In this document: positions 1 to 64,000 of the stretch, one piece after another
Position numbering within the stretch: position 1 is the first letter of the stretch
Layout of the letters: the number at the start of each line of letters is the position of its first letter
Notes under the pieces: model-generated
Databases searched by the model: none
What the model saw: the letters and a program-made list of their open reading frames with translations, nothing else
Told to the model about the DNA's origin: nothing
From: a phage
Reading direction: 5' to 3' (one strand)
Assembly: GCA_012549035.1 (NCBI GenBank)
Contig: GCA_012549035.1_4805.1
Length of the DNA stretch: 64,000 nt
Program-made: the position numbers and the translations under genes

Positions 1-174
1 CAGAGTTTAATCTGACTTTAGTTCCGTCATATTTAATAACATAACATTCACTTAATAATTCAAGTGGAGTTAATATGCTTATCGCATCAACCATTTCAAA
101 CGCGTCTATTGCGCTGAATTGATGTATTTCATAAGTAACTCCAAACAGCTCAATTACTTTATTCTTTCTCATAT

Positions 175-1047
175 TTAGGCCGATGGTGCAACGCCGCCCG
201 TCACCGTAAATATATCATCACGACTTGCTAAATCATATTCAAGTTGCATGATGACAAATGTGGTGTCGTTCAAGCTTGGGTTTAAGACTGATTTGAATTT
301 CACACCTTGGGCAAGCTTCAAATCCGCGTTATACATGCAAGTGAAGTCAGCACCCCACTCGTTCCACATCGGTATTCCGACAAATTCCTCAATCACCGTT
401 ATCTGTTCTGGATTCAGAATTTTGTCTTTATCCTTGACGATGAGCGTATCATCATCGATATATGCCGCAATAGAGTTCCTTTGATAGTTCTGAATCTCAA
501 GCAACAAGGCGGCTGCAACATATGTTGTGCGGCCTGGGTTAACAAGGCGCTGATTGTTAATCGAAGTATCGCATATAACAGTATCAATATCCATTTGCTT
601 TGCCGACCACTCCACAAACTCTTTGAATGTTGGGTTTGACGGTGCAGCTTGAGTGATAAACTTAGTCCTGTTTATCTGGTTGGTGTAGCAAGTGATGCGT
701 ATGACGATGTTCGGCGGCGGCGCTGTTATCTCGACCGTTGTGACTTGCCCCTTGTAGACTAAGTTGCTACTAACAACGTTGCCTTCTCTATATCCAGCTT
801 CAATTGTTACGTTGACATAATTCGCCGCCAATTGGCCTTGATCACGCAGACGTTTGTTGAATGCGGTGAAGTTGGAAAGCAGGTACTCTCTCAAGTACCC
901 TGTCAATCCTGCAACTTCGATTGTGGCCTTATTCTGCACGGAAAGTGCTGCCTTTTTGATTCGGCATCTGAGCATCAATCCTTCATCAAGCACTTGGCTT
1001 GTGCCATCCGGCATAGATAAGGTGACTTTAAGGATTCTCTTTTTCAA
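175..1047 (-). CDS. putative tail/baseplate protein (290 aa)
   Basis: Long ORF directly downstream of the tape-measure gene on the same strand; track start is TTG, first ATG at 1014; no motif recognised. Confidence 0.5.
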   Translation of the reverse strand: MKKRILKVTLSMPDGTSQVLDEGLMLRCRIKKAALSVQNKATIEVAGLTGYLREYLLSNFTAFNKRLRDQGQLAANYVNVTIEAGYREGNVVSSNLVYKGQVTTVEITAPPPNIVIRITCYTNQINRTKFITQAAPSNPTFKEFVEWSAKQMDIDTVICDTSINNQRLVNPGRTTYVAAALLLEIQNYQRNSIAAYIDDDTLIVKDKDKILNPEQITVIEEFVGIPMWNEWGADFTCMYNADLKLAQGVKFKSVLNPSLNDTTFVIMQLEYDLASRDDIFTVTGGVAPSA

Positions 1048-1051
1048 ATTA

Positions 1052-3232
1052 TCACCACTTCAAAGGTGTAGCAGTAAGGTTGTTTATGTCGTTGATATCA
1101 TCTTGTTCAAGCACCCGTTTCGTTTCGAATGCCGTGCTGCGTGGGTCTTGAGCGCCGTTGACGTTGATGACAACGTTTTTCTGACCCATAGTAATATCAC
1201 GCCCACCAGGTCGACTATTCGCGGAAAGGTCGCCGCCATATTTCTGGAATGCTTCAAGCTGGAATGCAGCAAGACGAGCGTTTTTCATCGCTTCGGCTTG
1301 AATGTTCGGTCTTACACCTGGAGTTGAAGCCAGTTGCATGTTTTTAATATAATCCCTTTGCGTGCCAAGCTTAAGGTAAGTTTGAGCAAAGTCAATATCA
1401 CCTTTGTTGACTTGTCCCTGCATCAACTGCTCAACTGGTACGTTCAGGTATCCTGCAATGGCTTCTTGCAATTGCCTGTATTGCACCGTTTGGCGCGATT
1501 GGCCTTGTACTGGTGCATAGCTGCCCTTTGGCGCTTCCGCTCCGCTACCGCTAAGTACTGGAGTAACTGGTGCACCTTGCGGCGCTGCCGTGGCATACTC
1601 ACCATTGGATTGTCGGTCGAGAGCGGCCATGACCTTTCCAGGATAAGCGCGTGTATTCTTGCCCCAGCCGCTGCGGTCGTAGCCACCGTGATACATCGTC
1701 AGCGCAAGATTCCAATCGCCGTTGGCAGCGTTTAAATACTCTTTCAACAGTTGAGCGCCGCCCATAATGTTTTGTCGAGGATCATTGCCATCGGTTATTC
1801 CAAGACCCTTGAAGTTAGAAGGCATTATTTGCATCAAACCAGTCGCGCCTGCTCCGCTCACAGCATTTGGATTGAATCCAGATTCAACTTCAGTCACGGC
1901 CTTCATCATCGCCACAGGTATGCCATAGCGTTTTGAAGCTTCCTCATATATTGAGTCATACGCTGTCGGGTTTCCTGACCCAAGATTATTCCCTATGGTC
2001 GCGCCAGTATTCAATGCAGGCGTTCCAGGCATCGCGGATTGCCCTGCGCTGCGCCCAATTTCACCTGCCCATGCCGCCCAAGCTTGACGCTCATCAATCA
2101 CGCCAGCAAAAGTTGACACGGCGCTTGAAAAAAGATTTATATCACGAGTGAAAAGCGCCTGTGCAGAACGTTGTTCAGCAGCGTTCTGCTCTTGATTCCT
2201 CTGGCGTTTCACATCGCCGTCTGCCATCTGCGTGATCCATCTATCAACGGCACGCTCGTGACGCTCGTTGACAGCGGCCTGCTTGTCGAACGGATGTTTC
2301 AAGTCAGCAATGAAATTGTCGACAAATTCGCTCCATCCGTCAGACATTCTTTGGAACATCATCTGGAATCCTTCGACTGTATCGGCGGTTTTGCTGACAA
2401 GCGTCGAGAATGCAGGCATAACGTTTTCACCGATGACCAGTTCAATACGCCGCCAATCTTCTTGAATTTGCCCCATACTATTTCGTATAGTCTCAAGAGC
2501 AGCTTGCTGTCTTTGCAGCTTCGCGGTTTCTTCGTCACTTATGCGCGTGCTTTCTTTCACAGACTGGTTGCGCTCACGAAGGGCGCGGACTTCATCAGCC
2601 GTGAATCCTGCCAGAGCACCAATGGCACGCGCGGTTTGCTCATTAACACTTCTCAGCTTTGTTCCAATTTCATCAAGCAGCTGATTCGTGTCTTTGATGC
2701 CGCCGTTACTGTTGAAAGGACTTGCCCCCATCTTGTTCAGCAACAAGTTGTCCTTGTTCATCACATCAGGGTTGGTGTATGCATTGAATGCCAAATTAGA
2801 AGCTTTGCTGATTAAATCGCGCGACCCCTGTGCGCCAAGGATGCCCCCTGAACTTTCATTCAACTGTCGTTGTAGTTGTTCGACACCCATTGGAGAGAGT
2901 CCGGCTTCAAAACCAAGCTTTCTTTGCGCTTCGTATTCTTTTCGAACATCAACGATGGATTTGACGACGACGGCCAATCCTGCGACAACAGGAACGAGCG
3001 CGGCAAAACGATATGTCAGCCGCGCAAGGATTCCGTCAATAGACCCCAGTTCAGCTGTGAGAGGCTTCAGCTCACCAAACACATCTTTGAATGCTCCGGT
3101 GAAGTCTTTACCAGCGGCCTTTGCCTTTTTGTTTGTCTGATCAACCTTATCTTGCAATTGCTCAAGACGATTGATGGACTCTTTCAAGTCCACCGTATAT
3201 TGAAGCACAAATTTTTCTAATGAGTCAGACAC
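1052..3232 (-). CDS. tail tape measure protein with soluble lytic transglycosylase (SLT) domain
   Basis: 726 aa; N-terminal coiled-coil-like region and hydrophobic segment AALVPVVAGLAVVV; SLT-like block VTEVESGFNPNAVSGAGATGLMQIMP...AQLLKEY; lies after the tube/assembly genes. Confidence 0.8.
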   Translation of the reverse strand: MSDSLEKFVLQYTVDLKESINRLEQLQDKVDQTNKKAKAAGKDFTGAFKDVFGELKPLTAELGSIDGILARLTYRFAALVPVVAGLAVVVKSIVDVRKEYEAQRKLGFEAGLSPMGVEQLQRQLNESSGGILGAQGSRDLISKASNLAFNAYTNPDVMNKDNLLLNKMGASPFNSNGGIKDTNQLLDEIGTKLRSVNEQTARAIGALAGFTADEVRALRERNQSVKESTRISDEETAKLQRQQAALETIRNSMGQIQEDWRRIELVIGENVMPAFSTLVSKTADTVEGFQMMFQRMSDGWSEFVDNFIADLKHPFDKQAAVNERHERAVDRWITQMADGDVKRQRNQEQNAAEQRSAQALFTRDINLFSSAVSTFAGVIDERQAWAAWAGEIGRSAGQSAMPGTPALNTGATIGNNLGSGNPTAYDSIYEEASKRYGIPVAMMKAVTEVESGFNPNAVSGAGATGLMQIMPSNFKGLGITDGNDPRQNIMGGAQLLKEYLNAANGDWNLALTMYHGGYDRSGWGKNTRAYPGKVMAALDRQSNGEYATAAPQGAPVTPVLSGSGAEAPKGSYAPVQGQSRQTVQYRQLQEAIAGYLNVPVEQLMQGQVNKGDIDFAQTYLKLGTQRDYIKNMQLASTPGVRPNIQAEAMKNARLAAFQLEAFQKYGGDLSANSRPGGRDITMGQKNVVINVNGAQDPRSTAFETKRVLEQDDINDINNLTATPLKW

Positions 3233-3235
3233 AGT

Positions 3236-3652
3236 TTACCCCTTGTTTGGAGTCTCGCCGCTGAGGAATGGCGCGATTAATCGCATCGATTCGCCGATGA
3301 ATGCTGCAGCCATTTCGCCGCCAGCTTGTTCCCAGTAGCCTTCACGCTCGGCGTGAGTATCTGGGTTTATACCGTTCTCCATGAGGACTGCTTCGAAGAC
3401 TTCTTTAAGGTTTTCCCAGTCACCAAGATGGTTGTCAATTAGTGCACCAGTACTTAATGGGATTTCTTGGCCCACATCAAGCTCGACTTTTGCGAAGCTC
3501 AACACTTCCATCGTATACTCTGAACGAAAAGCAGGGTCTTTCGACATTGCAAATTCGACAAAGCGACGCTGAATATTCCAGCCTTCCATCGCAGTCATTT
3601 TGCTGATTTTAATTTCTACTGTACGACCAGTTTGTTTGTTGGTGATCTTCAT
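3236..3652 (-). CDS. hypothetical tail assembly protein (138 aa)
   Basis: ORF packed tightly immediately upstream of the tape-measure gene, same strand. Confidence 0.55.
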   Translation of the reverse strand: MKITNKQTGRTVEIKISKMTAMEGWNIQRRFVEFAMSKDPAFRSEYTMEVLSFAKVELDVGQEIPLSTGALIDNHLGDWENLKEVFEAVLMENGINPDTHAEREGYWEQAGGEMAAAFIGESMRLIAPFLSGETPNKG

Positions 3653-3653
3653 T

Positions 3654-4214
3654 TTATATTCCTACTGTTGATTTTATTTTATTATATAACGAACTCACAG
3701 TTGTAGTCAAACTGACTGGTTCTTTAATAGCAACACCATTTGATGATTCGTCTGCAGATTGTTTAGGGTCGAAGCTTCCTTGAATGCTAAATGACGTTTG
3801 CTCGAAGGTTATTACTATTGAGACTCCATTCAAGTTTTCTTCTGACTGGGTTATTTCAACGTCGGACATCGACATTTTACTGGCAATGATGCTTCGTGAA
3901 GTTATTGAAAATGTGACTTCGTCATCATCAAATGAATTTATGATATTTTCAATTGTAGACTGGTCATTGCAAATTACGTTTAACGCCATATGGGCTGGCA
4001 TTACAACCTTTGTCGCCTGTAAATTGCTTACTGATGACGTGCTTGATACTTCGACAACCTGCATGGCTGTACCAGCAAGAGGGAATTGAGTTGTTTCTGC
4101 TGGGGATGTTATTTCTGCAGAAACAGGTGAAAGCCTTGTCCAGACAGGAAGACCTGTTGACTCATTCGTTATGGTCAAAGATTGACCAGAAAGCAGAATC
4201 GAAACGAAGTCCAT
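3654..4214 (-). CDS. hypothetical tail protein (186 aa)
   Basis: ORF in tail module, 1-nt spacing to neighbours. Confidence 0.55.
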   Translation of the reverse strand: MDFVSILLSGQSLTITNESTGLPVWTRLSPVSAEITSPAETTQFPLAGTAMQVVEVSSTSSVSNLQATKVVMPAHMALNVICNDQSTIENIINSFDDDEVTFSITSRSIIASKMSMSDVEITQSEENLNGVSIVITFEQTSFSIQGSFDPKQSADESSNGVAIKEPVSLTTTVSSLYNKIKSTVGI

Positions 4215-4747
4215 CAGAACATCCCCTTGATACCATTCATCACCTTTGTAGCGACGCCAGTGACGCTGGCAGAAGTTTCTTTTATGTATGCAATGCCGCG
4301 CTCTATTACTGTTGAGTCGCCTGCCTGCGCTGTTTGAATAGACACATCCTGCTGTGTTAATATCTCATGGAAGACCAATTGTATGGGCTGAGACGTTATA
4401 TTGTCAGCGTCCTGGCTGAAGTTGTTATTTTGCAGCACCATACGTTCGAATATTAGACCACGGGAATTAATTGTGTATATAGTCGACCTGTTTTGCAACA
4501 TCTTGGCTATTGCATCTGATGCGCTTTTCGTCTGAGCTATCACGGTGACAGTGAGTATTCGCGGCATCTTTACTCTGCCATCGACAATATAGCTGCCGTC
4601 TTCCCTTTGGTTTTTGAATATCTTCGCTTGGAGTCTTATTTTGACGTTGACTATGGCCCATCCAAGCGTGGATACTTCTCCAAGGTTGAAGCTCTTTATC
4701 GTGAAGCTTCTGTTTGATAGACTATATGACAGTAAATCGATAGCCAT
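4214..4747 (-). CDS. hypothetical tail protein (177 aa)
   Basis: ORF in tail module, overlapping stop/start with neighbours. Confidence 0.55.
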   Translation of the reverse strand: MAIDLLSYSLSNRSFTIKSFNLGEVSTLGWAIVNVKIRLQAKIFKNQREDGSYIVDGRVKMPRILTVTVIAQTKSASDAIAKMLQNRSTIYTINSRGLIFERMVLQNNNFSQDADNITSQPIQLVFHEILTQQDVSIQTAQAGDSTVIERGIAYIKETSASVTGVATKVMNGIKGMF

Positions 4748-5244
4748 TAAATGGACCCCAATATGCTCTGCGCCACGCCCTTGGCAATTTGAGACGTGCT
4801 CTGCGCGCCGCCGTAGCTGGCAAACACAAATGTGTATCGGTTTGTCTTGCGACGGCCTGATTGCTCTATGGAGTCACCAAGCGGACCGCTGATTATTGTT
4901 CCGTTAGAGAATGCCACCCTTCCACCGTCAGGATATGTAATAAGCATTGATGTCACATCCTGAATTGGCAACCACTTGAATCCCCCTTTACGGGCAGATA
5001 ATAAAAGCTTAAGATTTATGTCATCTTCAGTGTTTGGAATGACCGCAATGGATACGCGAACGACGGCGGCTTTGTCGTATATGCAAATGCCGCCGTCGTA
5101 AGTAAGTTGATAACCTACTGATTCAACTTCCTCAATAATTAGCGAATCCTGGTCATCAGACAAAGAACTGATATTCAGCCCAACAGGAAAAGATTGAAGA
5201 GCGACAATTCTAATGCTTGTGCCAAATCCACTAATATTGACCAT
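4747..5244 (-). CDS. tail tube-like protein, paralog of 6195..6662
   Basis: N-terminus MVNISGFGTSIRIVALQSFPVG aligns with MINVSGFGASIRLVASNTFPNG of 6195..6662; further shared blocks along the length. Confidence 0.6.
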   Translation of the reverse strand: MVNISGFGTSIRIVALQSFPVGLNISSLSDDQDSLIIEEVESVGYQLTYDGGICIYDKAAVVRVSIAVIPNTEDDINLKLLLSARKGGFKWLPIQDVTSMLITYPDGGRVAFSNGTIISGPLGDSIEQSGRRKTNRYTFVFASYGGAQSTSQIAKGVAQSILGSI

Positions 5245-5246
5245 GT

Positions 5247-5513
5247 TTACTCCGCAGATGCAGATTTAACTGCAGCAAGAATTTCATCCTTATAAGAAAG
5301 ACCCTTGATGTCGATGCCATTTTCTTTGGCATAAGACTTCAATTCTGAAACGCTCATGGAATCAAAATCGAGTTTTTGTTCAACGGACTTTTCTTCGACC
5401 TGCTCTTTGATTTCTGTAACAGACTCAACCTTCTTATTAAACAGCTCTGATGCGTCTTCAAATTTTTCGCCAAATTTCATGACGCCATTTGCAAAATGAA
5501 TTACTTGTGCCAT
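5247..5513 (-). CDS. hypothetical acidic protein (88 aa)
   Basis: ORF in tail module, tightly packed. Confidence 0.5.
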   Translation of the reverse strand: MAQVIHFANGVMKFGEKFEDASELFNKKVESVTEIKEQVEEKSVEQKLDFDSMSVSELKSYAKENGIDIKGLSYKDEILAAVKSASAE

Positions 5514-5869
5514 TATTGATTACTCACCTTTATACGTTCGCCATAAATAGTCACCACTTCTGCAGTGAATCCAAGGATACCGTTTTGGATGGTGACAGTC
5601 AATGAGTCGATTCCGGCAACGTCTGCTTTCTTCAGAATAGCATCTGCAATCGACTTTCGCGCACCGTCTTCGTCAACGGGCGACTTGAAAACGGTCCCCA
5701 AATAATCGACCCCGTTTTCTATATCGTACAAGTCTTCACCAAGTCGCATCTGATGCGCGGCCTTGATTACTTGCACCATCGCTTTTTCTCCTGAAAGAAT
5801 ATTTAAGTTTCTTCCATCAGGTAGAAAAAGGTCATTATTTTCGTTCACTTCAATGGTTAGAGTTGTCAA
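5513..5869 (-). CDS. hypothetical tail protein (118 aa)
   Basis: ORF in tail module, overlapping start/stop. Confidence 0.5.
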   Translation of the reverse strand: MTTLTIEVNENNDLFLPDGRNLNILSGEKAMVQVIKAAHQMRLGEDLYDIENGVDYLGTVFKSPVDEDGARKSIADAILKKADVAGIDSLTVTIQNGILGFTAEVVTIYGERIKVSNQ

Positions 5870-6195
5870 ATTGCAAACTCCGCTTCAGCAGTGGCCTGGA
5901 ATTCAGCCAACTCAGATTCTGACATGTAATATAGATTACAGCCGCCAGAGTTAAACCTTTCATAATCAGGTACGCTGTCGAAAATGAAATTACCGTACCC
6001 AATCATGAGATACTTATAAGGCACCATTGGGATACCACCAAAACAGCGCACCCCTTGAATCAAAAGTTCACCATTGCGATATACGTCGGCACACATATGC
6101 TCGATAGCGGCAAAAATGTGCAACTGCCAATATGCACCGTCAACGTTAAAGCTGATATTCTGGTTAGGTACGCTGTCAAGTGGTATTTGATACAT
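5866..6195 (-). CDS. hypothetical tail protein (109 aa)
   Basis: ORF in tail module, overlapping start/stop. Confidence 0.5.
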   Translation of the reverse strand: MYQIPLDSVPNQNISFNVDGAYWQLHIFAAIEHMCADVYRNGELLIQGVRCFGGIPMVPYKYLMIGYGNFIFDSVPDYERFNSGGCNLYYMSESELAEFQATAEAEFAI

Positions 6196-6662
6196 TATAA
6201 AATCTCTTGGTTGCTCACGCCAGTTTTGACTACGTTCTCAAACTTGAAGCGATATTGACGTGTTTTCACACGACCTTGAGACTGGATGCCAGGAATTACT
6301 GAACCAGTTGTCAAGGTGCCTTTGTTTAGCGTGATAACCATTCCAGAAGGATAAGTCAGCACAAGTGTGATCACGTCTTTTGCGGAGTTCTTGCGCTTGC
6401 CTACGCGGTTTGCAGCTGCAAGAACGTCCAAGTTGACATCACTTTCAGAAGTAGGGATGATGTTCACACCTACTTCAAGCGGGTTTGCACGGTTCCACAC
6501 TACTAAGTCACCGTTAAGGCCCATTGCAGCCTCAGAGATTTGCAGGTCCGGCGCGTCAATCGGATCAGCATCATCTGCAAAATCAGAAAGGGTCACACCA
6601 TTAGGGAAAGTGTTTGATGCTACCAAACGAATCGAAGCGCCAAAACCGGAAACGTTAATCAT
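6195..6662 (-). CDS. tail tube protein (155 aa)
   Basis: Immediately downstream of the sheath gene; paralogous to 4747..5244. Confidence 0.6.
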   Translation of the reverse strand: MINVSGFGASIRLVASNTFPNGVTLSDFADDADPIDAPDLQISEAAMGLNGDLVVWNRANPLEVGVNIIPTSESDVNLDVLAAANRVGKRKNSAKDVITLVLTYPSGMVITLNKGTLTTGSVIPGIQSQGRVKTRQYRFKFENVVKTGVSNQEIL

Positions 6663-6709
6663 TACAGATTCCTCTCAGAGAGATGGCCGCCAGTTACGGC
6701 GGCAATTAT

Positions 6710-8248
6710 TTAAATAAGAACGTCACGACCTTCAACGCGACGCACAGCATCATCTTTAGAGTAGATTAGCGTGTATGTTGCATAGTATTCGGTGCGGTTA
6801 TCGGAAGTGGTTTCAGTGTCAAAATCGACAGTCAACCAATAACCGATAGTCTCAACCTGCCGCCAAGCAGTGTTATCACCGGAAGTTTGCGTGATGTACT
6901 GTTTCTGGATTTCCGTCAGCGCCTTACCGACAGAGATGGTGCCGTTAACCTTCGCATTGTCAACAGCAACTTGAATCATTGCTTGTACAGTCGCTTTGCC
7001 TTCTTCGTTTGCAGGCACGCGACCAAGATTCAAGAACATGCTGAACAGCTGAGAAGTGATAGCAGATTTAAGCCACATCTCGTTGGCATAAGTGTTCATA
7101 TCAACTGCTGCGGTAGACCCGCCCATCAGAACACCACGCTGGAAGAACGCGAGAGTTTGACCAGCTTGCTGAGTCGCACCGATATAGTTTGCACGGTTTT
7201 GATCAGCAGTATCTGCGCGTGAATCAGTCGATACGGTTACATTTCGCGTTTCAAACTGATAATACATGTAGTTTTGAGTTGCATTTACAGTGTTATAGTT
7301 TGTCGCCGCGAGAATTTCAGCAGGTGCCTGGTCGATGTAATCATTCGCGAGGTTAGTTGCACGGATCATCATACCAACGCCTGAATAACCTTTCAACGCG
7401 GTATAGTATGAGCCGATGTTGGCGAATGCAGTCGAGAACAGATACATGTACATGTTGTTCTGCGAGTGAGTCCAAGCTGCAACGGCTGTGATTTCTTCCA
7501 GCGTTCGGTCTGCTCCAGCGAAAAGGAATGAGCCAAAGTTGTTGGAAATCTCCACAGATGCCGCGATGGCTTCTACCGGACTTGCTACACCCTGGCCAGC
7601 AACCGTAACGGTGCCAGTAGTCGTCCAACCAAGCGCCTGAGATGGGTCTGTAGGTTGGCCTGTGACGTTAATCGAAAGGTTTCCAGCGCCAGCGGTCGAC
7701 GTAGCGGCTTCCAAAGTGAACTGCTGGGTGTTGGCATTCCAATACACTTCTGCATCAGCAAGTGCAGGCACCGACGTGCCACCTTCTGCTGCAAACTTGG
7801 TGTTGATTGCCGTTTCCAAAAGTTCCGCTACGTTGGCAAGGCTTGTTGCCGCTGAAAGGTTGATGGCGTCAGTCAGGTAGTCTGTGCCGTCATAAGTGAT
7901 GCTTAAGATAGCGCCAGTGAATGCCTGGAAAGTGGCAAGTGTTTTAGGCTCAGTGTCGCCGATAACCATTGCAGGAATCGCCGTGGATACAACGCGAGAA
8001 AAGCTGATTGAATCAGGCGAGTTGATTTGCTTGCTGATGAATCCGAAATACAGTGCTGCACGCTTGTATTCTTCGGAAGAAAAACCGAAATATGATCCAA
8101 CGGCATCAGCAGTTGAAAATTCTGCTACAACGCCTGGCGGCAGAACTGTATTGGAAGTCATGATGCGAAGCGACAGTTTGCGAACTGCAACAGCCGCGCC
8201 TGCTCCGACCCCTGATACAATTTTAATATAACGAGATTGACTGATCAC
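6710..8248 (-). CDS. tail sheath protein (512 aa)
   Basis: Size, position upstream of tube, Gly/Thr/Ala-rich composition typical of contractile sheath proteins; family assignment from recollection only. Confidence 0.65.
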   Translation of the reverse strand: MISQSRYIKIVSGVGAGAAVAVRKLSLRIMTSNTVLPPGVVAEFSTADAVGSYFGFSSEEYKRAALYFGFISKQINSPDSISFSRVVSTAIPAMVIGDTEPKTLATFQAFTGAILSITYDGTDYLTDAINLSAATSLANVAELLETAINTKFAAEGGTSVPALADAEVYWNANTQQFTLEAATSTAGAGNLSINVTGQPTDPSQALGWTTTGTVTVAGQGVASPVEAIAASVEISNNFGSFLFAGADRTLEEITAVAAWTHSQNNMYMYLFSTAFANIGSYYTALKGYSGVGMMIRATNLANDYIDQAPAEILAATNYNTVNATQNYMYYQFETRNVTVSTDSRADTADQNRANYIGATQQAGQTLAFFQRGVLMGGSTAAVDMNTYANEMWLKSAITSQLFSMFLNLGRVPANEEGKATVQAMIQVAVDNAKVNGTISVGKALTEIQKQYITQTSGDNTAWRQVETIGYWLTVDFDTETTSDNRTEYYATYTLIYSKDDAVRRVEGRDVLI

Positions 8249-8260
8249 GTCGGTGTCCTC

Positions 8261-8746
8261 TTATTTAATGACTTGGCTGTTGACAGATTGCCACATAAGG
8301 CTGCTGTGAATTAAAGGTTTGTCGAATCCTTTCACACGCACGGTATATCTGGCGTTTCTTTGCCAAGGTCCGTTTTTAATTGATTCGACAATCTTTGCTT
8401 CCATCGCAAGCCCAATCTGACCTAATGCCTGTCTAGCGTCTATTTTACCGGAAAAAATCTTTTTAGCAATTTTATTCTCTATTTCACTGCGATCACTAAC
8501 GAATAATTCATAGGCATATCTCATGAATGGTCTGGGTGGCACTTCTACCCTGACTGGGCCTTGTCCAAAGTTCAAAACGGCTATGTGACCAAATTCATTA
8601 AGCCGCGCGACTTCTGACACCAACATCCCTTCTCCACCAGTTTCTGAAGGGTATCTGGTAGAATCAAACCATCCTGCCTCTACAGTAAGACCCTTCATCG
8701 ATTGAAGCGCCTTTATCTGTTTTTCTATCATTTTTGATTTTGTCAT
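8261..8746 (-). CDS. hypothetical head-tail connector/neck protein (161 aa)
   Basis: ORF between capsid and sheath genes. Confidence 0.5.
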   Translation of the reverse strand: MTKSKMIEKQIKALQSMKGLTVEAGWFDSTRYPSETGGEGMLVSEVARLNEFGHIAVLNFGQGPVRVEVPPRPFMRYAYELFVSDRSEIENKIAKKIFSGKIDARQALGQIGLAMEAKIVESIKNGPWQRNARYTVRVKGFDKPLIHSSLMWQSVNSQVIK

Positions 8747-8747
8747 A

Positions 8748-9329
8748 TCACACCGGAATATCGCCTAAATCGTTATTAACAGCTCTTGCAACAGCAGGCG
8801 TGTCAATTGAAATTGCGTTTCTGTGAAGGATTACCAAATCAAAAGAAGGAAACGATTCAAATTGCGACATGTCGTCATAGAACTTTTCATTGTTGTTCAT
8901 GTCGACTCTATATACTGAAGCTTGATGCTTTTTAAACCAATCTCTCAAATTAGCCTTGTGGGTTATGAATCTTGCTAAATAAGTCAAAACGTCATTAGCC
9001 GTAGGCTTTTCTGGATTGCCAGGGACTTCTGGAAATAAACCGCTAATTTGAAGACGTGTTGCGTATATCTGATCTTCAATATCTTTGAATTTTCCATTAA
9101 CGAATTGAGATTCATCATTGACAAATTCATTCTTTCTCATCGACCAACCGAATGGAACTGAGAATAAAAGGTTAAACCAAATCTGATCACCAGTCGGAAT
9201 GCCCTGTTGAGTCGGTTGGTATTTTTTCTGGACCGGAACAGCAGAAAGGTCTGCACGACTATACGCCGCCAGACCTTCTTCAATTCGCGTTGCCAGCATG
9301 TCAATCAGGTCGACATCTGTCATATACAC
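8748..9329 (-). CDS. hypothetical virion protein (193 aa)
   Basis: ORF in connector region. Confidence 0.5.
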   Translation of the reverse strand: MYMTDVDLIDMLATRIEEGLAAYSRADLSAVPVQKKYQPTQQGIPTGDQIWFNLLFSVPFGWSMRKNEFVNDESQFVNGKFKDIEDQIYATRLQISGLFPEVPGNPEKPTANDVLTYLARFITHKANLRDWFKKHQASVYRVDMNNNEKFYDDMSQFESFPSFDLVILHRNAISIDTPAVARAVNNDLGDIPV

Positions 9330-9330
9330 C

Positions 9331-9717
9331 TCAAGTAGACACTGGAAAGCTTTGTTTTACTTCCACGGCAAGGCAAGACGTCCAACCATCTTGGTCAAAC
9401 CATGTCGTTTCATCTTCCATCTTGTACGTTTTGCCACCAAACACAAAATAGTCGCCGGAAGCGTCGCGGTCAAGGTCAACAATGTCTTTGTCCACCCAGA
9501 TTTTGACATAGTTCTTTTGAAGCTCTAAACCAAGCTCAACGTATTGGTTTCGAAGTACAGCCTGCACCGAAGCAAGTAAGGTGATTGGTTCTTCATATGT
9601 AGTGACATAGTTGCGCATTTTATCAAGGGTGCGCCCCTTGTACATGTAATATTGAATCGGTTGGCGACCGATAACCTTTGTCGCAACTCGATATAAGTTT
9701 ACGCCAGGAATCCTCAC
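9331..9717 (-). CDS. hypothetical virion protein (128 aa)
   Basis: ORF in connector region. Confidence 0.5.
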   Translation of the reverse strand: MRIPGVNLYRVATKVIGRQPIQYYMYKGRTLDKMRNYVTTYEEPITLLASVQAVLRNQYVELGLELQKNYVKIWVDKDIVDLDRDASGDYFVFGGKTYKMEDETTWFDQDGWTSCLAVEVKQSFPVST

Positions 9718-10178
9718 CAGAATACCCCACCAATTTTACGAAATCCTTCGCGCTCTGGAAGACCACCGAATGACAAGCCACCAACGGCCAATGCTTGAAG
9801 AAGCGCCCACAACGCCATGCCATATGGAGTGCTTGATAGCCAGTATTCCCAGCCATCACTCGCAGGCGGCGCGACTTTGTTCACTGTGATGTCACCAATT
9901 GTTGCGCCAGTCACGAAGCCGCCTTGTTCAACTCCGTCACCAGAAGACACAGACACTTGTTGGTCTGCGGCTATGCATAAAAGATGAGCCGTCATATATT
10001 CCAATGCCAGCTCCAATTTACTGCCATTTAAAACACGACAAGGACTGTCTTGTGATTCAATAAATTCACATGCCATGTCATAGAATACTTGAAGTGTTGT
10101 GTCAGGGAATTTAACCTGATCAGCAAACTGTGGAAATTTAATTCTGAACTTTTCGTAATCTAATGACATGGCATTCAC
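9714..10178 (-). CDS. hypothetical virion protein (154 aa)
   Basis: ORF in connector region, 4-nt overlap with downstream gene. Confidence 0.5.
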   Translation of the reverse strand: MNAMSLDYEKFRIKFPQFADQVKFPDTTLQVFYDMACEFIESQDSPCRVLNGSKLELALEYMTAHLLCIAADQQVSVSSGDGVEQGGFVTGATIGDITVNKVAPPASDGWEYWLSSTPYGMALWALLQALAVGGLSFGGLPEREGFRKIGGVFW

Positions 10179-10183
10179 CTTAT

Positions 10184-10648
10184 TTAAACGCGGAATAAAT
10201 CATCTTCTTGGTCGCCGCTCAACTTTACCTTGATGCGCTTGTCAGCAGTTTCGCGCGTCATAGGCGCAAACGGGTCGTCTGACATGCTGCGAACTTCTTT
10301 AGCGACGGCTTTGTGATTGCCAACAATGTCGTGATTTACGACTTTCACCAAACCTTTTTCAAGATGCTGCTTAAACACGTGATGATCTTTCAGATGCTCA
10401 AAATCTGCATCGCTTACAACGGTGACGATTCCTTCAGGAGTCCACAAAGGTGCACCGTCAGCGCCTTTTGCCATTTCACCAAAGCCGGAAGTTGCTGAAG
10501 TAAGACCAGCGCCACCCTTGATCAGAATCTGTTTGCGGATGTTTGGAAGAGCGCCTGAACCAGCTTTTGCATTCGGGTTTTCTTTCACTTCCGTATAGAA
10601 GGTGTAGTTAACTGACATAGACATAGTTGAAACGATGTATTTTGACAT
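10184..10648 (-). CDS. hypothetical head completion protein (154 aa)
   Basis: First ORF downstream of the capsid gene. Confidence 0.5.
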   Translation of the reverse strand: MSKYIVSTMSMSVNYTFYTEVKENPNAKAGSGALPNIRKQILIKGGAGLTSATSGFGEMAKGADGAPLWTPEGIVTVVSDADFEHLKDHHVFKQHLEKGLVKVVNHDIVGNHKAVAKEVRSMSDDPFAPMTRETADKRIKVKLSGDQEDDLFRV

Positions 10649-10709
10649 TTTGTAGTCCTATTTATATAAGCCTCAGATAAGCCCCTACAGCCCTTGAGGT
10701 CTATTGATA

Positions 10710-10737
10710 TGGGGCGAAGCCTTTCGACCACGCCCCA
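10710..10737 (-). other. stem-loop downstream of major capsid gene
   Basis: TGGGGCG-N14-CGCCCCA inverted repeat between capsid gene stop (10764) and next gene; no clean U-tract on minus strand, so possibly an mRNA stabiliser or partial terminator. Confidence 0.35.
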
Positions 10738-10763
10738 TGTGTTTTACTGTGTAATCACAGCAA

Positions 10764-11903
10764 TTAAATACCAGTCATACGGACGACTGCGAAAGGACGC
10801 TTGAGCAAAACGCCTGCTGTTGCGTTTGCGTAGTCTTCAACGTAGCTCTTAGCACGCTTTTCAACGCCCAGAGTCATGAACTTGGTCTGAACCAGCTGAC
10901 TGAATACGGAACCATCATCGCTTGAGCCATCGATTGAGGAATCAATGTGATCAGCGTACAGGTATGCCACGTTCAAGAAAGTCGGGTCACTGCCAAGTGC
11001 GCCGTTGAGTTCCGGTGCAGACTTGATCTTCATCTTCGGATAAGTCTGGGTGATCCAGTCACGTACAGAAATACCGAAGTCAGTGGTGTTGGACAGCCAA
11101 TCGATAGAGTTTGTCGGCAGCGCCAGAGTCATGTCAACCTTCTCTGGATCAATCTGGTCCTGAGAGTTCACACGAATTTGACGAACCATCAAACGGATGT
11201 CTGCAGTCACCTGTTGGAAGGTCGCAGTAGCCCAGCCGGAAGTGGTGTTGGAAGTCATCGCCGCTGGCAGGTTTGGATCATTCAGGAAGCCGAACGTGCG
11301 GTTGTTCCCGTTGTACCAACCATAGAAGCCGATTGCGTTACGCATGATTTCCAGAGATACAGCGGCCTGCTGGCGTTTGGTTTCTGCGGAGTTCAGACGC
11401 ATCGCAGACGCGCGGCCTTCTTCCAGCATACCAACTGCCATGCCCATTTCACCGCGAACGATAGAGCGACGTTCAAAGTTTACGTTCCAGCTTGCCAGAG
11501 GAATAGAGGTGAAATCACCATATTCAACTGCGGTGCCAGCTGGTTCAACGATGCCCTGAACGATTTCTGCATCTTCCCACTGACCAACGGTATCAATACC
11601 AACCAGCTCGTCGATTTTACGAGCAGCCGTCATGATTTTGACGAAGCCAGGCAGCCACTGCTGCAGGAATTGCAACGGGGTCGGGATTGACGGAGTAGTC
11701 TGCGGCGCAGTAAACGCGGCGTCACCTACGCGAAAAGCGCCTGCACGGTTTAAGTGCTCAATCTGATCACGCACAATCGCGGAATCAAACACAATACCGA
11801 TACGAGCAAGCTGGGAAACAGCCGCGTCAGTAACGGATTGCATATCAAAAGGGCGCACCTTGCTCGCTGGGAGGCGAGAGTGTGTTTGGCTAATGCGAGT
11901 CAT
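10764..11903 (-). CDS. major capsid protein (379 aa)
   Basis: Size and position downstream of scaffold-like and 212-aa head genes; conserved three-gene head arrangement. Confidence 0.7.
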
Positions 11904-11917
11904 TATTCACCTGCCTA

Positions 11918-12556
11918 TTAACGAGTCAATTGTACAATGGTATAAGTGGAAGACTGGACGCTTGGGCCGGAAAGGGCAATAGCAGTCGGGTCAATCACGA
12001 TACCGCCTGGAATGGCAACCATGCCAGTTGGCAGTGAGCCAGTGTAGGCGATAATTGCACCGATAGGCAAGTTGTTCGGGTTGTTACCGCTGGAAATGCC
12101 TTTAGGTACATAAGCGAGCAGGTCGCCGTAGTTCAGCGTCTGCGGACTGGTGCTTGGGTTGAATACTTCAACTACGAGGCCCGTGCACATATCGTAGAAC
12201 TCGCCTTCGCTATATTGAGGCAGAACCATGCTGGCGCCCAAAGGACCAGTAGAGTTGCCATACAGAGCGTAACGCTTGCTGTTGCCAAGGATGCCATAGT
12301 AATTGGTGCCGCCCAGTTCAACTTCAAAGTCCTGCGCGCCCAAGGTTTTGGTTTGACCAGTACCCATTAAAGATACGTCATCTTTAAAACCAAACACACG
12401 GCTAATGGCGTTTACGTTTGCACCGTCGTTGGCGCTAACGATTCGGCCTGGCTTCCCACGCTGTGGGCCGTCGCGAACGATGTCGCCAGGAAAGCCAGTT
12501 GTATATTGACGGCCTACACTAGTTTGGAAAGTCATGTTTATTCCCCTTTCAACCAA
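11918..12556 (-). CDS. head structural protein (212 aa)
   Basis: Gly-rich ORF between scaffold-like and capsid genes. Confidence 0.55.
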   Translation of the reverse strand: MVERGINMTFQTSVGRQYTTGFPGDIVRDGPQRGKPGRIVSANDGANVNAISRVFGFKDDVSLMGTGQTKTLGAQDFEVELGGTNYYGILGNSKRYALYGNSTGPLGASMVLPQYSEGEFYDMCTGLVVEVFNPSTSPQTLNYGDLLAYVPKGISSGNNPNNLPIGAIIAYTGSLPTGMVAIPGGIVIDPTAIALSGPSVQSSTYTIVQLTR

Positions 12557-13956
12557 GCTTCAAATGCTTCGTCAGTTGCTGCAGAATCCGCAGCGGCCTT
12601 TTGTTTTGCGACTACACGCTGTTTTTGACCGTGTTCAACGCCGCGCAGATAATTATCCACAACGTCAAACTCAGCACCATCAACGCACTTCAAGCCTAAC
12701 TTTTTAGCGCCATATTTCGCTACGGACTTGGAGTCCATAGTTGCATGATCAAAGGCACCAACAACTTTAGACAGGCGCTGGTAGAGGCTATTCTTACGAG
12801 CAGAATCAGCGTAGAAAGCAGCAACTGCTGAATCAGATGCCATTGAGTGTTCCCCTTTTGCTGGACCTGGCGACGCTTTCGCCGCTTTTGTCGGTTTGTC
12901 ATCTTTTTCGACCGAAGCCCCCTTTACGTTGCTGTTTTGCAGGCCGCTAACCACATCTTCAGCTTTGTCGCAAGGTGATACATCTTCAGCCTTGACTTCA
13001 ACTTCTTCGTCTTTGACTTCGGCTTCAACTTCTTCTTCATCACCTACCGCGCCACCTTTCAGTTTTGCAATAAGTGCTTCGATTTGGCTGATCAATTGCG
13101 GAAGTTCGCCGCCAGCGTGAGATTCAGTTTCAACTTCAAACTTCTCTTCACCTTCTGGGGTTTCTTCTGCTTCTGCCTTGACTTCTGGATCAACCATTAC
13201 TTCTTCACGATTTTCGGTTGAGTCCTTCTCTTCTGCTTTCACTTCAACTTCATCCTGATGAGCAGCTTCAGCACTCTCTTCGTTCAGAAATTGTTCGAGC
13301 GCAGGGATCAGTGATTTCAGCTGTTCAACAGCATTATCACGCGCTTTACCTTTTAACGGTTTTGGCATGTCTAAATCCTCGTTGGATGGTGTTACAGTCG
13401 TCAAACAAAGATGGTCAAAGCAACGACCATCCAGCACCCGTGCACCTGGTACTCGACCAACGTCCACGAGAGCAATGTGGTTGCCGCGAAGAGTTGTCTG
13501 CACCACTTCATACGGCTGCCCGTCAAACTCTCCAGACTGTATGATGAATTCACAGTCATAGCCCAAAGACAAGTCAACCTTTCCAGAATCAATGGCCTTC
13601 TTCAGACGACGGCTAAACACTTTAAGGTCGCCGCGCATCCATGGCTTGTCATAATAAACATTGCCAGTCAGAACGCCATCAACTCCATACTCTTCGGGTG
13701 CTGTGTTATCCTCATCACCTTCAAATCCAGAAAGCATTTCGTGATTGTCGATGAAAGGGATATTTTTGAATGAATCTATCGCTTCGGGGTCTTTCACCGC
13801 TGACTCAGGGCGATAGACTTTTACGATGCGATTCGGATCACCATCAAGACCAACTTGACCAGCAGAATAATCAAAAATGCCAAATGACGAAATTGGACAA
13901 CCCATAATCGTCAAGAATCCATTTTTGTCAATTTCGCGTGCCGTTTGCATTCGCAT
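12538..13956 (-). CDS. scaffolding / prohead protease-like protein (472 aa)
   Basis: First gene of head operon; globular N-terminal half followed by a highly acidic E/K/A-rich C-terminal half typical of scaffold proteins. Confidence 0.6.
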   Translation of the reverse strand: MRMQTAREIDKNGFLTIMGCPISSFGIFDYSAGQVGLDGDPNRIVKVYRPESAVKDPEAIDSFKNIPFIDNHEMLSGFEGDEDNTAPEEYGVDGVLTGNVYYDKPWMRGDLKVFSRRLKKAIDSGKVDLSLGYDCEFIIQSGEFDGQPYEVVQTTLRGNHIALVDVGRVPGARVLDGRCFDHLCLTTVTPSNEDLDMPKPLKGKARDNAVEQLKSLIPALEQFLNEESAEAAHQDEVEVKAEEKDSTENREEVMVDPEVKAEAEETPEGEEKFEVETESHAGGELPQLISQIEALIAKLKGGAVGDEEEVEAEVKDEEVEVKAEDVSPCDKAEDVVSGLQNSNVKGASVEKDDKPTKAAKASPGPAKGEHSMASDSAVAAFYADSARKNSLYQRLSKVVGAFDHATMDSKSVAKYGAKKLGLKCVDGAEFDVVDNYLRGVEHGQKQRVVAKQKAAADSAATDEAFEAWLKGE

Positions 13957-14066
13957 CCACCCTCAAATAAGTATTGTGTATTATATCTAATGAAAAAAAC
14001 TTAGGCAAACAATAATTATGGTTTGAATATGTATAACAACCGATATAGCCGCGCCTTTATTAGTGT

Positions 14067-14346
14067 GATACGGATGATACGGATAAAATGAGGCGTATTT
14101 TTATCCGTATCGGTGTATAAGCCGCGCTATCACTGGTGTGCTACGGATGATACGGATGATACGGATACTTTTCATATATAAGAGTTTATAAAAAAAAATA
14201 AAATTAAATTATATATATAATTTTAAATTAATTTATTTGAATTCCTATATAGTACGGCGGCAACGCGTATCATCCGTATCATCCGTAAGATTCTTTTGAA
14301 AACAATAACTTACTTGATACGTATGATACGTCATTATACGTATAAA
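14067..14346. repeat. iteron-rich intergenic region A (9-bp GATGATACG-type units, AT-rich core)
   Basis: TACGGATGA x3 tandem at 14143-14168; GATACGGATGATACGGATA at 14067-14085; inverted copies TATCATCCG x2 at 14265-14293; AT-rich palindromic core 14170-14250. Confidence 0.7.
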
Positions 14347-14373
14347 ACTCGCGGCAATCCTTTGCCGATGAAT

Positions 14374-14511
14374 TCAGTGGATATTAAATAGCACTCCTGC
14401 AACTAAAACGCCAATCAGCATTGAGTCATAAACAGCCCATTTCCAAGAAAGCAAAGAGTTGCAATTAATATTTCGCACTTTAACATAATGTGACTGAATA
14501 ATCTTTTGCAT
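14374..14511 (-). CDS. small hydrophobic protein (45 aa)
   Basis: ATG at 14511 preceded by GAGGA 4 nt upstream; C-terminal hydrophobic stretch LIGVLVAGVLF; below track length cut-off. Confidence 0.35.
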   Translation of the reverse strand: MQKIIQSHYVKVRNINCNSLLSWKWAVYDSMLIGVLVAGVLFNIH

Positions 14512-14521
14512 AACTTCCTCT

Positions 14522-15442
14522 TTAGTTCAGCTTGATTGCGGTGATCTGTCCGTAAACGGTAGATGTCAATGCCTCTGTGCATTGATAGTTTAGATACACG
14601 TTGCCAGGCGCGGCAAGAGTGATTATCTTTGTTGGAATATTGCCGCCGAAACGACCTGCAGCCCGAATGCCAGCTGACATCGTAAATGCATCATCCGTAA
14701 TATCTGAATCGCTTGTTGACAATTTGGCTGTAATTCCGGTATTCGCTTGAATTCCTGCTGTCGCGACAGTCAACTGACTTGCCGTCACAAGCCACTTTCC
14801 TGCAGGAAGGTTTAAGGTCGCCAGATTAACCAAAGTGGTTGGAGGATTGCTAACACTGTTCGTGGCACTCTGGACGGTGCTTTCCGCTGCGTTAAGCACA
14901 CCGGAACCATCAATTGATAGAGTTGTACCGACCTTTACGCCGCCTAAAGTAGATGCTGACGCAATCGGCAATGAGTATTGAGTAACGCTAATTGTACCGT
15001 CACCTGCGACGCTTATTCCGCTTCCTATTTTGACGCCGCCGAGAACAGAAGCCGTTGCCGCTGGTAACGTGTATTGGTTGCCGCTTGATTTGACCACTTT
15101 AACGGCGACAGCATTCTTTGACCCTCCAGACTCCATTCCTATAATCACTGCTTCTCCAAAAGCGATGGTGATTGTAGATGCAGTTAAACCAGTCTGCACG
15201 TCTGTTATGTTCATTTTGGGAACTGAAAGTGTCAGATTCGGCTTGCTGGTAGAATCGCCATCATTACCGATCATAAAGAATTGACCAACTGAATTGTATC
15301 CAGACGCCAATGGCGGACTCAATGGAACAATCAGGTTTTTATCGGATGTAAATTCTGAAACAATCGCCAAACCGTTAGCATATACAGCAGGCAATACTGG
15401 CGTTTGTCCAGATAGAGGAAACGTGCTGATTGGTATCGTCAT
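14522..15442 (-). CDS. fiber-like protein with tandem repeats
   Basis: Tandem repeat blocks TLPAATASVLGGVKIGSGISVAGDGTISV / SLPIASASTLGGVKVGTTLSIDGSGVLNA; track start is GTG at 15511, preferred ATG at 15442 with GAGGT upstream. Confidence 0.6.
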   Translation of the reverse strand: MTIPISTFPLSGQTPVLPAVYANGLAIVSEFTSDKNLIVPLSPPLASGYNSVGQFFMIGNDGDSTSKPNLTLSVPKMNITDVQTGLTASTITIAFGEAVIIGMESGGSKNAVAVKVVKSSGNQYTLPAATASVLGGVKIGSGISVAGDGTISVTQYSLPIASASTLGGVKVGTTLSIDGSGVLNAAESTVQSATNSVSNPPTTLVNLATLNLPAGKWLVTASQLTVATAGIQANTGITAKLSTSDSDITDDAFTMSAGIRAAGRFGGNIPTKIITLAAPGNVYLNYQCTEALTSTVYGQITAIKLN

Positions 15443-15449
15443 AATGACC

Positions 15450-16301
15450 TCAAATGATTGGTATTTTTCTGCACTTGCAGTGTATTGCCCATCCAGGAGG
15501 ACCGATGTCACCCTTTTTGAACTTCAATTCGCCGCCAACTTCCCATAGGCGCTTGTCATCAAGTTTGAATCTCATTCCGTCGACGTGTTCATGAGAGATT
15601 CGCGGCTCCTTTCCTGCTCCTGAGTGCGCCCACTCAAATTCTTCGACTCCATTCTGGCGCATCCTTTCATCGCTTAGAACGCAATACAATTTGCTTGTCT
15701 GGTCTTTAGCGATCAAGTCGACTCTCTTTGCAGAGAAGTGTTTTACGTTTCGCAATGCCGCCTGAATGCCTGACGTGCCTTGCTGGGCTGGGTCGGGAGA
15801 AGTCAGCGAAAGCATGACTGCTTCGTACACTCTGTTGTGAATATCCTCGCCGACCTTAGTCACTAGAGTCGTGTTAAACTTCTCGCTTGTTCTAAGAGTG
15901 TTCTCAACGAATTTGTTATATGTGGCCTTTGGCGCTTCTATGCCTGCGGACTTAAGGCTTGCGAATGTAGCAGAAGTGGCACCCTTTTCGACCGATTTGA
16001 TAAAATCAGCGGCAATCTTCGACCCAACACGTGCAAACGCCTTTGCCCATTTCAGTTGCAGCCGTTTCATAAGGGTCTGGAATGTCGAATCAGCAGAGTC
16101 TTGCGCAAAAAACTTCTGCACCTGCTTCTTGTCAAGCCATTCTGAAATGCCTGCCTGATAGTCATCAATCATCGCATAGCAAAGACCTTTCATCTCACGA
16201 CGATAGGCCATCGCGATTGCGTTGGATGGGATTATCGGACTGCCGCGCCCGACTCTATCGGGTAAGCGGCGTTCACGTTTTTTCGAAGCTTTAAAAGCCA
16301 T
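15450..16301 (-). CDS. head morphogenesis protein (SPP1 gp7 / Mu F-like)
   Basis: Downstream of portal; C-terminal block HEHVDGMRFKLDD...GPPGWAIHCKCR typical of this family; start taken at ATG 16301 (MAFKASKK). Confidence 0.65.
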   Translation of the reverse strand: MAFKASKKRERRLPDRVGRGSPIIPSNAIAMAYRREMKGLCYAMIDDYQAGISEWLDKKQVQKFFAQDSADSTFQTLMKRLQLKWAKAFARVGSKIAADFIKSVEKGATSATFASLKSAGIEAPKATYNKFVENTLRTSEKFNTTLVTKVGEDIHNRVYEAVMLSLTSPDPAQQGTSGIQAALRNVKHFSAKRVDLIAKDQTSKLYCVLSDERMRQNGVEEFEWAHSGAGKEPRISHEHVDGMRFKLDDKRLWEVGGELKFKKGDIGPPGWAIHCKCRKIPII

Positions 16302-16302
16302 A

Positions 16303-18678
16303 TCAACCTTGCTTCGGTGAATTAGTAGGATTGTTGAGTGCTCCATATGCTTGAGAGCAATCACCCTTCAACCACTCCTTGAATGAGTTTACATCCAATT
16401 CGTGGATTGAGTCAAATCCATTCCAACCGTTACCAAATGATGCTTGATAAGCTTCTTTCGCTTCTTCTGCTGAATCGAATCCAAGCATACATTTGTGTTC
16501 ATCAAACTCGCCAGAGTAGTTATCGTTTTGGTTCACGATAAAAACTTTCGGTGACTTCAGATTTGGACCCACAAAGCAGTCGACTTCATCGCCGTCCGCG
16601 CCCTTGGTGCCCTTGATGAATCCGTAGTGGTGCGGCATCTTGACTGCCCATTCACCGTCAAGGCTGTTTCCTCTACGGATGCTGTTGCGAGGATTCTCAA
16701 TCCCAAGAATCAGTCCATGCAACTTCATCTTAGGTAATGATGCTGCGTCCATCTTTCCAACGTTGTGTCGTAAGTTTACGACATTACCTTTGACGCTTGG
16801 AAGGGTAGACGGTTGCACCGACCGTGAATCTTTTTGAGGGTCAAAATCCACATCCTGACCTTCTTTCAGGTAGTAATCCGCAATACCCTCCAGACCTTCT
16901 TTCAACTGCGTTAGGACATCAACCTGATGGCTTGATTCGTCATCGGTATCGTCCATGTTGATTTCAACAGGTGCTCTGTCAGGGTTTTCCGCCAACTCAC
17001 CACGCGCGGCACCCTCTGGCATAATACCTGTTTCGCTATAGAACTGGCCGCCCATCTTAACGACATCAGCTTTCGCCTGTTCAATATCGGCCTTACCTTG
17101 CAAGACTTCACCAGCAGACTTGCCAAGCAATGCCATATTCTCTGGAGACATCCCTGGGGTTTCTTCTGCTGCGTCTTCCGGCAGACGGTTGTAGCCGCTG
17201 TTTTTGTCGTCTTTGATGCGGTCGCGCTCTTCATCAGGAGAAATGACGCCAGCATCAATAAGAGTTTTGCCAGTGTTGGCTCGCTTATCATTGATTTCTG
17301 CAAGTTGAGTAGCAGTAAGTGAGCCAACTGGTTCCCATGCAACCTTAACATCGACATCCACCCCTTCTGATTTGAGAAGGATTTTGTAATGGCGGTCGAG
17401 AATTTTTGTCAGGTCATGCTGCTGGCACGTTTCCAACTCTTCGTGATAGCTGACCATCTCGAATTCACCAGTGGCATTAAAGCCTTTTGGCGAAGTCCCA
17501 AGCAGTTTGGTCGACGGAACTTTTGCGATTGCGGCCACCAGCTGGTACTGGTTCATGATGATGCTGTCGAAGTCTGACAAGTTGATGTCGAACTGGTCCA
17601 TCTCTTCTTTTTGGCCAAGCACTTTGACTGCATAGTTGTCGCGATACTTGATCCACATCATCAGACGTTCTGCAAAAGACCGCTCATTGGCAATCGCCTT
17701 GTCAACGTCGGTCCGCAGCGTGGTTGTACGCTTGGACATCGCCAGCAATGGCGCTTCGTTAGCGGTACGTTCAGCGGCATAGATGCGTTCATAAATCTGC
17801 TGAGTCAGAGGAATGCCGCCGTAAATATAAGTTGGCTTGAGAATATCAGCTGGCTCATCATTGCGCAAGATGATGAGGTGACTGCGATGATAACGTTGTC
17901 CGCTGATCACCCAGTATTCTGGATCATAGAAGTGCTGTGATGCAGGGTCTGCGGTATTTTCAGACGTCAAAAATGGCATCATCCAATAAGGGTCAACCTG
18001 AATGATTCCCTTGTAAGACCCCTTTGTCACACCATCAATGTTAAAAGGCTTGCTGTAATATTCTGGGTCATCGCTACGCACATCAAATATGATGACGCGG
18101 ATACCAAAAATATTTTTGAATCGTTCGGCTTCAACTAAGTGCTCTTTGATATTAAATTCTTTATCAATTTGCTTTAGGCGTTCGCTTGCCTGCACTGACA
18201 ATTCTGACTCAGAACTGGATTTGACTTCCCAACCTTTACGGACCGCATCGCGGCCTACCATGGAACACGCCTTGTTCACCAGCCAATGCTGTGCGATGAT
18301 GGCACAAGCTTGATAGCCGATGAATGACTGTGACAAATACCAGTTTTGAAGTTGAATAGGTACTGTGTATGGGTTGACCTGCCCTTCTGAACTGATGTTC
18401 TTCAAGGCATTATCCATAACTTTTTTGGATACTGTTGCGGAATCGACTGAACGACCTTTTATGATAGCAACACCGTCGCCATTAATATCAGGCTCATATA
18501 AAGGGAAGTCATCAACCGTTTTAAAGGTCGGTCGATTGCTTTCAGTCTTTTCCCAGCGTTGACCGCTGCCGCGCCTTTCAAGGCGTTCAAACGGTGCCAA
18601 TGGGTCGCCTGGCGGCATCTCCGCTGGTTCGGCTTCTGGTTGCGTCTTCTCCCAGAGTTTTATGCCAAGAATTTTCAT
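16303..18678 (-). CDS. portal protein with C-terminal inorganic pyrophosphatase-like domain
   Basis: Position between terminase and head morphogenesis genes; C-terminal ~130 aa carry YGFIKGTKGADGDEVDCFV and AEEAKEAYQASF, resembling family I PPase signature; track start is TTG 18711, ATG 18678 has an AGGTGG RBS. Confidence 0.7.
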   Translation of the reverse strand: MKILGIKLWEKTQPEAEPAEMPPGDPLAPFERLERRGSGQRWEKTESNRPTFKTVDDFPLYEPDINGDGVAIIKGRSVDSATVSKKVMDNALKNISSEGQVNPYTVPIQLQNWYLSQSFIGYQACAIIAQHWLVNKACSMVGRDAVRKGWEVKSSSESELSVQASERLKQIDKEFNIKEHLVEAERFKNIFGIRVIIFDVRSDDPEYYSKPFNIDGVTKGSYKGIIQVDPYWMMPFLTSENTADPASQHFYDPEYWVISGQRYHRSHLIILRNDEPADILKPTYIYGGIPLTQQIYERIYAAERTANEAPLLAMSKRTTTLRTDVDKAIANERSFAERLMMWIKYRDNYAVKVLGQKEEMDQFDINLSDFDSIIMNQYQLVAAIAKVPSTKLLGTSPKGFNATGEFEMVSYHEELETCQQHDLTKILDRHYKILLKSEGVDVDVKVAWEPVGSLTATQLAEINDKRANTGKTLIDAGVISPDEERDRIKDDKNSGYNRLPEDAAEETPGMSPENMALLGKSAGEVLQGKADIEQAKADVVKMGGQFYSETGIMPEGAARGELAENPDRAPVEINMDDTDDESSHQVDVLTQLKEGLEGIADYYLKEGQDVDFDPQKDSRSVQPSTLPSVKGNVVNLRHNVGKMDAASLPKMKLHGLILGIENPRNSIRRGNSLDGEWAVKMPHHYGFIKGTKGADGDEVDCFVGPNLKSPKVFIVNQNDNYSGEFDEHKCMLGFDSAEEAKEAYQASFGNGWNGFDSIHELDVNSFKEWLKGDCSQAYGALNNPTNSPKQG

Positions 18679-18840
18679 TGTTAACGCCACCTGACAGTGA
18701 AAGGGAATCAATCTATATTATAAATATTCATGTGTTTGTAAGCAAATGATATGTATGGTGATCATAAATAGTTCATAAAATATTTTGCTTTTGTATCATT
18801 TTGAGTTATATTTTAGTTAACCAAACGAAAGGAGATTGAA

Positions 18841-19257
18841 ATGAGCACAACAATTGTATTTGTCGTCTTGCACAACGGCGAAGTCGTTAACGTATGCGAA
18901 TATGAAGAACTGGCAAAGGCCACTGCTGCGCGATACGAAGGTGCTACTATTGACCCGTGGATTTTAGATGCGCGAAACGTCTTGCAGGCGACTTTGGATG
19001 AGTGGTTGTTGGGTCGCAAAGTCTATCCAGTAGACAACATCGACTCAATTCAAGGTGAAACAGTATATTTTGAAGATGAATGCGTTCGCGGCATCGGCAA
19101 ATTTATGGGATTGTGCCCATCTTCATCCAAAAATAAATTTTATCGTATTCAAGTTGAAGAAAACGATATGTTTGACAAAGTTACGCGCTCGATTGTTCCT
19201 GGCGGCGGCACTCCAATATTTATGGCAGAATCAGACATCAAAGGGATTATCAAATGA
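18841..19257 (+). CDS. hypothetical protein (138 aa)
   Basis: Strong RBS AAAGGAGATTGAA-ATG; plus-strand gene between minus-strand portal and terminase. Confidence 0.6.
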   Translation: MSTTIVFVVLHNGEVVNVCEYEELAKATAARYEGATIDPWILDARNVLQATLDEWLLGRKVYPVDNIDSIQGETVYFEDECVRGIGKFMGLCPSSSKNKFYRIQVEENDMFDKVTRSIVPGGGTPIFMAESDIKGIIK

Positions 19258-19493
19258 GAACTTTAACCGAACTCGATGTTTTGAAAGATGTTGCAGCCGC
19301 GCTGGGCGTTGAAGTCTCCGAAAAGTCGACACTGGGTGCACTGCGTCGTGATTTACTCGAAGCCGTCGACCGCAACGATTTTGATCGTAAGTGTTTGCAA
19401 AAGAAGATTCGACAGGCAGTAAGGGCGGGTAAGCGATTCCGTGCCAGGTCGTTTGCCGCAAGAAAACTCGACCTTCAGCACGGAATGCTTTAG
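19254..19493 (+). CDS. hypothetical basic protein (79 aa)
   Basis: ATGA start/stop overlap with upstream gene; ends 4 nt from terminase stop (convergent). Confidence 0.5.
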   Translation: MRTLTELDVLKDVAAALGVEVSEKSTLGALRRDLLEAVDRNDFDRKCLQKKIRQAVRAGKRFRARSFAARKLDLQHGML

Positions 19494-19496
19494 TTG

Positions 19497-20957
19497 TTAA
19501 AGGTTAGAGAAGAAGCCGGATGCTGCAACAATTGGTTTCATCAATGCCATGATTGCGGCGTCCGCTTTGTTAGGCGATTTAACTCCACGCTTTGCCATAT
19601 CCTTTTTCGATTCAACTTTGAACTTACCAAGAACAGACGTGTCTTTGCGCGGCGCTGACATCTCAAAAAGAAACGTCTCAATTTCTTCCGCAGACCAAGC
19701 AGGAATCCCAAGTTCTGGAATGCCGTCTGTGTCGATGGAAATCAACTCATCGGTCGGATATACGGCTTGCCCTGTCGCATACTCATATGTCTTTCTGAAT
19801 CGTTCGGCAATCTCAGTCCATTTTTGCGCTTTTATGTTTGCGAAATGGTCTTTATTGAGTATTTCAACGTGTGGTAACTCAAGGAAAACGTCATCAGGAT
19901 CATCAACAGCACCTTGCGCGTTGAACGCATTAAATTCGATTCTTGGGAATGTTGGATTTTCATGTATTGCATACTCATTGAGCTCATCAAATTTTGAACC
20001 AGCAAATGCACCGACACCGATGGCGTCATAGGTAATTGACGCGCCGAATGTCAATGCGTCTTTCCAAACTCCGCTTGCGGACTTAAGCAATTCATCTTCC
20101 AGACCTTCCCATGTCTTGATGCCACGTAATACGTTGCCTGTGACGAATGCAGTGGCGTTAAGGTCGTCGCCATCGTCCGCTACGTCAAAGCCTATACGGT
20201 TAGACCCTGACAAACTCCATCCCAGCGTAGGGTGCTTGTGGAGGTTAAGCGCAGCCTTAACGAATGCGCGGTTGATTACAGATTTGTCGCCGCCAGTCTT
20301 CGGCACGCCGCCATAAACGTGCTCTGCCTTTTTCGGGTCACGCTCGTACATGCCTGCAATAACGTCCAGCATTGTTTGCGACAAAAATGGATTGTCTTGC
20401 CAGTTTATCTTTTTAACAATGGCATTCTTCGGCGGTCGCATAACAAAGTTTTGGTAGACGAAATCGGCCTCTTCATCAGGGTTAAAGATGATCCATATTT
20501 CGGACCCTTCTTTACGGATTGTCGGCTCAATAATGTCCCACTGTTCTTCAGTAAGCGCGTGCGCTTCTTCCAGCCAAAGGACGTCAACACCTTCTGTTGA
20601 TTTAATTTCATCAACGTTACGTGCGATACCGTAAAATAGAAATTCAGATTTAGTTCTTTTATGTTCAATAGAGTTCTTTAATAAATTGAACTCATCTTTG
20701 AAATCAGAAATCTCTATTTTGTCTTTTAATAGAGTATATACAGATTCAGAAATCTTGTTCTGGAATTGTCGAACGCAAAGGAATTTTAATTTGAAGTTTG
20801 CCGCCAAATAAATAGCAAAACCAGCGGCATCGTGCGATTTGGAAGATGCACGACCGCCGTATATTACTTTGTATCGCGCTTTTGTCTTCCAGACTTCTTT
20901 TAAAGCAGGATTCAACTGGTACATGACTTTCCAATTATGTGTTAATATTTTATTCAT
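19497..20957 (-). CDS. terL: terminase large subunit
   Basis: 486 aa; N-terminal ATPase block KVIYGGRASSKSHDAAGF (Walker A-like) and overall large-terminase architecture. Confidence 0.85.
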   Translation of the reverse strand: MNKILTHNWKVMYQLNPALKEVWKTKARYKVIYGGRASSKSHDAAGFAIYLAANFKLKFLCVRQFQNKISESVYTLLKDKIEISDFKDEFNLLKNSIEHKRTKSEFLFYGIARNVDEIKSTEGVDVLWLEEAHALTEEQWDIIEPTIRKEGSEIWIIFNPDEEADFVYQNFVMRPPKNAIVKKINWQDNPFLSQTMLDVIAGMYERDPKKAEHVYGGVPKTGGDKSVINRAFVKAALNLHKHPTLGWSLSGSNRIGFDVADDGDDLNATAFVTGNVLRGIKTWEGLEDELLKSASGVWKDALTFGASITYDAIGVGAFAGSKFDELNEYAIHENPTFPRIEFNAFNAQGAVDDPDDVFLELPHVEILNKDHFANIKAQKWTEIAERFRKTYEYATGQAVYPTDELISIDTDGIPELGIPAWSAEEIETFLFEMSAPRKDTSVLGKFKVESKKDMAKRGVKSPNKADAAIMALMKPIVAASGFFSNL

Positions 20958-21033
20958 ATTATAGTTTGCTTGTGCAAGCTATATCAAGTAAAATTATGAT
21001 TCCAGCTTAGTAGTGGATAAAGGGTGATCTTTC

Positions 21034-21061
21034 GGCCAGATTCTTTCTGGCCATTTTTTTA
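21034..21061 (+). terminator. intrinsic terminator-like hairpin
   Basis: GGCCAGA-ttctt-TCTGGCC followed by TTTTTTT; lies between divergent terminase and 21075 genes. Confidence 0.5.
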
Positions 21062-21074
21062 TCAGGAGTAAACC

Positions 21075-21305
21075 ATGGCCCTAGTCAACATTCAACTCAC
21101 TCCCTCTTATACTTCCGTAATCTCTGTTGCTGAAAACGTATCAGGAGCACTTATTCAAGTTCGCGGCGGTGCCGCTGAGATTTGTTTTGGGGAAAAGGCC
21201 GATGACAATTTGATCGGAATCGCAGTTGTTGGTACAGTCACAATCCCGCCAGGCGTTGAGATTTTCGCAAAGGGAAGTGGCACATTAATTGCGTCTTCAC
21301 ACTAA
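21075..21305 (+). CDS. hypothetical protein (76 aa)
   Basis: RBS AGGAG 7 nt upstream of ATG. Confidence 0.55.
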   Translation: MALVNIQLTPSYTSVISVAENVSGALIQVRGGAAEICFGEKADDNLIGIAVVGTVTIPPGVEIFAKGSGTLIASSH

Positions 21306-21393
21306 TACGATGCCATGGACGGCATAATTCACAAAAAGTTTGCCTTTCTGAAACTCTGCGTTATAATCATATTAACTCAAAACCGGAGGTAAT

Positions 21394-21609
21394 ATGAAAC
21401 TCATCGACCGTGCCATCAAAGCCATAGATAACCATTCCACAGCTATTGCATTTGTAATGGGATTCTGTTTTACTGCTGCGTTTGGCGACGTTCAAACATT
21501 CAAGTCTGTCATCTTGTGCTGGTCTATCTGGTCCCTCATTTCTCTGGTTTTGATTCTTCCGATGACGTGGCTTGTCCTTACTTGTCTGGAATCTCAAGGT
21601 GAAGACTGA
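21394..21609 (+). CDS. small membrane protein (71 aa)
   Basis: RBS GGAGG; two predicted hydrophobic helices. Confidence 0.55.
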   Translation: MKLIDRAIKAIDNHSTAIAFVMGFCFTAAFGDVQTFKSVILCWSIWSLISLVLILPMTWLVLTCLESQGED

Positions 21610-21830
21610 TGAGACTATCAATCAAAGAGCGGGCAAAACGTCCCAAAAGGAGTGAGCCAAAAGCGAAATATACATGCGTAGGCGGTCCATTCGACGGTCA
21701 AGCGATGTGGCTTTCAAAATCTAATCCATCGACGGTTGAGTTTAGCCTTCATGGAATGCGCGGCAGATACCTGCTAAACAGAGAAACAATCGGCAGCACA
21801 TTTGTGGAGTGGAAAGAAAATGGCAAGTGA
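21609..21830 (+). CDS. hypothetical protein (73 aa)
   Basis: Start overlaps stop of upstream gene. Confidence 0.45.
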   Translation: MRLSIKERAKRPKRSEPKAKYTCVGGPFDGQAMWLSKSNPSTVEFSLHGMRGRYLLNRETIGSTFVEWKENGK

Positions 21831-22053
21831 ATTAACTTTAAAAGTACCAAAAGAAGTGCTAGATAAGGCATATGCAGATTCTGTAAAAGAATTGGCCGTG
21901 GTGCTTGGGATTGAAAATGAATTTAACGTTCAATTGCAATTCCTTAAGGACACGCTTCAAATTAAAGAGAATAGAGAGGCTGGAAGCGGTGCGCCTTTAG
22001 CTCTGGCAATCCTCTATACAGGTCTGATTTTGCAATCTGGAGACGAACTGTGA
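21820..22053 (+). CDS. hypothetical protein (77 aa)
   Basis: In-frame ATG at 21820 (MASELT) chosen to reduce overlap with upstream gene. Confidence 0.4.
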   Translation: MASELTLKVPKEVLDKAYADSVKELAVVLGIENEFNVQLQFLKDTLQIKENREAGSGAPLALAILYTGLILQSGDEL

Positions 22054-22211
22054 ATCGTTGGTGCAGTTGGAAGTTGAAACGACTCGCATGGGCCAATGCC
22101 GCCAATTCTGCTGGCCCAATCACCGCTGGTGTTGGGTCGATATGGGATGGCGAAGGCCGTTGGGACTCTCTGTGTGGCACGCGCCTATTCTTTCGCGTAA
22201 AATAATTATCA

Positions 22212-22232
22212 CCCTTCCCGCTTCGGGAAGGG
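22212..22232 (+). other. GC-rich stem-loop upstream of RBS
   Basis: CCCTTCCCG-ctt-CGGGAAGGG perfect 9-bp stem followed by AATTTAAAGAGG and ATG at 22250. Confidence 0.45.
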
Positions 22233-22249
22233 AATTTAAAGAGGTTATC

Positions 22250-22591
22250 ATGAACAACACTTTATCACAACTGTTAATCTGGACTATCGCCGCTATCATC
22301 GGCACCGTTATTATGATGTCAAGTGCAAAGGCTGAAACGGATATTTGCGGCAGGCTGATTTCTGAAAACGGCGAAATCTATTATGGCAACTCAAAAGGTG
22401 ATTATATATCGCCTGAAGTTTGCGCTCAGAAGAAAGCAGAAATGCAAAAGCAGTATCATGAAGATCAATCTATATCTCAAGCCGCTCTGATTGAATTAAG
22501 TATATCAGCCATCATCTTTCTAATCGTTTTTATGCTCATTATTAAACCAAATAATGGCAGCCACCGTCATATTCCTCTCAAAAGAAATTAA
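22250..22591 (+). CDS. membrane protein (113 aa)
   Basis: RBS AAAGAGG; N- and C-terminal hydrophobic segments; track ORF N-terminal extension rejected. Confidence 0.55.
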   Translation: MNNTLSQLLIWTIAAIIGTVIMMSSAKAETDICGRLISENGEIYYGNSKGDYISPEVCAQKKAEMQKQYHEDQSISQAALIELSISAIIFLIVFMLIIKPNNGSHRHIPLKRN

Positions 22592-22629
22592 GGTTATAAT
22601 ACGGTTGTCGACAAAACGAGGACCGTAAA

Positions 22630-24981
22630 ATGCCAAGGCTAATATTCAAAAACAACTTTGAGGTCGCGCTCGCTCAGCCAACGACGACTTCAGACACCAC
22701 AATCACAATCCGCTCAGGGTCGGGCTTTCCGGCCTTGGGCGCAAACGAGAGTGTAGTGGCGACAATCGTCGACGCTGCAACAGGCCTCCAATTCGAAATC
22801 ATCACAGTAACAGCCGTCGTTGGTGATGTCCTGACCGTTCAGCGTGCACAGGAAGGGACTGCAGCGCGTGCATGGGCTGCTGGTGACATGCTTTCCATTC
22901 GAACAACTGCTGCGACTTTGACGGGTACTGTCCGAAACTTTGGCGTAATTCCTAATGGAGTAAACCTTAACGCGCTGAACGGAAGCTGGTTCGGGCAGTA
23001 TTACCAACTGGCTGATTCTGGGGCATCAATATCACTCAACTATCCTGTCGCACAAGCGGGAATACTTGAAGTTTTACAAACGGGAGTTTCAACGAACGGA
23101 TGTGTTCAGCGATACACACCTTACAACACTAACACTGTATACCAGAGGCTGTATAATGCCATCACATCAACTTGGTCTGATTGGGTTCAAGTTTATAATA
23201 CGCAAAGCGTTATACCAGTCGCAAATGGCGGTACAGGACAAACGACCATCCAAGGGATGAAGTCTGCTTTTGGATTCGGAACGGTCGCTGATCAAAACAT
23301 TGTTCCCACTTCAATGGGCGGTACGGGATCAGCAGACAATGCGCAGGCATGGCTTAACATTCGTCCACAAGGGTCGACTCCGCTGGCTGGCGACCCTGTG
23401 AATGATTATGATGCCGCAACTAAGCGTTGGGTTGAGAACTTAGTAAATACTGGCACCGTTGGCCCAAGCATGAACGGTGTTATGAACTATGGCGTCGGTG
23501 ACTTCCACTTACGCGACAGTCGTGCTTATATTCAACCGTATGAAGTCGTTGCTGATGGGCAGTTGTTAAACCGCGCTGACTGGCCTGAACTTTGGGCGTA
23601 TGCGCAAATGCTTTCTCCTATTGCTGATGCCGACTGGCTTGCCGACCCAGCGAAACGCGGCAAGTATTCACTTGGTAATGGCACAACGACATTCCGTGTG
23701 CCAGACCGTAACGGTATTCAGACGGGATCAATAGATTCTCTTTACGGTCGAGGCGATGGTGGCAATTCAAGTCTCGACGGAACAGTGATTGAATCAGGTG
23801 CACCAGATATTCAAGGTTCCATCCGAACGGTTTCGGCAGCAGCTGTATTTGAAAACTCAGGGCAGAGCGGCGCATTTTACAATCAAGAGGCGACTTATCC
23901 TTATGCAGACCTTGGCAGCATAACTGCGCCAGGCGCTACAACAAATTATCCAAGGCGTGTGAGTTTTTCAGCCAATCGATCAAATTCCGTGTATGGCAGA
24001 ACGACAACCGAAATCCGACCGAAGTCATTCATCGGCGTTTGGGTAATCCGTGCATCTGGTGGGTTCGTGGCGGCGAATACGACTTGGAGCGTTATTAATG
24101 GTGACGCAGTAAAACCTGCAACCGGAACGCTTGTCAGAGGCGGCAGTGTAAAATCTGAATATAAAATTGGCACCAACATTGCGTATCAAGCATTCTTGCA
24201 AGCATACGGTAAGATTGATGGATTAACGTCTGAACAAGGTGCTGTGATATCTAATGGGGTGCAAGAATGGAAGTTTGCGCAAGACGGTACATTTTATTTC
24301 CCTGACTCCATAAATCAAATTGGCACGGAAAGGTCAGACGGGGCGTTGAATGTTAATGCATATCTCAGACCAAAAGACCTTGTTGCGAAACCGTTGAACT
24401 CAGTAGGCGTTTCAGCGTATGAAAGCAACGGCATGAGGATGATAAACTTCAACCAGTCAACACCTGGGTATGTATCATATTTTTCAGGGGATTGGTATGC
24501 TGGCAGTTATACATTCGGAGGCGTTCGAGGCACCGGAGTTGATTTGATGCACGCGCAAATATCCATAAACAATGGGCAAGGCGCTGCAGCAGACTTCAAA
24601 TTTCTACCTGATGGTACTGCTACTGCAGGGAACTGGGTAAGCACGTCTGATGAAAGGGTAAAAACAAATATTCAAAGGATTTCCGACCCGTTAGGAAAGA
24701 TGAGGTTGATCAAGGGTGTGACTTGGGAGCGCCTTGATAAGTCAGAGAAACCGAATGGCATCGGCTTTATAGCTCAAGATGTAGAAGGTGTATTCCCTGA
24801 CGCAGTAAGAACTTTGAAATATTCAAACACGGAACTTAAGGATGGCACGGTTGTAGAGAATATCAAGTCAGTCGACACTTACGGAGTGGCAGCGGCACTG
24901 CACCACGAGGCTATTCTCGCATTGATGGATCAAATAGATGAACTCAAGGCAGAGATAGCCGCGCTGAAAGAAGCGAAATAA
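22630..24981 (+). CDS. tail fiber protein with C-terminal intramolecular chaperone (S74-type) domain
   Basis: 783 aa; C-terminal block SDERVKTNIQ...GVTWERLDKSEKPNGIGFIAQDVEGVFPDAV...LMDQIDELKAEIAALK matches the endosialidase-chaperone auto-cleaving domain. Confidence 0.85.
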   Translation: MPRLIFKNNFEVALAQPTTTSDTTITIRSGSGFPALGANESVVATIVDAATGLQFEIITVTAVVGDVLTVQRAQEGTAARAWAAGDMLSIRTTAATLTGTVRNFGVIPNGVNLNALNGSWFGQYYQLADSGASISLNYPVAQAGILEVLQTGVSTNGCVQRYTPYNTNTVYQRLYNAITSTWSDWVQVYNTQSVIPVANGGTGQTTIQGMKSAFGFGTVADQNIVPTSMGGTGSADNAQAWLNIRPQGSTPLAGDPVNDYDAATKRWVENLVNTGTVGPSMNGVMNYGVGDFHLRDSRAYIQPYEVVADGQLLNRADWPELWAYAQMLSPIADADWLADPAKRGKYSLGNGTTTFRVPDRNGIQTGSIDSLYGRGDGGNSSLDGTVIESGAPDIQGSIRTVSAAAVFENSGQSGAFYNQEATYPYADLGSITAPGATTNYPRRVSFSANRSNSVYGRTTTEIRPKSFIGVWVIRASGGFVAANTTWSVINGDAVKPATGTLVRGGSVKSEYKIGTNIAYQAFLQAYGKIDGLTSEQGAVISNGVQEWKFAQDGTFYFPDSINQIGTERSDGALNVNAYLRPKDLVAKPLNSVGVSAYESNGMRMINFNQSTPGYVSYFSGDWYAGSYTFGGVRGTGVDLMHAQISINNGQGAAADFKFLPDGTATAGNWVSTSDERVKTNIQRISDPLGKMRLIKGVTWERLDKSEKPNGIGFIAQDVEGVFPDAVRTLKYSNTELKDGTVVENIKSVDTYGVAAALHHEAILALMDQIDELKAEIAALKEAK

Positions 24982-24988
24982 TTCACTC

Positions 24989-25016
24989 AAGGCGCTGAAA
25001 AGCGCCTTTACTTTAT
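24989..25016 (+). terminator. intrinsic terminator after tail fiber gene
   Basis: AAGGCGCT-gaaa-AGCGCCTT then T-rich TACTTTAT. Confidence 0.5.
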
Positions 25017-25034
25017 GCGCTATTAAGTTATACT
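25007..25034 (+). promoter_or_regulatory. sigma70-like promoter (TTTACT-N16-TATACT)
   Basis: Same element class as the island promoters; upstream of gene 25065. Confidence 0.35.
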
Positions 25035-25064
25035 CATTATACGTTAACAAGTGAGGTGAATGAA

Positions 25065-25346
25065 ATGAAATTTGAATACATCGATAAGGCCCAAAAAGCA
25101 AAGGCGCTGCCTAAATATGTCATCTGTGGTATTGATCCTGAAGATAACCGCTTGGTCTTCTTAAAGCAAGTTGATAGCAATGAATCTGGCGATGCAGTTA
25201 ATTGGTGCATTCCTTTGTTTGAGACAGCAGAAGAAGCCCAGAAAGTATTGTCAGAAAGCAATCTGCCTAAACACTACAACGTGATTTCACAAGATGACAT
25301 GGCAAAATTAGTGTTTAATTTTATGGATATTGGAGAAAGGTTCTAA
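25065..25346 (+). CDS. hypothetical protein (93 aa)
   Basis: ATG at 25065 with GAGGTG upstream. Confidence 0.5.
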   Translation: MKFEYIDKAQKAKALPKYVICGIDPEDNRLVFLKQVDSNESGDAVNWCIPLFETAEEAQKVLSESNLPKHYNVISQDDMAKLVFNFMDIGERF

Positions 25347-25555
25347 TGGAAATTAAATTATTGTCCGATTTCGTAAAAAGTATTGAATCCAAAGGAATGA
25401 CAATAAAGGCAAAGAAAGGTGGCCTTGTCTGCATCGATAAGCAACAAAGTGATCAGAGTATATCTCTTGATGATATCAAAACTATGCAAAAGCTTAACAA
25501 GAAGGGCGACTTGCACAAGTTCTTAATTGATATTGGGGCGGTGGACAATGGATAA
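25346..25555 (+). CDS. hypothetical protein (69 aa)
   Basis: RBS GGAGAAAGG; 1-nt overlap with upstream stop. Confidence 0.5.
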   Translation: MEIKLLSDFVKSIESKGMTIKAKKGGLVCIDKQQSDQSISLDDIKTMQKLNKKGDLHKFLIDIGAVDNG

Positions 25556-25646
25556 AGAATCACGACGCTTTGCATTTTGGGGCACGGTATGCATCGCCGC
25601 GCTGTTTGGAATCGCTTATGCAATTGTTTACGCTGCAGCGGCATAA
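25548..25646 (+). CDS. small hydrophobic peptide (32 aa)
   Basis: MDKESRRFAFWGTVCIAALFGIAYAIVYAAAA; overlaps stop of upstream gene, ends 2 nt before next ATG; weak RBS. Confidence 0.3.
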   Translation: MDKESRRFAFWGTVCIAALFGIAYAIVYAAAA

Positions 25647-25648
25647 TT

Positions 25649-26044
25649 ATGATCATCGATATTGAAAAGGCTCTCAAGCGCGAATTGACACCAGGTGCGA
25701 CTCCTGGAGAAGAAGCCTACTACCGACCGAAAGCGCAACGCACCAATGAGATTCCGGTTGTGAAGCGGACAGTGAATAAGAACGGTCAGCGGTCGCGACC
25801 ACGCTCTATCCGGTCCGGTGAAAGGCTGAAAACGATTCGCCAGTGTCTACAACGTCTCGAAATAATGGGTTGTCGCGCTTATATCGACCCTGATGGAAAG
25901 GTCATGGTGAGAATTGGCAATAGTACACAGCTACAAGACGGATTGCCCTGCGGCGAATCCAGACCCATAGCCAAGACCGACCGTGTGGCTACTGGTCGCG
26001 AGGTTGAGGAAAGTTGGTTGGGTGCTTTCTTATTAAAATATTGA
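25649..26044 (+). CDS. hypothetical basic protein (131 aa)
   Basis: In-frame ATG at 25649 (MIIDIEK) within track ORF 25577..26044. Confidence 0.5.
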   Translation: MIIDIEKALKRELTPGATPGEEAYYRPKAQRTNEIPVVKRTVNKNGQRSRPRSIRSGERLKTIRQCLQRLEIMGCRAYIDPDGKVMVRIGNSTQLQDGLPCGESRPIAKTDRVATGREVEESWLGAFLLKY

Positions 26045-26051
26045 GGTTAAT

Positions 26052-26246
26052 ATGAATAAAAATGAATCAGTAGCGTTCTTGCAATGGCTGGAAGGCGTGG
26101 TGGAGTATTACGCACCAAAAGACCGCTTCATCTTTCAAGGTAAAAGCTTCAAGCGCAAAGGACAAGCCCAGAAAGCAGCGCGTAAGTACTGGAAGGAAGT
26201 TTATTCAGATTTCTTTCAGCACATCGGCTCAGTTGGTATCGATTGA
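26052..26246 (+). CDS. hypothetical protein (64 aa)
   Basis: RBS TGAGG upstream of ATG. Confidence 0.5.
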   Translation: MNKNESVAFLQWLEGVVEYYAPKDRFIFQGKSFKRKGQAQKAARKYWKEVYSDFFQHIGSVGID

Positions 26247-26341
26247 TGAATCCAATCGTTACAATTAACAAACCGATTTGAATGCCGCGCTATGCGGCTT
26301 TATTATAATTCAAGTTAATCACCCTCATGAAAGGTAATGAT

Positions 26342-26722
26342 ATGTCAAATAAGAATGATTCTATTCACAATACATATACTAAAGGCAGCGGCACTGCTTT
26401 TGGTTCAAGTATCAAACTTGACGCTCCATCTTGCGATTCTGATGGATTGGAAGTCGGCAACCGCGACTTAACATGGGTTTTACGTCGCCAATCCGATTTA
26501 GAAGAGAAGCTGGAAAATATTGAGCGTTCTCTCGAAAGTTTGCGCGACCAGCTTTTTGGCTGTTCTGGAGATGAGTCAAAACCTGGACCATATGCAGCCA
26601 ATCGTGGTTTGATTGATAATATGCTTGCTATTACCGCTCGATCAATTGGTAAGACTGTGTCCATTGAATCATTGATCAGCCAGATTGCGGATGGCTTTGG
26701 TGATGCCCATAAGAGTGAATAG
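26342..26722 (+). CDS. hypothetical protein (126 aa)
   Basis: ATG 26342 preferred over 26327 (AAAGG upstream); TATAAT-like box at 26304-26309. Confidence 0.5.
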   Translation: MSNKNDSIHNTYTKGSGTAFGSSIKLDAPSCDSDGLEVGNRDLTWVLRRQSDLEEKLENIERSLESLRDQLFGCSGDESKPGPYAANRGLIDNMLAITARSIGKTVSIESLISQIADGFGDAHKSE

Positions 26723-26751
26723 TGGGTGTTGCTGATTTAACCGTGAATCGT

Positions 26752-26778
26752 GGGTCGCTGTTGCGGCCCTTTCTTTTG
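26752..26778 (+). terminator. intrinsic terminator
   Basis: GGGTCGC-tgtt-GCGGCCC stem (one G-U pair) followed by TTTCTTTTG. Confidence 0.6.
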
Positions 26779-26995
26779 CCTGCCGCGCAGGAGTGTACTG
26801 CAAAATTCCTGTGGGTACAAAATAGTACGGTACTGTCTAGGGCTTTTTCTTTGAAAAGTTAGTGGACCAAATGTGTCGTATTTTGATTAGTGTACCGCAA
26901 ATTTCATCAAGTACCAAAACGCACCAAAAGACCCATGCCATAAAAACCACACGAACGCAATAATCAATCGCCGTTACAGTTTCCAGCGTTACAAT

Positions 26996-27056
26996 TCGAA
27001 AGCGAATGATTCGACGCATAATAATATGAAGCACAATGATTCGAAAGCGAATGATT
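26996..27056. repeat. direct repeat ATTCGAAAGCGAATGATT x2
   Basis: Two copies about 44 bp apart inside the 600-bp non-coding gap. Confidence 0.6.
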
Positions 27057-27373
27057 GTGTGTAGGATAATATCGGTGGGGATTATTCGAGATGCATGTAA
27101 TTTCGCATGCGTACTATTTTCGGGCGAAGGGTCGGCATATTCCTCGTTTTAGTTCGGAACGAAGGGAAAGTTTTGCGCCTTTATAAAACAACGACTTACG
27201 CGACCCGCCCTAACGGTCCGATATAGGTGTCTATATAAAACAAGGACTTACTCGATGTTCTCCATTTAACGTAATACCTGTTATGCGAACTAAGGCGCAT
27301 CTCGATGAAGATTATGCGACGAAGAAGGGAAGGATAAAGGAGTTTTTTGCGGAGAAGCGCATCGAGATAGGGA

Positions 27374-27401
27374 CGAAGAAAAGCCGCGACTAAGCGCGGC
27401 C
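27374..27401 (-). terminator. intrinsic terminator (minus strand)
   Basis: On minus strand GCCGCG-cttagt-CGCGGC followed by TTTTCTTCG, 26 nt after stop of 27427..27636. Confidence 0.55.
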
Positions 27402-27426
27402 TATTAGTAACGGTGGGTGATTATAA

Positions 27427-27636
27427 TTAAAGGAATAATCCGGCGCGTTTAATTTGCCCAAGGACGTTATCGCGACGGCGACGCATAACCGCGTATTTAA
27501 CTTCTTCTTCGTATCCCCAGCCGCCGATGGATAACATCGCGTTCATATTATCGCATAATTCCTTAAGCTCGCGAAACATATCGATTACGGCGGTGCGATG
27601 GGCGCGCGCGTTAAGAGAGTTATTCATATTAGTCAT
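27427..27636 (-). CDS. hypothetical protein (69 aa)
   Basis: RBS AAGGAG; second gene of a two-gene minus-strand operon; CpG-rich codon usage. Confidence 0.55.
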   Translation of the reverse strand: MTNMNNSLNARAHRTAVIDMFRELKELCDNMNAMLSIGGWGYEEEVKYAVMRRRRDNVLGQIKRAGLFL

Positions 27637-27646
27637 TTTCTTCTCC

Positions 27647-27937
27647 TTAAAGGCTTACGATTTTAAAGTAAGTTACTTCGCCGCCGAGTTGCGGTACAGC
27701 GATATATTCGCCGCCGATTTCGGTGATCGTATAAACGAATCCGTTAATCGTTACGCGGTAGGATACGATGTCCTCGTCGCGATACTTGTAAAGGTCGAGG
27801 AAGTTGATCGGCTCATAAATAGACTCGATAATCGCGTCGACGTTAGAGAGATAAACGCTCTCTAAGGTTTCGCCAAATACGTTAGAGTTTTCGGAAGTTT
27901 CGACGCGAGCGGCGCGGATAGCGGATAAAGTAATCAT
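27647..27937 (-). CDS. hypothetical protein (96 aa)
   Basis: RBS AGGAG 6 nt upstream of ATG; preceded by promoter cassette and leader hairpin. Confidence 0.6.
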   Translation of the reverse strand: MITLSAIRAARVETSENSNVFGETLESVYLSNVDAIIESIYEPINFLDLYKYRDEDIVSYRVTINGFVYTITEIGGEYIAVPQLGGEVTYFKIVSL

Positions 27938-27961
27938 AATATTCTCCTAGTTAGTCGGGAG

Positions 27962-27982
27962 GGTAGCGACCTATTCGCTACC
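27962..27982 (-). promoter_or_regulatory. conserved 5'-UTR hairpin (cassette copy 1)
   Basis: On minus strand GGTAGCGA-atagg-TCGCTACC flanked by GGGA...TCCC; covaries with copy at 28524..28544. Confidence 0.45.
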
Positions 27983-28004
27983 TCATCCCCTCTCGATATA
28001 AAAC

Positions 28005-28033
28005 ATTATAGCCTTAGTGTACGAATAAGTAAA
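28005..28033 (-). promoter_or_regulatory. promoter cassette copy 1 (TTTACT-N17-TATAAT)
   Basis: Minus-strand GCTTTACTTATTCGTACACTAAGGCTATAATGTTTTATATCGAGAGGGG; near-identical to the 28473 and 28403 copies. Confidence 0.5.
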
Positions 28034-28043
28034 GCACTTTTCG

Positions 28044-28346
28044 TTATTTTGCGATAAAATATTTGTAAGCCTTATCGCCTTCTACGTCGATATACTCGAC
28101 GATAATTAATGCTTCGCCGCGCGGCGTAACCGTCTCGATAAGGGTAACGGCTTCGTCGTCGGTCTTCGCGAAGCGGATGGCGCTACGTTCGGCGTACTTG
28201 ATATCGTCGAAGGAAAGACCGACGAAGGCGACCGCGCGGACCTTAATGGCGCTAGATTCTAGTTCGGCGTTAACGGCGGCGATAAGAGAGCGAACGGTTA
28301 AACGGTCTTCGTCGTAAGTAAGGATGGAAGAGATTAAAGTGGTCAT
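28044..28346 (-). CDS. hypothetical protein (100 aa)
   Basis: ATG at 28346 with GGGAG-TTTTATT-ATG arrangement identical to neighbouring genes; track N-terminal TTG extension rejected. Confidence 0.55.
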   Translation of the reverse strand: MTTLISSILTYDEDRLTVRSLIAAVNAELESSAIKVRAVAFVGLSFDDIKYAERSAIRFAKTDDEAVTLIETVTPRGEALIIVEYIDVEGDKAYKYFIAK

Positions 28347-28402
28347 AATAAAACTCCCGATGCTAGTGGAAGGAAGGGCCATCGCCCGTCTCGATATAAA
28401 CA

Positions 28403-28430
28403 AGTATACGTGAGTGTACGAAGAAGTAAA
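28403..28430 (-). promoter_or_regulatory. promoter cassette copy 3 (TTTACT-N16-TATACT)
   Basis: Minus-strand CTTTACTTCTTCGTACACTCACGTATACTTGTTTATATCGAGACGGG. Confidence 0.45.
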
Positions 28431-28472
28431 GAAAAAGATAAATAATTTATCTCATTTTTATCGAAAAAGTGC

Positions 28473-28500
28473 TTTACTTTTTTCTACACTATATTATAAT
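28473..28500 (+). promoter_or_regulatory. promoter cassette copy 2 (TTTACT-N16-TATAAT)
   Basis: GCTTTACTTTTTTCTACACTATATTATAATGTACTCATATCGGGACGGG upstream of gene 28570. Confidence 0.5.
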
Positions 28501-28523
28501 GTACTCATATCGGGACGGGATGA

Positions 28524-28544
28524 GTTGACGAATAGGTCGTTAAC
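28524..28544 (+). promoter_or_regulatory. conserved 5'-UTR hairpin (cassette copy 2)
   Basis: GTTGACGA-atagg-TCGTTAAC with compensatory changes relative to the 27962 copy; followed by CTCCC-AAACT-AGGAG-ATG. Confidence 0.45.
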
Positions 28545-28569
28545 ACTGCTCCCAAACTAGGAGTTTATT

Positions 28570-29208
28570 ATGGCCAGTTTGAATCGTTTCTCCACCAGCG
28601 GCGACGTAATCGCAACCAAGACAGCCGACCTCGTTGCATTCTATAACGAAAATTCAGGCTCAAAGCCGATTAAAAAATTCGCGGACCGCCGGACCGCCGA
28701 GACTCGCGTAATCGCGTTAATCGAGTCCTTAAACGCGCTCGATGAGCCGTCCAACGAATCGCCCATCCCAGACGTGAAGGCGCGTGAGGAAGTGTCCAGC
28801 GATGTAAAAACGCATAAGGCGCGTGCGGTCGTTAAAAAGGCTGAGCCGACCCAGGAAGAACTCGACGCGATGAGTGATGAAGAGTATGAAGCCTTCGTTA
28901 AGAGCAGCCTTAATAGCGCTCCGGTTGGCGCTCCGGTTGGCGCGGATAAAATTGCCAGCCCTTCCCATCGCCGTTCGAATAGCGAAGGTATTGCAAAAAG
29001 TTGGGATAACAAGGAAGTGGCGCAAAAGCGTCTCACCCGTAACGGCGTTATGGTCGAGGGTGTAGGCGAGTTCAAATCGGTCCGCGTAGCGTTCGCCGCG
29101 CTGGGATTACCGGATAGCAAGCACATTCGCTTCCGCATGAAGCTTAAAGAAGCTGGACGCTTGAACTTCGAGTTCGGCAACAAGTCCTACACCTTCCAGA
29201 TTATCTAA
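28570..29208 (+). CDS. hypothetical protein (212 aa)
   Basis: RBS AGGAG; CpG-rich codon usage; Ala/Pro-rich linker APVGAPVGA; terminator directly downstream. Confidence 0.65.
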   Translation: MASLNRFSTSGDVIATKTADLVAFYNENSGSKPIKKFADRRTAETRVIALIESLNALDEPSNESPIPDVKAREEVSSDVKTHKARAVVKKAEPTQEELDAMSDEEYEAFVKSSLNSAPVGAPVGADKIASPSHRRSNSEGIAKSWDNKEVAQKRLTRNGVMVEGVGEFKSVRVAFAALGLPDSKHIRFRMKLKEAGRLNFEFGNKSYTFQII

Positions 29209-29215
29209 TCGAATG

Positions 29216-29237
29216 GCGGCCCTTCGGGGTCGCTTTT
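29216..29237 (+). terminator. intrinsic terminator
   Basis: GCGGCCC-ttcg-GGGTCGC followed by TTTT; mirror image of the stem at 26752. Confidence 0.6.
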
Positions 29238-29258
29238 CATAGTGCAAATTGGTGGCTT

Positions 29259-29522
29259 ATGAATACGCTTATTCTCATCGCTACGTTGTCCATCGGAAGT
29301 GGTCGCACCTTATCCCTTTATGATCATAGTGCAAATTGCGCTTACCCAACGCGCGTTGCGGCGATAGTTAATAGTGCAAATCGAATGCTATTCGAGACTT
29401 GTTGGCGGGTCGATAACGAGAAAGGGCGCATCGTCTTAGGTTATAGTGCAAATCTGCTGGTGGAGTCGTTCGACTGGACGGCGGAAGGTCGTAAATTGTT
29501 ACGTAAAGTGACTAAAAGATGA
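29259..29522 (+). CDS. possible small protein (87 aa) overlapping repeat array
   Basis: ORF with island-type codon usage; three in-frame motif copies each encoding SAN; may be non-coding. Confidence 0.35.
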   Translation: MNTLILIATLSIGSGRTLSLYDHSANCAYPTRVAAIVNSANRMLFETCWRVDNEKGRIVLGYSANLLVESFDWTAEGRKLLRKVTKR

Positions 29523-29583
29523 CTTATAATAATACACTTTCTAACGCGTTTATGGCTGCAGCCTTCCCCGTCGTATTACCGAT

Positions 29584-29624
29584 GGCCCTAGAAGTGGAGA
29601 AAATGTGTTCTAGGGCCGTTTTAT
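29584..29624 (+). terminator. terminator-like inverted repeat
   Basis: GGCCCTAGAA-N14-TTCTAGGGCC followed by GTTTTAT. Confidence 0.45.
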
Positions 29625-29636
29625 AGTGCAAATTGG

Positions 29637-30110
29637 CTAGTGGCGGGAGAATTGCTCACCCTCTTTGGCCGCCTCTCCAAAATCCTTGTAGAAATCGTCC
29701 ATGGAACGGCCCATTTTACTATTGCCATTCTCATCAATCATCGTGATGCCGTAGATGATATTCAGTTCACGAATGGCATTAAGCTTGGCTGATGCCGCGA
29801 CTTCTGGATCACGCACAAGCTTCACTAAATTGTGAATGGAACTCTTTACACTCCACAATTCCTTCAATGGCATCTCTTCCATACGCTTTTTGTAGCGCAT
29901 CTTGTAGTACGGATTGCGTTGCGTGCAGAGGATTCGCTGGCCAGTGTAGTTATCGGTCGCAACCTCCATGCCAAATACTAGTGCAAAAGCTGCGCGCATG
30001 TCATGGCCCTGAATAACAAGGTCAATGAACTCATCGAATAATGCCTGATTATGCTCTGCAAATCGCGGGTCTTCAAAGTCTTCAGGCATTGCTACATAAT
30101 CTTGACTCAT
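29637..30110 (-). CDS. hypothetical protein (157 aa), possible small terminase-like DNA-binding protein
   Basis: ATG at 30110 lies inside a motif copy; track TTG extension to 30305 rejected; weak resemblance to small-terminase N-terminal helix pattern, identity uncertain. Confidence 0.55.
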   Translation of the reverse strand: MSQDYVAMPEDFEDPRFAEHNQALFDEFIDLVIQGHDMRAAFALVFGMEVATDNYTGQRILCTQRNPYYKMRYKKRMEEMPLKELWSVKSSIHNLVKLVRDPEVAASAKLNAIRELNIIYGITMIDENGNSKMGRSMDDFYKDFGEAAKEGEQFSRH

Positions 30111-30338
30111 AGTGCAAATCCCATAGTGCAAATTAATAGTGTGAATTATACAATGATTGAACATTATATTCAAGTGCAGATTGATGTTCAAATTGGCTGT
30201 AAACGTACATAAATCATAGTGCTGAATGAATATCGGACCGTGGTGCGTGGTGTACTGTTTGATACGTATAAAAGAAATCCATCCCTTTCGCCGCTTGTTA
30301 TGCAAATCAATGACTTAGCCGCTGCTGGCTGGTTGAAG

Positions 30339-30612
30339 CGTATCATGACGTATCATCCGTATTGCCGCAAGTCTTTGTTTTTACTTATATCTTACGGATA
30401 ATACGTTAAATATATAAATTAACATAAGTATGAGGATGTAGAAAAAAATTAATTTAAATTAATTCAAAATGGAGTTAATTAATTTTTGAAATAATTCTGG
30501 TTACAATAAGGAAAAATGGCGTATCATCCGTATCATCCGTAAGATTCAGTGTACAAATCCAGGCGCGGCGCACCCTAGCGCCATGATACGGATAAAAACC
30601 TATCCGTAAGAG
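30339..30612. repeat. iteron-rich intergenic region B
   Basis: CGTATCAT(G/C) tandem units at 30339-30364 and 30519-30547; 29-bp segment GCGTATCATCCGTATCATCCGTAAGATTC identical to 14265-14293; AT-rich palindromes at 30410-30490; AATCCAGGCGCGGCGC x2. Confidence 0.7.
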
Positions 30613-30840
30613 TGTACGCTTCAAGCAAAGAATCCAGGCGCGGCGCGGCTTTCGCCACCACACACCACGGTTCACTCTCCAAAATCCGCACACTAAATTC
30701 CAAAATCCAATGCTCATACTCCAAAAATAAATCAAAATTTCCATTTTATTTATTATTTTCATCCACAATATCCTAAATTCTATCCGTATCAACCATGCCT
30801 CAACCCACCACTATTCACGCCACTCACTTCAAAATTTCCA

Positions 30841-30873
30841 TCGAAAACAACAAAAGGTCGCATAAAGCGACCC
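30841..30873 (-). terminator. intrinsic terminator ending the early operon
   Basis: On minus strand GGTCGC-tttat-GCGACC followed by TTTTGTTGTTTT, about 50 nt after stop of 30925..31464. Confidence 0.6.
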
Positions 30874-30924
30874 ATTGCACACATTCCATTATTCAAAACA
30901 CGTAAACGAGTGTTCTTTTATCCA

Positions 30925-31464
30925 CTATAATTTAGGCATCAATCCCTTTTCCGTTCTCCTTTTTATCTCGTCTTCTATCATTTTATTGGTTACTCTATAC
31001 CCAATCCTCTCCAATTCCAGCAATACTTCCTTTTGGTATTTTCTTATTTTTACGATGTCGACCGTATCCCTCCAATAAGATAATACCTTCTTAATGACTG
31101 ACTTTTCCATTTTATATCTGGCTGTCGTCATATATTTCATTTTGAAAATAGAGTTGATGGCATCCGTCTTTAACCATTCCTTTCTTAATTCAGGATGATC
31201 ATCCCAAAGAGCAATGGCGAACTCCTGCGGACTTTTGCACCTGCTTTGAAGCTCCTTTATGTAGTCGACCGTTTTCACTTTTCTATCTAAACGCTCGCGG
31301 CAAACGGTGCACTCTTCCTTGAGCAACCAATCGGCCTTCTTGTCAATTTGCAAAGTTGAATTACCATCCCTTTTATACCTGCCGCAAATGCTTATGCCTT
31401 CATCTTTTAAGAAGTAATGCAACTCTTTAGAGTATTTCGCTTTACGCCAAAAGCCTCCCATCAC
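30925..31464 (-). CDS. hypothetical Cys-rich protein (179 aa)
   Basis: Last gene of minus-strand early operon; CxxC-like pairs (CGRY...CTVC). Confidence 0.55.
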   Translation of the reverse strand: MMGGFWRKAKYSKELHYFLKDEGISICGRYKRDGNSTLQIDKKADWLLKEECTVCRERLDRKVKTVDYIKELQSRCKSPQEFAIALWDDHPELRKEWLKTDAINSIFKMKYMTTARYKMEKSVIKKVLSYWRDTVDIVKIRKYQKEVLLELERIGYRVTNKMIEDEIKRRTEKGLMPKL

Positions 31465-31883
31465 CCCTCCTTAACGACCCGATAAGCAACAATCTTTGCG
31501 CCAGTCGGGCTTGCCACTGCACCCCAGTTCAAATTATCCGAAGGGACGGCCTCTTTTGATTTATAACCGTTGAGTAATTCAAACATGACCATCTTCCCAG
31601 GCACCGGATTATCGCCACCAAACCACACGGTCCACGCTTCTTCCTTTTGTGCGACAGTCTTCTTGCTTTGTTCGATGATGTCACTAAAATTCTTCACTAC
31701 CAGCTCAGCGGCTTTGATGCACTCGTGGTATTGTTCAATCTCTTTTGTTAGAGAATCATTAAGCTTGAGTAGTGATTCATAGTCCTCATATGCAACAAAA
31801 CGTCCTTCGTGACTTTCTGGAACAGGAGTGATGTCGAAATCTTCTGTCGCCACATCGTATGTCAGATCATAACGTTGTATCAT
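31461..31883 (-). CDS. hypothetical protein with shared C-terminal domain (140 aa)
   Basis: C-terminus WTVWFGGDNPVPGK...IVAYRVVKEG paralogous to C-terminus of 33034..33534. Confidence 0.55.
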   Translation of the reverse strand: MIQRYDLTYDVATEDFDITPVPESHEGRFVAYEDYESLLKLNDSLTKEIEQYHECIKAAELVVKNFSDIIEQSKKTVAQKEEAWTVWFGGDNPVPGKMVMFELLNGYKSKEAVPSDNLNWGAVASPTGAKIVAYRVVKEG

Positions 31884-32367
31884 TTAACTTCTCCAAAATT
31901 TCAATAGCGATTTGCGTTTGCTTCTCAAGAGCGATACGCAACATGTCAATTTGCAAGTCACGGTGAGCCAGTTCAGCGGCGATGTCCGACTTGCTGTAAA
32001 GTCCTTCGTGAGTCATGGCATAAATGTGGCGCGTATAATAGCCGCCCTCGTCGAGTTGCTCGATGTCACGTTGCCCGACTGCGTATTGTTTATCGGTTGA
32101 TGGCGCTTGGATTTTGATTGATTCGACTTCTTGAAGAGAATAAATTGATGCTGGTCGGTTCTCTTCAAACGTCTTTACTTGGTCAATGCGCTGACACCAA
32201 GATGATTCACCGATTTCAAATCCCCACTGTCCGTGTGTGCTTACCCATGAAGGTTTCTTCTCATACACCCAAATGCTGCCATTAGAATCGCGCGCAACGA
32301 ATCGTGCACGAGCGTCTATTTCGTATTCTTTACCTTCGAACTTGATGCGCTGTCTATTGTTAGTCAT
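31867..32367 (-). CDS. hypothetical protein (166 aa)
   Basis: ORF in early operon, overlapping start/stop. Confidence 0.5.
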   Translation of the reverse strand: MTNNRQRIKFEGKEYEIDARARFVARDSNGSIWVYEKKPSWVSTHGQWGFEIGESSWCQRIDQVKTFEENRPASIYSLQEVESIKIQAPSTDKQYAVGQRDIEQLDEGGYYTRHIYAMTHEGLYSKSDIAAELAHRDLQIDMLRIALEKQTQIAIEILEKLNDTTL

Positions 32368-32696
32368 GATGCATCCTTAGTTGGATAGAATTTAGGGTTG
32401 TTCTTATAGAATGCCTTGAGCCATGCCTTTGCTTCTGCGATGCTGCTGAACTCTTCCTTGGAGAGTCCGGTGCGGTCCTCGCCTGCGACCTTGAAATGGA
32501 TGCGCACCTTGAGCCGAAGGTTGGTTGCTCTCGCGTAGTGGCCTTCATAGCCGTGATGGTCGAGGCTTACGATTGCGGCAAGCAGCTCGCAGTCTTCTTT
32601 ATCGGGATTGCCGCTGTAACAAGTCGGCCAGCCGCGACGTTGGAATGACCTGTATTGGCCTGTTGGCTCAGGGTCCACGTACCATTTCAATTTCAT
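32364..32696 (-). CDS. hypothetical protein (110 aa)
   Basis: ORF in early operon, 4-nt overlaps. Confidence 0.5.
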   Translation of the reverse strand: MKLKWYVDPEPTGQYRSFQRRGWPTCYSGNPDKEDCELLAAIVSLDHHGYEGHYARATNLRLKVRIHFKVAGEDRTGLSKEEFSSIAEAKAWLKAFYKNNPKFYPTKDAS

Positions 32697-33034
32697 TTAA
32701 CCTTCTCCAATTGGAATCTTGTTTCTGGAAAGCCTGCGACAAACATGTCACGACCCTCGACATCACGCTTCACGAACCAACGCATGCCGTTGACTACCGT
32801 GAAGACAATTTGCCTTCCATCAATAATAAGTCCTTTTGCCTCATAAAGCAAATAAGTCTGACCGACTTTGAAGCTCAATATGTCCTTGCTTGTGCTGGTG
32901 CACTTGAGCCGCCACTGGGTGAGATTGGATTCACTCGCCTCGATGTCAACAACCTTACCGCGCAGCGGCGATGTGCGTTGAATCTCTTTCATTTGCTCGT
33001 CGAACGTTAGCTCACGGCCTTCTTGCTCTTCCAT
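32693..33034 (-). CDS. hypothetical protein (113 aa)
   Basis: ORF in early operon. Confidence 0.5.
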   Translation of the reverse strand: MEEQEGRELTFDEQMKEIQRTSPLRGKVVDIEASESNLTQWRLKCTSTSKDILSFKVGQTYLLYEAKGLIIDGRQIVFTVVNGMRWFVKRDVEGRDMFVAGFPETRFQLEKVK

Positions 33035-33534
33035 TATTCCTCCACGACGCGATAAGCGATGATGTCATCGCCGCTTCCAACGTGCTTCCATCTTACTGAT
33101 TGTGAGCCGTAACACCCGACGGACTTTATCCCGCTTCTCATTTTGTACTTGATAATCTTCCCAGGCACCGGATTCTCGCCTCCAGCCCATTCAATCCAAC
33201 CTTCATGAGACTCTTCGGACTTCTTCAATTGCTCATGCTTCTCACCAATGTGGGCAATTGGTTGGTTGCTGTTGTAAAAGAATCCAAGCGCAACATCGTA
33301 GCACGGATGACTATGAGAAAGACAGATGTCATCACACCAAAGCTCCATGGTGCGCGACTTAAGCGTCATGATATTGGTATACCACTCGATGGTGTAGTGG
33401 TCGTTAAGGTTGCCGACGATGTAGAAGTTGCGACAAAAGTGCGAAGCATCGTCAGACTTCTCGCGGCGATAGCTTTTGATTGCGCCAGCCTTTACAGCCA
33501 TTTCCAGTACTGCTTCGAGTTGTTTGATTTTCAT
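33034..33534 (-). CDS. hypothetical protein with shared C-terminal domain (166 aa)
   Basis: C-terminus WIEWAGGENPVPGK...IIAYRVVEE paralogous to 31461..31883. Confidence 0.55.
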   Translation of the reverse strand: MKIKQLEAVLEMAVKAGAIKSYRREKSDDASHFCRNFYIVGNLNDHYTIEWYTNIMTLKSRTMELWCDDICLSHSHPCYDVALGFFYNSNQPIAHIGEKHEQLKKSEESHEGWIEWAGGENPVPGKIIKYKMRSGIKSVGCYGSQSVRWKHVGSGDDIIAYRVVEE

Positions 33535-33767
33535 TTCTTTACTCCGAGTTCAATTTGATAGCCGATTGACAATTCATTTTCGCCGATGGTAAATGCATCG
33601 ACGGGCTGCGACATCACCGCTTTTAAATATACCTTCTTGCGCCGCTTCGCCTTGTACAAGCAACGGTCGCCGCTGCGGTTGTAAATATTAAGCCAGGTGC
33701 GCTTACTAATCTTATACGGCACATGCGGCTTGATGAATAATAAACGGGCCTTAAGATTTGATGTCAT
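33531..33767 (-). CDS. hypothetical basic protein (78 aa)
   Basis: ORF in early operon, overlapping start/stop. Confidence 0.45.
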   Translation of the reverse strand: MTSNLKARLLFIKPHVPYKISKRTWLNIYNRSGDRCLYKAKRRKKVYLKAVMSQPVDAFTIGENELSIGYQIELGVKK

Positions 33768-34044
33768 AATATTTACCTCCAGCCATATTCTCTTTAATTT
33801 CTTTTAATGCTGCACGACCTGCTTTTGTCATCACCACGGATGAATAGCGCGTCGTGTCTTTCTCACCTGGCATTGCCCAATCAACAAGGCCCAGGCGGAA
33901 TAAGACAGGGATTGATGGCGCATTGATGTCGTGAAATAGTGATGGCCGCTTTTCATAAGCCTTCTTGCGGTCGCCGCGCAGCATGTATGGCGTTCCGTCT
34001 TCCATCCGGTACAATGTTTGAATTTGCGCTAGGCTTAGTCTCAT
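33751..34044 (-). CDS. hypothetical protein (97 aa)
   Basis: ATG 34044 with GGAGAA RBS; track start is TTG at 34059. Confidence 0.5.
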   Translation of the reverse strand: MRLSLAQIQTLYRMEDGTPYMLRGDRKKAYEKRPSLFHDINAPSIPVLFRLGLVDWAMPGEKDTTRYSSVVMTKAGRAALKEIKENMAGGKYYDIKS

Positions 34045-34225
34045 TGTTGTCTTCTCCAAACTGCGTGTAATGTTTTCTGGTCGAACTTGGACAGCGTTTC
34101 ACGCTCCGATGCCTTAAGGAATCGCGTGCCAAAGAATAACATACCTTGCGGCGTTTTAACGAGCGACACGCCTTTGTTACGGTAAAGCTTACCAAGGCTG
34201 ATGCGTTGTGGACTTCGGTACTCAT
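33953..34225 (-). CDS. possible Arg-rich small protein (90 aa), overlapping frame
   Basis: ATG 34225 with AAGGAG RBS right after promoter cassette, but overlaps 33751..34044 by about 90 nt and has low-complexity composition. Confidence 0.3.
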   Translation of the reverse strand: MSTEVHNASALVSFTVTKACRSLKRRKVCYSLARDSLRHRSVKRCPSSTRKHYTQFGEDNNETKPSANSNIVPDGRRNAIHAARRPQEGL

Positions 34226-34253
34226 AATCAGTTCTCCTTTGCTTGATGAACTA

Positions 34254-34281
34254 AGTATAATACAGGCAAATAAAAAGGCAA
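34254..34281 (-). promoter_or_regulatory. early-operon promoter cassette copy 1 (TTGCCT-N16-TATACT)
   Basis: Minus-strand TCAAAAAGGTGAGCTAGATGCTTGCCTTTTTATTTGCCTGTATTATACTTAGTTCATCAAG; near-duplicate at 35514..35542. Confidence 0.45.
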
Positions 34282-34303
34282 GCATCTAGCTCACCTTTTT
34301 GAA

Positions 34304-34564
34304 TTAAATATTCTTCGCCTCTTCGTGGAGGCCGACTGACCTTAGTTTGCGTCGCAAGTAAGCTTTCTTCTCGCTCTCCCGTCCTGCTGGGGTGACTCGC
34401 CAACGTAATGTGTTCTCCAGATTCTTGCGTCGGTTGTGCTCGTCGAGTAGCTCTACCAGTGCCTTTGCATCGTCGAGTGTTAACACCACGGGCCGCGACC
34501 CATTAACGGCTTGTCGAAGCTTCCGCGCGGCAACGGCCAGCTTAGTCATCGGACCCTTGTTCAC
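34304..34564 (-). CDS. hypothetical protein (86 aa)
   Basis: ORF in early operon. Confidence 0.5.
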   Translation of the reverse strand: MNKGPMTKLAVAARKLRQAVNGSRPVVLTLDDAKALVELLDEHNRRKNLENTLRWRVTPAGRESEKKAYLRRKLRSVGLHEEAKNI

Positions 34565-34953
34565 GGCAACTCCTTATTCATCGGCGTTATGGAAAGCACC
34601 TTCACTTCAGTGATGTCACGGTTGTATTCGCGCTTGATTTGTAGAATCTGGGATTGGATGCGCGCGATAAAATGCGGCGTGATTCCTTCCTTAACGTTAA
34701 TCCAGGCCGCAAGCTGCATCGAGTCGATGTCACTTCTCAATGTCGTTGGGCAGTTAATAGCACTTGGTGCACCACTAGCACCGTAAGCAAGTTGCGCGTC
34801 ATAAGCTGAATACTTGAATGACACCAGGAACATTCTTTCTTCAAGCTGACTCTCGCTCTTAGGATTCTTATCACAATTAGTCATGTGCTGCACAAACTCT
34901 TCGTGTGGAAGATGCATCACATCGTGGCAATACGGACAACGTTTCATTCTCAT
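34561..34953 (-). CDS. hypothetical zinc-finger-like protein (130 aa)
   Basis: N-terminal CPYCH...H...C motif. Confidence 0.5.
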   Translation of the reverse strand: MRMKRCPYCHDVMHLPHEEFVQHMTNCDKNPKSESQLEERMFLVSFKYSAYDAQLAYGASGAPSAINCPTTLRSDIDSMQLAAWINVKEGITPHFIARIQSQILQIKREYNRDITEVKVLSITPMNKELP

Positions 34954-35186
34954 TTTGCATACTCCATAGCATATTGCTGCAGCTTAAACGCAGCCTTTTG
35001 TAATTGTTTGTGGCGTTCAAATAACGTCTCACGCTTTTCAGCAGGGCAATCGGCGCGAAGCATTGTTATGGCAACGCTTGACATAGCATTCAATAAAAAC
35101 TGAAAACAAGACACCATTCTCAGCTCATTGCGCTTGTTGAAAGACAACTTACCCAGCGCGGCATTCATAATTGCACCTCGACACAC
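34950..35186 (-). CDS. hypothetical protein (78 aa)
   Basis: ORF in early operon, 4-nt overlap. Confidence 0.45.
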   Translation of the reverse strand: MCRGAIMNAALGKLSFNKRNELRMVSCFQFLLNAMSSVAITMLRADCPAEKRETLFERHKQLQKAAFKLQQYAMEYAK

Positions 35187-35482
35187 GATTCACTAGCCGA
35201 GAATCCCCAGCCTTCCAGACCGACTTCGCCGCAACAGCGCACCTTTGCCCAACCAGTCATGAGCCATTGGCGATACTTTTCGAAGTATGTTGGCTTTTCT
35301 GAATAACAATGAACAAGGCCGTCGTCATCAATGGCCACGTAACGCGTCCAAGGCGCAACGGGTACAACTACGTCGGGGTGCGACTCTGGCCAAGGCTTGA
35401 TGTGTACAGCTGTGTTCAAGTCTACGTTTAACACGCTGCCTAACCGCTCGTCTTGCTCCTGGTCGATGCCTAAGTAAATCAT
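35165..35482 (-). CDS. hypothetical protein (105 aa)
   Basis: ATG 35482 with GAGGTG RBS; track N-terminal extension rejected. Confidence 0.5.
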   Translation of the reverse strand: MIYLGIDQEQDERLGSVLNVDLNTAVHIKPWPESHPDVVVPVAPWTRYVAIDDDGLVHCYSEKPTYFEKYRQWLMTGWAKVRCCGEVGLEGWGFSASESCVEVQL

Positions 35483-35513
35483 AATCACCTCGCTTGTTTG
35501 TCTTGATGAAAAG

Positions 35514-35542
35514 AGTATAAGTATTGATAAAAGAAAAGGCAA
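35514..35542 (-). promoter_or_regulatory. early-operon promoter cassette copy 2 (TTGCCT-N17-TATACT)
   Basis: Minus-strand TCAAAAAGGTGAGCTAAATGCTTGCCTTTTCTTTTATCAATACTTATACTCTTTTCATCAAG. Confidence 0.45.
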
Positions 35543-35566
35543 GCATTTAGCTCACCTTTTTGATAT

Positions 35567-35899
35567 TCATTTTACATAGTGAAGTAGGTCAATCTCTATC
35601 TGTTCACGTGTCCTTGTTATCTTTGTATCACCCGTCCGGTGAGAGAATCGATAGATGGTCAACTCTCCGTCACCTCCTCTATCGAACTTCATGTTGGCTA
35701 GTCGACAAGCATATATTGCATTAAGCTTATTACCATAAGACAAAATGTTAAATGTCAAAACGGTATCGCCCATCCTCACATTCTCTTTTATGCACCTCTT
35801 TAAGAAGTAATAGGACTCGGCAAAGGCGTTGTGCCTTTTCCAGATTTCGTTCACCTTCCTACGCTCATGCGCGGCAAGTATCTGATCACGGGTCATCAC
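35567..35899 (-). CDS. hypothetical protein (110 aa)
   Basis: ORF in early operon. Confidence 0.5.
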   Translation of the reverse strand: MMTRDQILAAHERRKVNEIWKRHNAFAESYYFLKRCIKENVRMGDTVLTFNILSYGNKLNAIYACRLANMKFDRGGDGELTIYRFSHRTGDTKITRTREQIEIDLLHYVK

Positions 35900-36132
35900 T
35901 GCACCTCTGTTATTCCGGTAATTCGAACGATGACGGTGTCATCCAAATTGAACTGCTGCCGCGCGACGCGTTTGATGTCGTCCTTAAGGTCAGAAATCAA
36001 CTCCCTTGTTAACACTGTACGCTCTGAGACGCCATATTGAACGTCAAAGGTATACTCGCCATAAAATACCGCGCCATTGGGAAGTTGAACGACATAGAAT
36101 GCCATATACATGGCGTTAATATAATCTTCCAT
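35896..36132 (-). CDS. hypothetical protein (78 aa)
   Basis: Internal ATG (MEDYINAMY) chosen to avoid overlap with 36132..36479. Confidence 0.4.
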   Translation of the reverse strand: MEDYINAMYMAFYVVQLPNGAVFYGEYTFDVQYGVSERTVLTRELISDLKDDIKRVARQQFNLDDTVIVRITGITEVQ

Positions 36133-36479
36133 CACACATTCTCCACGGGTCGACGAATGAGTTTGCGTAATCCTTCGGGCCAGACCTTCTTGATGACGGC
36201 CTTTGCTGGGCTGGATGAAAGCTTCTTCAGCTTCAATAGGACACATCCTTCATCACCGTTCGGTTGCACCTGGATAACGACTCGCGCTTGTCGGTCGATG
36301 ACCATGACATCGCCAATGCGAATGTCTTTTACCAACACGCCCATCTCCTTCGTGCCGGATACGCCATTGATGTGATCAAAACCTTTTCGCAGCGGCTTCA
36401 TCCTTTCTTCTCCTGCCATTTCTCTGACACGTTTCTTAATCTCTGCGCCAAACAACACTTCGTCTTTAACATGAGCCAT
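36132..36479 (-). CDS. hypothetical protein (115 aa)
   Basis: ORF in early operon. Confidence 0.5.
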   Translation of the reverse strand: MAHVKDEVLFGAEIKKRVREMAGEERMKPLRKGFDHINGVSGTKEMGVLVKDIRIGDVMVIDRQARVVIQVQPNGDEGCVLLKLKKLSSSPAKAVIKKVWPEGLRKLIRRPVENV

Positions 36480-36960
36480 GGTCGAGCACCTTATAAAGAA
36501 TGCAAGAAGGACTGCTGAACTCCCTTAATGCATAAGCCACGTTCAAGCTGCCAGGTTCTTTCTTTGCGTTTGTCACTTCCATGTATTGGCAACCGTTTAT
36601 GCTGTATCGCCTTACTACAACAGCATTGAAAATCTGACTGCCGTAATATACGCAAACAATAACGTCACCAACTTCTATCTTATCAGCCGGAACAGGCTTA
36701 AGGCGCGGCTTTTTATCAACATAAGTTTGAATAGGAACTCTTACGCAACGTGATTGATGGTGAATAGGTCTTGTTGCACCCTTGACGTTTCGCTTCAGTA
36801 ATTCATCGATGGCATAGTCGACATCATCACTTTTAAACTCATTCATGATAAAGTTTCTTACCTTTACACGAATGTTGACATCTGCCTCTGCACGTCTCAA
36901 TGCGTGTAAAATTTCTTCACACTCTTCTTTGTTTAACATTAAAGGGCGATGAATGATCAT
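36466..36960 (-). CDS. hypothetical protein (164 aa)
   Basis: RBS GAGGT 5 nt upstream of ATG. Confidence 0.55.
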   Translation of the reverse strand: MIIHRPLMLNKEECEEILHALRRAEADVNIRVKVRNFIMNEFKSDDVDYAIDELLKRNVKGATRPIHHQSRCVRVPIQTYVDKKPRLKPVPADKIEVGDVIVCVYYGSQIFNAVVVRRYSINGCQYMEVTNAKKEPGSLNVAYALREFSSPSCILYKVLDHGSC

Positions 36961-36962
36961 AA

Positions 36963-37118
36963 TTAACCTCTGATTTGTGACACAAAACGTTTATAGTGTT
37001 CTTTGGCCAGGACGCGTGCGCGCTCTTTCGTATGGCCGCTGGCTTCAAGTACGCGGCGAAGCTGCTTGATTGCGTCTGCCTTACTGATTTTATTATCGCT
37101 AAATTGATATTTATTCAT
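36963..37118 (-). CDS. small protein (51 aa)
   Basis: ATGA overlap with upstream stop and 2-nt gap to downstream ATG; MNKYQFSDNKISKADAIKQLRRVLEASGHTKERARVLAKEHYKRFVSQIRG. Confidence 0.4.
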   Translation of the reverse strand: MNKYQFSDNKISKADAIKQLRRVLEASGHTKERARVLAKEHYKRFVSQIRG

Positions 37119-37336
37119 GCTTCACAAGCCGCCTTAATTTGACGTGTAGTAACGATGACCACTTCACCAACCAGTGACTTGTCATCTTCTTTTACCGTAT
37201 CGATTCGAACGCGGTAGTGATTGCGACCGCGCAAATCGGTAAGGTATTCATCCAGCTCAAGGATGGTGCCTGCTCGCATATGTTGTCCTGATACCCAACG
37301 GATACGGTCGCCAGCCTTAAGGGTTTTCTTGCTCAT
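37115..37336 (-). CDS. hypothetical protein (73 aa)
   Basis: Internal ATG (MSKKTLKAGDRI) avoids overlap with 37344..37622. Confidence 0.45.
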   Translation of the reverse strand: MSKKTLKAGDRIRWVSGQHMRAGTILELDEYLTDLRGRNHYRVRIDTVKEDDKSLVGEVVIVTTRQIKAACEA

Positions 37337-37343
37337 CTTCAAC

Positions 37344-37622
37344 TCACTTATAATATTTAAACATAGCCGCGCAAAAGTCTTGCATGGCATTCTTAATTTG
37401 CTTCTTGAACAACGGATCATGCATCGTTTCAACATTCGTCTTAATCCGAACGTGACCGATAACATCAAACGCAGTCGCTGGCATCGGCTCATAGATTTCA
37501 TGATCGTTCAAGATTATGTCTAGCTTTGACTCAGAAATCACGGGATAATTCTTGCCAGCAGTAAATTGGTCATCAATAGATGATATGCACTTGACAAAGA
37601 ATACTTTGTATGTAGTAATCAT
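37344..37622 (-). CDS. hypothetical protein (92 aa)
   Basis: ORF in early operon. Confidence 0.5.
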   Translation of the reverse strand: MITTYKVFFVKCISSIDDQFTAGKNYPVISESKLDIILNDHEIYEPMPATAFDVIGHVRIKTNVETMHDPLFKKQIKNAMQDFCAAMFKYYK

Positions 37623-37828
37623 AGAGAATCCTTCGGGCCGCAGTAGCGCCCGTCCAGGTAGCGGTCGTATTGGATTAAAGCGAATGTTTTCAATGAAAGG
37701 TTACGGCGCTTAAACAGGTGACCCGTTGATGGATTCCGCTCGTGCGCCGTTGGATAAAGGCGTGTCAGGTAGTGGATGAGGACTTGTAAAGCCCTACGTT
37801 GCTTTGTTATTCTCCCTTGTGTATTCAT
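37619..37828 (-). CDS. hypothetical basic protein (69 aa)
   Basis: ATGA overlap with downstream gene start; lies in GC-rich, possibly structured region. Confidence 0.35.
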   Translation of the reverse strand: MNTQGRITKQRRALQVLIHYLTRLYPTAHERNPSTGHLFKRRNLSLKTFALIQYDRYLDGRYCGPKDSL

Positions 37829-38018
37829 GGCTGAATCTACCCTCTGTCAATATCCGGTCATGGATAACTATACCAGTACAGCGCAGGCGGTTGGCATTGC
37901 TTCTCGCCTTTGCTGCTTGATGAGGATTGAACAAGCCAAACAAACTAGCCTTAAACGCAAACTGGTAATATTTGATTAAGGTACTAAGTGCTAACTCAAT
38001 CCTGTCTAAATTAATCAT
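37794..38018 (-). CDS. hypothetical protein (74 aa)
   Basis: RBS GAGGTG 6 nt upstream of ATG 38018. Confidence 0.45.
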   Translation of the reverse strand: MINLDRIELALSTLIKYYQFAFKASLFGLFNPHQAAKARSNANRLRCTGIVIHDRILTEGRFSHEYTRENNKAT

Positions 38019-38057
38019 AATATCACCTCGTCAGAAAAGCAAATATTTTGATGATAA

Positions 38058-38705
38058 TTATCCTGTGGCCTGCATATTGCGTACATACTTCTGCTCTAAT
38101 GAATAGATGAAGTCGGCGACAGTCAATCCCTTCGTGTGCCATTCATACATGGTGAAGCCTGTATTCAGGAAATAGCCGCGCACCTTGTCCATCGCTTCAG
38201 CTTCCTCCATTGAAGCCATCAGCGCGGCGACGTTGTCATAAGAAGGCACAAATCCCTTCTTGCGTAGCGCATTGCGCAAATCTTTAGTTCTGAAGCCAAT
38301 CTTGCAAGGGTCATCGCGGCCCGTGGATGATGCAACCTTTGGAAGAGCAAGGAACTCTTTGAGGAACATTGCAATGTTCAAGTCGCCTGCATCATCAAGC
38401 TTCTGGATTCGGTTGCGACCGCGACCCTTGAATTCACTCGCACGAGGGTGAGCGCCAAAACAGTGCGCCCCTTCCAGTTTAGGGTCAATGATCATCACAT
38501 CTTTCCCAATGCGCAGCTCTACGTAGTAAAGATAAGACTCATCGACAAGCTTTGTGCGCTTGCAAGTGATTGAGTCCTTATCATAACCAAAGCCGCGCAA
38601 CACGGTTGAGATCATTCGGTTCATTTCTTCGCCGTGAACGTCACTTTCTTTGTTCAGTTCACCAAGATGTTGAAAGAATTTAGCGATGTTGATTGCTTTA
38701 TTCAT
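38058..38705 (-). CDS. hypothetical protein (215 aa)
   Basis: 1-nt overlap with helicase gene stop. Confidence 0.55.
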   Translation of the reverse strand: MNKAINIAKFFQHLGELNKESDVHGEEMNRMISTVLRGFGYDKDSITCKRTKLVDESYLYYVELRIGKDVMIIDPKLEGAHCFGAHPRASEFKGRGRNRIQKLDDAGDLNIAMFLKEFLALPKVASSTGRDDPCKIGFRTKDLRNALRKKGFVPSYDNVAALMASMEEAEAMDKVRGYFLNTGFTMYEWHTKGLTVADFIYSLEQKYVRNMQATG

Positions 38706-40375
38706 CAGAATTCATCCTTATCTCTTCCCAAAGAACGTTTACGCTCAATAACCTTCTTCAAGAATTCAATATCTTCAGGGTCAGACTCATCGCGGATAAG
38801 ATACGCTAAGATGGTCATCAAATCAGAAATGTATTCTCCTGCTTCATTCTTAATCAGCGGCGTAAAGTACCCGCGCTGGTTGCGATAGGTTGCAGGCTCA
38901 AAACCAAGCTTCGACATGTGCGGCGCAAGGGTACGAGAGAAAGGCGACTTGCCACACTTCGCTCTGAATCCCATAGCAATAGCGCCACTGGTGATGTGCC
39001 AGCGTCCGCTGTGATGTCGGTCATAAGGCGCGGTGATGACGACTTCAACAAGGTCGTTGTCGACCATCTCATCACGGATAACGCCGCGCGCACGTTCCAT
39101 TTCGTTCTTGCTGAACTCAGTAAGCATGCGAGATGTTTCACCAACAAACGCGTTATAGCCTGCTTCGCCGTGCTTCTCCATCCACGCAGCGCACTCAGCC
39201 ATAAGCTGCCAAACGTCTTCTTTCAAAGTGGAAAGGTCGGCTTGGAAGTCCTTAGACCAGTTCGGTTGCCCGTCCTTGTCAGCGAGTTGGCCAACAAAGA
39301 TAGGGTACACACGACGGTTGCCCGTGTCGTCACGCTGCATGCCTGCGTATTCGTTGCCGTCCATGATCGCAATCCACTGGCGTGGTTTAACCTGCGTATC
39401 TTCAAATTTGAAGTCCAGGTCATCTTCCGTCTTAGTCAGGAATGCTTTCATGTTTTCGATGTCGGCCTTTTTAAAGCCTGTCATCTCGCCAACGTTCGCG
39501 ATAATTGAGCGACCCGTGATAGCTCGCAAGAACGGGTTGAAGTTTTGCGCGGCTAAGTTCAACGGAATCGGTGTTGCGTGGCGGTCGTTCATAATAGCTT
39601 CGCAAAGCAGCTTGCTAAAATAACTCTTCCCTGCGTTCTGGCCGCCGATGAGCGCAATGGAGATTGGCGCTTGACAGCCAGGGTTGGTCAGGCGGTTGTA
39701 GAGCGATAGCCAAAAATACACACCGATTTGTCGGTTTAACTCTGTATCGAACGGTCGGAATAGCTCGATAAGGTATTTCTCGATGCGCGCAGTACCGTCC
39801 CATTCAGGCAGCTTCTTGTAGAAGAAGTCCATCAGGTCGTCGCGCTGATAACGCATGGCCCATTCCTTATAGGATTGAGCGACCTGACGTGAGTTTGGGT
39901 TGGACAACCCTGCTGCGTCGACAGCGGCAACTATCTCTGTGACTTCCAAGGTACGGTCAGTGAATGTTTCGCCGCGATGGTCGACTAAGCGCCCACGAAA
40001 AGTATCTTTGTGAGGGAATGGAACAACGCCACTTCCCTTATCAAACAACGCGTCGAACACCGCATAACGGTTCATGTCACTCGTCCGGTCTGCCTGTAGA
40101 ACGAAGTCATCTTTAGTCGGCTTGTAGTGAGGGAACTTGATTACCTGAAGTGAGGCGAGCAAGCGTGCTCTTTCAACCAAGTCTTCTTCACCGTAGCATT
40201 CCATGCGCTCTGAATCTTTTTCAACGGCTTTATGTTGAAGGCTGATTTTAGCTCTGGTGCCTTGCTGCTCTGCTGCCTGCATTTCTTCCGAAACACCTGC
40301 ATCTTGAATTTCGTCAAAGATTGCACCAAATTCATCACCTGTATCCTCTGGAAGATTGTCATTATTAATTGACAT
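38705..40375 (-). CDS. SF3-type NTPase / helicase (VirE / D5-like primase-associated)
   Basis: 556 aa; Walker A IALIGGQNAGKS and downstream architecture typical of phage/plasmid primase C-terminal helicase domains. Confidence 0.7.
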   Translation of the reverse strand: MSINNDNLPEDTGDEFGAIFDEIQDAGVSEEMQAAEQQGTRAKISLQHKAVEKDSERMECYGEEDLVERARLLASLQVIKFPHYKPTKDDFVLQADRTSDMNRYAVFDALFDKGSGVVPFPHKDTFRGRLVDHRGETFTDRTLEVTEIVAAVDAAGLSNPNSRQVAQSYKEWAMRYQRDDLMDFFYKKLPEWDGTARIEKYLIELFRPFDTELNRQIGVYFWLSLYNRLTNPGCQAPISIALIGGQNAGKSYFSKLLCEAIMNDRHATPIPLNLAAQNFNPFLRAITGRSIIANVGEMTGFKKADIENMKAFLTKTEDDLDFKFEDTQVKPRQWIAIMDGNEYAGMQRDDTGNRRVYPIFVGQLADKDGQPNWSKDFQADLSTLKEDVWQLMAECAAWMEKHGEAGYNAFVGETSRMLTEFSKNEMERARGVIRDEMVDNDLVEVVITAPYDRHHSGRWHITSGAIAMGFRAKCGKSPFSRTLAPHMSKLGFEPATYRNQRGYFTPLIKNEAGEYISDLMTILAYLIRDESDPEDIEFLKKVIERKRSLGRDKDEF

Positions 40376-40511
40376 TTAATCCTCCTGATACGGCTTTGTT
40401 ATATTGTTGCATGGATATATCCTTTCAGGGTGCGGTAAATAAACGCCAGAAATCTGGCGTTGTATATTAATATAGTAAAACTCAATTTAAAGCAATATAA
40501 CTGGTGAACTA

Positions 40512-40802
40512 TCAGCAAGGAAATTGGTTGGCGTATGCCTTTCTCAATTTGTTTACTGATTGAACAGCATGAAGGTATTGGCAATCGGTGAAGATGCGGC
40601 GCAAATGATCCATAGAAGACAGGTCATCGTTAGTAACCACCAGAATCTCTTCCGAAGGACAGCCAGCCTCTTTGGCAATCTCATTGAGATTTGCGCCACT
40701 AATTTCTTCAACACGTTTCACCTCATCGATACCGTAAACATCAACGGCAACTTCGATGTCGTCATCGCTGATATTTTCACCATAAAGAATTACAATATTC
40801 AT
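40512..40802 (-). CDS. hypothetical acidic protein (96 aa)
   Basis: ORF in replication-proximal part of minus operon. Confidence 0.45.
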   Translation of the reverse strand: MNIVILYGENISDDDIEVAVDVYGIDEVKRVEEISGANLNEIAKEAGCPSEEILVVTNDDLSSMDHLRRIFTDCQYLHAVQSVNKLRKAYANQFPC

Positions 40803-40921
40803 CCGCTCACCCCTGCCAAATAATATGCCATATCCAATACATATAATAGCCCCAGGATGATGACAAGGGAAATGATTAATGTGTATTTCTTTACGGCTTT
40901 CATAAGTATCTATACCTAAAT

Positions 40922-41185
40922 TTACTGTTGAGGATCACCAATGGAGTCTGTTGCATCCCATTCAACGCGTGCTGTACGTTCTGCTGGTGGACAACCTTCG
41001 CCAGCGTAAAGTTCCACAACACCTTCATGAGAGCGGCACTGGCACTCTACAAGGTCGCCATCCTCCCAGGCGCCTTCCTCCGCGTTGCGATGTTGCCGCA
41101 CCTTGATAACATCGCTCGCACAGTTAGGACAAGTCGAGAGATTGCTGGTAACGTTCCAGATGAACTCGTTACGGAAAGCACCCAT
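40922..41185 (-). CDS. hypothetical zinc-ribbon protein (87 aa)
   Basis: ATG 41185 with GAGGTG RBS; CPNC...CQC motif. Confidence 0.45.
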   Translation of the reverse strand: MGAFRNEFIWNVTSNLSTCPNCASDVIKVRQHRNAEEGAWEDGDLVECQCRSHEGVVELYAGEGCPPAERTARVEWDATDSIGDPQQ

Positions 41186-41186
41186 G

Positions 41187-41477
41187 CTACACCTCTTGAT
41201 CTCTTTGCTGTTGAATCGCGACTGAAGCTTCGTCAAAATTGACTGGCTCAACAGTGAACGTTGCGCTGACGGTAAGGTCTTTAATAGTCAGAAGTGTGTT
41301 GAATCGCTCGGCCTGAAGATTCATAGCGACATGCGTTGATACGTTAAGGATTGCACCAACAACTTCCTCCACTGCGTAGCCTGCAAACAAGGGGAGAATC
41401 TGGTTGACAAGCTTAAGCTCGTTTTCAACACGAAGCTTTTGTGCTTCTTCAACGGTCATCATTTTTGGTTCGTTCAT
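41187..41477 (-). CDS. hypothetical protein (96 aa)
   Basis: ATG 41477 with AAGGAA RBS. Confidence 0.45.
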   Translation of the reverse strand: MNEPKMMTVEEAQKLRVENELKLVNQILPLFAGYAVEEVVGAILNVSTHVAMNLQAERFNTLLTIKDLTVSATFTVEPVNFDEASVAIQQQRDQEV

Positions 41478-41481
41478 TTTT

Positions 41482-41628
41482 TTATTCCTTAACAAATTCA
41501 GAGTAGTGTTTGGCCGCAGCCGCTTGATGGTGAGCCATGACTCCTTGAAGGGTCGGAAGCTCTGCTGGTTTAGGTTCTAACGACTTTAACAGACATTCAA
41601 CCTCGATGTTCAATTCTTCGCTTTGCAT
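41482..41628 (-). CDS. small protein (48 aa)
   Basis: RBS AGAGGTG; stop overlaps RBS of downstream gene. Confidence 0.35.
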   Translation of the reverse strand: MQSEELNIEVECLLKSLEPKPAELPTLQGVMAHHQAAAAKHYSEFVKE

Positions 41629-41686
41629 GAATCACCTCTGCTTCAGTTCATAAAATGATTATAGTTGCTATGAAAATAAAAGCAAA

Positions 41687-42769
41687 CTATTTTATGCCAC
41701 CTGCACGACGATTTATCATGTCAAGTTGATTCTCAATATAAGGCATGACGATTGCTTCAACAAAAGCAGTCCAACCTTTCTTGCCTTCCCCTTTCCGGTG
41801 ACAGTCGTGGGCGCAACCGAACACAAATTCATGTTCTGCACCAGGGATAGGGCCGCGAAAGTAAGCGCCATACGGGTCGCCGTTGGTGTGCTCTTCACCC
41901 CAAGGACAGATTATGCGGCACTTGCCTGACATATTCTCGATGACGTCGCCATCAGACCCTTCACCCATCTTGTTGCGCGCTAGAATTTGCTGGGCTATTT
42001 TATACCAAACGGCATCATACTTGTATTCATCGACGTCAATTTGAATCTCACGCTTTTGCGGCATGACGACGTGAAAGCCAAATGCCTGACAAATGTCTTC
42101 GATGGTGTAGCGCAAGGAGTAGTCTGCATGGACAAGTCGGCAGCGGAACGGGTCGCCGTTCTCATCGACATATTTATAGGGGCCGTCGTGAGTCACACGC
42201 TTGTTATTGATGCACCCAGGAACACGGCCCACGCGCGTTACGTCTTTAATCGTGTTGTCGCCGCCCTTCTTGAGTACCATGTTAACGAAAGACCCAAGGA
42301 ACGCTTTGAACTGAATAAGATGGTCAATCGGTTCTTTAAAGAAGTACCAAAGCTGGTGGTTGTTCGGTGAAGTCTCGACGATGACAGTCGGCTTCAGTCG
42401 CTCAAAAAAGAATTCCAAATCTAAATCGCCTTTGGACCCTTTACCGTGACCGATGTCGTCGACCATCATCGCCATACCGTGACCAAAGGCCGACTCTGTA
42501 CGCCAGTATCGCATCTCACCCGTCTTTGGGTTGGGAGACTTACGCATTGAACTGATGCAAGCATAGCCGTTTTGGTGCTGCATGAGCGGCTTGCCCAACT
42601 TCCAAGGCTTAGGCCAGAAGCTGCTGTTAATCTTCTTGCCGCGCTCGTCAGTCTGCACCGTTGCTTCAGGAGCAAACACCGTCATGACGCGCTCATCTTC
42701 TGGGATGCCTCTTTGGAGTTCTGTTAAAAACTCTTCAATTATTTTTGCTTCTTCTCTTAAACTAGCCAT
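41687..42769 (-). CDS. putative DNA primase (primase-polymerase-like) with C-terminal zinc-binding motif
   Basis: 360 aa; motif VETSPNNHQLWYFF resembles the sGxGxH motif of archaeo-eukaryotic-type primases; C-terminal C/H cluster; upstream of SF3 helicase. Confidence 0.5.
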   Translation of the reverse strand: MASLREEAKIIEEFLTELQRGIPEDERVMTVFAPEATVQTDERGKKINSSFWPKPWKLGKPLMQHQNGYACISSMRKSPNPKTGEMRYWRTESAFGHGMAMMVDDIGHGKGSKGDLDLEFFFERLKPTVIVETSPNNHQLWYFFKEPIDHLIQFKAFLGSFVNMVLKKGGDNTIKDVTRVGRVPGCINNKRVTHDGPYKYVDENGDPFRCRLVHADYSLRYTIEDICQAFGFHVVMPQKREIQIDVDEYKYDAVWYKIAQQILARNKMGEGSDGDVIENMSGKCRIICPWGEEHTNGDPYGAYFRGPIPGAEHEFVFGCAHDCHRKGEGKKGWTAFVEAIVMPYIENQLDMINRRAGGIK

Positions 42770-42862
42770 CTTTCTTTCCTTTGGTGATCAATACCTGCAG
42801 TATAATATTGAGTGATACAAAGTCAACAATATTTACCATTTAGTTCACAATTTCGATTTACT

Positions 42863-42891
42863 TTGCTTTATACTATATCTGCAATTATACT
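42863..42891 (+). promoter_or_regulatory. sigma70-like promoter (TTGCTT-N17-TATACT)
   Basis: In AT-rich divergent region between primase-like (minus) and 42930 (plus) genes. Confidence 0.35.
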
Positions 42892-42929
42892 ATCAGAAAA
42901 TATTTCCGCACTAACAAAGGTCGCCTGAA

Positions 42930-43256
42930 ATGAACGAAAAAGAGACGAAGCAACGCGAACGTGCAACACACGTCGGAATCGTTGAGTCCTTCCTTAATAC
43001 AAGATTGAATTCAAGCCTAACAATCATGCGATTCCTGGGTCAACCAGACAGAATCAAATTTATTTTTGCCGCAAATCCGGTATCGCTGTACATCCCTGTT
43101 GAATCCATGGCGTACTTAGTGCGCGACGAGAAAGGATGGAAGATACCAAACACAACTGTTTTCTTCAGCCATGTTGATGGTGAGATGTTTGAACGAAAAG
43201 AAGATTGCCATTTTATTCCAGTATATCTGGACCTTGAAAGCGTAGTGGAGTTATAA
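42930..43256 (+). CDS. hypothetical protein (108 aa)
   Basis: First gene of plus-strand replication module. Confidence 0.55.
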   Translation: MNEKETKQRERATHVGIVESFLNTRLNSSLTIMRFLGQPDRIKFIFAANPVSLYIPVESMAYLVRDEKGWKIPNTTVFFSHVDGEMFERKEDCHFIPVYLDLESVVEL

Positions 43257-44440
43257 TGAACATTCCAGAATTTAATGATGAGCCAGTGATTCAGTTTAAC
43301 GCGCAACAAATCGACGCCATCGAGAAAGCCGTTGCATGGTACAAGCGATTGCAGGACGGTAAAACGACGAAGCGCGTGTTTTTCATCGCTGGCTATGCAG
43401 GAACTGGTAAAACCTCTATTGCTCGCGAGATTGTGCGCCGTTGTGTCGGTGAGTATGGAGCTATCTATATTGCGCCGACCGGAAAGGCTGCAAGCCGATT
43501 AAAGCAAAAAGGCTGTCGTGGCGCTAAGACCCTTCACCAGTTCATCTATAACGTGCGCGGCGTAAATGACGACAATGAGCCAATCTTTTCGAGAAAGTCA
43601 AAGCTGGATGAAAGGCCGCACCTTGTTGTACTCGATGAAGCGTCGATGGTTGGCGAGTGGGACACAGAGCGCCTTCTTGATCACCGCATCCCTGTCCTGG
43701 CATTAGGCGACATTGGACAAGTCCCTCCGGTAAAAGCCGCCGCCTACTTTACTGAAGATGCCGTTGACGTACTGTTAACAGAAATCATGCGGCAAGGGAA
43801 AGAGTCCAATATAATCCGCGCCTCCTTCTTCGTGCGCCAAGGCAACCGCCTTCCTCCGCGTGAATACGATGACGTCAAAGTATTGGCAGAATCGCCGCGC
43901 GTTACTGCATTGAAGAAATTCATGGGCGAAGATGATCAAATTATTTGCTCCTATAATAGCACCAAAGATAAATGGAATTCATTATTACGGCAAGTGAGCG
44001 GACGTATAACGCCAATGCCAGGAATCGGCGAGAAAGTTATTTGCACCTTCAACCAGCACGGGCCAGGATTCTGTAATGGCGAGCAAGGGATTGTTATTAG
44101 CTATGAGCCAGTGCCGGACTTTGAAAGGGATGAAGATGAGTCGAATGAAATAATGTATGTCAACTTGCGTTCATTGACTGATGGTAAAGATATAAAGGTA
44201 AAGATTAATCCTCTTTCCTTCTCTACTGATCAGGAAGTGCGCAAAGAAGCGCAACGTGCTGTTGGCGGGATGGACTACGGCTATGTCATCACGGTGCACA
44301 AATCGCAAGGCAGCGAGTGGGACAATGTGTGCGTGCTGGAAGAAATCTTGCGCGGCGTTCCGTACTCCAAGATGATGTACACCGCTATCACCCGTGCTAA
44401 GAAGAATCTGACCGTGTACCGTGATTTGAAAGCGCGTTAA
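43256..44440 (+). CDS. SF1 DNA helicase (Dda / RecD-like)
   Basis: 394 aa; Walker A FIAGYAGTGKTS, DEAS box VVLDEASMV, and C-terminal ITVHKSQGSEWD motif. Confidence 0.75.
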   Translation: MNIPEFNDEPVIQFNAQQIDAIEKAVAWYKRLQDGKTTKRVFFIAGYAGTGKTSIAREIVRRCVGEYGAIYIAPTGKAASRLKQKGCRGAKTLHQFIYNVRGVNDDNEPIFSRKSKLDERPHLVVLDEASMVGEWDTERLLDHRIPVLALGDIGQVPPVKAAAYFTEDAVDVLLTEIMRQGKESNIIRASFFVRQGNRLPPREYDDVKVLAESPRVTALKKFMGEDDQIICSYNSTKDKWNSLLRQVSGRITPMPGIGEKVICTFNQHGPGFCNGEQGIVISYEPVPDFERDEDESNEIMYVNLRSLTDGKDIKVKINPLSFSTDQEVRKEAQRAVGGMDYGYVITVHKSQGSEWDNVCVLEEILRGVPYSKMMYTAITRAKKNLTVYRDLKAR

Positions 44441-44593
44441 TGTTGACGTAAATTTACGAAAAATAAAACTGAAAATCAGTTTAATTAAAGTGGCATTGCC
44501 GCCATAGTTTTTAGTTGCTACTGGCGGCAACTGAAGGCATAATTAAGTTATCCCAAACGGGGAATATAAAATAAACTAATTTATTTAAGGACT

Positions 44594-45439
44594 GTGAATA
44601 TGGCCGAAGCAATCAAAGTATTATCTAAAGAAGAAAAACAAGCAGCCGCAGCAGAACGTCGTCGCGTGGCTGAAGAAAAACGCCTGGCTAAAAAGAAAGA
44701 AGCCGAAGAGAAACGCCAGAAGCGTGAGCAGGAAAAACAAGCCAAGCGTGAAGAAGCTGCGCTGAAACGCAAGCAGGCTGCTGATGAGAAGGCTCAGAAG
44801 CGTGCTGAAGAAGCAGCTAAGAAAGCTAAAGAGCGTGCAGAAAAGGCTGCTGCTAAGAAAGCAGAGCGTGAAGCCGCTAAAGCAGCAAAAGAAATCGAAA
44901 AGGCAAAGGCTAAAGAAGAAGCCAAGCGCCTGAAAGCTGAGCAGGCTGCGGCCAAGAAAGCAGAGCGTGATCAAGCCCGTGCTGCAGCGAAGGCCGAAAA
45001 AGAGAAGGCCAAAGAAGAAGCTAAAGCGAAACGCAAGGCAGAGCGTGAAGCTGCTAAGATTGCGGCGAAAGAAGCTGCAGAACAGCAGAAAGAACAGCGT
45101 AAGAAAGAAGCTGAAGAACGTCGCAAAGCCATCGCAGAACGTAAGGCTGCTAAAAAGGCAAACGGTCAGCGTCGTGCAAAAGCCACTCACTTCATCTACA
45201 CTGGCAATGGCCTGAGCCAGCCGCAAGAGCATTCCACTCGTGGACGCGTTCTGGCGGCGATCAAAGAAGGCGAAGTTGGCGTGGCGCAGTCTATCGATGA
45301 GCTGGGCGAAAAAGTTAAAGATCAACTGTTTGGCGCTTCCGTTCGCTCCTACCTGAGCAAGCTGGAAGAGATGGGCCACATCGAGTTTGTCGATGTTGAA
45401 TCCAACGACGATGCTGAAGACGGTGATCAAGCGGAATAA
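44594..45439 (+). CDS. K/E/A/R-rich charged-helix protein with globular C-terminal domain (281 aa)
   Basis: About 190 aa of AEEKR/AKKAE-type low complexity, then about 80-aa C-terminal domain; host-optimal codons. Confidence 0.6.
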   Translation: MNMAEAIKVLSKEEKQAAAAERRRVAEEKRLAKKKEAEEKRQKREQEKQAKREEAALKRKQAADEKAQKRAEEAAKKAKERAEKAAAKKAEREAAKAAKEIEKAKAKEEAKRLKAEQAAAKKAERDQARAAAKAEKEKAKEEAKAKRKAEREAAKIAAKEAAEQQKEQRKKEAEERRKAIAERKAAKKANGQRRAKATHFIYTGNGLSQPQEHSTRGRVLAAIKEGEVGVAQSIDELGEKVKDQLFGASVRSYLSKLEEMGHIEFVDVESNDDAEDGDQAE

Positions 45440-45467
45440 CCTGTAGGACGGTTATATAGCGGTAATT

Positions 45468-45494
45468 GACCCACACTTGTTGTGGGTCTTTTTT
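45468..45494 (+). terminator. intrinsic terminator
   Basis: GACCCACA-cttgt-TGTGGGTC followed by TTTTTT. Confidence 0.65.
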
Positions 45495-45573
45495 CGTCTG
45501 TACTAAATAGAAATGACTTGTTGCTGTAAAATAATTTAGCTATTATACTTCTCATATCACCCACAAAGGACAA

Positions 45574-46569
45574 ATGAACATGAAACAACATGTAATGATT
45601 ATCGGCGGCGGTTTGGCAGGACTTATTACCGCGTGTCACTTCCCGAACTCTATTGTGTACGAAGCAGGGGAGCGAGCGCAGCAGCACAAGGCGTTGCTAC
45701 GCTTTCGCGGCGAAGAAGTAAGCCGTATTACCGGAATCCCTTTTAAGGCCGTGACAGTTGACAAGGCTGTGTATTTTCGCGGCAACTACTACCACGACCA
45801 TTGCCCAATCAACCTTGCCAATATGTATTCCATGAAGGTCACCAATCAATTCGGTAGCCGCTCAATTATGAAGCTTAAAACTGCAACGCGTTATATTGCG
45901 CCTGATGACTTTTATGATCAGCTTGTCGACAAACTGGGTGACCGCATATTCTTTAACACTCCTGTTGATACGCTTTGCGGCTATAGCGAGACGCCAATCA
46001 TCAACACGTCGCCGCTGCCAGTCATGATGAAGCTTGCTGGGATTGATCAAAAGATTGATTTCTCATTCGATAAGGCGAACATTCGTGTTTACCGCTTTAA
46101 GATTAAACGCAAGTGTGAACTGTATCAAACCATTTACTTCCCTGACTACTCCGTCAGAACTTACCGCGCATCAATCACTGGCGACACATTGATCATCGAA
46201 ACAATTCCTTTGGTTAGCGTAAGTGAAGCTGCAGTTGAAGCCGCTGGCGGCATTACTCGTTACCGTGACATTAAGTTGCGTGCAGAAGTTGACGAAGTGT
46301 TGACAGCCTTTGGCCTCTCATGGAGTGACATTACTCTTGAAGAAGTTGAAAAGGTCGACCAGAAATATGGCAAGATTGTCGACATTCCGAAGGACTTGCG
46401 ACACGCCCTACTCCTGCAGCTGACTATGGATTTGAACGTGTTTAGTGTCGGTCGATTTGCTACCTGGCGCAACATTTTGCTTGATGATGTCGCTCATGAC
46501 CTTGTTGAAGTTGAAAAACTCATCAAAGCAAATAACTATCAAAAATTTGCTTATATTGCTAATAAATAA
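45574..46569 (+). CDS. FAD/NAD(P)-binding oxidoreductase-like protein (331 aa)
   Basis: N-terminal Rossmann dinucleotide-binding motif MIIGGGLAGL. Confidence 0.55.
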   Translation: MNMKQHVMIIGGGLAGLITACHFPNSIVYEAGERAQQHKALLRFRGEEVSRITGIPFKAVTVDKAVYFRGNYYHDHCPINLANMYSMKVTNQFGSRSIMKLKTATRYIAPDDFYDQLVDKLGDRIFFNTPVDTLCGYSETPIINTSPLPVMMKLAGIDQKIDFSFDKANIRVYRFKIKRKCELYQTIYFPDYSVRTYRASITGDTLIIETIPLVSVSEAAVEAAGGITRYRDIKLRAEVDEVLTAFGLSWSDITLEEVEKVDQKYGKIVDIPKDLRHALLLQLTMDLNVFSVGRFATWRNILLDDVAHDLVEVEKLIKANNYQKFAYIANK

Positions 46570-46634
46570 TTTGCTTTCTGCTTCAATGGGCGTATACTTT
46601 AATCATTGAAGCAGAACTCATAGAGGAAACGAAA

Positions 46635-47081
46635 ATGAAACGAATCACTGGAATCGCGCTTGCCGCAACCGCTATTCTCGGCACCATGTATATGGAAGCT
46701 ACTGAAGCGGCTGTCCGCACTTCCGATTCAGTAGCTGTGTATGATTGCGAAGCGATGGACGGTAAAACCGCAGCAGCCACTGGCGCAACTATCACGGCTT
46801 ACATCGGCGTGAACGAGCAAGAAGGTCTGAATATTCAGATTCAAGGATTCACAGGCAAAGGTGCCAACCGCACTCCTTGGATGCAACGTTTCACTTTCGT
46901 TCAGCCTCGTTCAACTGGCGGCTTTATCAACCTGATTGGTGAAAATCGTTCTGGTGCAGAAATCTTTACATCAATGAGTTCTAATAATGAACCAAAGAAA
47001 AGTTTTCAGTTGCTTTATAACGCACAATTCGTTTATCATTGCACCTTCTCTGGTGATCAGCAACTAGTAAATTACCGTTAA
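46635..47081 (+). CDS. secreted/periplasmic protein (148 aa)
   Basis: N-terminal signal-peptide-like MKRITGIALAATAILG. Confidence 0.55.
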   Translation: MKRITGIALAATAILGTMYMEATEAAVRTSDSVAVYDCEAMDGKTAAATGATITAYIGVNEQEGLNIQIQGFTGKGANRTPWMQRFTFVQPRSTGGFINLIGENRSGAEIFTSMSSNNEPKKSFQLLYNAQFVYHCTFSGDQQLVNYR

Positions 47082-47094
47082 TAGGATAATTAAA

Positions 47095-47904
47095 ATGAAA
47101 GTTGAATTAATTCGATACACCCAAGATGCACTTGACCTTTTGCTGGAAACAAAGAACACGCGCATGACTGGTAAGCCTGTCTCTGAGATGACGGAATCAG
47201 AGAAGCAAGAGCATTGGCGCTACATGCTTGACACCATCAAGTCGCCTTTTGACTTTGTGGACTATATCTTTGACATCACCGCTGTATCAAAGAATATGAC
47301 TCATCAGATGGTACGCACACGCACAGGTGCATATCAAGAACGCACCAGCCGCGCTCAGGAATCTTCTGCATTTGATGCGATTCGTCCGAAGGCATTCGAG
47401 CACCCTTCTGACTGCAATGATGAAAATGCATTTGATGATGTGCACATAAGACATCACTCATTGGCAGAGAAATGGGATGATGCAATGGCGACTATCGATG
47501 CTTTGTATCAAGAACTTCGCGCGGCTGGCGCAGAGATTCAAGATGCACGTGCCGTGTTGCCTTCTAATATGCAAACGCATATCATGGCAAAGTTCAACTT
47601 GCGCACCCTGCAACAAATGGCTTCCAACCGCTTGTGTACGCGCACCCAAGGCGAGTATCAGGAAGTTTTCCGTGCGATGGTAGCGGAAGTCCTCAAGGTG
47701 CACCCGTGGGCTAATCCTTTACTACAGCCGCAATGCATCGGTATGGGCAAGTGCGCATTCCCTCGCCATGGCAAGGCCCATTGCCCTTGGTATCGTGATT
47801 GGATGGATACCACTGCACAGCAAGAAGAGTTGCGCATCCAGTTTTGGGATGCCGCGCCAATCACCAATAATCCAGTTGCTAAAGATGGAGTATCAAAAGG
47901 ATGA
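47095..47904 (+). CDS. ThyX-like (flavin-dependent thymidylate synthase family) protein with RTR in place of RHR
   Basis: N-terminus MKVELIRYT and block ARAVLPSNMQTHIMAKFNLRTLQQMASNR resemble ThyX; signature region reads VRTRTGAYQERTS. Confidence 0.6.
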   Translation: MKVELIRYTQDALDLLLETKNTRMTGKPVSEMTESEKQEHWRYMLDTIKSPFDFVDYIFDITAVSKNMTHQMVRTRTGAYQERTSRAQESSAFDAIRPKAFEHPSDCNDENAFDDVHIRHHSLAEKWDDAMATIDALYQELRAAGAEIQDARAVLPSNMQTHIMAKFNLRTLQQMASNRLCTRTQGEYQEVFRAMVAEVLKVHPWANPLLQPQCIGMGKCAFPRHGKAHCPWYRDWMDTTAQQEELRIQFWDAAPITNNPVAKDGVSKG

Positions 47905-48773
47905 GCATTAAAAACAGCGAAATCTTAAACGTATTCGACCTTGACGGAACGCTGTTTGATGACCGTTGGCGCTTAGACCGCATCAAGGTGGCAGGTCCGT
48001 TGTCAGACTATGATGACTATCACAGCGGTATTGGTTATGATCAGTTCTATCCTCACATTGCATCAGCAGTAGAGTCGGCATCTCTTCGCGGTGAGGCGGT
48101 TGAATATTGGACTGCAAGGCCAGAAAAATACAGACAAGTGACTTTTGAACGTCTGGACAATGTTTTCCCTTTTGATGAATTTACAATCAAGATGAGAGAC
48201 TATGGCGACAAACGTCCATCAACTATTATGAAATCTGCATGGCTATCGCACGCTTTGCGGCACGGCGATTATCGAATCATCAATGTATTCGACGACCGAC
48301 AAGACGTACTCGCGCGGATGCAAGATGAAGCATTGTATTATAACTCCGTTGCTCAAAATAAAATCGCTTTTACATTTAATCTTTGCAAAGCAGGTGAAGT
48401 GGTGCAACAATTAGCAATTGATCCAAGCGCAACAGGGCAAGAAGAGACTAAGGCTGTGGAAGTTGAACAATCTCCGGCAACTGCCGCCGATATTCTTGAT
48501 GCGATGGCCGCGACCTTCCGTGAGCGCAATGCCGTTTATGGCGATAACGCTGTGATGGTAGGTCAGGTTATGCAGGTGTTGTTCCCTAATGGCGTAACTT
48601 TGAAGACACCGGAAGACTACCACATGTGGCATCTGTTCGAGCTTAAGATTGTCAAGCTTACACGCTTCGCAATCAGCGGCCTGAAGCACGAAGACTCAAT
48701 ACGCGACGATGGTGTTTATAGCGCCATGTGTGAACGTCTTGTAAACACCCATAATATTAATTTCAATAAATAG
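47901..48773 (+). CDS. HAD-superfamily phosphatase fused to C-terminal domain of unknown function
   Basis: HAD motif I VFDLDGTLFDD and motif IV-like NVFDDRQD; about 140-aa unknown C-terminal domain. Confidence 0.55.
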   Translation: MSIKNSEILNVFDLDGTLFDDRWRLDRIKVAGPLSDYDDYHSGIGYDQFYPHIASAVESASLRGEAVEYWTARPEKYRQVTFERLDNVFPFDEFTIKMRDYGDKRPSTIMKSAWLSHALRHGDYRIINVFDDRQDVLARMQDEALYYNSVAQNKIAFTFNLCKAGEVVQQLAIDPSATGQEETKAVEVEQSPATAADILDAMAATFRERNAVYGDNAVMVGQVMQVLFPNGVTLKTPEDYHMWHLFELKIVKLTRFAISGLKHEDSIRDDGVYSAMCERLVNTHNINFNK

Positions 48774-48838
48774 TTTACTTGTGCGTTTCGATGAGTTATA
48801 TTTACCTCATCGAAACGAAGTCCAAAAAGGATAAATAA

Positions 48839-49522
48839 ATGAAAAAAGTAATTGTTGTAACAGGTTCCAATTCCGGTCTTGGTAAATCTATTTTTGACAC
48901 CCTTGGCGCTTACGGTCATAACGTGCTTGGCATCGATTCAGCATACGGATATGACGTCCGCGATGCTAAACAGATGAAAGAAATTTTAAGCCCATGTGAT
49001 GTTGAAGGCTTGATCAACTGTGCTGGTGTCAACTCTAACAATTGGTTTGAAGATGTAAACTATGAAGAGTTTAACCGCGTTATGCACACCAACGCATTCT
49101 CTTTCGTTAACACGACTCAGGCTGCGCTGAAAAGTCTTATCGACAACAAAGGCTTTGTGATCAACATCGTTTCCAACGCTGCGCATATTCCTATGACGTC
49201 CAGCTTGTGTTATAATGCATCCAAGGCCGCTGCGCTTATGATCAGCAAGCAGATGGCTCACGAACTTACGCCTAAGTACGGCATCACGGTATTCTCTATT
49301 AGTCCTAACAAGTTGCGCGGCACTGGCATGTCTAAACAGATTGAAGATGCCGTTTGCGCGACTCGCGGCTGGACTCCTGAATACGCTGCTGAATACCAGA
49401 AAAAGGCATTGATGAATGGATTGGAAACTGAGCCGCAAGTAATTGCTGACTTCATTCGCCATATCTTAATTACGGGCGCATGGCGCTTTATGTCTGGCAC
49501 TGATATTCCATTTGGTAAATAA
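48839..49522 (+). CDS. short-chain dehydrogenase/reductase (SDR) family protein
   Basis: TGSNSGLG cofactor motif and YNASK catalytic motif. Confidence 0.65.
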   Translation: MKKVIVVTGSNSGLGKSIFDTLGAYGHNVLGIDSAYGYDVRDAKQMKEILSPCDVEGLINCAGVNSNNWFEDVNYEEFNRVMHTNAFSFVNTTQAALKSLIDNKGFVINIVSNAAHIPMTSSLCYNASKAAALMISKQMAHELTPKYGITVFSISPNKLRGTGMSKQIEDAVCATRGWTPEYAAEYQKKALMNGLETEPQVIADFIRHILITGAWRFMSGTDIPFGK

Positions 49523-49614
49523 CAAACATTTGAAGTTGTCACACCCGCTCCTGAAAAGAAACAGGACGAAGACAACACAGTAATTAATCAATAATATTTA
49601 ATTAAGGAAACAAA

Positions 49615-50166
49615 ATGCCACATTTTAAAATTGAACAAATCGCCCTGTCAATTCCAGATGCTCAGCGCGCACAGGATTTCTTGGCTAAAATCGGCCTGAC
49701 AGAATGGTTCCATGATCATGTTGTTGCTACTGGTCGCGTATTTGAAGCTGATGACTTTAAAGGTCGTCGCGACGATTGCACCAATGAAGCTGACTTGCGC
49801 TTCAACTATCAGGCTGGCAACGGTACTGATGGTGGCGCTGGTAAGCCTCTTGAGCTTGAAATCCTTGACTACACAATGGGCTGCAACTGGATTAACGAAA
49901 ACATCGAATATATCGATGCGCATGACAATCAGGTCAGCCATCTTGGCATGCACGTAACTGCCGCTGAACTTGCTGAATGGCGTAAGTTCTTTAGCGAAGA
50001 AGGCATTCAGGTTGCACAGGAAGTTGTAACTGACTCTCATACCAACCCGAACATTGCTGGTCAACGTCGTTACAACTATGTGATCTTTGATACGCGTGAA
50101 ATCATCGGTGTTGATTTGAAGTTTATCGTGCGCTTGAATCAAGACGGTACTCCGTACACTGTATAA
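49615..50166 (+). CDS. hypothetical protein (183 aa), possibly VOC/glyoxalase-like
   Basis: ORF with good context; fold assignment speculative. Confidence 0.5.
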   Translation: MPHFKIEQIALSIPDAQRAQDFLAKIGLTEWFHDHVVATGRVFEADDFKGRRDDCTNEADLRFNYQAGNGTDGGAGKPLELEILDYTMGCNWINENIEYIDAHDNQVSHLGMHVTAAELAEWRKFFSEEGIQVAQEVVTDSHTNPNIAGQRRYNYVIFDTREIIGVDLKFIVRLNQDGTPYTV

Positions 50167-50220
50167 CGAATCGTGAATCTGTGGCCGTCCTAATGGGCGG
50201 CCTTTTTGTAGGAGGCCAAT

Positions 50221-50763
50221 GTGTTATTTCTCCCTTATGACTTCGAAACAACCGGATTAACCGTGCACCCGAAAGCGCCGCTTGGAATGCAGCCGCGCCC
50301 TATTGAATTTGCAGGCTTGCTGACAGACGGCAAAGAGATTCTTGAAACGTTTGAATTCATAATTAATCCTGAAATCGTGATCGAAGAAATCATCACAAAG
50401 ATTACCGGATTAACAAATGAAGACCTTGAGTGCAATCCACCGTTCATCAATTTCGTCCCGCAGCTAAAAGAAATCCTCAAGAAGACTGATGCAACTATCG
50501 CGCACAACCATGCGTTCGATAAAAACATTCTTGATTATGCACTACAGCGCGAAGGACTTACGCTTGATGATGTTAATTTTCCAGAAATAAACATATGTAC
50601 AGTTGAGCAAACCTTGCCTATTTTTGGCCGAAGAGTTAAGCTTCAAGAGCTGTATGAATTATATTTCGGAAAATATGAACAGAAGCACCGTGCATTAGAC
50701 GACGTAATATTACTGCACAAAGTCTGCCAACAAATTGGCGTATATGACATCTGGAGTAAATAA
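50221..50763 (+). CDS. DnaQ-like 3'-5' exonuclease (DEDDh)
   Basis: Exo I YDFETTGL, Exo II HNHAFDKNIL, Exo III HRALDD motifs. Confidence 0.7.
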   Translation: MLFLPYDFETTGLTVHPKAPLGMQPRPIEFAGLLTDGKEILETFEFIINPEIVIEEIITKITGLTNEDLECNPPFINFVPQLKEILKKTDATIAHNHAFDKNILDYALQREGLTLDDVNFPEINICTVEQTLPIFGRRVKLQELYELYFGKYEQKHRALDDVILLHKVCQQIGVYDIWSK

Positions 50764-53660
50764 TGTTTCCACAATTGAGAGTTCGCAGCGGTTACACGTT
50801 CAAAGAAGTTTATGGACGGCATCCTGAAATTATAGCACGGCTCAAAGAGTTGGGCTGCGAAGTCGCGGCATTAGTTGATAACAACACATGGGGTCACGTT
50901 CGCTGGGAAAAGGAATGCCAGAAAAATGATATTAAGCCTATGTTTGGAATGGAGATTCCAATCATCGACCCTGATGCGGACCCTAAAAAGGGATTCAAAC
51001 CGAAGGCTTGGATATTGGCCCTTGACTTAAAATCTTTTTACAACGCTACAACACTTTCAACGCAGCGCGGTGGACTTACCCGTTCAGAGTTCGGTGCGCT
51101 CGATGGCGTCGTTAAATTCTGTGGCGGTGCCGTGGAGTTGCTGCGGCCAGAGGACTACGACTATATAGACGTCAACCCATCATCGTTCCTTTTGGCAAAG
51201 CGCCAGGCATTGGCTCATCGTAGCAGTGGAAGGCCGCTGGTTTTAACCGGATACAACCACATGCCTTCACCTGAGCACGTTGACTTTGCTTATGCGTGGG
51301 AAGTGCGCGACACGGTCAAGCCGCACTGCATCGTTGACGCGGAAGACTTGCGCAAACAGCTTAAAGGCATCTTGACTGAAGATGAGCTCAATCAGGCAAC
51401 GGCCAATGCTGTTGACATAGCAAACGGCATAGTCGGACTTGACCTGAAATTACGCAAGGCACCGATTATTCACCTTGCTGGTGACATGGTAAAGCTTGCT
51501 CGCGAGGGTATGGAGTACCGTCTAAAAGCAGGTCACATCAAAGAATGGACTCAGGAATACGAGGACCGCTTCAACGAAGAAATTCACCAGATTCAGCTGA
51601 AAGATTTCGACTCATACTTTCTGGTGGTAGCGGACCTTGTACGATTCGCAAAAACAAAAATGCTCGTCGGTCCTGCGCGCGGCTCATCGGCTGGTTCACT
51701 TGTTTGCTATTGCCTCGGCATCACGGAAGTGGACCCAATCCCGTATAAGCTGCTGTTTGCCCGATTCATCGACGTAAGCCGCGCCGACCTTCCTGACATC
51801 GACATCGACTTTGAAGATACCAAACGCTATATGGTGTTTGATTATCTTAAAGAGAAATACGGCGAAATGAACGTTGCAAAGCTTGGCAACATCAACACGC
51901 TTAAGGCCAACTCAGTAATGGCTCAAGTTGGTAAGAAGTTCAACATTGGATACCACGAAACAGCCAACATTAAAAACGCACTGCTTGAATACTCATCCGG
52001 TGACGCCCGTTATGGTCACGGCCTGGAGGATACCTTTGCAACAACGACCACGGGTCAAGAGTTCGTGGCTAAATATCCCGATGCCGCGCGATGCATGGGT
52101 GACCTTGAGATTCACCCTTCCCACACTGGCGTTCACGCAGCGGGAATCATCGTGTGTAATGACCCAATCTCTGATTACTGTACTGTAACTGCAGAAGGGA
52201 TTGCGCAAATCGATAAGCCTGACAGCGAATACCTCAACCTTTTGAAGCTTGATGCACTGGGCCTTCGTACTCTCGGCATCATTTCTGATACAGGCGTCAT
52301 TGATGCTGAAACGCTGTACGGAATCAAGCTTGATGATCAAAGTGTCCTTGACATTCTTAATGAAAACAAAATGTCAGGCATCTTCCAGTTTGAAGGTGAT
52401 GCTGTACGCTCAGTAACAAACTTTGTGCACGTCGATAACTTTAACAAAATCGACAACCTGACGGCGTTGGGTCGACCTGGACCATTGTCATCCGGTATGG
52501 CCCAGAAATACATTGAACGCGCGGCAGGGCGTGCGCCGATTGAGTACGACGTGCCGCAGCTTGAGCCGTACTTGAAAGAGACTTACGGCGTGTTTCTTTA
52601 CCAAGAGCAAATCATGGCCGTGGTTAAAGAGATTGGTTCATTTGACTGGGCGAAAACATCCGCTGTACGTAAGGCGATGTCAGGCCGTAAGGGTGAGGAA
52701 TACTTTAACAAGCTTGGCGAAGACTTCGTTGCAGGCGCAATAAATAATGGCGTGCCGGAAGCGGATGCAAGAAAGCTTTGGCAGGCGATGGCGACGTTCG
52801 GGTCATGGGGCTTTAACAAGTCACACTCCGTGTCATACGCGGTCGTGACCTACTGGACCTTGTGGCTTAAACGACACTACCCGTTGGAATTTGCCGCTGC
52901 TTGCTTACGCGCTGCTAAGGACGAAGACCAGACGATTGCGATATTACGTGAACTTGCGAAGGAAGGCGTGGATTATGTGCCAATCGATCCTGATCACTCT
53001 TCAATGAACTGGACCATCGCTAACGGAAAGCTAATCGGCGGCATCATGAACGCTAAAGGGTACGGAATGGTGAAGGCGATGAAGTACATCGAAGCACGTG
53101 AAGCCGGAACCTTAACGCAAAAGCAGAAGGATGCATTGGCCAATGCTGAAGTCAAATACGGCGACCTTACAGAGATGCACACCAAGTTCGGCTGGGCATA
53201 TAATGACCCATATCTTATTGGCGTCACTTCCGGCGCTTCAATACGCCAGATGAAGGAAGTAGGCGATGATGAGCGTGCAATAGTAATCGGCAAGTTGACA
53301 AAGAAAGTGCTTGCGGACGAGAATGAAGCAACACGCATCCGTAAACGACTTGAGCGCGGCATCTATACAAAGCACGGCAAGCTTAAAAAGGGTCTTCAAG
53401 CTGATGGCCGCTACGCAGAGTTTGACCAGTACGGGAACAAGCTTGAGACTCAGTTCATCGACCTTATGTGCAAAGACGACTCGACCGACTCGCCAATGCG
53501 ATTCAGGATTCGTCCAGAGAAGTTCCAGAAGTACGGGAAGTACATCGCTGAAAACGTCGGGAACGGCGCATTCTTCCTGATGAAAGGTCGTAAGCTTGAA
53601 GGCATTGACATGTTCATTGTTGACGTGATCAAACAGGTGTACCCAGATGGCAACAAATAA
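50763..53660 (+). CDS. DnaE-type DNA polymerase III alpha-like catalytic subunit
   Basis: 965 aa; N-terminal PHP-like start and PDIDIDF polymerase active-site motif. Confidence 0.75.
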   Translation: MFPQLRVRSGYTFKEVYGRHPEIIARLKELGCEVAALVDNNTWGHVRWEKECQKNDIKPMFGMEIPIIDPDADPKKGFKPKAWILALDLKSFYNATTLSTQRGGLTRSEFGALDGVVKFCGGAVELLRPEDYDYIDVNPSSFLLAKRQALAHRSSGRPLVLTGYNHMPSPEHVDFAYAWEVRDTVKPHCIVDAEDLRKQLKGILTEDELNQATANAVDIANGIVGLDLKLRKAPIIHLAGDMVKLAREGMEYRLKAGHIKEWTQEYEDRFNEEIHQIQLKDFDSYFLVVADLVRFAKTKMLVGPARGSSAGSLVCYCLGITEVDPIPYKLLFARFIDVSRADLPDIDIDFEDTKRYMVFDYLKEKYGEMNVAKLGNINTLKANSVMAQVGKKFNIGYHETANIKNALLEYSSGDARYGHGLEDTFATTTTGQEFVAKYPDAARCMGDLEIHPSHTGVHAAGIIVCNDPISDYCTVTAEGIAQIDKPDSEYLNLLKLDALGLRTLGIISDTGVIDAETLYGIKLDDQSVLDILNENKMSGIFQFEGDAVRSVTNFVHVDNFNKIDNLTALGRPGPLSSGMAQKYIERAAGRAPIEYDVPQLEPYLKETYGVFLYQEQIMAVVKEIGSFDWAKTSAVRKAMSGRKGEEYFNKLGEDFVAGAINNGVPEADARKLWQAMATFGSWGFNKSHSVSYAVVTYWTLWLKRHYPLEFAAACLRAAKDEDQTIAILRELAKEGVDYVPIDPDHSSMNWTIANGKLIGGIMNAKGYGMVKAMKYIEAREAGTLTQKQKDALANAEVKYGDLTEMHTKFGWAYNDPYLIGVTSGASIRQMKEVGDDERAIVIGKLTKKVLADENEATRIRKRLERGIYTKHGKLKKGLQADGRYAEFDQYGNKLETQFIDLMCKDDSTDSPMRFRIRPEKFQKYGKYIAENVGNGAFFLMKGRKLEGIDMFIVDVIKQVYPDGNK

Positions 53661-54069
53661 CCGTGAGCAGAAATACATATTCGTCCCATTGAAGAAGCAT
53701 TCGGAATCAATATTGAAGCTTCAACGAATCGAGTCAATGACGGGCGATGGCGTGCCGGACGTAATCGGCACCAACCGGAAAGGGCGCGGCTTTTGGCTTG
53801 AAATGAAGTTCTTTGAATCGTGGCCTGCAAGGGCCACCACTGCACCTTTCAGAAATGCATTTGAGAAAGGCCAATGCAGCTTTCTTTCTTCGTGGAATGA
53901 TTGGAAATACCCATCATTTGTTCTGCTTAAGGTTGATTCTGAGAAGATGTTTTATTTAGTCCACCCTTCTATTGAATTAAAGCGTTATAATACTGCAGAC
54001 GTTCAACGTGAGATAATCGTGAAGGGAACTATTCATCACATCATCAAGTATTTAGAGGAATTGTCATGA
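53647..54069 (+). CDS. VRR-NUC domain nuclease
   Basis: GDGVPDVIGTNRKGRGFWLEMK matches the D...E.K nuclease core. Confidence 0.6.
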   Translation: MATNNREQKYIFVPLKKHSESILKLQRIESMTGDGVPDVIGTNRKGRGFWLEMKFFESWPARATTAPFRNAFEKGQCSFLSSWNDWKYPSFVLLKVDSEKMFYLVHPSIELKRYNTADVQREIIVKGTIHHIIKYLEELS

Positions 54070-55589
54070 AAACACAAGGAATGCGCCACCAATTATTGGC
54101 GCTTGATAAAGCAGGCCGCAGAAAATACTTTGCTTATTTCATGGAGCAGGGTCTTGGTAAAACCTGGACTGCTTTGGCAGAGTTTGAAAAGCATTTCACC
54201 GCTGGCGCATTTGACGCCATGGTTGTCATCGCTCCTAATGGTGTACACTCAAACTGGATTCGTCGTGAAGCGCCAGAGCACCTTTCCATCAAGTGGATTG
54301 GGCATTACTGGCGCGGCAATGACAAGATGAAAACTAAAAAGGGCAAAGCAATTTGGGAGAAGATGTTTGCTGATCACTATCCTGAAGGTGAAGTGCCTGC
54401 GCGCATCTTCTCATTCAACATTGACACGGTGAATACGCCAGTCGGTTATCAACACATTGAGTCCGTACTGAAGAAGTACCGCTGTTTGATGATCATTGAT
54501 GAATCGACGCGTATCAAAAATAACACAGCCAAGCGTTCCATCAAGGTTGTGGAATTGGGACGGCTGGCAAAGGCCCGTCGAATCCTTTCCGGTACGCCGC
54601 TGCCGCGCTCGCCTGCTGATATTTACATGCAGTATCACTTCCTTGAAGCTGGCTTGCTTGGCACCAAATCGTTCCGTGCATTCAATTCTGAATTCACGGT
54701 GCTGCTTGAAGCGCACGACCCAGAGATGCAGGCCATTCTCAAGAAAATCGGCGGCAACGGTTATGGCATTCCGCAAGTGCCGCGCAAAGACCAGTTTGGC
54801 CGACCGATGTATAAAAACCTTGACAAGCTTATCCGGCTGATGGAGCCGCACTATTTCCGCGCGACAAAAGCGGAATACCTGCCGGAACTTCCAGAGAAGG
54901 TGTACAAGTTTATCGACTTCGAGTTGTCGCCTAAGCAGCGCGATGTCTATGATGAACTCAAGAATGAGTACAACTATCTGATGGAGTATAAAGGCGAAGA
55001 AGAAAACGTTAAGTTTGAGATGATCGCATCTCGCACTAAGATGAAGCAGGTGACATCAGGCTTTGTTAAGGTGTATGATGAGATGGTCTACATGGAAGAT
55101 AACCCACGATTCACGGCCTTTAAGGACTATGTTGAAGGGGTGTTGGAAGATGACCCAGAGCGCAAATTCATTGTGTGGGCAATCTTTAAGGAAGAGATGA
55201 ACCAGATTAAGGATTGGCTTGAGTCTGAAGGCGTGGTCACTGGTGTGTACAACGGTGAAACGTCAAAAGAGCAGCGCGAGTTCTTGATTGATGACTTCCA
55301 GAAAAACACAGTCGAGAACGGTGGGACGCAAGTCTTAGTTTGTCACGCTGCAGCGGCAGGCATCGGAATCACGCTTACCGCCGCCGACTTGGCAATCTAT
55401 TATTCTTGCAACTATGACAACGAGTTGCGCAAGCAATCCGAAGACCGAAATCACCGCATCGGCACCAAATCAAGCGTGTTGTATGTTGATTTTATTGGGG
55501 TTGATACCATCGACGAAGAAATTCAGCGTTCATTGAGTATGAAGTCTATGCTTGCTGATCACATCCTCGACGGCAAAAAGATGAATTAA
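54066..55589 (+). CDS. SNF2-family helicase
   Basis: Walker A GLGKT, DExx box LMIIDESTR, conserved C-terminal helicase motifs. Confidence 0.75.
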   Translation: MKTQGMRHQLLALDKAGRRKYFAYFMEQGLGKTWTALAEFEKHFTAGAFDAMVVIAPNGVHSNWIRREAPEHLSIKWIGHYWRGNDKMKTKKGKAIWEKMFADHYPEGEVPARIFSFNIDTVNTPVGYQHIESVLKKYRCLMIIDESTRIKNNTAKRSIKVVELGRLAKARRILSGTPLPRSPADIYMQYHFLEAGLLGTKSFRAFNSEFTVLLEAHDPEMQAILKKIGGNGYGIPQVPRKDQFGRPMYKNLDKLIRLMEPHYFRATKAEYLPELPEKVYKFIDFELSPKQRDVYDELKNEYNYLMEYKGEEENVKFEMIASRTKMKQVTSGFVKVYDEMVYMEDNPRFTAFKDYVEGVLEDDPERKFIVWAIFKEEMNQIKDWLESEGVVTGVYNGETSKEQREFLIDDFQKNTVENGGTQVLVCHAAAAGIGITLTAADLAIYYSCNYDNELRKQSEDRNHRIGTKSSVLYVDFIGVDTIDEEIQRSLSMKSMLADHILDGKKMN

Positions 55590-55663
55590 TATCAAAAATA
55601 ATTTGACTTGTCACGGAAGATGAGTCATAATTACTTCATCGAAACGAAACAGAGGAATACAAA

Positions 55664-55927
55664 ATGGTACGCATCCTTGAACGTTACAAAAATGAAGCTA
55701 CTGGAGTAATCGCTTTCAAACGTCTTTTGGTCAAAGAAATTGACGGAATGTTCCGCGTTGTTAAAGAGTTTGATTATGGCAACGGTGCTGGGGTGAATAC
55801 CGTTATTATGCCTGGCATCAAGGCATATAAAACCTTAAAAGGCGCTGAGAAGGCTTTGGCGGCTTGGAAACCTGAACGTTATCAAATGACCCGTGTTGAA
55901 GGGCTAATGCAAGAAGGTAAAATATGA
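55664..55927 (+). CDS. hypothetical protein (87 aa)
   Basis: ORF with RBS-like GAGGAA upstream. Confidence 0.5.
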   Translation: MVRILERYKNEATGVIAFKRLLVKEIDGMFRVVKEFDYGNGAGVNTVIMPGIKAYKTLKGAEKALAAWKPERYQMTRVEGLMQEGKI

Positions 55928-56481
55928 GCAATATTAATTGGGAAGATGATTTGCCGCAGGTTGCTCCTGAGAGCATTCAAGAGCGCCTTGCGCGCTTAGT
56001 ATCTGAACTGGCAGAACGCCAAGAAGCTTTGACGGAGCTTGAAGATGAAGCTGATATGCAAAAGCAGCGCATCAGTGAAATCAAAACTGTTCTGCTTCCT
56101 GGCGTTATGGATGAGCTTGGTGTGTCTGAAATCAAGCTTGAGGACAAGACCAAAATCAAGGTCGAGTCAAAGGTGAATGCTTCAATCAAGAAAGAAAACG
56201 AATTAAAAGTTTTCGATTGGCTTGTCAACAACGGTTACGGCGGCTTGATCAAGTCCAGCGTCACGGCTGAGTTCGGTCGCGAAGAAATCGAACAGGCGCA
56301 AGAGATTGTTGCCGCGCTGCGTGAAGATGGTGTTGAAGCCACGTTGAAACAAGGCGTTCACTCTGCTACACTGAAGTCGTTTGTAAAAGAACAGCTGGAA
56401 GCGGGCAATCCAGTTAGTGAAGATATTAGCGTTTTTGAATACAAAGAAGCTAAAATAACCTTGCCTAAAAGCAAAAAGTAA
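55924..56481 (+). CDS. hypothetical acidic protein (185 aa)
   Basis: ATGA overlap with upstream gene. Confidence 0.5.
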   Translation: MSNINWEDDLPQVAPESIQERLARLVSELAERQEALTELEDEADMQKQRISEIKTVLLPGVMDELGVSEIKLEDKTKIKVESKVNASIKKENELKVFDWLVNNGYGGLIKSSVTAEFGREEIEQAQEIVAALREDGVEATLKQGVHSATLKSFVKEQLEAGNPVSEDISVFEYKEAKITLPKSKK

Positions 56482-56540
56482 TTTAACCTTTATCTTGAAA
56501 TCAGGTTGCCACGAAACTTGATACTATAGGAAAATATCAA

Positions 56541-57401
56541 ATGTCTAAGAAAGAAACTACCGAAGTTGCAGTGAAAAACACCCAGATGTCCGCTATGGCT
56601 GATTTTGTCGACATGACCGATTTTGGCGCTGGTTTTGAAGGTGCCGATGCCGATGCGTATGCCATTCCTTTTATCGTCGTACTGCAGAAGATGTCTCCTA
56701 TGGTCGACGAAGATGATCCAAAACACGTTCCTGGCGCAAAAGCTGGCATGCTTTACAACACCGTTACTGGTGAGTTGTATGACGGCAAGAAAGGCGTGCA
56801 GATCATCCCTTGCGCATTCAAACGCACCTTCATTCTTTGGGGCGGTCGCGAGTCCGACGATAAAGGCTTTAAAGGTGAATTCACCAAAGAGCACGTTGAT
56901 GCAGAAGTCGCGGCAGGCCGCGCTGTTGAGATCAACGGTAAGGTATTCGTGCCGGACGAAAACGGCAAGGTGCACGAGAAGAAATCTCCTTACTACGCAG
57001 ATACACGCAACCACTTCGTAATTCTGTTGAACGAAGAAACTGGTGAATTTGGTAGCGCAATGCTGTCTCTGACTTCTTCCATGATCAAGCCGTCTCGCAT
57101 GCTGATGACCGCTCTGCAGCAGAAGAAAGTTCAGACTCCGCAGGGTCTGAAAACGCCGCCGACCTTTATGAACATCGTTCGCATGGGTACTGCATCCCAG
57201 TCCAAAGACGGCAACACCTGGTCTGTTCTGAAGTTTGAGCTGGAAGGTCTGGTGCAGGACAAAGGCCTGTACGAAGTCGCCAAGGCATTCCACAACGACG
57301 TAGTTGGCGGTAACGTTAACATCGACCGCAGCAAGCAGGAAGAAGCAAGCGGTGCCGCTGGTCCTGTCAATGAAACTCCGACCGACGCAGAAGAGTTTTA
57401 A
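56541..57401 (+). CDS. ssDNA-binding protein-like
   Basis: 286 aa; acidic C-terminal tail ending in DAEEF (terminal Phe as in T7 gp2.5 and bacterial SSB); in replication module. Confidence 0.45.
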   Translation: MSKKETTEVAVKNTQMSAMADFVDMTDFGAGFEGADADAYAIPFIVVLQKMSPMVDEDDPKHVPGAKAGMLYNTVTGELYDGKKGVQIIPCAFKRTFILWGGRESDDKGFKGEFTKEHVDAEVAAGRAVEINGKVFVPDENGKVHEKKSPYYADTRNHFVILLNEETGEFGSAMLSLTSSMIKPSRMLMTALQQKKVQTPQGLKTPPTFMNIVRMGTASQSKDGNTWSVLKFELEGLVQDKGLYEVAKAFHNDVVGGNVNIDRSKQEEASGAAGPVNETPTDAEEF

Positions 57402-57458
57402 TCGACAATCAAATCAACAAGGCTGCCGATTGGCGGCCTTTTATTTATCTGGTGCATC

Positions 57459-57977
57459 ATGATAGAAAGAATTGTACCGCTCCTGAAGATTCTGGCCCTT
57501 GTTGGCGCGTTTGCCGCTGGATCATACGTTGAAGAACTGCAGCAAACCAACGCATCACTGGCCAAGGATAACCAATATCTGACATCGCTGAATGAGCGTA
57601 AGGACAAGATAAATGCACTCGAAGAGCAAATTGCATCTTTACAGGTTGAATCGGCATCGGCATATGAGAAAGGTCGCCAGGAAGCGCAACTGGTTGCTGA
57701 TGACACTATTGCTCGTTACAAGTCTGGGAATATCAAGCTGCGCGCGCAACTCAGCTGCTCCCGTGAGTTACTCAGGAGTGTGCCCGACTCTGCGACCACT
57801 GGACGCCTCTCTGTCCCAGAAGGAAACTGTGGACTATCAGAAGAGGATGTCAGATTTCTTGTTCAGTTCGCCGCAGAAACAAATCGATTAAAAGAGAAAG
57901 TTAATAGCTTGATTGATACTTATAATCAGGCTAAAATAAAAATCGATCAATTCAATGCATCAAAGGAAAATAAATGA
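57459..57977 (+). CDS. i-spanin (Rz-like)
   Basis: N-terminal transmembrane helix IVPLLKILALVGAFAAG then coiled-coil-prone domain; contains embedded +1 lipoprotein ORF. Confidence 0.5.
   Translation: MIERIVPLLKILALVGAFAAGSYVEELQQTNASLAKDNQYLTSLNERKDKINALEEQIASLQVESASAYEKGRQEAQLVADDTIARYKSGNIKLRAQLSCSRELLRSVPDSATTGRLSVPEGNCGLSEEDVRFLVQFAAETNRLKEKVNSLIDTYNQAKIKIDQFNASKENK
57700..57891 (+). CDS. o-spanin (Rz1-like) lipoprotein, embedded
   Basis: +1 frame ORF inside Rz-like gene; MTLLLVTSLGISSC lipobox-type signal, Pro-containing mature region. Confidence 0.45.
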   Translation: MTLLLVTSLGISSCARNSAAPVSYSGVCPTLRPLDASLSQKETVDYQKRMSDFLFSSPQKQID

Positions 57978-58597
57978 AACAGATTTATGCAAACATTCGC
58001 CAGTGGGCTTCTGACCGTAACATCATCCAAGGTTGCGACCTTAAGGACCAATACCCGAAGCTTATCAGCGAGTTCGGGGAGTTAACCGACCACGTTGATC
58101 AACTCCATGACCTTGTGTTCTTCGACCCTGAAATTGGATATACAGAGCAAGCCATCTGTGACTTGCAGGCAGCAATTAAGGACGACATCGGCGATTGCCT
58201 TGTTGTGTTGACCATCCTGGCAGCGCAAAACGGTACTGAAATCGAAAACATTAATGGCGGCGGTTGCGCTGATAAAGGTGCTCACCCTCATTCATTTATC
58301 CTTCGCCTGGCAAAGACCCTTGGACGACTTGGTGATGCAATCGCTAAGAATCAGACCATGGATATTGACGTGACCATCATGGCCGCAGCCGATTACCTTT
58401 CCGGCGTAGCTCATGATTATGGCCTTCGCTTATCCGACTGTGCGCAAGCGGCCTACGAAGACATTAAAGACCGAAAAGGTGTCATGTACAACGGCACATT
58501 CATCAAATCGACTGATCCAGCTTATGAGCACTCCTGCAAAATGGTAAAGAAGCTGGAACTTGAAGACCGTGTGATCAGAGAAGTTACAGGACAATAA
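57974..58597 (+). CDS. MazG-like nucleotide pyrophosphohydrolase
   Basis: ISEFGELTDH and DIGDCLVVL resemble MazG EExxE/D metal-binding helices. Confidence 0.5.
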   Translation: MKQIYANIRQWASDRNIIQGCDLKDQYPKLISEFGELTDHVDQLHDLVFFDPEIGYTEQAICDLQAAIKDDIGDCLVVLTILAAQNGTEIENINGGGCADKGAHPHSFILRLAKTLGRLGDAIAKNQTMDIDVTIMAAADYLSGVAHDYGLRLSDCAQAAYEDIKDRKGVMYNGTFIKSTDPAYEHSCKMVKKLELEDRVIREVTGQ

Positions 58598-58599
58598 TT

Positions 58600-59562
58600 A
58601 TGACAGCATTAAAACCAATGAAGGGTTGCCAACGTAAGCAAATAATCGAGCGCGGCGAGGACGTGCCGCTGCCTTGCGGACTGTCATTCAAGGTCGATGG
58701 CATACGTGCAATGGCGTATGACAACTTGCCAATGGGCACTTCCGGCATGCCGTTGCGCAACGTTCAAATCAAAAAAGAGTTCCTCTTCTTGGGTGAATTA
58801 ATTCACGGACTTGATGGAGAGCTAATCGACGGCAATCCGAATGACAAGAACGTCATGCAACAGGCCTATACTGCATGCATGAATACTGATGCAATCACTA
58901 ACTTTACATGGTGGGTGTTTGATGACTTCAGTGACCCTGATTTGCCTTTTGAAAAGCGTTATGCAAACTATCGAGCTAGAGTTGCTGAGGTCAATCAGCA
59001 TCTCATCAACCATGGTCGACGCCCATTCCTTCGCGCTCTCGAATATCGAAACATCGAAAATATGGAACAGTACGCGGCGATGCAAATCGAAGCAGACCAG
59101 CTTGGATATGAAGGCTTGTATGGCAAGTCTTGGACGGGCAAATACAAGCATGGCCGCGCAACGCCAAAGTCACGTGATGTATGGAAGGATAAGCCGTGGA
59201 CGGATGAAGAAGGATTGATCATAGACTTCGTTGAGATGATGGAGAACAACAACGAAGCATTCATTGACGAATTGGGTCGCACCAAGCGTTCAAAAGAGGC
59301 TGAAGGTTTAGTTGCGAAAGGATACCTTGGCTCATTTGTAGTCGTCAATCCAAAATATGTTGATGAGAAAGGTGAAATGATTCCTTTCCGCGTTTCAGCT
59401 GGTTCGATGCCTATGGCAGAGCGTAAAATGCTTTGGGAGAATCGCGAGAACTATCGCGATAAATATCTAACGTATAAATTCTTTAACTTTGGCATCGTTG
59501 ATGTGCCGCGCTCTGCTTTGTATAAATGCTTCCGTGATATTACCGATATGGAGTATTTTTAA
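58600..59562 (+). CDS. ATP-dependent DNA ligase
   Basis: Motif I LSFKVDGIR (KxDGxR adenylation lysine). Confidence 0.7.
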   Translation: MTALKPMKGCQRKQIIERGEDVPLPCGLSFKVDGIRAMAYDNLPMGTSGMPLRNVQIKKEFLFLGELIHGLDGELIDGNPNDKNVMQQAYTACMNTDAITNFTWWVFDDFSDPDLPFEKRYANYRARVAEVNQHLINHGRRPFLRALEYRNIENMEQYAAMQIEADQLGYEGLYGKSWTGKYKHGRATPKSRDVWKDKPWTDEEGLIIDFVEMMENNNEAFIDELGRTKRSKEAEGLVAKGYLGSFVVVNPKYVDEKGEMIPFRVSAGSMPMAERKMLWENRENYRDKYLTYKFFNFGIVDVPRSALYKCFRDITDMEYF

Positions 59563-59636
59563 GACACTAGATAAATAATTGGTGCGGATAATCTATCGCG
59601 TCGTTTTATAGAATTTAATATACAGTGTATACATAA

Positions 59637-59662
59637 AGCCGGAAATCTCCGGCTTTTCTTTT
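59637..59662 (+). terminator. intrinsic terminator
   Basis: AGCCGGA-aatc-TCCGGCT followed by TTTCTTTT. Confidence 0.6.
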
Positions 59663-59738
59663 ATTTACCTTTCGCCTTATTTACTTTCAAAACCTTCGGC
59701 CTATACTATTAATATTCGTAATCAAAAGGTGAATTATA

Positions 59739-60281
59739 ATGAAATCGAAAACTTTAAAGATTGTTTTGATCACCATCATGGCTATGCTGACAGTCTTGTT
59801 CTTCACCAAAAGTGCAGCGGCTGAAAGTATGTTTACGCCGCCAAATAGTAATGCCAAAGTGTTAACGAGATATTTTAACAACGGCCAATCGTTCGAATTT
59901 TGCTGGAACAAATATGATGTGATAAAGGAAAGGTTTGATAAGGAAAAGATGTGCGTAATGAATGATCGCGGTCGCCAAGTCGTTTCGTTTGTGTTCGGAA
60001 TGTCAATTGCAAAAGTTGATGCCGCTGAAATCGTTGTCAGGTATAATACATTGGACAGCGGCCTTGTCGACAAGACATACCCTGTTGCAGTAGACAGCAG
60101 GACAGGCGGCGCACTCATACTCACTCCAGAAGATAAATCAGATGTCGTTAACATGCTCATCAACAGCAAAGACGTAATCGTGTTTTATCATGTTGAAGGC
60201 GTATCAGACTACCAAATGGCCTACTATCCACTGCCCTTAAGAGATGCTTCAGGTAATGTTAAGACACAGGAAGTGCGTTGA
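59739..60281 (+). CDS. secreted protein (180 aa)
   Basis: Signal-peptide-like N-terminus IVLITIMAMLTVLFFTKSAAA. Confidence 0.55.
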   Translation: MKSKTLKIVLITIMAMLTVLFFTKSAAAESMFTPPNSNAKVLTRYFNNGQSFEFCWNKYDVIKERFDKEKMCVMNDRGRQVVSFVFGMSIAKVDAAEIVVRYNTLDSGLVDKTYPVAVDSRTGGALILTPEDKSDVVNMLINSKDVIVFYHVEGVSDYQMAYYPLPLRDASGNVKTQEVR

Positions 60282-60508
60282 CATGGGTGGTAGTTATGCA
60301 GAAAGATTTGGAAGAAAACAAAAGGCTGAAAAAGGCTTTGACGTCTCAAATCTTGTCCCTGTTGGTAAAGCTTATTGGGGAGTCAATCAGCAACAAGGTG
60401 GCACGGGCTGCGATTGTTGGCGTGATTGGCATGGCGGGGTATTACTTCGACTTGCCAGACATTGATACAAGTTCCGCGTCGCCTGTCCAGGTTGAAGCCG
60501 TAAAATAA
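60278..60508 (+). CDS. small membrane protein (76 aa)
   Basis: ATGA overlap with upstream gene; hydrophobic segment AAIVGVIGMAGYYF. Confidence 0.45.
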   Translation: MTWVVVMQKDLEENKRLKKALTSQILSLLVKLIGESISNKVARAAIVGVIGMAGYYFDLPDIDTSSASPVQVEAVK

Positions 60509-60533
60509 ACAAAGGCCCATATGGGCCTTTTTC

Positions 60534-61178
60534 TTACATGACTGCTAGTGCATCCTTGTAACGCTTCCGTCGCAAATCCCCATGGTTAGCCGTATTCGGC
60601 GCGACCCCGTTAATCCGCTTCACGGTCGAATCAAATGCACCCGCATCGGCAAGTGGAATGCAACCGCTGTTCTTGAAGAACCACGCCGCGCTGTCAGCGA
60701 TGTATTTCGGCTCAGTCAAAATGTCAGGGTTATTCAATGCGTCATACCCTGATTGCTTTGAATACTCTGCATAGTTAGCCTTTCCAGTCAGCTGAATGGC
60801 ACCACGGCCACGGTACTTCCAACCGTCGCCAGATGCTACCGAACCATTTCCCATTCGGTTTGCATATGTATTATTGGCGATTTCCATTGGTTTACGGGCA
60901 ATCGACAATGCCAAGGCGTTTGGTGCGCCACCGAAACGACCGCTGGCGCTGTAACGGCTAGGCCACGTATTAGCAAGACCTTGAGCGGAATAATTCAGGT
61001 TTTCCACAAAGGTCTTCAGGCTGCCTGTTTCCACTCCTACGTTTGCAAGCAGCGCCGCGATGGCATTCTTGCTTTTGATTCCGTAGTGCTCACAAGCCTG
61101 CTTGAAGGGGTCGACCCATTTTTCAGCAACATCCATGCTGCATCCGGTCCCTTTAGATATTACGTTTGCATTAATCAT
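60534..61178 (-). CDS. endolysin, glycoside hydrolase family 19-like
   Basis: Blocks VGVETGSL, YRGRGAIQLTGKANY and AAWFF resemble GH19 chitinase/lysozyme signatures. Confidence 0.65.
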   Translation of the reverse strand: MINANVISKGTGCSMDVAEKWVDPFKQACEHYGIKSKNAIAALLANVGVETGSLKTFVENLNYSAQGLANTWPSRYSASGRFGGAPNALALSIARKPMEIANNTYANRMGNGSVASGDGWKYRGRGAIQLTGKANYAEYSKQSGYDALNNPDILTEPKYIADSAAWFFKNSGCIPLADAGAFDSTVKRINGVAPNTANHGDLRRKRYKDALAVM

Positions 61179-61186
61179 AAATCACC

Positions 61187-62974
61187 TTATGCGCTTCTGT
61201 ACCAGCCGTTCAAGACGACATATCGCGGCAGAGTTGAAACAGCCGTTGGGACGGACTGCCCTGCATCGCCAGTGTTACCGACCACATCGTGAGTGTGAGC
61301 GGGGAGGGTATATCCATGGCTGTGATTGCCAGCGTAATTTATATTCAACCCATGAGTGTGTGACCCAGAAGATTGAATATTGTGAACGTGGTTGCCGTTA
61401 GTTGAGGTGTTGTATTTATAGTTGTCCCAGTCGCCGCCCTTTCGACTTCCGAAGTTGTTGTGCGTCCCATCATACACGCCATACCGCGCATCATTCGTAT
61501 TTGCTTCACCCCAGCTACTGTCATGGTGGTGGTTGCCTGCTGAATCCATTCCGTGCACGTGAGCACCGTTTTGACTGGTATCGCCTGTGTGGTTATGGTT
61601 GCCTGCGTCTCCAGTGGTATTGGACCATGGACCACTCTGTCGCGTAGTTATGTTCACGCTGTGATTGTGCAGAGGAAGCATGGCGGCGGTAAGAGTAACA
61701 GAGTCTGCACCTCCAGTGTCAAGACCGTTTCTTGCCGTGCCAGACGTCCTGATGACCATGTTATCAGGCAACCTGGTCCATACCTGACCGTAAGCGCCCA
61801 GTTTAGTATTTGGGTTAGTGCCATTAGTCAAGAATCGAGTCTCACCGACTTCGAATACATCACCCATAGTTATCAACTTCGCGGCCAAAGCATCGAGTTG
61901 GCGCTTTGTAACAAACTGTTGCGGCTCACTAGCATCGACACCGATTTGCGCCGCGCCGAATGCTTGAAGAAGACGCCAAACGGTGCCGTCATAAATAATA
62001 GTAAAAGGAAGAAGCCCGACGATGGACCCTGCTGGCAGCTCGCCGCCGTCGAATCCAAGGACTGCAACTTTGTTTGCACCAATGGTCACGGTAACAGGTC
62101 CGGTAGTCGTGACATCATTGACAATTGTCAGGCGACTACCTGCTGACGGCGGCCATGCATAACCTGCCGGAACGGTAAGGATTATATCTTGTGCACCTTT
62201 ACCTGATGCAAGATTCGGCGTGCCGATTTGCACGTCTTGAACAGTTGCATTTTGAATCCAAGCACTCCAAGCACCAGACGTATAAGAGCGGGTGAAAACA
62301 TATCCGTTCATTGACGTGTATTGTTGCAGGGCGAAAGTCTGCGCATCAACCTGCCAAGCGCAAACCTGGAGACGACCTGCAACCTTCGTCGCACCAACCG
62401 CGTTCGGGATGTTAGAGCAGAGAGCGGCAACGGTGTCAGATTGAATGACAATAGTTGTGGAAGTCGTGATATTATCAAAGTCCACAAAGTTTGAAATCAG
62501 TCCGCGAACAAAATACGGGTTTTGCGCATCGCCGCCAGCAGGCATAGGAATATATTTTCGCGCTTCGCTAGGCAGCGTCAATTCCTGCCAAGATTCCGTT
62601 TCGCCGTTAGCTGGGACTGCGCTGGTGTTGCCGTCAACCACGCTCTGGAAAATGCGCCATTCAGGCGCTGAAGGAGTTCCAGAGTTGCTTACTACGATGG
62701 CGTTTTTTGGGTATCCATCCGGCTTCAAGTCAGACGAGAAATACTGTTGAGCGCCGTGGTCCTGGATGAACATAAGGTTGTCGGTGATCAGATTCAACAA
62801 CCAGTTCATCGACTCACGTTCAACTGCTTTCGCGGCGACATTTCCGGCTTCCAGCGCAAGTGCATAGTCAGGGGTGTAGCCGCGCTGGAAGTTCACATAA
62901 CCGCTTGGACTTGCATCCGGCACCACGGATACATCACCGCTTTGCGCGAAAGGTCTGTTAATAAGTGTTGGCAT
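61187..62974 (-). CDS. tail fiber protein with collar-type motif and His-rich C-terminus
   Basis: TLTAAMLPLHNHSV collar-like motif; C-terminal HxH-rich repeats (NHNHTG, HVHG, HHHD, HTHG, HSHG); start taken at ATG 62974. Confidence 0.65.
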   Translation of the reverse strand: MPTLINRPFAQSGDVSVVPDASPSGYVNFQRGYTPDYALALEAGNVAAKAVERESMNWLLNLITDNLMFIQDHGAQQYFSSDLKPDGYPKNAIVVSNSGTPSAPEWRIFQSVVDGNTSAVPANGETESWQELTLPSEARKYIPMPAGGDAQNPYFVRGLISNFVDFDNITTSTTIVIQSDTVAALCSNIPNAVGATKVAGRLQVCAWQVDAQTFALQQYTSMNGYVFTRSYTSGAWSAWIQNATVQDVQIGTPNLASGKGAQDIILTVPAGYAWPPSAGSRLTIVNDVTTTGPVTVTIGANKVAVLGFDGGELPAGSIVGLLPFTIIYDGTVWRLLQAFGAAQIGVDASEPQQFVTKRQLDALAAKLITMGDVFEVGETRFLTNGTNPNTKLGAYGQVWTRLPDNMVIRTSGTARNGLDTGGADSVTLTAAMLPLHNHSVNITTRQSGPWSNTTGDAGNHNHTGDTSQNGAHVHGMDSAGNHHHDSSWGEANTNDARYGVYDGTHNNFGSRKGGDWDNYKYNTSTNGNHVHNIQSSGSHTHGLNINYAGNHSHGYTLPAHTHDVVGNTGDAGQSVPTAVSTLPRYVVLNGWYRSA

Positions 62975-62984
62975 TGCCGTTCCT

Positions 62985-63980
62985 CTACACGATGTATTTA
63001 ATTTTTGATAAAAGGGTTGATGCCCAATCACCAGTTAAGTCAGTTATGTTCATGCTTGAAACATAACCACCAGCAGCACTTCTCGGAAAGTTTACTGTTG
63101 CTACAACATCACCATTAGAAGCAATCAATTGAACTCCAGTGGCAAGTGATCCTGGGTTTTTGATGTATATAGAAGTCGCAGTTTTCTTTGCGAAATCTTC
63201 GCTTGTTGAAATTGCAAGCGCATTCATCGTACTACCAGACACAAGCATCAAGCTTAAAATATCAAGTTCAAGAGTCGTACCAACTTCGGTCGGCAAGTCT
63301 TTCCCTGATATCAAACCGATGCTGATGCCGCCTGTTGATCCATCCCAGGTAGCGCCTTCAACAATCTCAGCGGCAAGGTCAATTTCGATACGTTGCAAAT
63401 CACCTGCGCCTATGTTGTAGAATTTAGGGATATAGCCACCCATCCCATCCGGTACAGTTACAAAAAGTTTTTGACCGTTAACCGTGTTGTTTTTGACTAT
63501 TGCGATAAATGACAAAGGGCCAGTCAGGGTGCCAGTGTATTTAGTAGCAAGTACAGCGCGTGCATAACCGGATGCTGGCACAGTCCCTATTGTAGCGGAA
63601 AGCTTGAATGATGGGAACTGGTTGGGCACACCGCTGATTGGCGTCGCTGTTACAGTGTTTGTGCCATCCTCAATTATATTGCCAAAAGATGTACCGTCAT
63701 TTGGCTGTGTGTAGCGCCAATAGTTAGTGATTGCCGTGCGTGGTATTTCACGACCAAAGTCATCTCTTGATGCTTTTGAGATTGAATAGTCGTTGACAAG
63801 CGCGCCGTCGACGACCTGGTTTACACCTTTCAAAGATTCAAGCTGGCGTATCACACCGTTGAAGTTGTTCAGCGGCCACTCGTTAATGCCGCCAACTCTG
63901 ATGATACCGTCAGTGTTAATCCACGCAACACCTTCCGTTTCAAATCCTACGCGCGTGTCTGTTATGTCGCTGACAGTCAA
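62985..63980 (-). CDS. tail fiber / baseplate-associated protein
   Basis: 331-aa ORF upstream of fiber gene; true start may lie nearer the window edge. Confidence 0.5.
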   Translation of the reverse strand: MTVSDITDTRVGFETEGVAWINTDGIIRVGGINEWPLNNFNGVIRQLESLKGVNQVVDGALVNDYSISKASRDDFGREIPRTAITNYWRYTQPNDGTSFGNIIEDGTNTVTATPISGVPNQFPSFKLSATIGTVPASGYARAVLATKYTGTLTGPLSFIAIVKNNTVNGQKLFVTVPDGMGGYIPKFYNIGAGDLQRIEIDLAAEIVEGATWDGSTGGISIGLISGKDLPTEVGTTLELDILSLMLVSGSTMNALAISTSEDFAKKTATSIYIKNPGSLATGVQLIASNGDVVATVNFPRSAAGGYVSSMNITDLTGDWASTLLSKIKYIV

Positions 63981-64000
63981 ATCGATATCAGATAAGTCTG

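Follow-up and report, generated by a model that had tools for sequence, protein, structure and literature searches.

Two copies of a non-coding iteron element in a PB1-like phage: a candidate packaging site at the genome end and its internal twin

Results

Two non-coding regions of a Wifcevirus genome, one in a gap between head genes (region A) and one upstream of the small terminase gene terS (region B), were found to be full-length paralogs, and the physical left end of the genome lies inside the AT-rich core of B. The reading favoured here, to which about even probability is given, is that B is a pac-type recognition and cleavage site, that A is its uncut internal twin, and that the same phage protein binds both, most likely the small terminase TerS. 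The window, that is, the whole stretch of DNA analysed, comprises 64 kb of the genome of a PB1-like myophage of E. coli and lacks about 4.5 kb of it. Feature coordinates are collected in Table 1.

Table 1. Features of regions A and B and of the terminase genes (window coordinates)
Feature	Position	Strand	Details
Sigma-70-like promoter, head protease/major head protein operon	13980-14008	-	TTGCCT-17-TATAAT; outside the paralogous segment
A outer module	14047-14127	.	Two AGCCGCGC boxes (14047-14054, 14120-14127) flanking an iteron pair
A outer-module iterons			GATACGGATGATACGGATA 14067-14085; inverted partner TTTTTATCCGTATC 14098-14111
A inner arm 1	14142-14166	+	Three tandem 9-bp iterons, TACGGATGA TACGGATGA TACGGAT
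A AT-rich core	14168-14264	.	83.5% AT; 81% palindrome 14191-14238
A inner arm 2	14265-14293	.	CGTATCATC CGTATCATC CGTA, minus-strand iterons; 29-bp block identical to 30519-30547
A outer degenerate iterons	14315-14341	+	TGATACGTA TGATACGTC ATTATACGTA; 92% complementary to 30339-30362
Terminator-like hairpin	14352-14367	-	Directly after the 45-aa ORF; ends the upstream portal-to-head-fiber transcription unit before A
TerL (large terminase) gene, Terminase_3 family	19497-20957	-	E 2.7e-64 to PDB 4IFE 'Gene 2 protein'; E 2.6e-84 to PDB 8DKR 'Large terminase protein'
Direct terminal repeat	26927-30470	-	3,544 bp in the window strain; left end 30470, right boundary 26927
TerS (small terminase) gene	29637-30110	-	Start 360 bp from genome end; E 9e-33 to PDB 7UXE 'Small terminase' (10 chains); Mansfield annotation
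Two sigma-70-like promoters for terS	30191-30145		
B arm, terminal-repeat side	30339-30405	.	CGTATCATGACGTATCATCCGTAT 30339-30362 and TACGGATAATACG 30393-30405; conserved in 7 Wifcevirus strains
B AT-rich core	30406-30518	.	83.2% AT; holds physical left genome end 30470|30471
B arm, unique-sequence side	30519-30650	.	29-bp block 30519-30547 and outer module
B outer module			CCAGGCGCGGCGC boxes (30559-30571, 30634-30650) flanking palindrome GATACGGATAAAAACCTATCCGTA 30585-30608

Regions A and B are paralogous over about 300 bp

The word TACGGAT(G/A)A clusters only twice in the window, in region A (14047-14346) and in region B (30339-30650). The 9-mer ATACGGAT is not a common word: 11 copies were counted where 1.4 were expected, none of 100 shuffles reached that number, and 10 of the 11 lie in A (n = 6) or B (n = 4), the last being a stray. 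The shorter TACGGAT occurs 22 times, 15 of them inside A or B. No other 100-bp stretch of the window is as AT-rich as the cores of the two regions, and that of A is the maximum (87% against a mean of 53.9%).

The initial annotation had described 9-bp units in both orientations around an AT-rich palindromic core in A, together with an exact 29-bp recurrence in B. All of these were confirmed at their positions. In A, TACGGATGA starts at 14069, 14142 and 14151, inverted TATCATCCG at 14268 and 14277, and the degenerate forms GATACGTAT, GATACGTCA and TTATACGTA lie within 14316-14341; the first of the outer degenerate iterons is a perfect GATACGGAT in strains FEC19 and ECML-117. The 29-mer GCGTATCATCCGTATCATCCGTAAGATTC is present exactly at 14265-14293 and 30519-30547, and the chance expectation for an exact pair of this length in 64 kb is, by our estimate, about 1e-8.

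The similarity in fact extends over about 300 bp. Local alignment of A with B scored 100 in inverted and 81 in direct orientation (shuffles, 20 +/- 3), and A was the sole significant match of B in the window (E ~1e-16). Over 22 nt the first inner arm of A is a perfect inverted repeat of both 14266-14287 and 30520-30541, and the outer module of A, whose iteron positions are invariant in five Wifcevirus strains, gives a collinear inverted match to B 30650-30585 (k-mer chain). A strictly inverted arrangement of A relative to B was considered and rejected: it holds for the window strain if the outer modules are taken into account, whereas other Wifcevirus strains score nearly equally both ways. 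Within Wifcevirus as a group, A aligns to B about equally in the two orientations, and in other genera only the direct one is seen. These alignments make near two-fold symmetry the better description of the element.

Both regions occur with distinct flanks in 29 independent phage records, and the pair is not an assembly artefact of a single repeat. Rfam covariance models gave zero matches at the gathering score over the whole window, and an exact 16-mer scan of IMG/VR returned mostly chance matches outside Wifcevirus.

The surroundings of A differ in part from the first description. Of the 560-bp gap named there, the truly non-coding part is 417 bp (13957-14373); a 45-aa ORF (14374-14511), annotated in relatives, occupies the remainder. 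The downstream gene, first named as a scaffold gene, is annotated in relatives as a head maturation protease, and its only Pfam match is DUF2213.

The core of region B holds the genome end

Position 30470|30471 is the start or end point of six public Wifcevirus records. The Mansfield, WFC and Ro157lw records start there (Ro157lw 359 bp before terS) and the ECO71P1 record ends there; these positions are those of relatives' records and not of the window isolate's own reads. The plus strand at this point reads ...CAAAAT|GGAGTTAATT..., and AAAATGGAGTTAATT at the cut is invariant in seven strains. The iterons of B stand out as conserved islands amid a divergent flank.

A direct terminal repeat was predicted for Mansfield with PhageTerm (PMC6753283, PMC6563267). 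All records share the left end at 30470, and four of five (WFH, Ro157lw, SP13 and Mansfield) share the right boundary at 26927, as expected of an exact repeat of the T7 type; in WFC the right boundary is at 26846, 81 bp from that of Mansfield. With a headful-like TerL and this 81-bp gap, a right end set by a single headful measured from pac was considered, and it was ruled out because WFH, Ro157lw, SP13 and Mansfield share base 26927. Six Chi sites were counted in the window against 1.4 expected. A role of Chi in end protection was rejected, with just one site near the end in the correct orientation and no cluster at A.

The position equivalent to the B end in Pbunavirus is a mapped pac site, nt 59,376 of JG024, which corresponds to nt 1 of Ab27. 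At this position 36 of 161 long nanopore reads of JG024 begin, and an XbaI band of about 15 kb running from 59,376 was predicted to be the pac fragment (PMC10913387). The coordinate falls in the core of the Pbunavirus junction element, at its centre, 616 bp upstream of terS, and the arms around it are GGTAATTT. For SCUT-S1, whose pac was predicted in an AT-rich stretch, the authors noted that this stretch 'could be a replication origin' (PMC6521218). In the accessible portions of their text, the JG024 and SCUT-S1 pac reports give the coordinate alone, and describe neither flanking iterons, nor the ~300-bp unit, nor a twin in the head module.

With the genome end in its core and a mapped pac at the equivalent Pbunavirus position, the packaging-site alternative already raised in the initial annotation is supported for B. 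B has a fixed virion DNA end, by the records of relatives and by its Pbunavirus counterpart, for which read ends come from two laboratories, and it lies beside the small terminase gene. A shares the full length of B, and it contains no start or end of any of the 29 Wifcevirus records.

It is very improbable that A is a second active packaging start from which a minority of virion genomes would begin in the head module. The arm and core geometry of A is complete in every lineage, and in the head-gap copy of Kyle the sequence around the cut site is almost unchanged (AATAAATTGACTACAAAAAAATAGAGTT against GATAAATTC|ACTTAAAAAAAATACAGTG), which counts against an uncut A. Against a second start, besides the record ends, PhageTerm analyses gave one terminal repeat, the long reads and restriction digest of JG024 gave one pac position and one pac fragment, and the core of A in Wifcevirus lacks the invariant GGAG of the B cut site, a gap standing opposite GGAG/CTCC in five of five strains.

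The pair is kept across lineages, each with its own repeat word

The pair was present in 14 of 14 genomes or contigs having both terS and the protease gene, at scores of 72-144 against a shuffle maximum of 34, always with one copy upstream of terS and the other upstream of the head protease gene. It was also found in MTx, Ab27, Kyle and BcepF1 (scores 100-159). Copies taken from different genera, by comparison, aligned at no more than 38, which is noise level (four genera). The two copies of a genome co-vary: the 14 genomes or contigs represent seven lineages, and the word common to both copies differs from lineage to lineage, being ATCCGTA, AATAACC, TATCCGAT, CAAATTAC, CCGCAAC, ACTTTTCG and TAACTAA. 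TerS identity among these lineages is only 30-44%. Since the pair is kept in seven lineages, each with its own repeat word, it is likely to be functional.

The geometry around the end is also shared. The record end lies 128-140 bp into a shared segment of about 290 bp in Kyle, MTx and Ab27, and iterons, read by eye, lie tens of bp to both sides of the record end in four genera.

Among Wifcevirus strains A is 95-99.5% identical and B about 88%. In FEC19 and ECML-117, A is shifted towards the B of its own strain, and to judge from such patterns A and B still exchange sequence. This exchange would also be expected if A were a decaying, functionless relic of an old duplication or translocation of terS-pac, kept B-like by occasional gene conversion. 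Such an origin of A is hardly credible, given the retention of the pair in seven lineages with divergent TerS proteins, the compactness of these genomes (coding density 93% in Mansfield; PMC6753283) and the higher conservation of A than of B.

Terminase genes beside the junction copy

The terS gene adjoins the junction copy in every lineage examined, and in Kyle, MTx and Ab27 the cut is 356-616 bp away from it. The TerS and TerL products have structural homologs among terminases (Table 1); PDB 4IFE 'Gene 2 protein' is the large terminase of the headful-packaging phage Sf6. By homology, these genes suit packaging of the pac type. Around terS lie seven copies of a second repeat family, ATTTGCACTAT, and these repeats, not the A/B iterons, could be the real TerS target. 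For the TerS of E217, which has a solved structure, a review reports that appreciable DNA binding was not seen in vitro (PMC9611059).

Promoters and replication functions

A and B each lie in a transcriptionally quiet pocket, with a terminator on one side and a sigma-70-like promoter on the other. Promoters of this type (-10 TATAAT) are found 40-350 bp downstream of both copies, and an equivalent one was seen by eye at the same place before the protease gene in Kyle, Ab27, MTx (weak -35) and BcepF1. The position before the head operon is kept in all lineages, and for JG024 a sigma-70 promoter was predicted inside the head-gap core, with AT-rich boxes left unexplained (PMC3008698). These observations suit a regulatory function, in which a phage protein, possibly TerS, would act on the iterons of both regions to switch the downstream sigma-70-type promoters and so co-regulate terS and the head protease/major head protein operon. 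This is quite improbable: two sites in 64 kb of window are few for a late regulator, the predicted promoters are outside the shared segment, the left end of the infecting genome separates the upstream arm of B from the terS promoter, and the genome end in the core is left unexplained.

The initial annotation had preferred an origin of replication as its reading of A. The anatomy behind that proposal, iterons beside an AT-rich core, stands and is present at two sites; direct support was not found, as DnaA boxes are not enriched, the GC skew has no inflection at A and the genome end is inside the core of B. In the form considered here, each region would be an origin, or the two together would make up a single origin in two parts; a phage initiator, perhaps the VapE-like helicase with the RepB-like primase, would bind the iterons and melt the AT-rich core, and the cut would lie in the origin or be coupled to it at the boundary of the terminal repeat, for example by priming the duplication of the repeat.

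This is an unlikely but serious alternative. The two cores, highest in AT content in the window, are both flanked by inverted iteron sets, an arrangement expected of origins and common to pac sites as well. The phage has genes for a VapE-like helicase (38705-40375; PF05272, E 1.6e-28) and for a RepB-type primase (41687-42769), and in MTx, Ab27 and BcepF1 (three of five genera) the junction copy is immediately preceded by a helicase or primase gene, the usual place of an origin beside its initiator gene. Orientation seems irrelevant, given the alignments in both directions in Wifcevirus and in the direct one elsewhere, and the remark of the SCUT-S1 authors quoted above points the same way (PMC6521218).

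Against an origin, 13 DnaA boxes were found where 14.3 were expected, none of them clustered at A. B is a local maximum of the cumulative skew and not a minimum, and coincides with a switch in gene strand; GC skew in phages tracks the transcribed strand. In Banzai (Pbunavirus) the skew minima at 42,280 and 52,360 are at neither element, by our conversion from the terS position. In Wifcevirus some 8 kb separate the helicase gene from B, whereas terS is adjacent in every lineage examined; helicase and primase genes were not found among those beside the Kyle junction and are never beside the head-gap copy. A central cut between iteron arms in four genera would, for an origin, be coincidence. Gene adjacency was rejected as a means of telling TerS from the helicase, both being adjacent in some lineages.

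Discussion

In the favoured reading of B as a pac-type site with A as its twin, A and B are two copies of one cis element of about 300 bp that acts at the DNA level. Its plan comprises a ~100-bp AT-rich core, opposed TACGGAT[G/A]A iterons on both sides and outer GC-box/palindrome modules. The terminase would cut the core of B at 30470|30471 and so create the left end of the direct terminal repeat, and the nuclease would be placed by recognition of the iterons, which lie about 50-65 bp from the cut on each side. Their reader would be a phage-encoded, lineage-specific protein, most probably TerS, whose gene starts within a few hundred bp of the cut. A would bind the same protein and would not be a mature genome end; it may offer the terminase a second platform for loading or synapsis, or be a TerS-responsive site beside the head operon. 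As the paralog of a pac site, A is a candidate only.

A distinctly unlikely extension is a two-site packaging signal in the PB1-like supergroup, in which TerS rings would synapse the pac element with its internal twin and thereby license the cut; alternatively, the 300-bp unit could be one combined origin and pac module. If the first were true, synapsis would provide a built-in gauge of concatemer state or of head-gene activity and would be a sequence-defined form of the T4 'pac synapsis'. If the second were true, the initiation of DNA synthesis would be coupled to the formation of the terminal repeat.

The recognition of viral DNA by small terminases is a long-standing open problem. Candidate targets are now defined in the form of lineage-specific iteron arms that flank a nucleotide-mapped cut, and a conserved second copy beside the head operon has been revealed, which can be deleted or swapped. 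Uses lie in the setting of genome start coordinates, in the design of synthetic or rebooted genomes, in the assessment of transduction risk and in packaging-signal plasmids.

Comparison with known systems

The pac of SPP1 is arranged as pacL-pacC-pacR, and that of P1 has hexamer repeats flanking the cut. The present element resembles these in its short repeated boxes on both sides of a central cleavage region, in the small terminase gene beside it and in a TerL of the headful family; the Pbunavirus site, moreover, starts a headful packaging series. It differs in its core, which is 100 bp long at 83% AT, and in its iterons, which are 9-bp tandem units in both orientations. In Wifcevirus, Kylevirus and Myosmarvirus the cut is the fixed left end of an exact repeat of about 3.5-3.8 kb, not the start of a permuted series, and a full second copy is present in the head module.

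Paired iteron sites kilobases apart are known as oriL/oriR in SPP1 and as ori/crr in P4, and the SaPI origin consists of iterons flanking an AT-rich region beside the rep gene. Shared with these origins are the iterons around an AT-rich core, the two related sites kilobases apart with one among late genes, and the VapE-like helicase and primase. Unlike them, one copy here holds the packaging cut, and it is the adjacency of terS that is conserved and not that of the helicase.

The cos of lambda is organised as cosQ-cosN-cosB with R sites for gpNu1. Repeated small-terminase sites beside a nicking site that adjoins the small terminase gene are the common feature; in the present case cohesive ends are not reported, the cut is flanked by sites on either side and the element is present twice.

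T4 is not known to use a unique pac cut, and its pac-like sequences are about 24 bp long and lie within genes. In the 'twin ring pac synapsis' model, pac-like sequences of gene 16 and gene 19 are joined by small-terminase rings before cutting (PMC9611059). Both genomes thus have two related sequences, set apart, that are recognised or, here, putatively recognised by the terminase, and the present copies differ from those of T4 in being non-coding units of 300 bp, one of them with a nucleotide-precise end. The putative pac of Pbunavirus (JG024 and SCUT-S1) is alike in lying in a positionally equivalent junction element.

Gene setting

Region A, the repeat-rich element at 14047-14346, was compared together with its flanks (13900-14560) and matched 29 phage records at 94.6-99.4% identity. 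All were Wifcevirus-group E. coli/Shigella myophages (WFC, WFH, ECML-117, FEC19, Mansfield, Bas98-101 and others), a group described as distantly related to the Pseudomonas Pbunavirus (PB1-like) phages (PMC11990801). Gene names near A were taken from the Bas100 annotation and Pfam. Region B, the related element at 30339-30650, lies upstream of the small terminase gene terS. A and B are each placed between a terminator and one or two promoters, and therefore occupy pockets with little predicted transcription, as might be expected where a DNA-protein complex assembles. An Rfam search returned no matches.

The 45-aa ORF directly upstream of A is hydrophobic in its C-terminal half. An InPase domain (PF18823, E 3.7e-46) occupies residues 660-782 at the C-terminal end of the 802-aa portal protein, an unusual fusion. 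In the early/middle gene block, a 35-nt direct repeat, AAAAGGCAAGCATCTAGCTCACCTTTTTGA (34268-34302 and 35529-35563, 91% identical, 1.26 kb apart), looks like a reused terminator-type hairpin.

Positions of genes and signals around A, B and the replication genes
Feature	Position	Strand	Remarks
Head maturation protease	12538-13956	minus	
Major head protein	after head maturation protease	minus	
Gap containing A	13957-14373		
Sigma-70-like promoter	14008-13980		one side of A
Terminator-like hairpin	14367-14352		other side of A
45-aa ORF	14374-14511	minus	annotated in relatives
Head-fiber-like protein	14522-15511	minus	
Head morphogenesis protein	between portal and head-fiber-like gene	minus	
Portal	16303-18711	minus	Bas100/Pfam
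TerL	19497-20957		Terminase_3 family; E 2.7e-64 to PDB 4IFE 'Gene 2 protein'
Small terminase (TerS)	29637-30110	minus	360 bp inside genome end; E 9e-33 to PDB 7UXE
Two promoters before terS	30191-30145		one side of B
Terminator	30873-30855		other side of B
VapE-like helicase	38705-40375	minus	closest solved relative PDB 7PDS
RepB-type primase	41687-42769	minus	PF16793, family named after plasmid primase

Repeat content and relationship of A and B

Every repeat unit listed in the initial annotation was present in A, and the 29-bp segment it had described as common to A and B was exact at 14265-14293 and 30519-30547. ATACGGAT is not a common word (11 occurrences against 1.4 expected; six in A, four in B), and 15 of the 22 copies of TACGGAT in the window fall within A or B. 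The cores of the two elements are the most AT-rich 100-bp stretches in the window (87% and 85%; window mean 53.9%). An assembly artefact was ruled out, as A and B have different flanks in 29 independent records.

Local alignment of A (14047-14340) with B (30339-30645) extended over ~295 bp in inverted orientation (score 100) and ~145 bp in direct orientation (score 81), against shuffle scores of 20 ± 3. Inverted k-mer matches formed a collinear chain from 14047 to 14358 against 30650 down to 30345, and the sole significant match of B within the window was A, in either orientation (E ~1e-16). Judged from sequence, A and B are whole-element paralogs. Their common plan comprises an outer module with GC boxes around an iteron palindrome, an inner arm in which two to three 9-bp iterons (TACGGAT(G/A)A units) stand in tandem, an AT-rich core of ~100 bp, an inverted inner arm and outer degenerate iterons. 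The 29-bp direct identity is explained by the inner arms, each a perfect inverted repeat of the other. Direct and inverted A/B scores were nearly equal in other Wifcevirus strains, and the element is close to two-fold symmetric.

Across Wifcevirus strains A was 95-99.5% identical with all TACGGAT units unchanged. B was only ~88% identical and its unique-side flank could not be aligned; iterons, GC boxes and cut context were kept as islands. In FEC19 and ECML-117, A has TATAAAGTATCGCGGCAAC; compared with A of the window, this is nearer to the B of the strains themselves (TATAAAGTATAGCGGCGAC), and exchange of sequence between the copies apparently continues. That A is a functionless relic is scarcely credible.

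The pair in related phages

For each genome the junction (the region upstream of terS) was compared with the head gap (upstream of the head protease gene). Direct matches were found in Pantoea phage Kyle (score 141), Serratia phage MTx (153), Pseudomonas phage Ab27 (159) and Burkholderia phage BcepF1 (100), against ~19-24 for shuffles. Comparisons between the four genera all scored 38 or less, which is noise level. In IMG/VR the pair was present in all 14 contigs with both genes (scores 72-144, shuffle maximum 34), two of which are metagenomic lineages without an isolate. The word shared by the two copies was ATCCGTA/CGTATCA in Wifcevirus, AATAACC in Kyle, CAAATTAC in Pbunavirus, ACTTTTCG in MTx and TAACTAA in BcepF1, with TATCCGAT and CCGCAAC in two further lineages. 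Since the copies evolve together and the word changes between lineages, a phage-encoded, fast-evolving protein would be expected to read both. A host factor is unlikely because enterobacterial hosts share DNA-binding proteins. In Kyle, MTx and Ab27 the end of the record is located 128-140 bp into the ~290-bp shared segment, and iteron arms stand tens of bp from it to the left and to the right. Tiny ORFs occupy the position equivalent to the 45-aa ORF in Kyle, MTx, Ab27 and BcepF1.

Genome end and terminal repeat

The WFC record includes both copies of a ~3.7 kb repeat (PMC6563267). The Mansfield and WFC records share their first base, which is window position 30470 in minus-strand reading; in the plus-strand sequence the cut falls between CAAAAT and GGAGTTAATT. 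Ro157lw starts at an equal distance from terS, ECO71P1 ends at that site, and AAAATGGAGTTAATT was invariant in seven strains. The right boundary of the repeat was at 26927 in WFH, Ro157lw, SP13 and Mansfield, with only WFC differing (26846); the terminal repeat is therefore 26927-30470. No TACGGAT iterons were found near the right boundary (26846-27072), and the cut there must therefore have another determinant than the one at the left end. PDB 4IFE, matched by TerL, is the large terminase of Sf6, a phage that packages by the headful mechanism. PDB 7UXE, matched by TerS, has ten chains, and TerS of Pbunavirus E217 is a decamer according to a review (PMC9611059).

Several further features were observed in and around the repeat. 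A 34-bp direct repeat (26994-27027 and 27039-27072), 70-145 bp inside the right boundary, holds the palindrome ATTCGAAAGCGAAT. A 27-nt inverted repeat, TAGTGTACGAATAAGTAAAGCACTTTT (28015-28041 and 28465-28491, 89% complementary), brackets 423 bp within the terminal repeat, and related AGTGTAC words occur at ~26793, 26890, 30549 and 30610. A second repeat family, ATAGTGCAAAT, separate from the TACGGAT iterons, has seven exact copies at 29239-30133, all on the plus strand and none elsewhere in the window (1.8 expected with one mismatch allowed). These surround terS inside the terminal repeat, and two overlap its start codon (ATTTGCACTATG in phage orientation). The WFC and Mansfield repeats also retain these copies as a family, and the Kyle terminal repeat has three copies of TTGCACTACA. 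TerS might recognise this family as an alternative target, or the family might serve as a word for early regulation.

Six copies of the E. coli Chi octamer, GCTGGTGG, are present in the window (17535, 28592, 29456, 40983, 42352 and 63067; 1.4 expected). The copy at 29456 is oriented toward the genome end, and the left ends of Kyle and MTx have Chi in equivalent orientation, read as CCACCAGC (~254 and ~297 in locus L038; ~178 in L040). Chi near the ends might shield them from RecBCD. The junction-element flanks are strongly strand-asymmetric in all four genera: on both sides the strand running 5' to 3' away from the cut is C/A-rich and G-poor (window 30650-30850; L038 180-330; L040 110-300; L041 900-1060; L043 300-600; L044 1000-1160), and no ORF accounts for this.

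For Pbunavirus phage JG024, Ipoutcha et al. reported that 36 of 161 long nanopore reads start at 59,376 ± 5, and a ~15-kb XbaI band agreed with the predicted pac fragment (PMC10913387). Sequence comparison showed position 59,376 to coincide with nucleotide 1 of Ab27, at a distance of 616 bp upstream from terS and within a core flanked by GGTAATTT arms. According to Guo et al., the pac site predicted for SCUT-S1 falls in an AT-rich region (PMC6521218). The mapped Pbunavirus ends lie in the junction core, so that in these relatives, which package by the headful mechanism, the junction element is where packaging starts. For Wifcevirus, Kylevirus and Myosmarvirus, the terminal repeat has its left boundary at this element. 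In the papers searched, a pac coordinate is given for Pbunavirus, and no account of the iterons or of a head-module copy was found.

Proposed mechanism and alternatives

The initial annotation preferred a replication origin and gave a packaging or late-regulator site as the alternative. Packaging is borne out for B, whose core holds the genome end; A is its paralog and probably not a mature end. B is highly likely to be the packaging cut site. A phage protein on the arms either side of the B core would position TerL, with the cut at 30470/30471. TerS is the best candidate reader: terS adjoins the element in every lineage, small terminases are the family known to read pac and cos sites, and the cut stays central between the arms in four genera. 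Very likely, A is a functional paralog with the same reader protein, which would bind it without its being a mature end: A lacks GGAG in Wifcevirus, no Wifcevirus record starts there, and a single pac fragment was seen for JG024 (PMC10913387). It is highly unlikely that A is a second active pac site. The role of A may instead be that of a second platform for loading or synapsis, or of a site next to the head operon that responds to TerS. Taken whole, the statement that B is a pac-type site, TerS its candidate reader and A an uncut twin is evenly balanced between right and wrong.

As an origin, A or B would have a fitting architecture, which suits a pac site equally. Genes for a VapE-like helicase and a RepB-like primase are present in the phage, and in MTx, Ab27 and BcepF1 one of the two adjoins the copy at the junction. 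Against an origin, which is rather unlikely, stand the absence of DnaA-box enrichment and of an origin-type signal in GC skew, the loss of the helicase gene's adjacency in Wifcevirus, and the central position of the cut between the arms in every genus checked. The replication module, of plasmid-type primase and VapE-type helicase, bears on this hypothesis. A regulatory role is suggested by the position upstream of promoters and by an earlier promoter prediction in JG024 (PMC3008698); it leaves unexplained both the genome end in the core and the presence of only two sites, and is improbable.

Comparison with known systems

The pac sites of SPP1 and P1 and lambda cosB have recognition repeats around the cut, beside the small terminase gene, and B resembles them in both respects. 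Unlike them, it has a long AT-rich core and tandem 9-bp units in both orientations, is tied to an exact terminal repeat in three genera and, above all, has a conserved full-length internal twin. SPP1 oriL/oriR and P4 ori/crr, which are paired origins, are among the closest precedents for two related sites, as are the T4 gene 16/19 sequences (PMC9611059).

Follow-up and report, generated by a model that had tools for sequence, protein, structure and literature searches.

A pyrophosphatase-like InPase domain at the C-terminus of the portal protein of a Wifcevirus phage

The portal protein encoded in the analysed window, a 64,000-nucleotide stretch of phage DNA (GenBank assembly GCA_012549035.1), almost certainly ends in a pyrophosphatase-like domain of the InPase family (Pfam PF18823). 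This architecture is already known and curated, being represented in Pfam, in a 2017 paper and in UniProt names; as the family and its portal fusions were described in 2017, and hundreds of phages carrying them have been sequenced, the finding is correct but not new. In that paper (Iyer, Burroughs, Anand, de Souza and Aravind, J Bacteriol 199:e00245-17; PMC5512222), the InPase domain was defined in virion-packaged "polyvalent proteins", described as lacking the β-hairpin of solved pyrophosphatases (PPases) and as confined to phage-type polyvalent proteins, and reported as a portal fusion in gp124 of the Burkholderia phage BcepF1. The authors proposed the hydrolysis of a nucleotide-like molecule or the clearance of pyrophosphate (PPi) to aid early replication or transcription. 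Our literature search found no paper after that of Iyer et al. using InPase in that sense, and the domain is not mentioned in the BASEL paper on Wifcevirus.

The window is 96–98% identical at the nucleotide level to the Wifcevirus phages WFH, ECML-117, FEC19, Mansfield, and Bas99 of E. coli and Shigella; judged from its sequence, the source phage is a Wifcevirus, an E. coli myovirus. The earlier note had described a 791-aa portal ORF, and this reading was confirmed by the PF06381 profile (Table 1) and by a full-length match to gp19, the portal of Pseudomonas phage Pa193 solved by cryo-EM (PDB 9b41, E 3e-251). The portal of phage E217, also named gp19 (PDB 8fvh), is likewise a full-length homologue (E 1e-189), and PHROG 4660 ("minor head protein") spans the entire protein. 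On the profile, the full-length homology to a verified portal dodecamer, and the surrounding head module, the product is a PF06381 portal of the Pbunavirus type. The ATG at 18678 is preceded by AGGTGG, and an alternative in-frame TTG at 18711 would give a protein of 802 aa. The segment singled out in the earlier note (16303..16740) corresponds to residues 647–791 plus the stop codon, and the two peptides quoted there were recovered in this ORF: HHYGFIKGTKGADGDEVDCFVGP at residues 683–705 (16564..16632) and GFDSAEEAKEAYQASF at residues 733–748 (16435..16482).

Table 1. Features of the portal gene and of its neighbours (window coordinates; aa, residues of the 791-aa product).
Feature	Position	Strand	Remarks
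Portal gene	16303..18678	-	791 aa + stop; "portal protein" in the annotation of the relative Mansfield
Portal core, aa 122–468	17275..18315	-	PF06381 Phage_portal_3, E 3.3e-88 (Pfam)
Barrel-helix counterpart, aa ~501–530	17089..17178	-	Alignment to 9b41; boundary inferred by homology
Linker, aa 531–648	16735..17088	-	Gly/Asp/Glu/Ala-rich; many gaps in the alignment
InPase domain, aa 649–771	16366..16734	-	PF18823; trimmed family I pyrophosphatase β-barrel
DGDEVDC, aa 695–701	16576..16596	-	Exact PS00387 match; D695/D697/D700 = E. coli PPase D65/D67/D70
FDEHK, aa 725–729	16492..16506	-	D726, K729 = E. coli PPase D102, K104
C-terminal tail, aa 772–791 + stop	16303..16365	-	Unconserved; low model confidence
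MuF/SPP1 gp7-like head morphogenesis gene, 283 aa	15450..16301	-	Downstream; ATG 1 nt past the portal stop
DUF2213 head maturation protease/scaffold gene	12538..13956	-	2.3 kb downstream of the portal gene
Large terminase subunit gene	19497..20957	-	Head/packaging module

The PPase-like domain that the earlier note had placed at the portal C-terminus was borne out by motif, profile and fold. The heptapeptide DGDEVDC, part of a peptide said there to resemble the family I PPase signature, fits PROSITE PS00387 (D-[SGDN]-D-[PE]-[LIVMF]-D-[LIVMGAC]) exactly, in an ORF of whose composition about 1e-3 chance matches would be expected. A 31-aa region around the motif aligned with residues 47–73 of E. 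coli PPase (z = 9.1, 0 of 500 shuffles), and the helix segment GFDSAEEAKEAYQASF aligned more weakly, in a segment rich in A, E, and K, with residues 153–169 (z = 3.6, 1 of 500 shuffles). The identification of this second segment as the C-terminal helix of Ppa is not secure: the order of elements in the tail model (hairpin, helix, strand, helix) is collinear with β6-β7, helix A, β8, and helix B of PPases, and the segment may equally be helix A.

At the profile level, the likeness to pyrophosphatases held for one family and failed for the other. PF18823 matched residues 649–771 with an E-value of 3.6e-46 and 156.8 bits, far above its cutoff of 26.8 (Pfam), over profile positions 12–135 of 135, and the isolated tail reached 160.4 bits, whereas the classical PF00719 remained at 18.0 and 20.6 bits, below its cutoff of 23.5, with 25 residues matched. 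This latter match would not suffice by itself, and it is PF18823 and the fold that carry the case. The last 155 aa of the portal were modelled with AlphaFold2 from a 17-sequence alignment (pLDDT 86.3, pTM 0.81), and the best 50 matches of this model in a Foldseek search of the PDB were all family I PPases (best E-value 2e-4, probability 1.0, TM 0.4–0.5); the model thus has the OB-like β-barrel fold of family I PPases. Among predicted viral structures, the best Foldseek matches were other portal or polyvalent proteins, some of them carrying the UniProt name "Inorganic pyrophosphatase domain-containing protein", and the tail alone also matched stretches within giant phage proteins in PHROGs of 700–4,600 profile positions. 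The similarity extends well beyond the short DGD motif, both in the span of PF18823 and in a profile–profile alignment (hhalign) of 118 columns between the InPase profile and a profile of four reference PPases identical in sequence to PDB 1faj, 4z70, 2prd, and 1ygz (probability 92%, E 7e-7). Profile score, fold, four acidic residues, the missing hairpin and the virion or polyvalent context all place the domain in PF18823; of the features of a classical family I PPase (PF00719, EC 3.6.1.1), it shows the PS00387 signature and lacks both a sufficient PF00719 score and the full set of active-site residues.

Residue conservation was analysed on 158 aligned near-full-length InPase domains drawn from the best HMMER matches. 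E661, R668, Y685, G686, D700, Q717, and E727 were invariant, and D695 (99%), D697 (94%), D726, H728 (93%), K729, Y744, and W677 were conserved in at least 93% of the homologues. The metal-binding aspartates are accordingly present, D695, D697, D700, and D726 being, together with the acidic residues E661 and E727, 94–100% conserved. Equivalences to E. coli PPase were drawn from sequence and profile alignment and from the order of secondary-structure elements rather than from superposed coordinates. On this basis, besides the residues given in Table 1, E661 corresponds to E20, R668 to K29 (kept as Arg), Y685 to Y55, and D719 to D97, a position at which the family has 58% D and 23% N. In contrast, E31 is replaced by G670 and Y51 by M681, and an 8-residue deletion removes A38–M45, the strand with R43. 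The counterparts of Y141 and K142 are ambiguous, with no conserved Lys at K142, and Y744 may replace Y141. The spacing between the E20 and Y55 positions is 24 residues in the phage domain vs. 35 in E. coli PPase, deletions of at least 8 residues were found relative to all four reference PPases, and the β-hairpin insert of structurally characterised PPases appears from the alignment to be missing. Two alternative pairings of FDEHK were discarded. An hhalign run of the InPase profile against the single E. coli sequence put this motif on YDHIK and misaligned the C-terminal half, and was replaced by the four-PPase profile; a global hhalign alignment with the helix-A motif FFEHYK was rejected because FDEHK is a β-strand in the model, forming the hairpin equivalent to β6-β7.

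In family I PPases, the leaving-group phosphate is held by R43, Y141, and K142, and the residues in charge of the electrophilic phosphate and of the metals are K29, Y55, K104, and the Asp cluster. Given these roles, the catalytic half of the site seems to have been kept and the leaving-group half remodelled, with W677, Q717, E727, and H728 as family-specific invariant residues. Such a remodelling would fit the nucleotide-like substrate suggested by Iyer et al., and PPi hydrolysis itself is uncertain because several classical active-site residues are missing. Compared with E. coli Ppa, a free hexamer of the same fold with about 175 aa per domain, the phage domain is shorter (about 125 aa) and tethered to a dodecameric portal.

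Then, the portal was compared region by region with eight portal–InPase orthologues from phages and metagenomes, six of them from other genera. Identity to these six was 57–66% in the portal core and 50–66% in the InPase domain, and it fell to 13–27% in the N-terminus (aa 1–106, window 18364..18678, minus strand), 15–24% in the linker, and 0–31% in the C-terminal tail. The InPase domain is thus as conserved as the portal core, whereas the linker of about 120 aa is not. Within Wifcevirus, dN/dS of the InPase region was 0.01–0.02, which indicates purifying selection, and the candidate catalytic residues are kept in the orthologues compared, with the exception of P0025 (D697Q, H728Y). The gp19 proteins of the Pbunavirus phages Pa193 and E217 have the same core, barrel, linker, and InPase tail, with an identical motif block HHYGFIKGTKGADGDEVDCFVGPNL, although they come from another genus and host and their N-termini and linkers have diverged.

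Regarding distribution, an initial word-indexed search retrieved only 16 short proteins or fragments, and the size of the family became visible through an exhaustive HMMER search of representatives, with 11,280 clusters (50% identity) matched at E ≤ 1e-3, of which 9,406 also passed E ≤ 1e-10. The proteins that contain the homologues reach 6,421 aa, and the PHROGs concerned are annotated virion structural or DarB-like. A tblastn search with the domain matched 471 of 50,697 phage records, mostly from Pseudomonas (294), Vibrio (70), and Escherichia (27), followed by Serratia, Burkholderia, and others. None of 60 sampled records among these phages carried the label "pyrophosphatase", and in GenBank the portal–InPase protein is named "minor head protein", "portal protein", or "hypothetical protein". 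Two metagenomic relatives extend the architecture further, P0020 (1191 aa) with an ADP-ribosyltransferase (PF03496) after the InPase domain and P0025 (1106 aa) with a bacterial-type topoisomerase IB (PF01028/PF21338), which points to the portal tail as a carrier of enzymes. Tandem double InPase domains in one polypeptide were also observed in some homologues (P0017, of 1116 aa, P0064, and P0074).

The location of the domain can be approached through the solved orthologues. In E217, the C-terminal barrel of the portal extends into the head and loses its fold once ejection has taken place, with residues 97–528 of 765 modelled (E217 structure paper), and in Pa193 no discernible cryo-EM density was found for gp19 residues 529–765 (Pa193 structure paper); with residues ~94–528 modelled, neither paper discusses what the C-terminal domain might be. 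By homology, the linker and the InPase domain would sit within the capsid, in a flexible state or cleaved off, and since the C-terminus of the homologous portals projects into the head, twelve copies would be carried in each capsid beside the DNA. No Shine–Dalgarno-like sequence indicating a separate translation start for the InPase domain was detected before M542, M553, M575, M643, or M651, neither a cleavage site nor evidence of processing was identified for the portal tail, and literature searches returned no enzymatic or virion-proteomic (mass-spectrometry) data covering it. At the opposite end of the protein, the variable N-terminus corresponds to the ~93 residues of Pa193 gp19 that were missing from both the cryo-EM map and the LC-MS data, and for that reason N-terminal processing is suggested in this portal lineage.

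The portal gene lies within a head module comprising genes for TerL, MuF-like, head-fibre-like, DUF2213 protease/scaffold, cement, and major capsid proteins. Should the portal tail be processed, the DUF2213 protease would be the candidate for it, although a role in portal cleavage is speculation. Between the large terminase and portal genes there are two small plus-strand genes (18841..19257 and an ORF up to ~19493), one with a 138-aa product without Pfam match; the pair recurs in phages Mansfield and WFC, where it is annotated as hypothetical, and, to judge from where it sits and how it is oriented, it may be a moron-like insertion within the packaging module. The gene that follows the MuF-like one (14522..15442, minus strand) is annotated as hypothetical in relatives and matches PF11133, the family of phi29-type head fibres, over a short stretch (aa 131–170, E 1.3e-7); its product may be a capsid decoration or fibre. 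The gap of about 565 bp between this gene and that of the protease (13957..14521), at whose equivalent relatives have only a 45-aa annotated ORF, contains a minus-strand terminator-like hairpin (14367..14352) and, a short distance upstream of where the protease gene starts, a promoter-like site (14008..13980); the two types were no more frequent in the gap than expected from shuffled sequences. Further away, the tail fibre gene 22630..24981 (plus strand) encodes a C-terminal Peptidase_S74 intramolecular chaperone domain, and its product agrees with the T-shaped, dual-RBD fibre that the BASEL paper describes for Wifcevirus. Scans of the window for tRNAs and Rfam families gave no matches.

From these data, we favour, with modest confidence, a reading in which the InPase domain is an active Mg2+/Mn2+-dependent phosphoanhydride hydrolase, tethered to the portal inside the capsid as virion cargo. 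Beyond the core and the barrel helix of the portal, a poorly conserved acidic linker of ~120 aa would tether a domain of ~125 aa in which the carboxylates that bind metals and activate the nucleophile (D695, D697, D700, and D726, plus E661) are retained, and each capsid would hold its twelve copies on the inside, next to the DNA. Catalytic activity as such is probable, and slightly more so than this whole reading. Among the "polyvalent protein" effectors of Iyer et al. 2017, the protein would represent the simplest form, with an anchor, the portal, and an effector, the InPase domain, to which the sister proteins add an ADP-ribosyltransferase or a topoisomerase IB. It shares with the InPase domains of polyvalent proteins the PPase barrel, the conserved acidic residues, the shortened stretch that links the first strand with the YG strand, and the association with the virion; compared with the giant polyvalent proteins, it is a minimal two-module form without a processing peptidase domain in the polypeptide. 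Its target, at the time of genome ejection or right after it, would be PPi or, with greater probability, a nucleotide-like pyrophosphate. That it is delivered to, or acts in, the newly infected cell is a tentative proposal, rather less likely than not; being covalently tethered to the portal, the domain would have to be cut off before it could exit the capsid. 

Enzymes that travel in the head in association with one of its components or with one of the portal vertex have a precedent in the ADP-ribosyltransferase Alt of phage T4 and in MuF-fused toxins, a likeness strengthened by the ADP-ribosyltransferase of P0020. However, Alt has a cleavable capsid-targeting sequence and its injection has been demonstrated, whereas cleavage and injection of the InPase domain of the portal would be conjectural. 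More specifically, the loss of the classical leaving-group site (R43, K142) and the gain of the family-specific invariants W677, Q717, E727, and H728 lead us to consider a pre-packaged counter-defence enzyme, strictly speaking no pyrophosphatase, which, after proteolytic release, would hydrolyse an alarm or immune signal derived from a nucleotide, or some other nucleotide pyrophosphate, from the capsid or portal vertex at the onset of infection; we regard this version as unlikely, if conceivable.

The most serious competitor to the cargo reading, itself rather unlikely, is that the domain acts in the producer cell or the procapsid, either as a late PPase-type activity, for instance clearing PPi from DNA and RNA synthesis, or in assembly only, with the tail being clipped by the DUF2213 prohead protease. 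The covalent tether without a recognisable release mechanism, the nearby protease gene, and the invisibility of residues 529–765 in Pa193 and E217 virions are consistent with it, and PPi clearance is among the options of Iyer et al. (PMC5512222). However, twelve copies per virion would be odd for a bulk cytoplasmic PPase in a host that already has Ppa, and the presence of an ADP-ribosyltransferase or a topoisomerase IB at the same position in sister portals, as well as of InPase in giant virion-associated polyvalent proteins, argues for cargo intended for delivery. Less probable still is a catalytically dead structural module (a spacer, a contact to the DNA end or a capsid plug) that keeps the PPase fold. 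The lost counterparts of E31, R43, and Y51, the lack of a clear equivalent of K142, and the subthreshold PF00719 score could be taken in its favour, but the carboxylates serving as metal ligands and general base, like the counterparts of K29, Y55, and K104, are invariant or nearly so in the 158 representatives of a family of more than 11,000 clusters, which would not be expected for a purely structural role, and the very low dN/dS speaks against it too.

Two further explanations concern the identity of the domain. A housekeeping-type family I pyrophosphatase (EC 3.6.1.1) recently captured from a host would account for the exact PS00387 match and for the fold, yet the domain has only 12–21% identity to cellular PPases, scores under the PF00719 gathering threshold, carries deletions relative to every reference PPase and has lost leaving-group-site residues, and its closest relatives are all phage or polyvalent-protein domains; these membership tests effectively refute such an origin, to which we give hardly any credence. 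A chance occurrence of a short acidic motif in the portal tail, for which nothing beyond the short PF00719 match could be adduced, is refuted by the PF18823 match, the fold matches, and the thousands of homologous clusters, and its probability is negligible.

In the cryo-EM papers on orthologous portals, residues 529–765 are left unexplained. The family is very large and includes, among the 471 phages, the therapeutic Pbunavirus group, and the function of a capsid-internal pyrophosphatase-like enzyme, be it the clearing of PPi or the destruction of a nucleotide signal, would inform on the earliest events of infection.

Follow-up and report, generated by a model that had tools for sequence, protein, structure and literature searches.

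In Pbunavirus, the region between the genes for the large terminase (TerL) and the portal protein is termed the 'early genome region'; in phage 14-1, it encodes gp11 (YIP), a binding partner of the diguanylate cyclase YfiN, and gp12, an inhibitor of transcription that binds RNA polymerase alpha (PMC8085984; PMC10914365). ONT-cappable-seq of 14-1 revealed a sigma70 start at 9116 on the minus strand (P012) that drives gp17-gp13 and another at 9247 on the plus strand (P013) that heads the portal gene, and TerL was recovered as the monocistronic unit TU002, running from 822 to 2359 (bioRxiv 10.1101/2023.10.13.562163, Tables S3, S5). Transcripts of the gene island located between TerL and portal reach position 2229, overlapping the 3' end of TerL by about 130 nt (bioRxiv 10.1101/2023.10.13.562163). 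In phage E217, the gene for the small terminase (TerS) sits about 58 kb from TerL (review, PMC9611059). The gp11 and gp12 genes of 14-1 map inside the TerL-portal island, and P013 appears in the GenBank annotation of this phage too. Small genes in such a place may also recall the classical morons of lambdoid phages, which are autonomous promoter-gene-terminator units inserted between conserved neighbours.

Here we analysed a 64,000-nt stretch of phage DNA (GenBank assembly GCA_012549035.1, contig GCA_012549035.1_4805.1; hereafter, the window) in which two small plus-strand genes lie between the minus-strand portal and TerL genes. The initial annotation regarded them as an insertion of the moron type, a kind that frequently has host-interaction or exclusion functions. 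We favor a different reading, to which we assign as a whole a probability of roughly 70%: the pair is all that is left of an old operon that runs on the opposite strand between TerL and portal, and its products are accessory and probably early.

Results

Two genes under purifying selection separate portal and TerL

Positions 16000-21500 of the window are 92-96% identical at the nucleotide level to 29 Wifcevirus records, including TH35, Mansfield, ECML-117, WFH, WFC, FEC19 and Bas98-101, all of them from myoviruses of E. coli and Shigella with genomes of 66-72 kb. Structural genes occupy the minus strand from 175 up to TerL at 20924, and the locus is organized as follows:

16303-18678, minus strand: portal gene, left flank (Pfam Phage_portal_3, 3.4e-88), with a C-terminal inorganic pyrophosphatase-like domain (InPase, 3.7e-46); start at 18678 taken from the annotation of phage Mansfield
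18841-19257, plus strand: orf138 (ORF call), 138 aa, ATG start, family A
19254-19493, plus strand: orf79 (ORF call), 79 aa, ATG start, family C
19497-20924, minus strand: TerL, large terminase, right flank (Pfam Terminase_3, 3.2e-37)

The coupled arrangement noted in the initial annotation is readily seen in the letters: the start codon of orf79 (19254-19256) and the TGA stop of orf138 (19255-19257) share the tetranucleotide ATGA. The two genes point away from portal and towards TerL, the facing stop codons of orf79 and TerL being separated by 3 nt. Both ORFs are listed as hypothetical proteins in the GenBank records of relatives. Elsewhere in the window, a cassette with a 76-aa ORF at 21075-21305 suits the definition of a moron far better than orf138-orf79.

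Comparison of the window with three Wifcevirus genomes (L008, L012 and L001) yielded dN/dS ratios of 0.06-0.14 for orf138 and 0-0.06 for orf79, with higher values (0.38-2.3) in the other five frames of the pair region. Substitutions pile up at the third codon positions of the plus-strand frames of both ORFs. orf138 and orf79 are real protein-coding genes under purifying selection.

Orthologs of the pair occupy the same slot in related phages

Every one of the 29 Wifcevirus records contains both genes, at no less than 94.9% amino-acid identity. Single-sequence, word-seeded searches with the two proteins recovered Wifcevirus-like proteins alone, and weak but paired tblastn matches pointed to Pantoea phage Kyle (Kylevirus). 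Between its portal and TerL genes, Kyle carries five plus-strand genes, gp26-gp22, of which gp26 (143 aa) resembles orf138 and gp24 (76 aa as annotated) resembles orf79. A profile search combined with an exhaustive HMMER search uncovered seven further relatives of orf138, and all those with readable context occupy the same TerL-portal slot. The homologs of orf79 found in Kyle, L020, L021, L024 and L025 each lie inside this island as well. Overall, homologs of the pair at 21-66% identity occur in five other lineages; IMG/VR scans with the alignments of both families recovered known genomes alone.

An all-against-all comparison of the island proteins defined six families:

Family A: orf138-like, first gene, beside portal
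Family B: Trypsin_2 protease with a lipoprotein signal peptide, between A and C
Family C: orf79-like
Family D: about 100 aa, matches MTx gp25
Family E: about 170 aa, matches MTx gp24
Family F: DUF2786/DUF7168, about 250 aa, last gene, beside TerL; found in MTx gp22, JG024 gp09 and Pluto

Their order is constant, with A first next to portal and F last next to TerL, and their number varies, the islands of the Kyle-like phages holding between four and seven genes:

L021 and L027: A, B, C, D, E, F
L025: A, B, one extra gene, C, D, E, F
Kyle and L029: A, B, C, D, F
L024: A, a 45-aa relic of B (signal peptide plus C-terminal tail), C, D, E, F
L020: A, B, C, F
Wifcevirus: A and C only

The Kylevirus-type islands (Kyle, L020, L021, L024, L025, L027 and L029) share with the window the orthologs of both genes, their order and their promoters, but unlike Wifcevirus they also code for B between A and C, then for D/E, and finally for F. 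No homologs of B, D, E or F were found in the 64-kb window. A weak match to DUF2786/DUF7168 at 55924-56481 was discarded, the protein actually being of the DUF7307 type (Pam3 gp33-like).

More distant relatives recruited through TerL (58-66% identity) show the same opposite-strand plan, with islands of 7 genes in Serratia phage MTx, 13 in Pseudomonas phage E217, at least 9 in Pseudomonas phage JG024 and a single one in Luteibacter phage Pluto; family F is present in all four. In every relative examined, TerL and portal are kept apart by an opposite-strand island.

Profile comparisons further connect family A to Pbunavirus. Ten of the 11 family A members matched phrog_5124 (best E 1.9e-5), which E217 gp18 matches at 1e-87, and hhalign of family A against E217 gp18 returned probabilities of 97.5-97.8% over 115-117 aligned columns (for member A7, 97.5% and E 5.7e-12). 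On this basis, orf138 is assigned to phrog_5124 as a homolog of E217 gp18 and 14-1 gp17 (ORF16). These Pbunavirus proteins are close to orf138 in size (133 vs 138 aa) at about 25% identity, and their genes likewise come first in the opposite-strand island, read away from portal from a sigma70 promoter; they lead, however, an island of about 13 genes, whereas orf138 leads a two-gene unit. The same leading position is found in the window, Kyle, L020, L021, L024, L025, L029, E217 and 14-1. In contrast, when family C was compared by hhalign with every island protein of E217 and MTx, no homolog was detected, so family C can be dated less securely than family A.

The islands of all relatives, together with the family A homolog in Pbunavirus, show that the slot is ancestral, and orf138 has been inherited vertically since at least the split between the Pseudomonas and enterobacterial lineages. 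Because the relatives hold more genes at the site, we infer that the Wifcevirus pair is a reduced island that arose by loss rather than gain, a direction that is read from the distribution of the genes and not from a rooted phylogeny.

Candidate promoters of the pair and of portal stand back-to-back

The 162-bp spacer between portal and orf138 can be aligned across Wifcevirus, L020, Kyle and L021 despite protein identities of 21-66%. It accommodates two candidate promoters, which together with the ribosome binding sites (RBS) of the pair are as follows:

18785-18812, plus strand: candidate sigma70-type promoter of the pair, TTGCTT (18785-18790), 16-nt spacer, TATATT (18807-18812)
18717-18745, minus strand: divergent candidate portal promoter, TTGCTT (18745 to 18740), 17-nt spacer, TATAAT (18722 to 18717)
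18830-18834, plus strand: RBS of orf138, AGGAG, 6 nt before the ATG; also annotated as RBS in phage Mansfield
19240-19246, plus strand: weaker candidate RBS of orf79, AAAGGGA

The promoter and the strong RBS that the initial annotation had proposed upstream of orf138 are both present, and the former is kept in L020, Kyle and L021 (TTGCTT/TTGACT, 16-17 nt, TATATT/TATACT), as is the portal promoter on the reverse strand. The predicted transcription start of the pair, near 18819, would leave a 5' UTR of about 20 nt. The pattern TTGCTT-N15-18-TATAWT occurs four times in the window, compared with 0.04 occurrences expected. Another promoter retrieved by the scan, CTGACA, 17 nt, TATATT at 18691-18719 on the plus strand, was dropped, its -35 element not being conserved in relatives. 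TerL is probably a monocistronic unit as well, with a promoter candidate of its own at 20987 to 20958 on the minus strand (TTGATA, 18 nt, TATAAT; scan score 11/12).

P012 and P013 of 14-1 are the positional counterparts of the pair and portal promoters of the window, and the units mapped in this phage mean that the three-unit architecture predicted for the window is thus experimentally established in a relative. Promoter type cannot tell early from late transcription here, because the portal promoter is at least as sigma70-like as that of the pair. Papers that apply RNA-seq to 14-1 or transposon mutagenesis to phages gave no timing or essentiality data for homologs of the pair.

Predicted features of the two proteins

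Searches against Pfam, PHROGs, PDB and Foldseek did not return any significant match of orf138 or orf79 to a protein of known function. PDB sequence-profile searches with both families likewise gave nothing significant beyond a borderline match of the family A C-terminal domain profile to the KOW region of ribosomal uL24 (E 0.025), and PADLOC defence-system models matched neither protein at E values up to 0.1.

The orf138 family is acidic (pI 4.5-5.1; orf138 itself, 4.7). An AlphaFold2 model built from eight sequences (pLDDT 78) predicts two domains joined by a low-confidence linker, one at the N-terminus with a beta-beta-alpha-beta fold (residues 1-43) and one at the C-terminus that forms an SH3/KOW-like beta-barrel (residues about 58-138). 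The conserved motif GDxVxFxDxxxRGxGxV of family A, which the uL24 match spans, resembles a KOW motif. Both traits would liken orf138 to KOW/Tudor-like SH3 barrels such as uL24, NusG KOW, the CarD/Mfd RID and the N-terminal domain of T4 MotB. Foldseek against PDB gave no significant match for the model, the best (E 0.14) being to generic SH3/BAH/Tudor/Sm/R67 DHFR folds, and against BFVD it retrieved orf138 itself, the Kyle protein and, weakly, T4 MotB-like 'transcriptional regulators' (E 0.06-0.26). A single member of family A matched Pfam CarD_TRCF_RID (E 0.024). All matches to such barrels, including those of Foldseek (Tudor, BAH, Sm and MotB-like; E 0.06-0.7), are sub-significant, and function is not transferable from them to orf138.

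The model of orf79, computed from a near-single-sequence alignment, consists of four helices (pLDDT 76). The N-terminal 42 residues are acidic and fold in the model into a helix (6-17), an extended loop (18-26) and a second helix (27-40). This helix-loop-helix may recall HeH/SAP/Rho-N-like DNA-binding motifs in sequence pattern, with no match in Pfam, PDB or Foldseek; searches of the whole protein against Pfam, PDB profiles, PHROGs and Foldseek were equally negative. The C-terminal tail is strongly basic, with a net charge of +9.8 in orf79 and of +7 to +10 across family C, and the family has one invariant Cys.

A conserved hairpin lies where the pair meets TerL

The junction between the two converging genes features a potential secondary structure:

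19433-19488, both strands: stem-loop within the final 60 nt of orf79, directly after the TerL stop codon on the other strand

Its minimum free energy is -28.7 kcal/mol (z = -2.7), and the minus-strand fold reaches -30.2 kcal/mol (z = -2.6). Nine Wifcevirus sequences show no change in the stem arms, where all 12 third-codon positions are fixed, as opposed to 22 variable ones among the 67 in the rest of orf79 (Fisher p = 0.014). No such hairpin is seen in the corresponding region of L020, where the orf79 homolog is not the last gene. We infer that the structure may act as a terminator or RNA-stabilising element shared by the two converging transcripts.

This arrangement raises the possibility that transcription itself is the main function of the locus, its convergence into TerL setting the level or timing of TerL mRNA through antisense RNA or polymerase collision. 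The 3-nt gap between the stop codons, the invariance of the stems at synonymous sites and the overlapping 3' ends of the TerL and island transcripts in 14-1 are all compatible with such a role. We nonetheless judge it quite unlikely as the main function: the protein-level purifying selection on both ORFs means that the proteins matter, a different gene (family F) converges on TerL in the relatives, and the antisense RNA count of the 14-1 paper gives no antisense start sites. A role in transcription could hold alongside protein functions, rather than replacing them.

The small terminase is encoded elsewhere

The location of the pair, between portal and TerL, could also suggest that one of its products serves in packaging, and the 138-aa protein had been named as a potential small terminase. 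We identified the TerS homolog at a different site of the window:

29637-30305, minus strand: TerS homolog (phmmer against E217 gp78, E 6.8e-35; against PDB 7UXE, E 1.9e-32)

The assignment was made through PDB 7UXE, a 'Small terminase' to which E217 gp78 is identical; no small terminase is annotated in the Wifcevirus record regions examined. Neither orf138 nor orf79 matched a TerS family in Pfam, PHROGs, PDB profile searches or Foldseek. The alpha/beta domain and beta-barrel of the orf138 model are not TerS-like, and the helical orf79 model matches no TerS fold. The E217 small terminase is also a small protein from the same phage group, but it has no similarity to either of them. Hence, the TerS homolog at 29637-30305 and the lack of similarity to TerS rule out orf138 as the small terminase.

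A broader role in packaging or head assembly, be it as a terminase or portal accessory factor or as a chaperone, is very unlikely. The place beside the portal gene has been kept in three genera, and the basic orf79 could bind DNA. However, the TerS of the clade is a different protein, no terminase, scaffold or head family was matched, the pair forms a transcription unit on the opposite strand separate from the structural genes, and the corresponding part of Pbunavirus genomes is regarded as early and host-directed (PMC8085984).

Discussion

We propose that orf138 and orf79 are what Wifcevirus retains of an old operon that spans the PB1-like myoviruses, that is, Pbunavirus, Myosmarvirus, Kylevirus, Wifcevirus and uncultured relatives. 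The operon runs A-B-C-D-E-F in enterobacterial relatives, and the Wifcevirus lineage would have lost B, D, E and F while keeping A and C. In the window, the two genes would form one short operon transcribed from the sigma70-type promoter placed back-to-back with that of portal, with translation of orf79 probably coupled to that of orf138. Their products are most likely non-structural accessory proteins, which would be made by the host RNA polymerase and probably early, as are those of the Pbunavirus island genes. This analogy makes a host-interaction class plausible for both proteins. The Pbunavirus early region shares with the pair its slot, strand logic, sigma70-type promoters and small ORFan proteins, but gp11 and gp12 have no Wifcevirus homolog at the site, family A alone being common to both.

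As for the molecular activities, our best guess, which is doubtful, is that the acidic orf138 would use its SH3/KOW-like barrel to dock on a protein or nucleic-acid complex of the host or the phage, and that orf79 would bind nucleic acid via its basic C-terminal tail. It is unlikely, though conceivable, that A and C make up the irreducible core of the early island of the clade and jointly retarget a host nucleic-acid machine (RNA polymerase, ribosome or nucleoid proteins), with the hairpin and the head-on arrangement with TerL as an additional antisense timing device. T4 MotB and 14-1 gp12 would be analogous in logic. If true, such retargeting might be part of the reason why Wifcevirus is reported to grow very fast and to tolerate restriction.

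The reading of the pair as a moron, a recently acquired autonomous unit with a host-interaction or exclusion function, draws on genuine similarities. Like the morons of lambdoid phages, orf138 and orf79 have their own promoter and RBS, run on the opposite strand within a late-gene region and code for small proteins without assigned function. The terminator expected of such a unit is represented by a candidate hairpin, and the content of the site differs between genera. Nevertheless, the other marks of a moron are missing: presence/absence variation was not seen within the genus, and the GC content of the pair (0.41-0.50) shows no anomaly with respect to the flanks (0.43-0.52). Synteny is also against an insertion, as the relatives hold more genes at the site rather than fewer, Kyle-like phages carry orthologs at the same position (Pbunavirus too, for family A), and the neighbours that an insertion would have parted are adjacent in none of them. 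Vertical inheritance sets the pair further apart from lambdoid morons, and we consider recent acquisition highly improbable. Finally, the notion that both ORFs are chance or mis-called, the real gene(s) being on the minus strand with TerL and portal in one operon, has a negligible probability: minus-strand ORFs of 68 and 76 aa do overlap the region, but the signature of purifying selection is confined to the plus-strand frames (0.38-2.3 in the minus frames), diverged homologs exist in five other lineages, and the AlphaFold2 models reach pLDDT 76-78.

Read as the remnant of an old operon, the two genes are conserved ORFans of an ordinary kind within a genome architecture that is already known, and no new mechanism is demonstrated by our data. 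Both genes were already annotated as hypothetical, and the orf138 family exists as a PHROG; what is new is the homology that ties Wifcevirus to Pbunavirus, the step-by-step reduction of the island, the conservation of both promoters and the location of TerS. Annotators can now refer orf138 to the family of 14-1 gp17 and E217 gp18 (phrog_5124) and name the ORF at 29637-30305 as the Wifcevirus TerS. For the group as a whole, the opposite-strand genes that part TerL from the head genes belong to an inherited ground plan and do not mark an insertion event. The stepwise shrinkage of the island, from ABCDEF to ABCF and AC, singles out A and C as the genes that Wifcevirus could not lose. Retained through this shrinkage, they are a sensible place to begin knock-out and interaction studies in these therapeutically relevant phages.

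Small terminase and the portal–pyrophosphatase fusion

The small terminase (TerS) homolog lies ~9 kb from TerL, the large terminase gene, on the minus strand at 29637-30305, and its product matches the TerS of Pbunavirus E217 (PDB 7UXE) with an E value of 1.9e-32. It adjoins a plus-strand homolog of E217 gp79 (28570..29208). No annotated small terminase was found in the Wifcevirus record regions inspected. The product of the portal gene (16303-18678, minus strand) matches the InPase family (Pfam PF18823) at residues 660-782 (E 3.7e-46), and its C-terminal domain is inorganic pyrophosphatase-like. This fusion is common to the window, the Kyle-like relatives and Luteibacter phage Pluto, whose fused portal gene carries the annotation 'inorganic pyrophosphatase'.

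The gene pair and its counterparts in relatives

The two plus-strand genes between portal and TerL are orf138 (18841-19257) and orf79 (19254-19493). The 3' end of orf79 contains a hairpin that abuts the TerL stop codon:

19433-19488, hairpin within orf79

Across nine Wifcevirus genomes, synonymous sites in its stem arms are invariant (0/12 vs 22/67, p = 0.014). A 156-aa version of orf138 (P0008) occurs in one Wifcevirus-like metagenomic contig (L007, 8001-8471), overlapping orf79 by ~60 nt, and probably stems from a frameshift or assembly error close to the 3' end.

In relatives, the orf138 and orf79 homologs flank a gene whose product, a serine protease of the trypsin-like type, bears the signal peptide of a lipoprotein (MKK..LALAGCS); in one Kyle-like contig (L024) it is reduced to a 45-aa relic retaining only the signal peptide and C-terminal tail:

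L020 8411-9019, protease
L003 7414-7959, protease
L021 1857-2417, protease
L025 8426-8998, protease
L024 3250-3387, protease relic

A phage-encoded envelope lipoprotein protease is unusual in such an early island of opposite-strand genes.

Promoters

Promoters of the class TTGCTT-N15-18-TATAWT number four in the window, against 0.04 expected:

18717-18745, minus, site 1
18785-18812, plus, site 2
40469-40495, minus, site 3
41658-41685, minus, site 4

The -35 region of this class resembles the tGCTTTAC motif of the sigma70-type promoters of Pbunavirus 14-1. TerL has its own promoter:

within 20947-20990, minus, TTGATA, 18 nt, TATAAT

This promoter overlaps the near-palindrome GCTTGTGCAAGC, which on the plus strand provides a further TTGCTT -35 element pointing toward the plus-strand small genes; the TerL promoter and a plus-strand TTGCTT promoter may therefore be overlapping and divergent.

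An accessory cassette near TerL

A ~261-bp cassette in the 21034-21370 region comprises an RBS, a 76-aa ORF and a short hairpin, and is bordered by a terminator-like hairpin on one side and a promoter on the other:

21034-21052, terminator-like hairpin followed by T7
21075..21305, plus, 76-aa ORF
21340-21367, promoter TTGCCT, 16 nt, TATAAT

Genome comparison evidenced its presence in the window and Mansfield and its clean absence from WFH and L008, both also Wifcevirus; the 76-aa ORF is a true presence/absence accessory gene. The initial annotation had proposed the orf138/orf79 pair as a moron, that is, an autonomous inserted transcription unit, but the 76-aa ORF cassette fits this definition far better.

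Follow-up and report, generated by a model that had tools for sequence, protein, structure and literature searches.

A conserved non-coding gap at the inferred inner boundary of a 3.5-kb direct terminal repeat in a Wifcevirus phage, with a candidate end-cutting signal

In a phage DNA stretch of 64,000 nucleotides (hereafter the window), the gap at positions 26779-27373 is probably a non-coding region lying across the inner boundary of a direct terminal repeat (DTR) of ~3.5 kb, and is a candidate cis-acting site for end cutting and packaging. Within this gap, we posit, at roughly even odds of being right, that the element TTAGTGTAC-N24-AAAWCGCACCA^ and an array of TGATT-type motifs together form a candidate cis signal that directs the terminase's inner cut of the 3.5-kb DTR, and that this signal belongs to enterobacterial PB1-like myoviruses (Wifcevirus, Kylevirus and Myosmarvirus) and is absent from the Pseudomonas genus Pbunavirus. 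A preliminary description, made from the letters of the window, had suggested that the gap could encode a non-coding RNA or serve as an origin or recombination site. Among these guesses "recombination site" came closest. The evidence below favors conserved non-coding DNA with a likely cis-acting role, and does not favor an RNA or an origin.

Taxonomically, the source genome falls in the genus Wifcevirus and represents an E. coli myophage, with the 2.2 kb around the gap being 92–96% identical to 29 GenBank records. Members of Wifcevirus are myophages of E. coli O157 and Shigella, and the Pseudomonas PB1-like phages are their distant kin. The plus strand of the window is the reverse complement of the conventional Wifcevirus orientation, and the features that the argument draws on are as follows.

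19497-20957, minus strand: large terminase subunit (TerL) gene (Pfam Terminase_3, E = 3e-37)
26752-26778, plus strand: intrinsic terminator, GGGTCGCTGTTGCGGCCC followed by a T-run, with a 7-bp stem of which 6 are GC pairs; closes the tail-fibre operon
26779-26926, no strand: unique-side part of the gap, 148 bp outside the repeat; GTAC-dense, with two terminus-box copies
26792-26830, plus strand: distal copy of the ~38-nt terminus box, AGTGTACTGCAAAATTCCTGTGGGTACAAAATAGTACGG; assigned to this repeat family by by-eye comparison with the proximal copy
26884-26926, plus strand: proximal terminus box, TGATTAGTGTAC-N24-AAAACGCACCA; abuts the boundary
26926/26927, no strand: putative terminus of the packaged DNA (the inner, or right, DTR boundary), placed by homology to relatives' records
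26927-27373, no strand: non-coding repeat end, the last 447 bp of the DTR (one virion end plus the internal copy)
26927-30470, no strand: whole DTR as inferred, 3,544 bp
26994-27038 and 27039-27083, plus strand: the two units of a 45-bp tandem duplication that contains the 18-nt repeat; promoter-like hexamers
27091-27112, plus strand: hairpin/palindrome pointed out in the preliminary description; unconserved
27179-27255, plus strand: two 25-nt direct repeats (CTWTATAAAACAASGACTTAC..), 52 bp apart; most conserved inner segment
27381-27402, minus strand: intrinsic terminator that closes the minus-strand operon inside the repeat; invariant in all relatives
29637-30110, minus strand: small terminase subunit (TerS) gene, inside the repeat and 360 bp from the other terminus (match to PDB 7UXE, E = 9e-33)

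The gap and the inner boundary of the terminal repeat

We infer that the boundary of the DTR, which would be a physical end of the virion chromosome, falls within the gap, with the terminus of this phage placed by homology to the relatives that are 92–96% identical to it over 2.2 kb. A block homologous to 26927-30470 stands at both ends of the WFH, WFC, Ro157lw and SP13 records. On the inner side, the last base of the WFH, Ro157lw and SP13 records is the one homologous to window position 26927, and the repeat_region of Mansfield (MK903282), a PhageTerm call, stops there too. The inner boundary at 26926/26927 is therefore common to four of the five related records that define a DTR, and two of these four are documented PhageTerm calls (Ro157lw and Mansfield) from different laboratories. 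The right end of the fifth, WFC, lies 81 bp further out, at window position 26846. On the outer side, all five records, WFC included, begin at the base homologous to 30470. Some of the relatives' records may have been trimmed by analogy to earlier ones. Published DTR lengths are 3,533 bp for Ro157lw (by PhageTerm; PMC6454146), 3,673 bp for Mansfield (by PhageTerm; PMC6753283), and ~3.7 kb for WFC and WFH (PMC6563267). At the cut itself, the window reads ...GTACCAAAACGCACCA on the unique side and AAAGACCCATGCC... on the repeat side.

The position of the boundary is thus already implicit or annotated in the relatives' records: Mansfield, Ro157lw, WFH and SP13 belong to the same genus, their boundary is identical to the base, and their gap is homologous. 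These records and papers give the repeat length only and leave the gap unannotated bar a few automatic small ORFs, and no sequence element at the boundary is described in the relatives' papers (PMC6563267, PMC6454146, PMC6753283). Neither the conserved box at the terminus nor the array of motifs that flanks it, both treated below, appears to have been described in the literature. As for the terminase genes, the structure matched by TerS (PDB 7UXE) is that of the phage E217 TerS (PMC9611059), and an ORF at 38705-40375 that had been considered for TerL turned out to be a VapE-like primase/helicase instead. In the Logan assemblies, 21 contigs with the neighboring 96-aa protein run through the gap or break elsewhere, and hence provide no independent evidence on the terminus.

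Evolutionarily, the gap is better conserved than its surroundings. It was found at full length in all 29 related records, at 87–98% identity, with no annotated feature in most, indeed nearly all, of them. Nucleotide diversity in a 16-genome alignment was 0.044 for the gap versus 0.082 for the adjacent 131-aa CDS, that is, about half the variation of the adjacent gene, and was 0.035 for the unique-side part (26779-26926). The gap is, judging by these diversities, under purifying selection, and conservation of the gap in related phages, which the preliminary description had put forward as a check, was thereby borne out. Diversity within the gap was lowest at 26915-26990 and 27140-27290. In the stretch 26920-26975, nearly invariant among 25 distinct sequences, one position varies widely and another rarely, and a single base is inserted in one genome. 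The most variable segment, 26990-27125, contains the 18-nt repeat and the palindrome, the two features given most emphasis in the preliminary description.

The small genes that flank the gap differ between isolates, with coverage of the 2.2-kb query down to 71–90% in many records. Wifcevirus homology ends right past the minus-strand terminator (region 27403-27640). About half of the relatives lack the 69-aa "transcriptional regulator" gene found there (27427-27636), and the conserved gap thus has an exchangeable gene cassette as its neighbor. On the opposite side, the heptamer GTGGGTC is tandemly expanded to ~5 copies in Mansfield (3783-3817, corresponding to about window 26749), just before the plus-strand terminator, and smaller insertions are found at this position in Bas99, SP13 and F13.

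Structurally, all of the features that the preliminary description had listed in the gap were recovered. The convergent terminators that bound it are real (26752-26778 on the plus strand and 27402-27381 on the minus strand), and the former is also annotated in the WFH and WFC records. The direct repeat ATTCGAAAGCGAATGATT is exact (2 matches versus 0.17 expected) and occupies 26994-27011 and 27039-27056, its first copy starting 2 nt before the 26996 given originally. It is contained in the 45-bp tandem duplication, in which AATGATT occurs at 27005, 27035 and 27050, and of which phage Bas100 is missing exactly one 45-bp unit. The palindrome GCATGTAATTTCGCATGC was located at 27093-27110, with its 5' arm changed from GCATG to GTCGG in 9 of 16 relatives, and the paired segments were found as described, GCGCATCTCGAT at 27295 and GCGCATCGAGAT at 27357. 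The two 25-nt repeats (CTWTATAAAACAASGACTTAC..) compare with 0.05 matches expected. The GTAC-rich stretches also proved genuine: six GTAC sites fall within the 148 nt of 26779-26926, which makes this the densest of 3,193 sampled 148-nt stretches of the 64-kb window, and the richness is explained by a second, diverged copy of the terminus box 97 bp upstream of the first. Three local repeat motifs were also considered as phage-wide promoters, and each was confined to the gap in a genome-wide search.

The terminus box and its flanking motifs across genera

The box itself, TTAGTGTAC-N24-AAAACGCACCA, lies on the unique side, and its end coincides exactly with the DTR boundary. Its proximal copy is invariant in 25 distinct Wifcevirus sequences bar 3 scattered variable positions, and its distal copy, 97 bp upstream, is diverged. 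For comparison beyond the genus, we used Pantoea phage Kyle, Serratia phage MyoSmar and Serratia phage MTx, three phages that represent two other genera and are distant relatives; MyoSmar, for instance, has only ~17% nucleotide identity to ECML-117 (PMC6753285). Their DTRs are of similar length (3,603 bp in Kyle, 3,559 bp in MyoSmar and 3,566 bp in MTx), and their inner boundary likewise falls within a gap of a few hundred bp that is non-coding bar one small annotated ORF spanning Kyle's boundary. At the other end, the small-terminase gene lies ~350–390 bp from the terminus in Wifcevirus, Kyle, MyoSmar and MTx.

Aligned on their independently determined boundaries, the sequences that lead up to the cut are TTGATTAGTGTACCG-CAAATTTCATCAAGTACCAAAACGCACCA in Wifcevirus, with AGTGTAC at -38, CTGATTAGTGTACTGTGAAATTGGACCAGGTACTAAATCGCGGTC in Kyle, with AGTGTAC at -39, and AATTTAGTGTACGTGCCAATCCATTTTGTGTGAAATCGCACCA in MyoSmar, with AGTGTAC at -38. 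CGCACCA directly adjoins the boundary in Wifcevirus and MyoSmar. MTx has the same AAATCGCACCA, with its PhageTerm/annotated boundary 14 nt beyond the homologous CGCACCA, and both MyoSmar and MTx have a second AGTGTAC upstream as well. We estimate at ~3×10⁻⁸ (as (3 × 4⁻⁷) squared) the probability that two further genera would by chance have a given 7-mer within 1 nt of this offset. Local alignment of Wifcevirus and Kyle paired positions -47 to -4 in both (z = 8.6 versus dinucleotide shuffles), and the 1-nt indel in this alignment argues against coding conservation.

Pbunavirus Ab27 was considered as a further carrier, and in its first 7 kb both a comparable gap and the box were absent, which indicates that the element does not extend beyond the enterobacterial branch. 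Scans of IMG/VR with the conserved 28-mer, the two flanking proteins and the box motif as queries returned no new distant relatives, the matches being copies of known Wifcevirus and Kyle genomes plus five consistent with chance.

Short motifs that are repeated on both sides of the cut and conserved in relatives accompany the box. In Kyle, all three TGATTAG sites in 6.5 kb lie near its terminus, at -44, +14 and +59. In our phage, the single TGATTAG of the 64-kb window is at -43. Variants of the TGATT type are found beyond it at +34 (minus strand), +80, +110 and +125, and those at +80, +110 and +125 fall inside the region of the 18-nt repeat. Given these TGATT-type motifs around the cut, the simplest reading of the 18-nt repeat makes it one component of an array of short, putative protein-binding sites there, and not an RNA or an iteron.

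Inverted repeats are also centered close to both ends. A 10-nt inverted repeat at 26883-26892/26958-26967 (TTGATTAGTG / CAATAATCAA) is centered at 26925, which is 1.5 nt away from the predicted end, and a 17-nt inverted repeat at 30389-30405/30529-30545 has its center at 30467, within 4 nt of the other end. The counterpart motifs in Kyle are direct, not inverted, and we therefore regard these terminus-centered inverted repeats as suggestive and give them little weight.

The other terminus (30470) presents a different picture, since comparison of the left terminus across genera revealed no box shared at the cut, and the sole shared element was a GC-rich hairpin ~80 nt outside it. This hairpin, CCAGGCGCGGCGCACCCTAGCGCCA, is at 30556-30580 in the window, with a partial second copy 75 nt further on (30631-30650), and its counterpart in Serratia phage MyoSmar is CCAGTCGCGGCGCACCATAGAGCCA (~3630-3660). 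The other chromosome end, between 30470 and 30471, also lies in a gap without a credible gene, here of ~800 bp (30110-30925), in which CGTATCATCCGTA occurs three times. Elsewhere in the window, a stretch of 67–70 nt at 14272-14340 is ~76% identical to the outer-end sequence of the DTR (its first 131 nt; homologous to ~30340-30406).

Inside the DTR, seven plus-strand copies of TNATAGTGCAAAT span 29236-30146, over an 87-aa ORF (29259-29522) and the small-terminase gene to its upstream region, and look like an operator or binding-site array. The DTR also has strong sigma-70-like promoters at 28005-28033 (minus strand), 28403-28430 (minus strand) and 28473-28500 (plus strand), of the form TTTACT-N16/17-TATAAT or TATACT. 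The three are near-identical and are predicted to drive divergent small genes. The two on the minus strand have the spacer motif GTACACT in common with the terminus boxes, as well as a common leader, TGTTT(T)ATATCGAGA.

Alternative readings of the gap

If the gap were coding, it would have to encode one or more very small proteins, of the kind annotated in the records of Mansfield (39 aa), kaset and SP13, and we find this highly improbable. As the preliminary description had held, no credible ORF is present: the ORFs between the terminators are of 31–65 aa only, none has a coding signature, and none combines an intact frame across the 16 aligned genomes with a bias toward third-position changes. 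Two of them, 27091-27186 and 27107-27226, are indeed intact in 15 and 14 of the 16 genomes, but chance keeps short ORFs intact at ~95% identity, and their variable sites lack the third-position excess of a real gene (6/4/5 and 4/5/5 by codon position, versus 25/24/45 in the neighboring gene); a convincing ribosome-binding site is also absent at 27107. Another ORF, 27283-27393, carries a frameshift in 14 of the 16 genomes. The gap is empty in most curated records and in the gene calls of all ten independent Logan assemblies, and the frameshifted gene that might have been hidden here was not found in the relatives. Transcription without translation is conceivable from the 45-bp repeats, in which sigma-70-like matches (TCGAAA-N18-AATAAT at 26996-27025 and TCGAAA-N18-GATAAT at 27041-27070) could start a small plus-strand RNA at ~27032 or 27077 that would end at the terminator-like hairpin 27091-27112. 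The -10-like hexamer of the second unit is retained in most relatives, yet the promoters match at only 9 of 12 positions, the 5' arm of the hairpin is broken in those 9 of 16 relatives, and the candidate lies in the most variable part of the gap, where Bas100 is without one whole unit. Searches at the RNA level were equally unfavorable to the proposal of a non-coding RNA. The covariance-model scan of 26000-28200 against Rfam (E up to 10) found no family at threshold, the best hit (E = 0.47) being the terminator itself and the next (1.8) lying outside the gap, both far below gathering scores. RNAalifold on the 16 genomes gave compensatory changes in 0 of 150 predicted pairs and a covariation term of +0.16, with power limited at ~95% identity, and single-sequence folding was not unusually stable on either strand (z = -1.54 and -1.57). 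We consider such an RNA unlikely.

The repeats might instead be the iterons of a replication origin, given that several direct repeats sit in conserved non-coding DNA whose GC content is slightly under the window average (0.43 versus 0.46). Against this, no DnaA box was found at ≤1 mismatch in 26779-27373, GC skew is positive to either side and does not turn at the gap, a marked AT-rich unwinding stretch and an adjacent initiator gene are both absent, and the motifs occur nowhere else in the window, which together make the origin suggested initially distinctly unlikely. We hold in similarly low regard a reading by analogy with phage T5, in which the repeat-rich untranslated DTR end would act as an injection stop signal, pausing DNA entry so that the genes of the repeat are expressed first. 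In T5, the region of the injection stop signal, Repeat Region 3 of the left terminal repeat, is a large untranslated region of repeats and palindromes that straddles the inner end of the repeat (bioRxiv 10.1101/866236). The layout here matches it, being untranslated, rich in repeats and palindromes, located mostly in the terminal repeat and overrunning into unique DNA, and the region is better conserved than the neighboring repeat ORFs, as in T5 (bioRxiv 10.1101/866236). Both phages also have a long terminal repeat with promoter-driven small genes, which in our case would be served by the three near-identical sigma-70-like promoters. However, the T5 region measures 1.2 kb versus 0.6 kb here, the paired DnaA boxes (TTWTNCACA) that define it are absent from 26779-27373 at ≤1 mismatch, and the proteins encoded in the repeat have no match to the T5 A1 or A2 families, nor any informative PHROG or Pfam match except for the regulator family and TerS; moreover, ours is a myovirus, for which two-step transfer is unreported. 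These readings are partly compatible with a DTR boundary in the gap, and not all of them are mutually exclusive.

Proposed mechanism, significance and known systems

Mechanistically, the preferred reading, that of a cis-acting site at the DTR boundary, could operate as follows. Replication concatemers would contain one repeat copy per junction, and the terminase (TerS, 29637-30110, and TerL, 19497-20957) or a partner nuclease would recognize the box and the flanking motif array and place a cut or nick at CGCACCA^A. The repeat would then be duplicated by strand-displacement synthesis between two boundary nicks, following the T7 model, while the two convergent terminators might shield the site from transcription. 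With regard to recognition, the TerS of E217 had no appreciable DNA binding in vitro (PMC9611059).

A box that abuts the cut in three genera is a concrete target for mutagenesis and biochemistry. If our proposal is true, the box would be, to our knowledge, the first defined sequence signal for making a long terminal repeat. The mechanism by which long terminal repeats are generated was called unknown by Liao et al., citing Casjens and Gilcrease 2009 (PMC6454146). A workable test system is available, since in vitro assembly of a Wifcevirus genome has been accomplished (PMC11074155). In practical terms, several Wifcevirus genomes are deposited as circular or arbitrarily opened records (PQ850605, PQ850618, PQ850631, PQ850608 and PV245935), and the box could serve to open or annotate such records at their physical ends. 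It also marks a region to spare when Wifcevirus phages are engineered for O157 detection or therapy.

Among known systems, the concatemer junction of phage T7 offers one comparison. For T7, duplication of the terminal repeat by strand displacement during packaging has been proposed, and the concatemer junction has pac sequences and short repeat arrays that flank the repeat. The likeness lies in exact, non-permuted ends, in a cut at the edge of the repeat that is flanked by short repeats, and in a single repeat copy per junction that must be duplicated. T7 differs in being a podovirus with its own RNA polymerase and in having a non-coding repeat of 160 bp, whereas the repeat here is 3.5 kb long, terS is one of its six genes, and there is no evident sequence similarity to T7. 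In SPP1 (pacL-pacC-pacR) and lambda (cosB-cosN), repeats bound by the small terminase flank the cut, and our phage resembles them in having short repeated motifs on each side of the cleavage point, with TerS binding putative in our case. SPP1 packages by headful and has permuted ends, and lambda has cohesive ends, whereas in the phage described here both ends are exact and 3.5 kb are duplicated.
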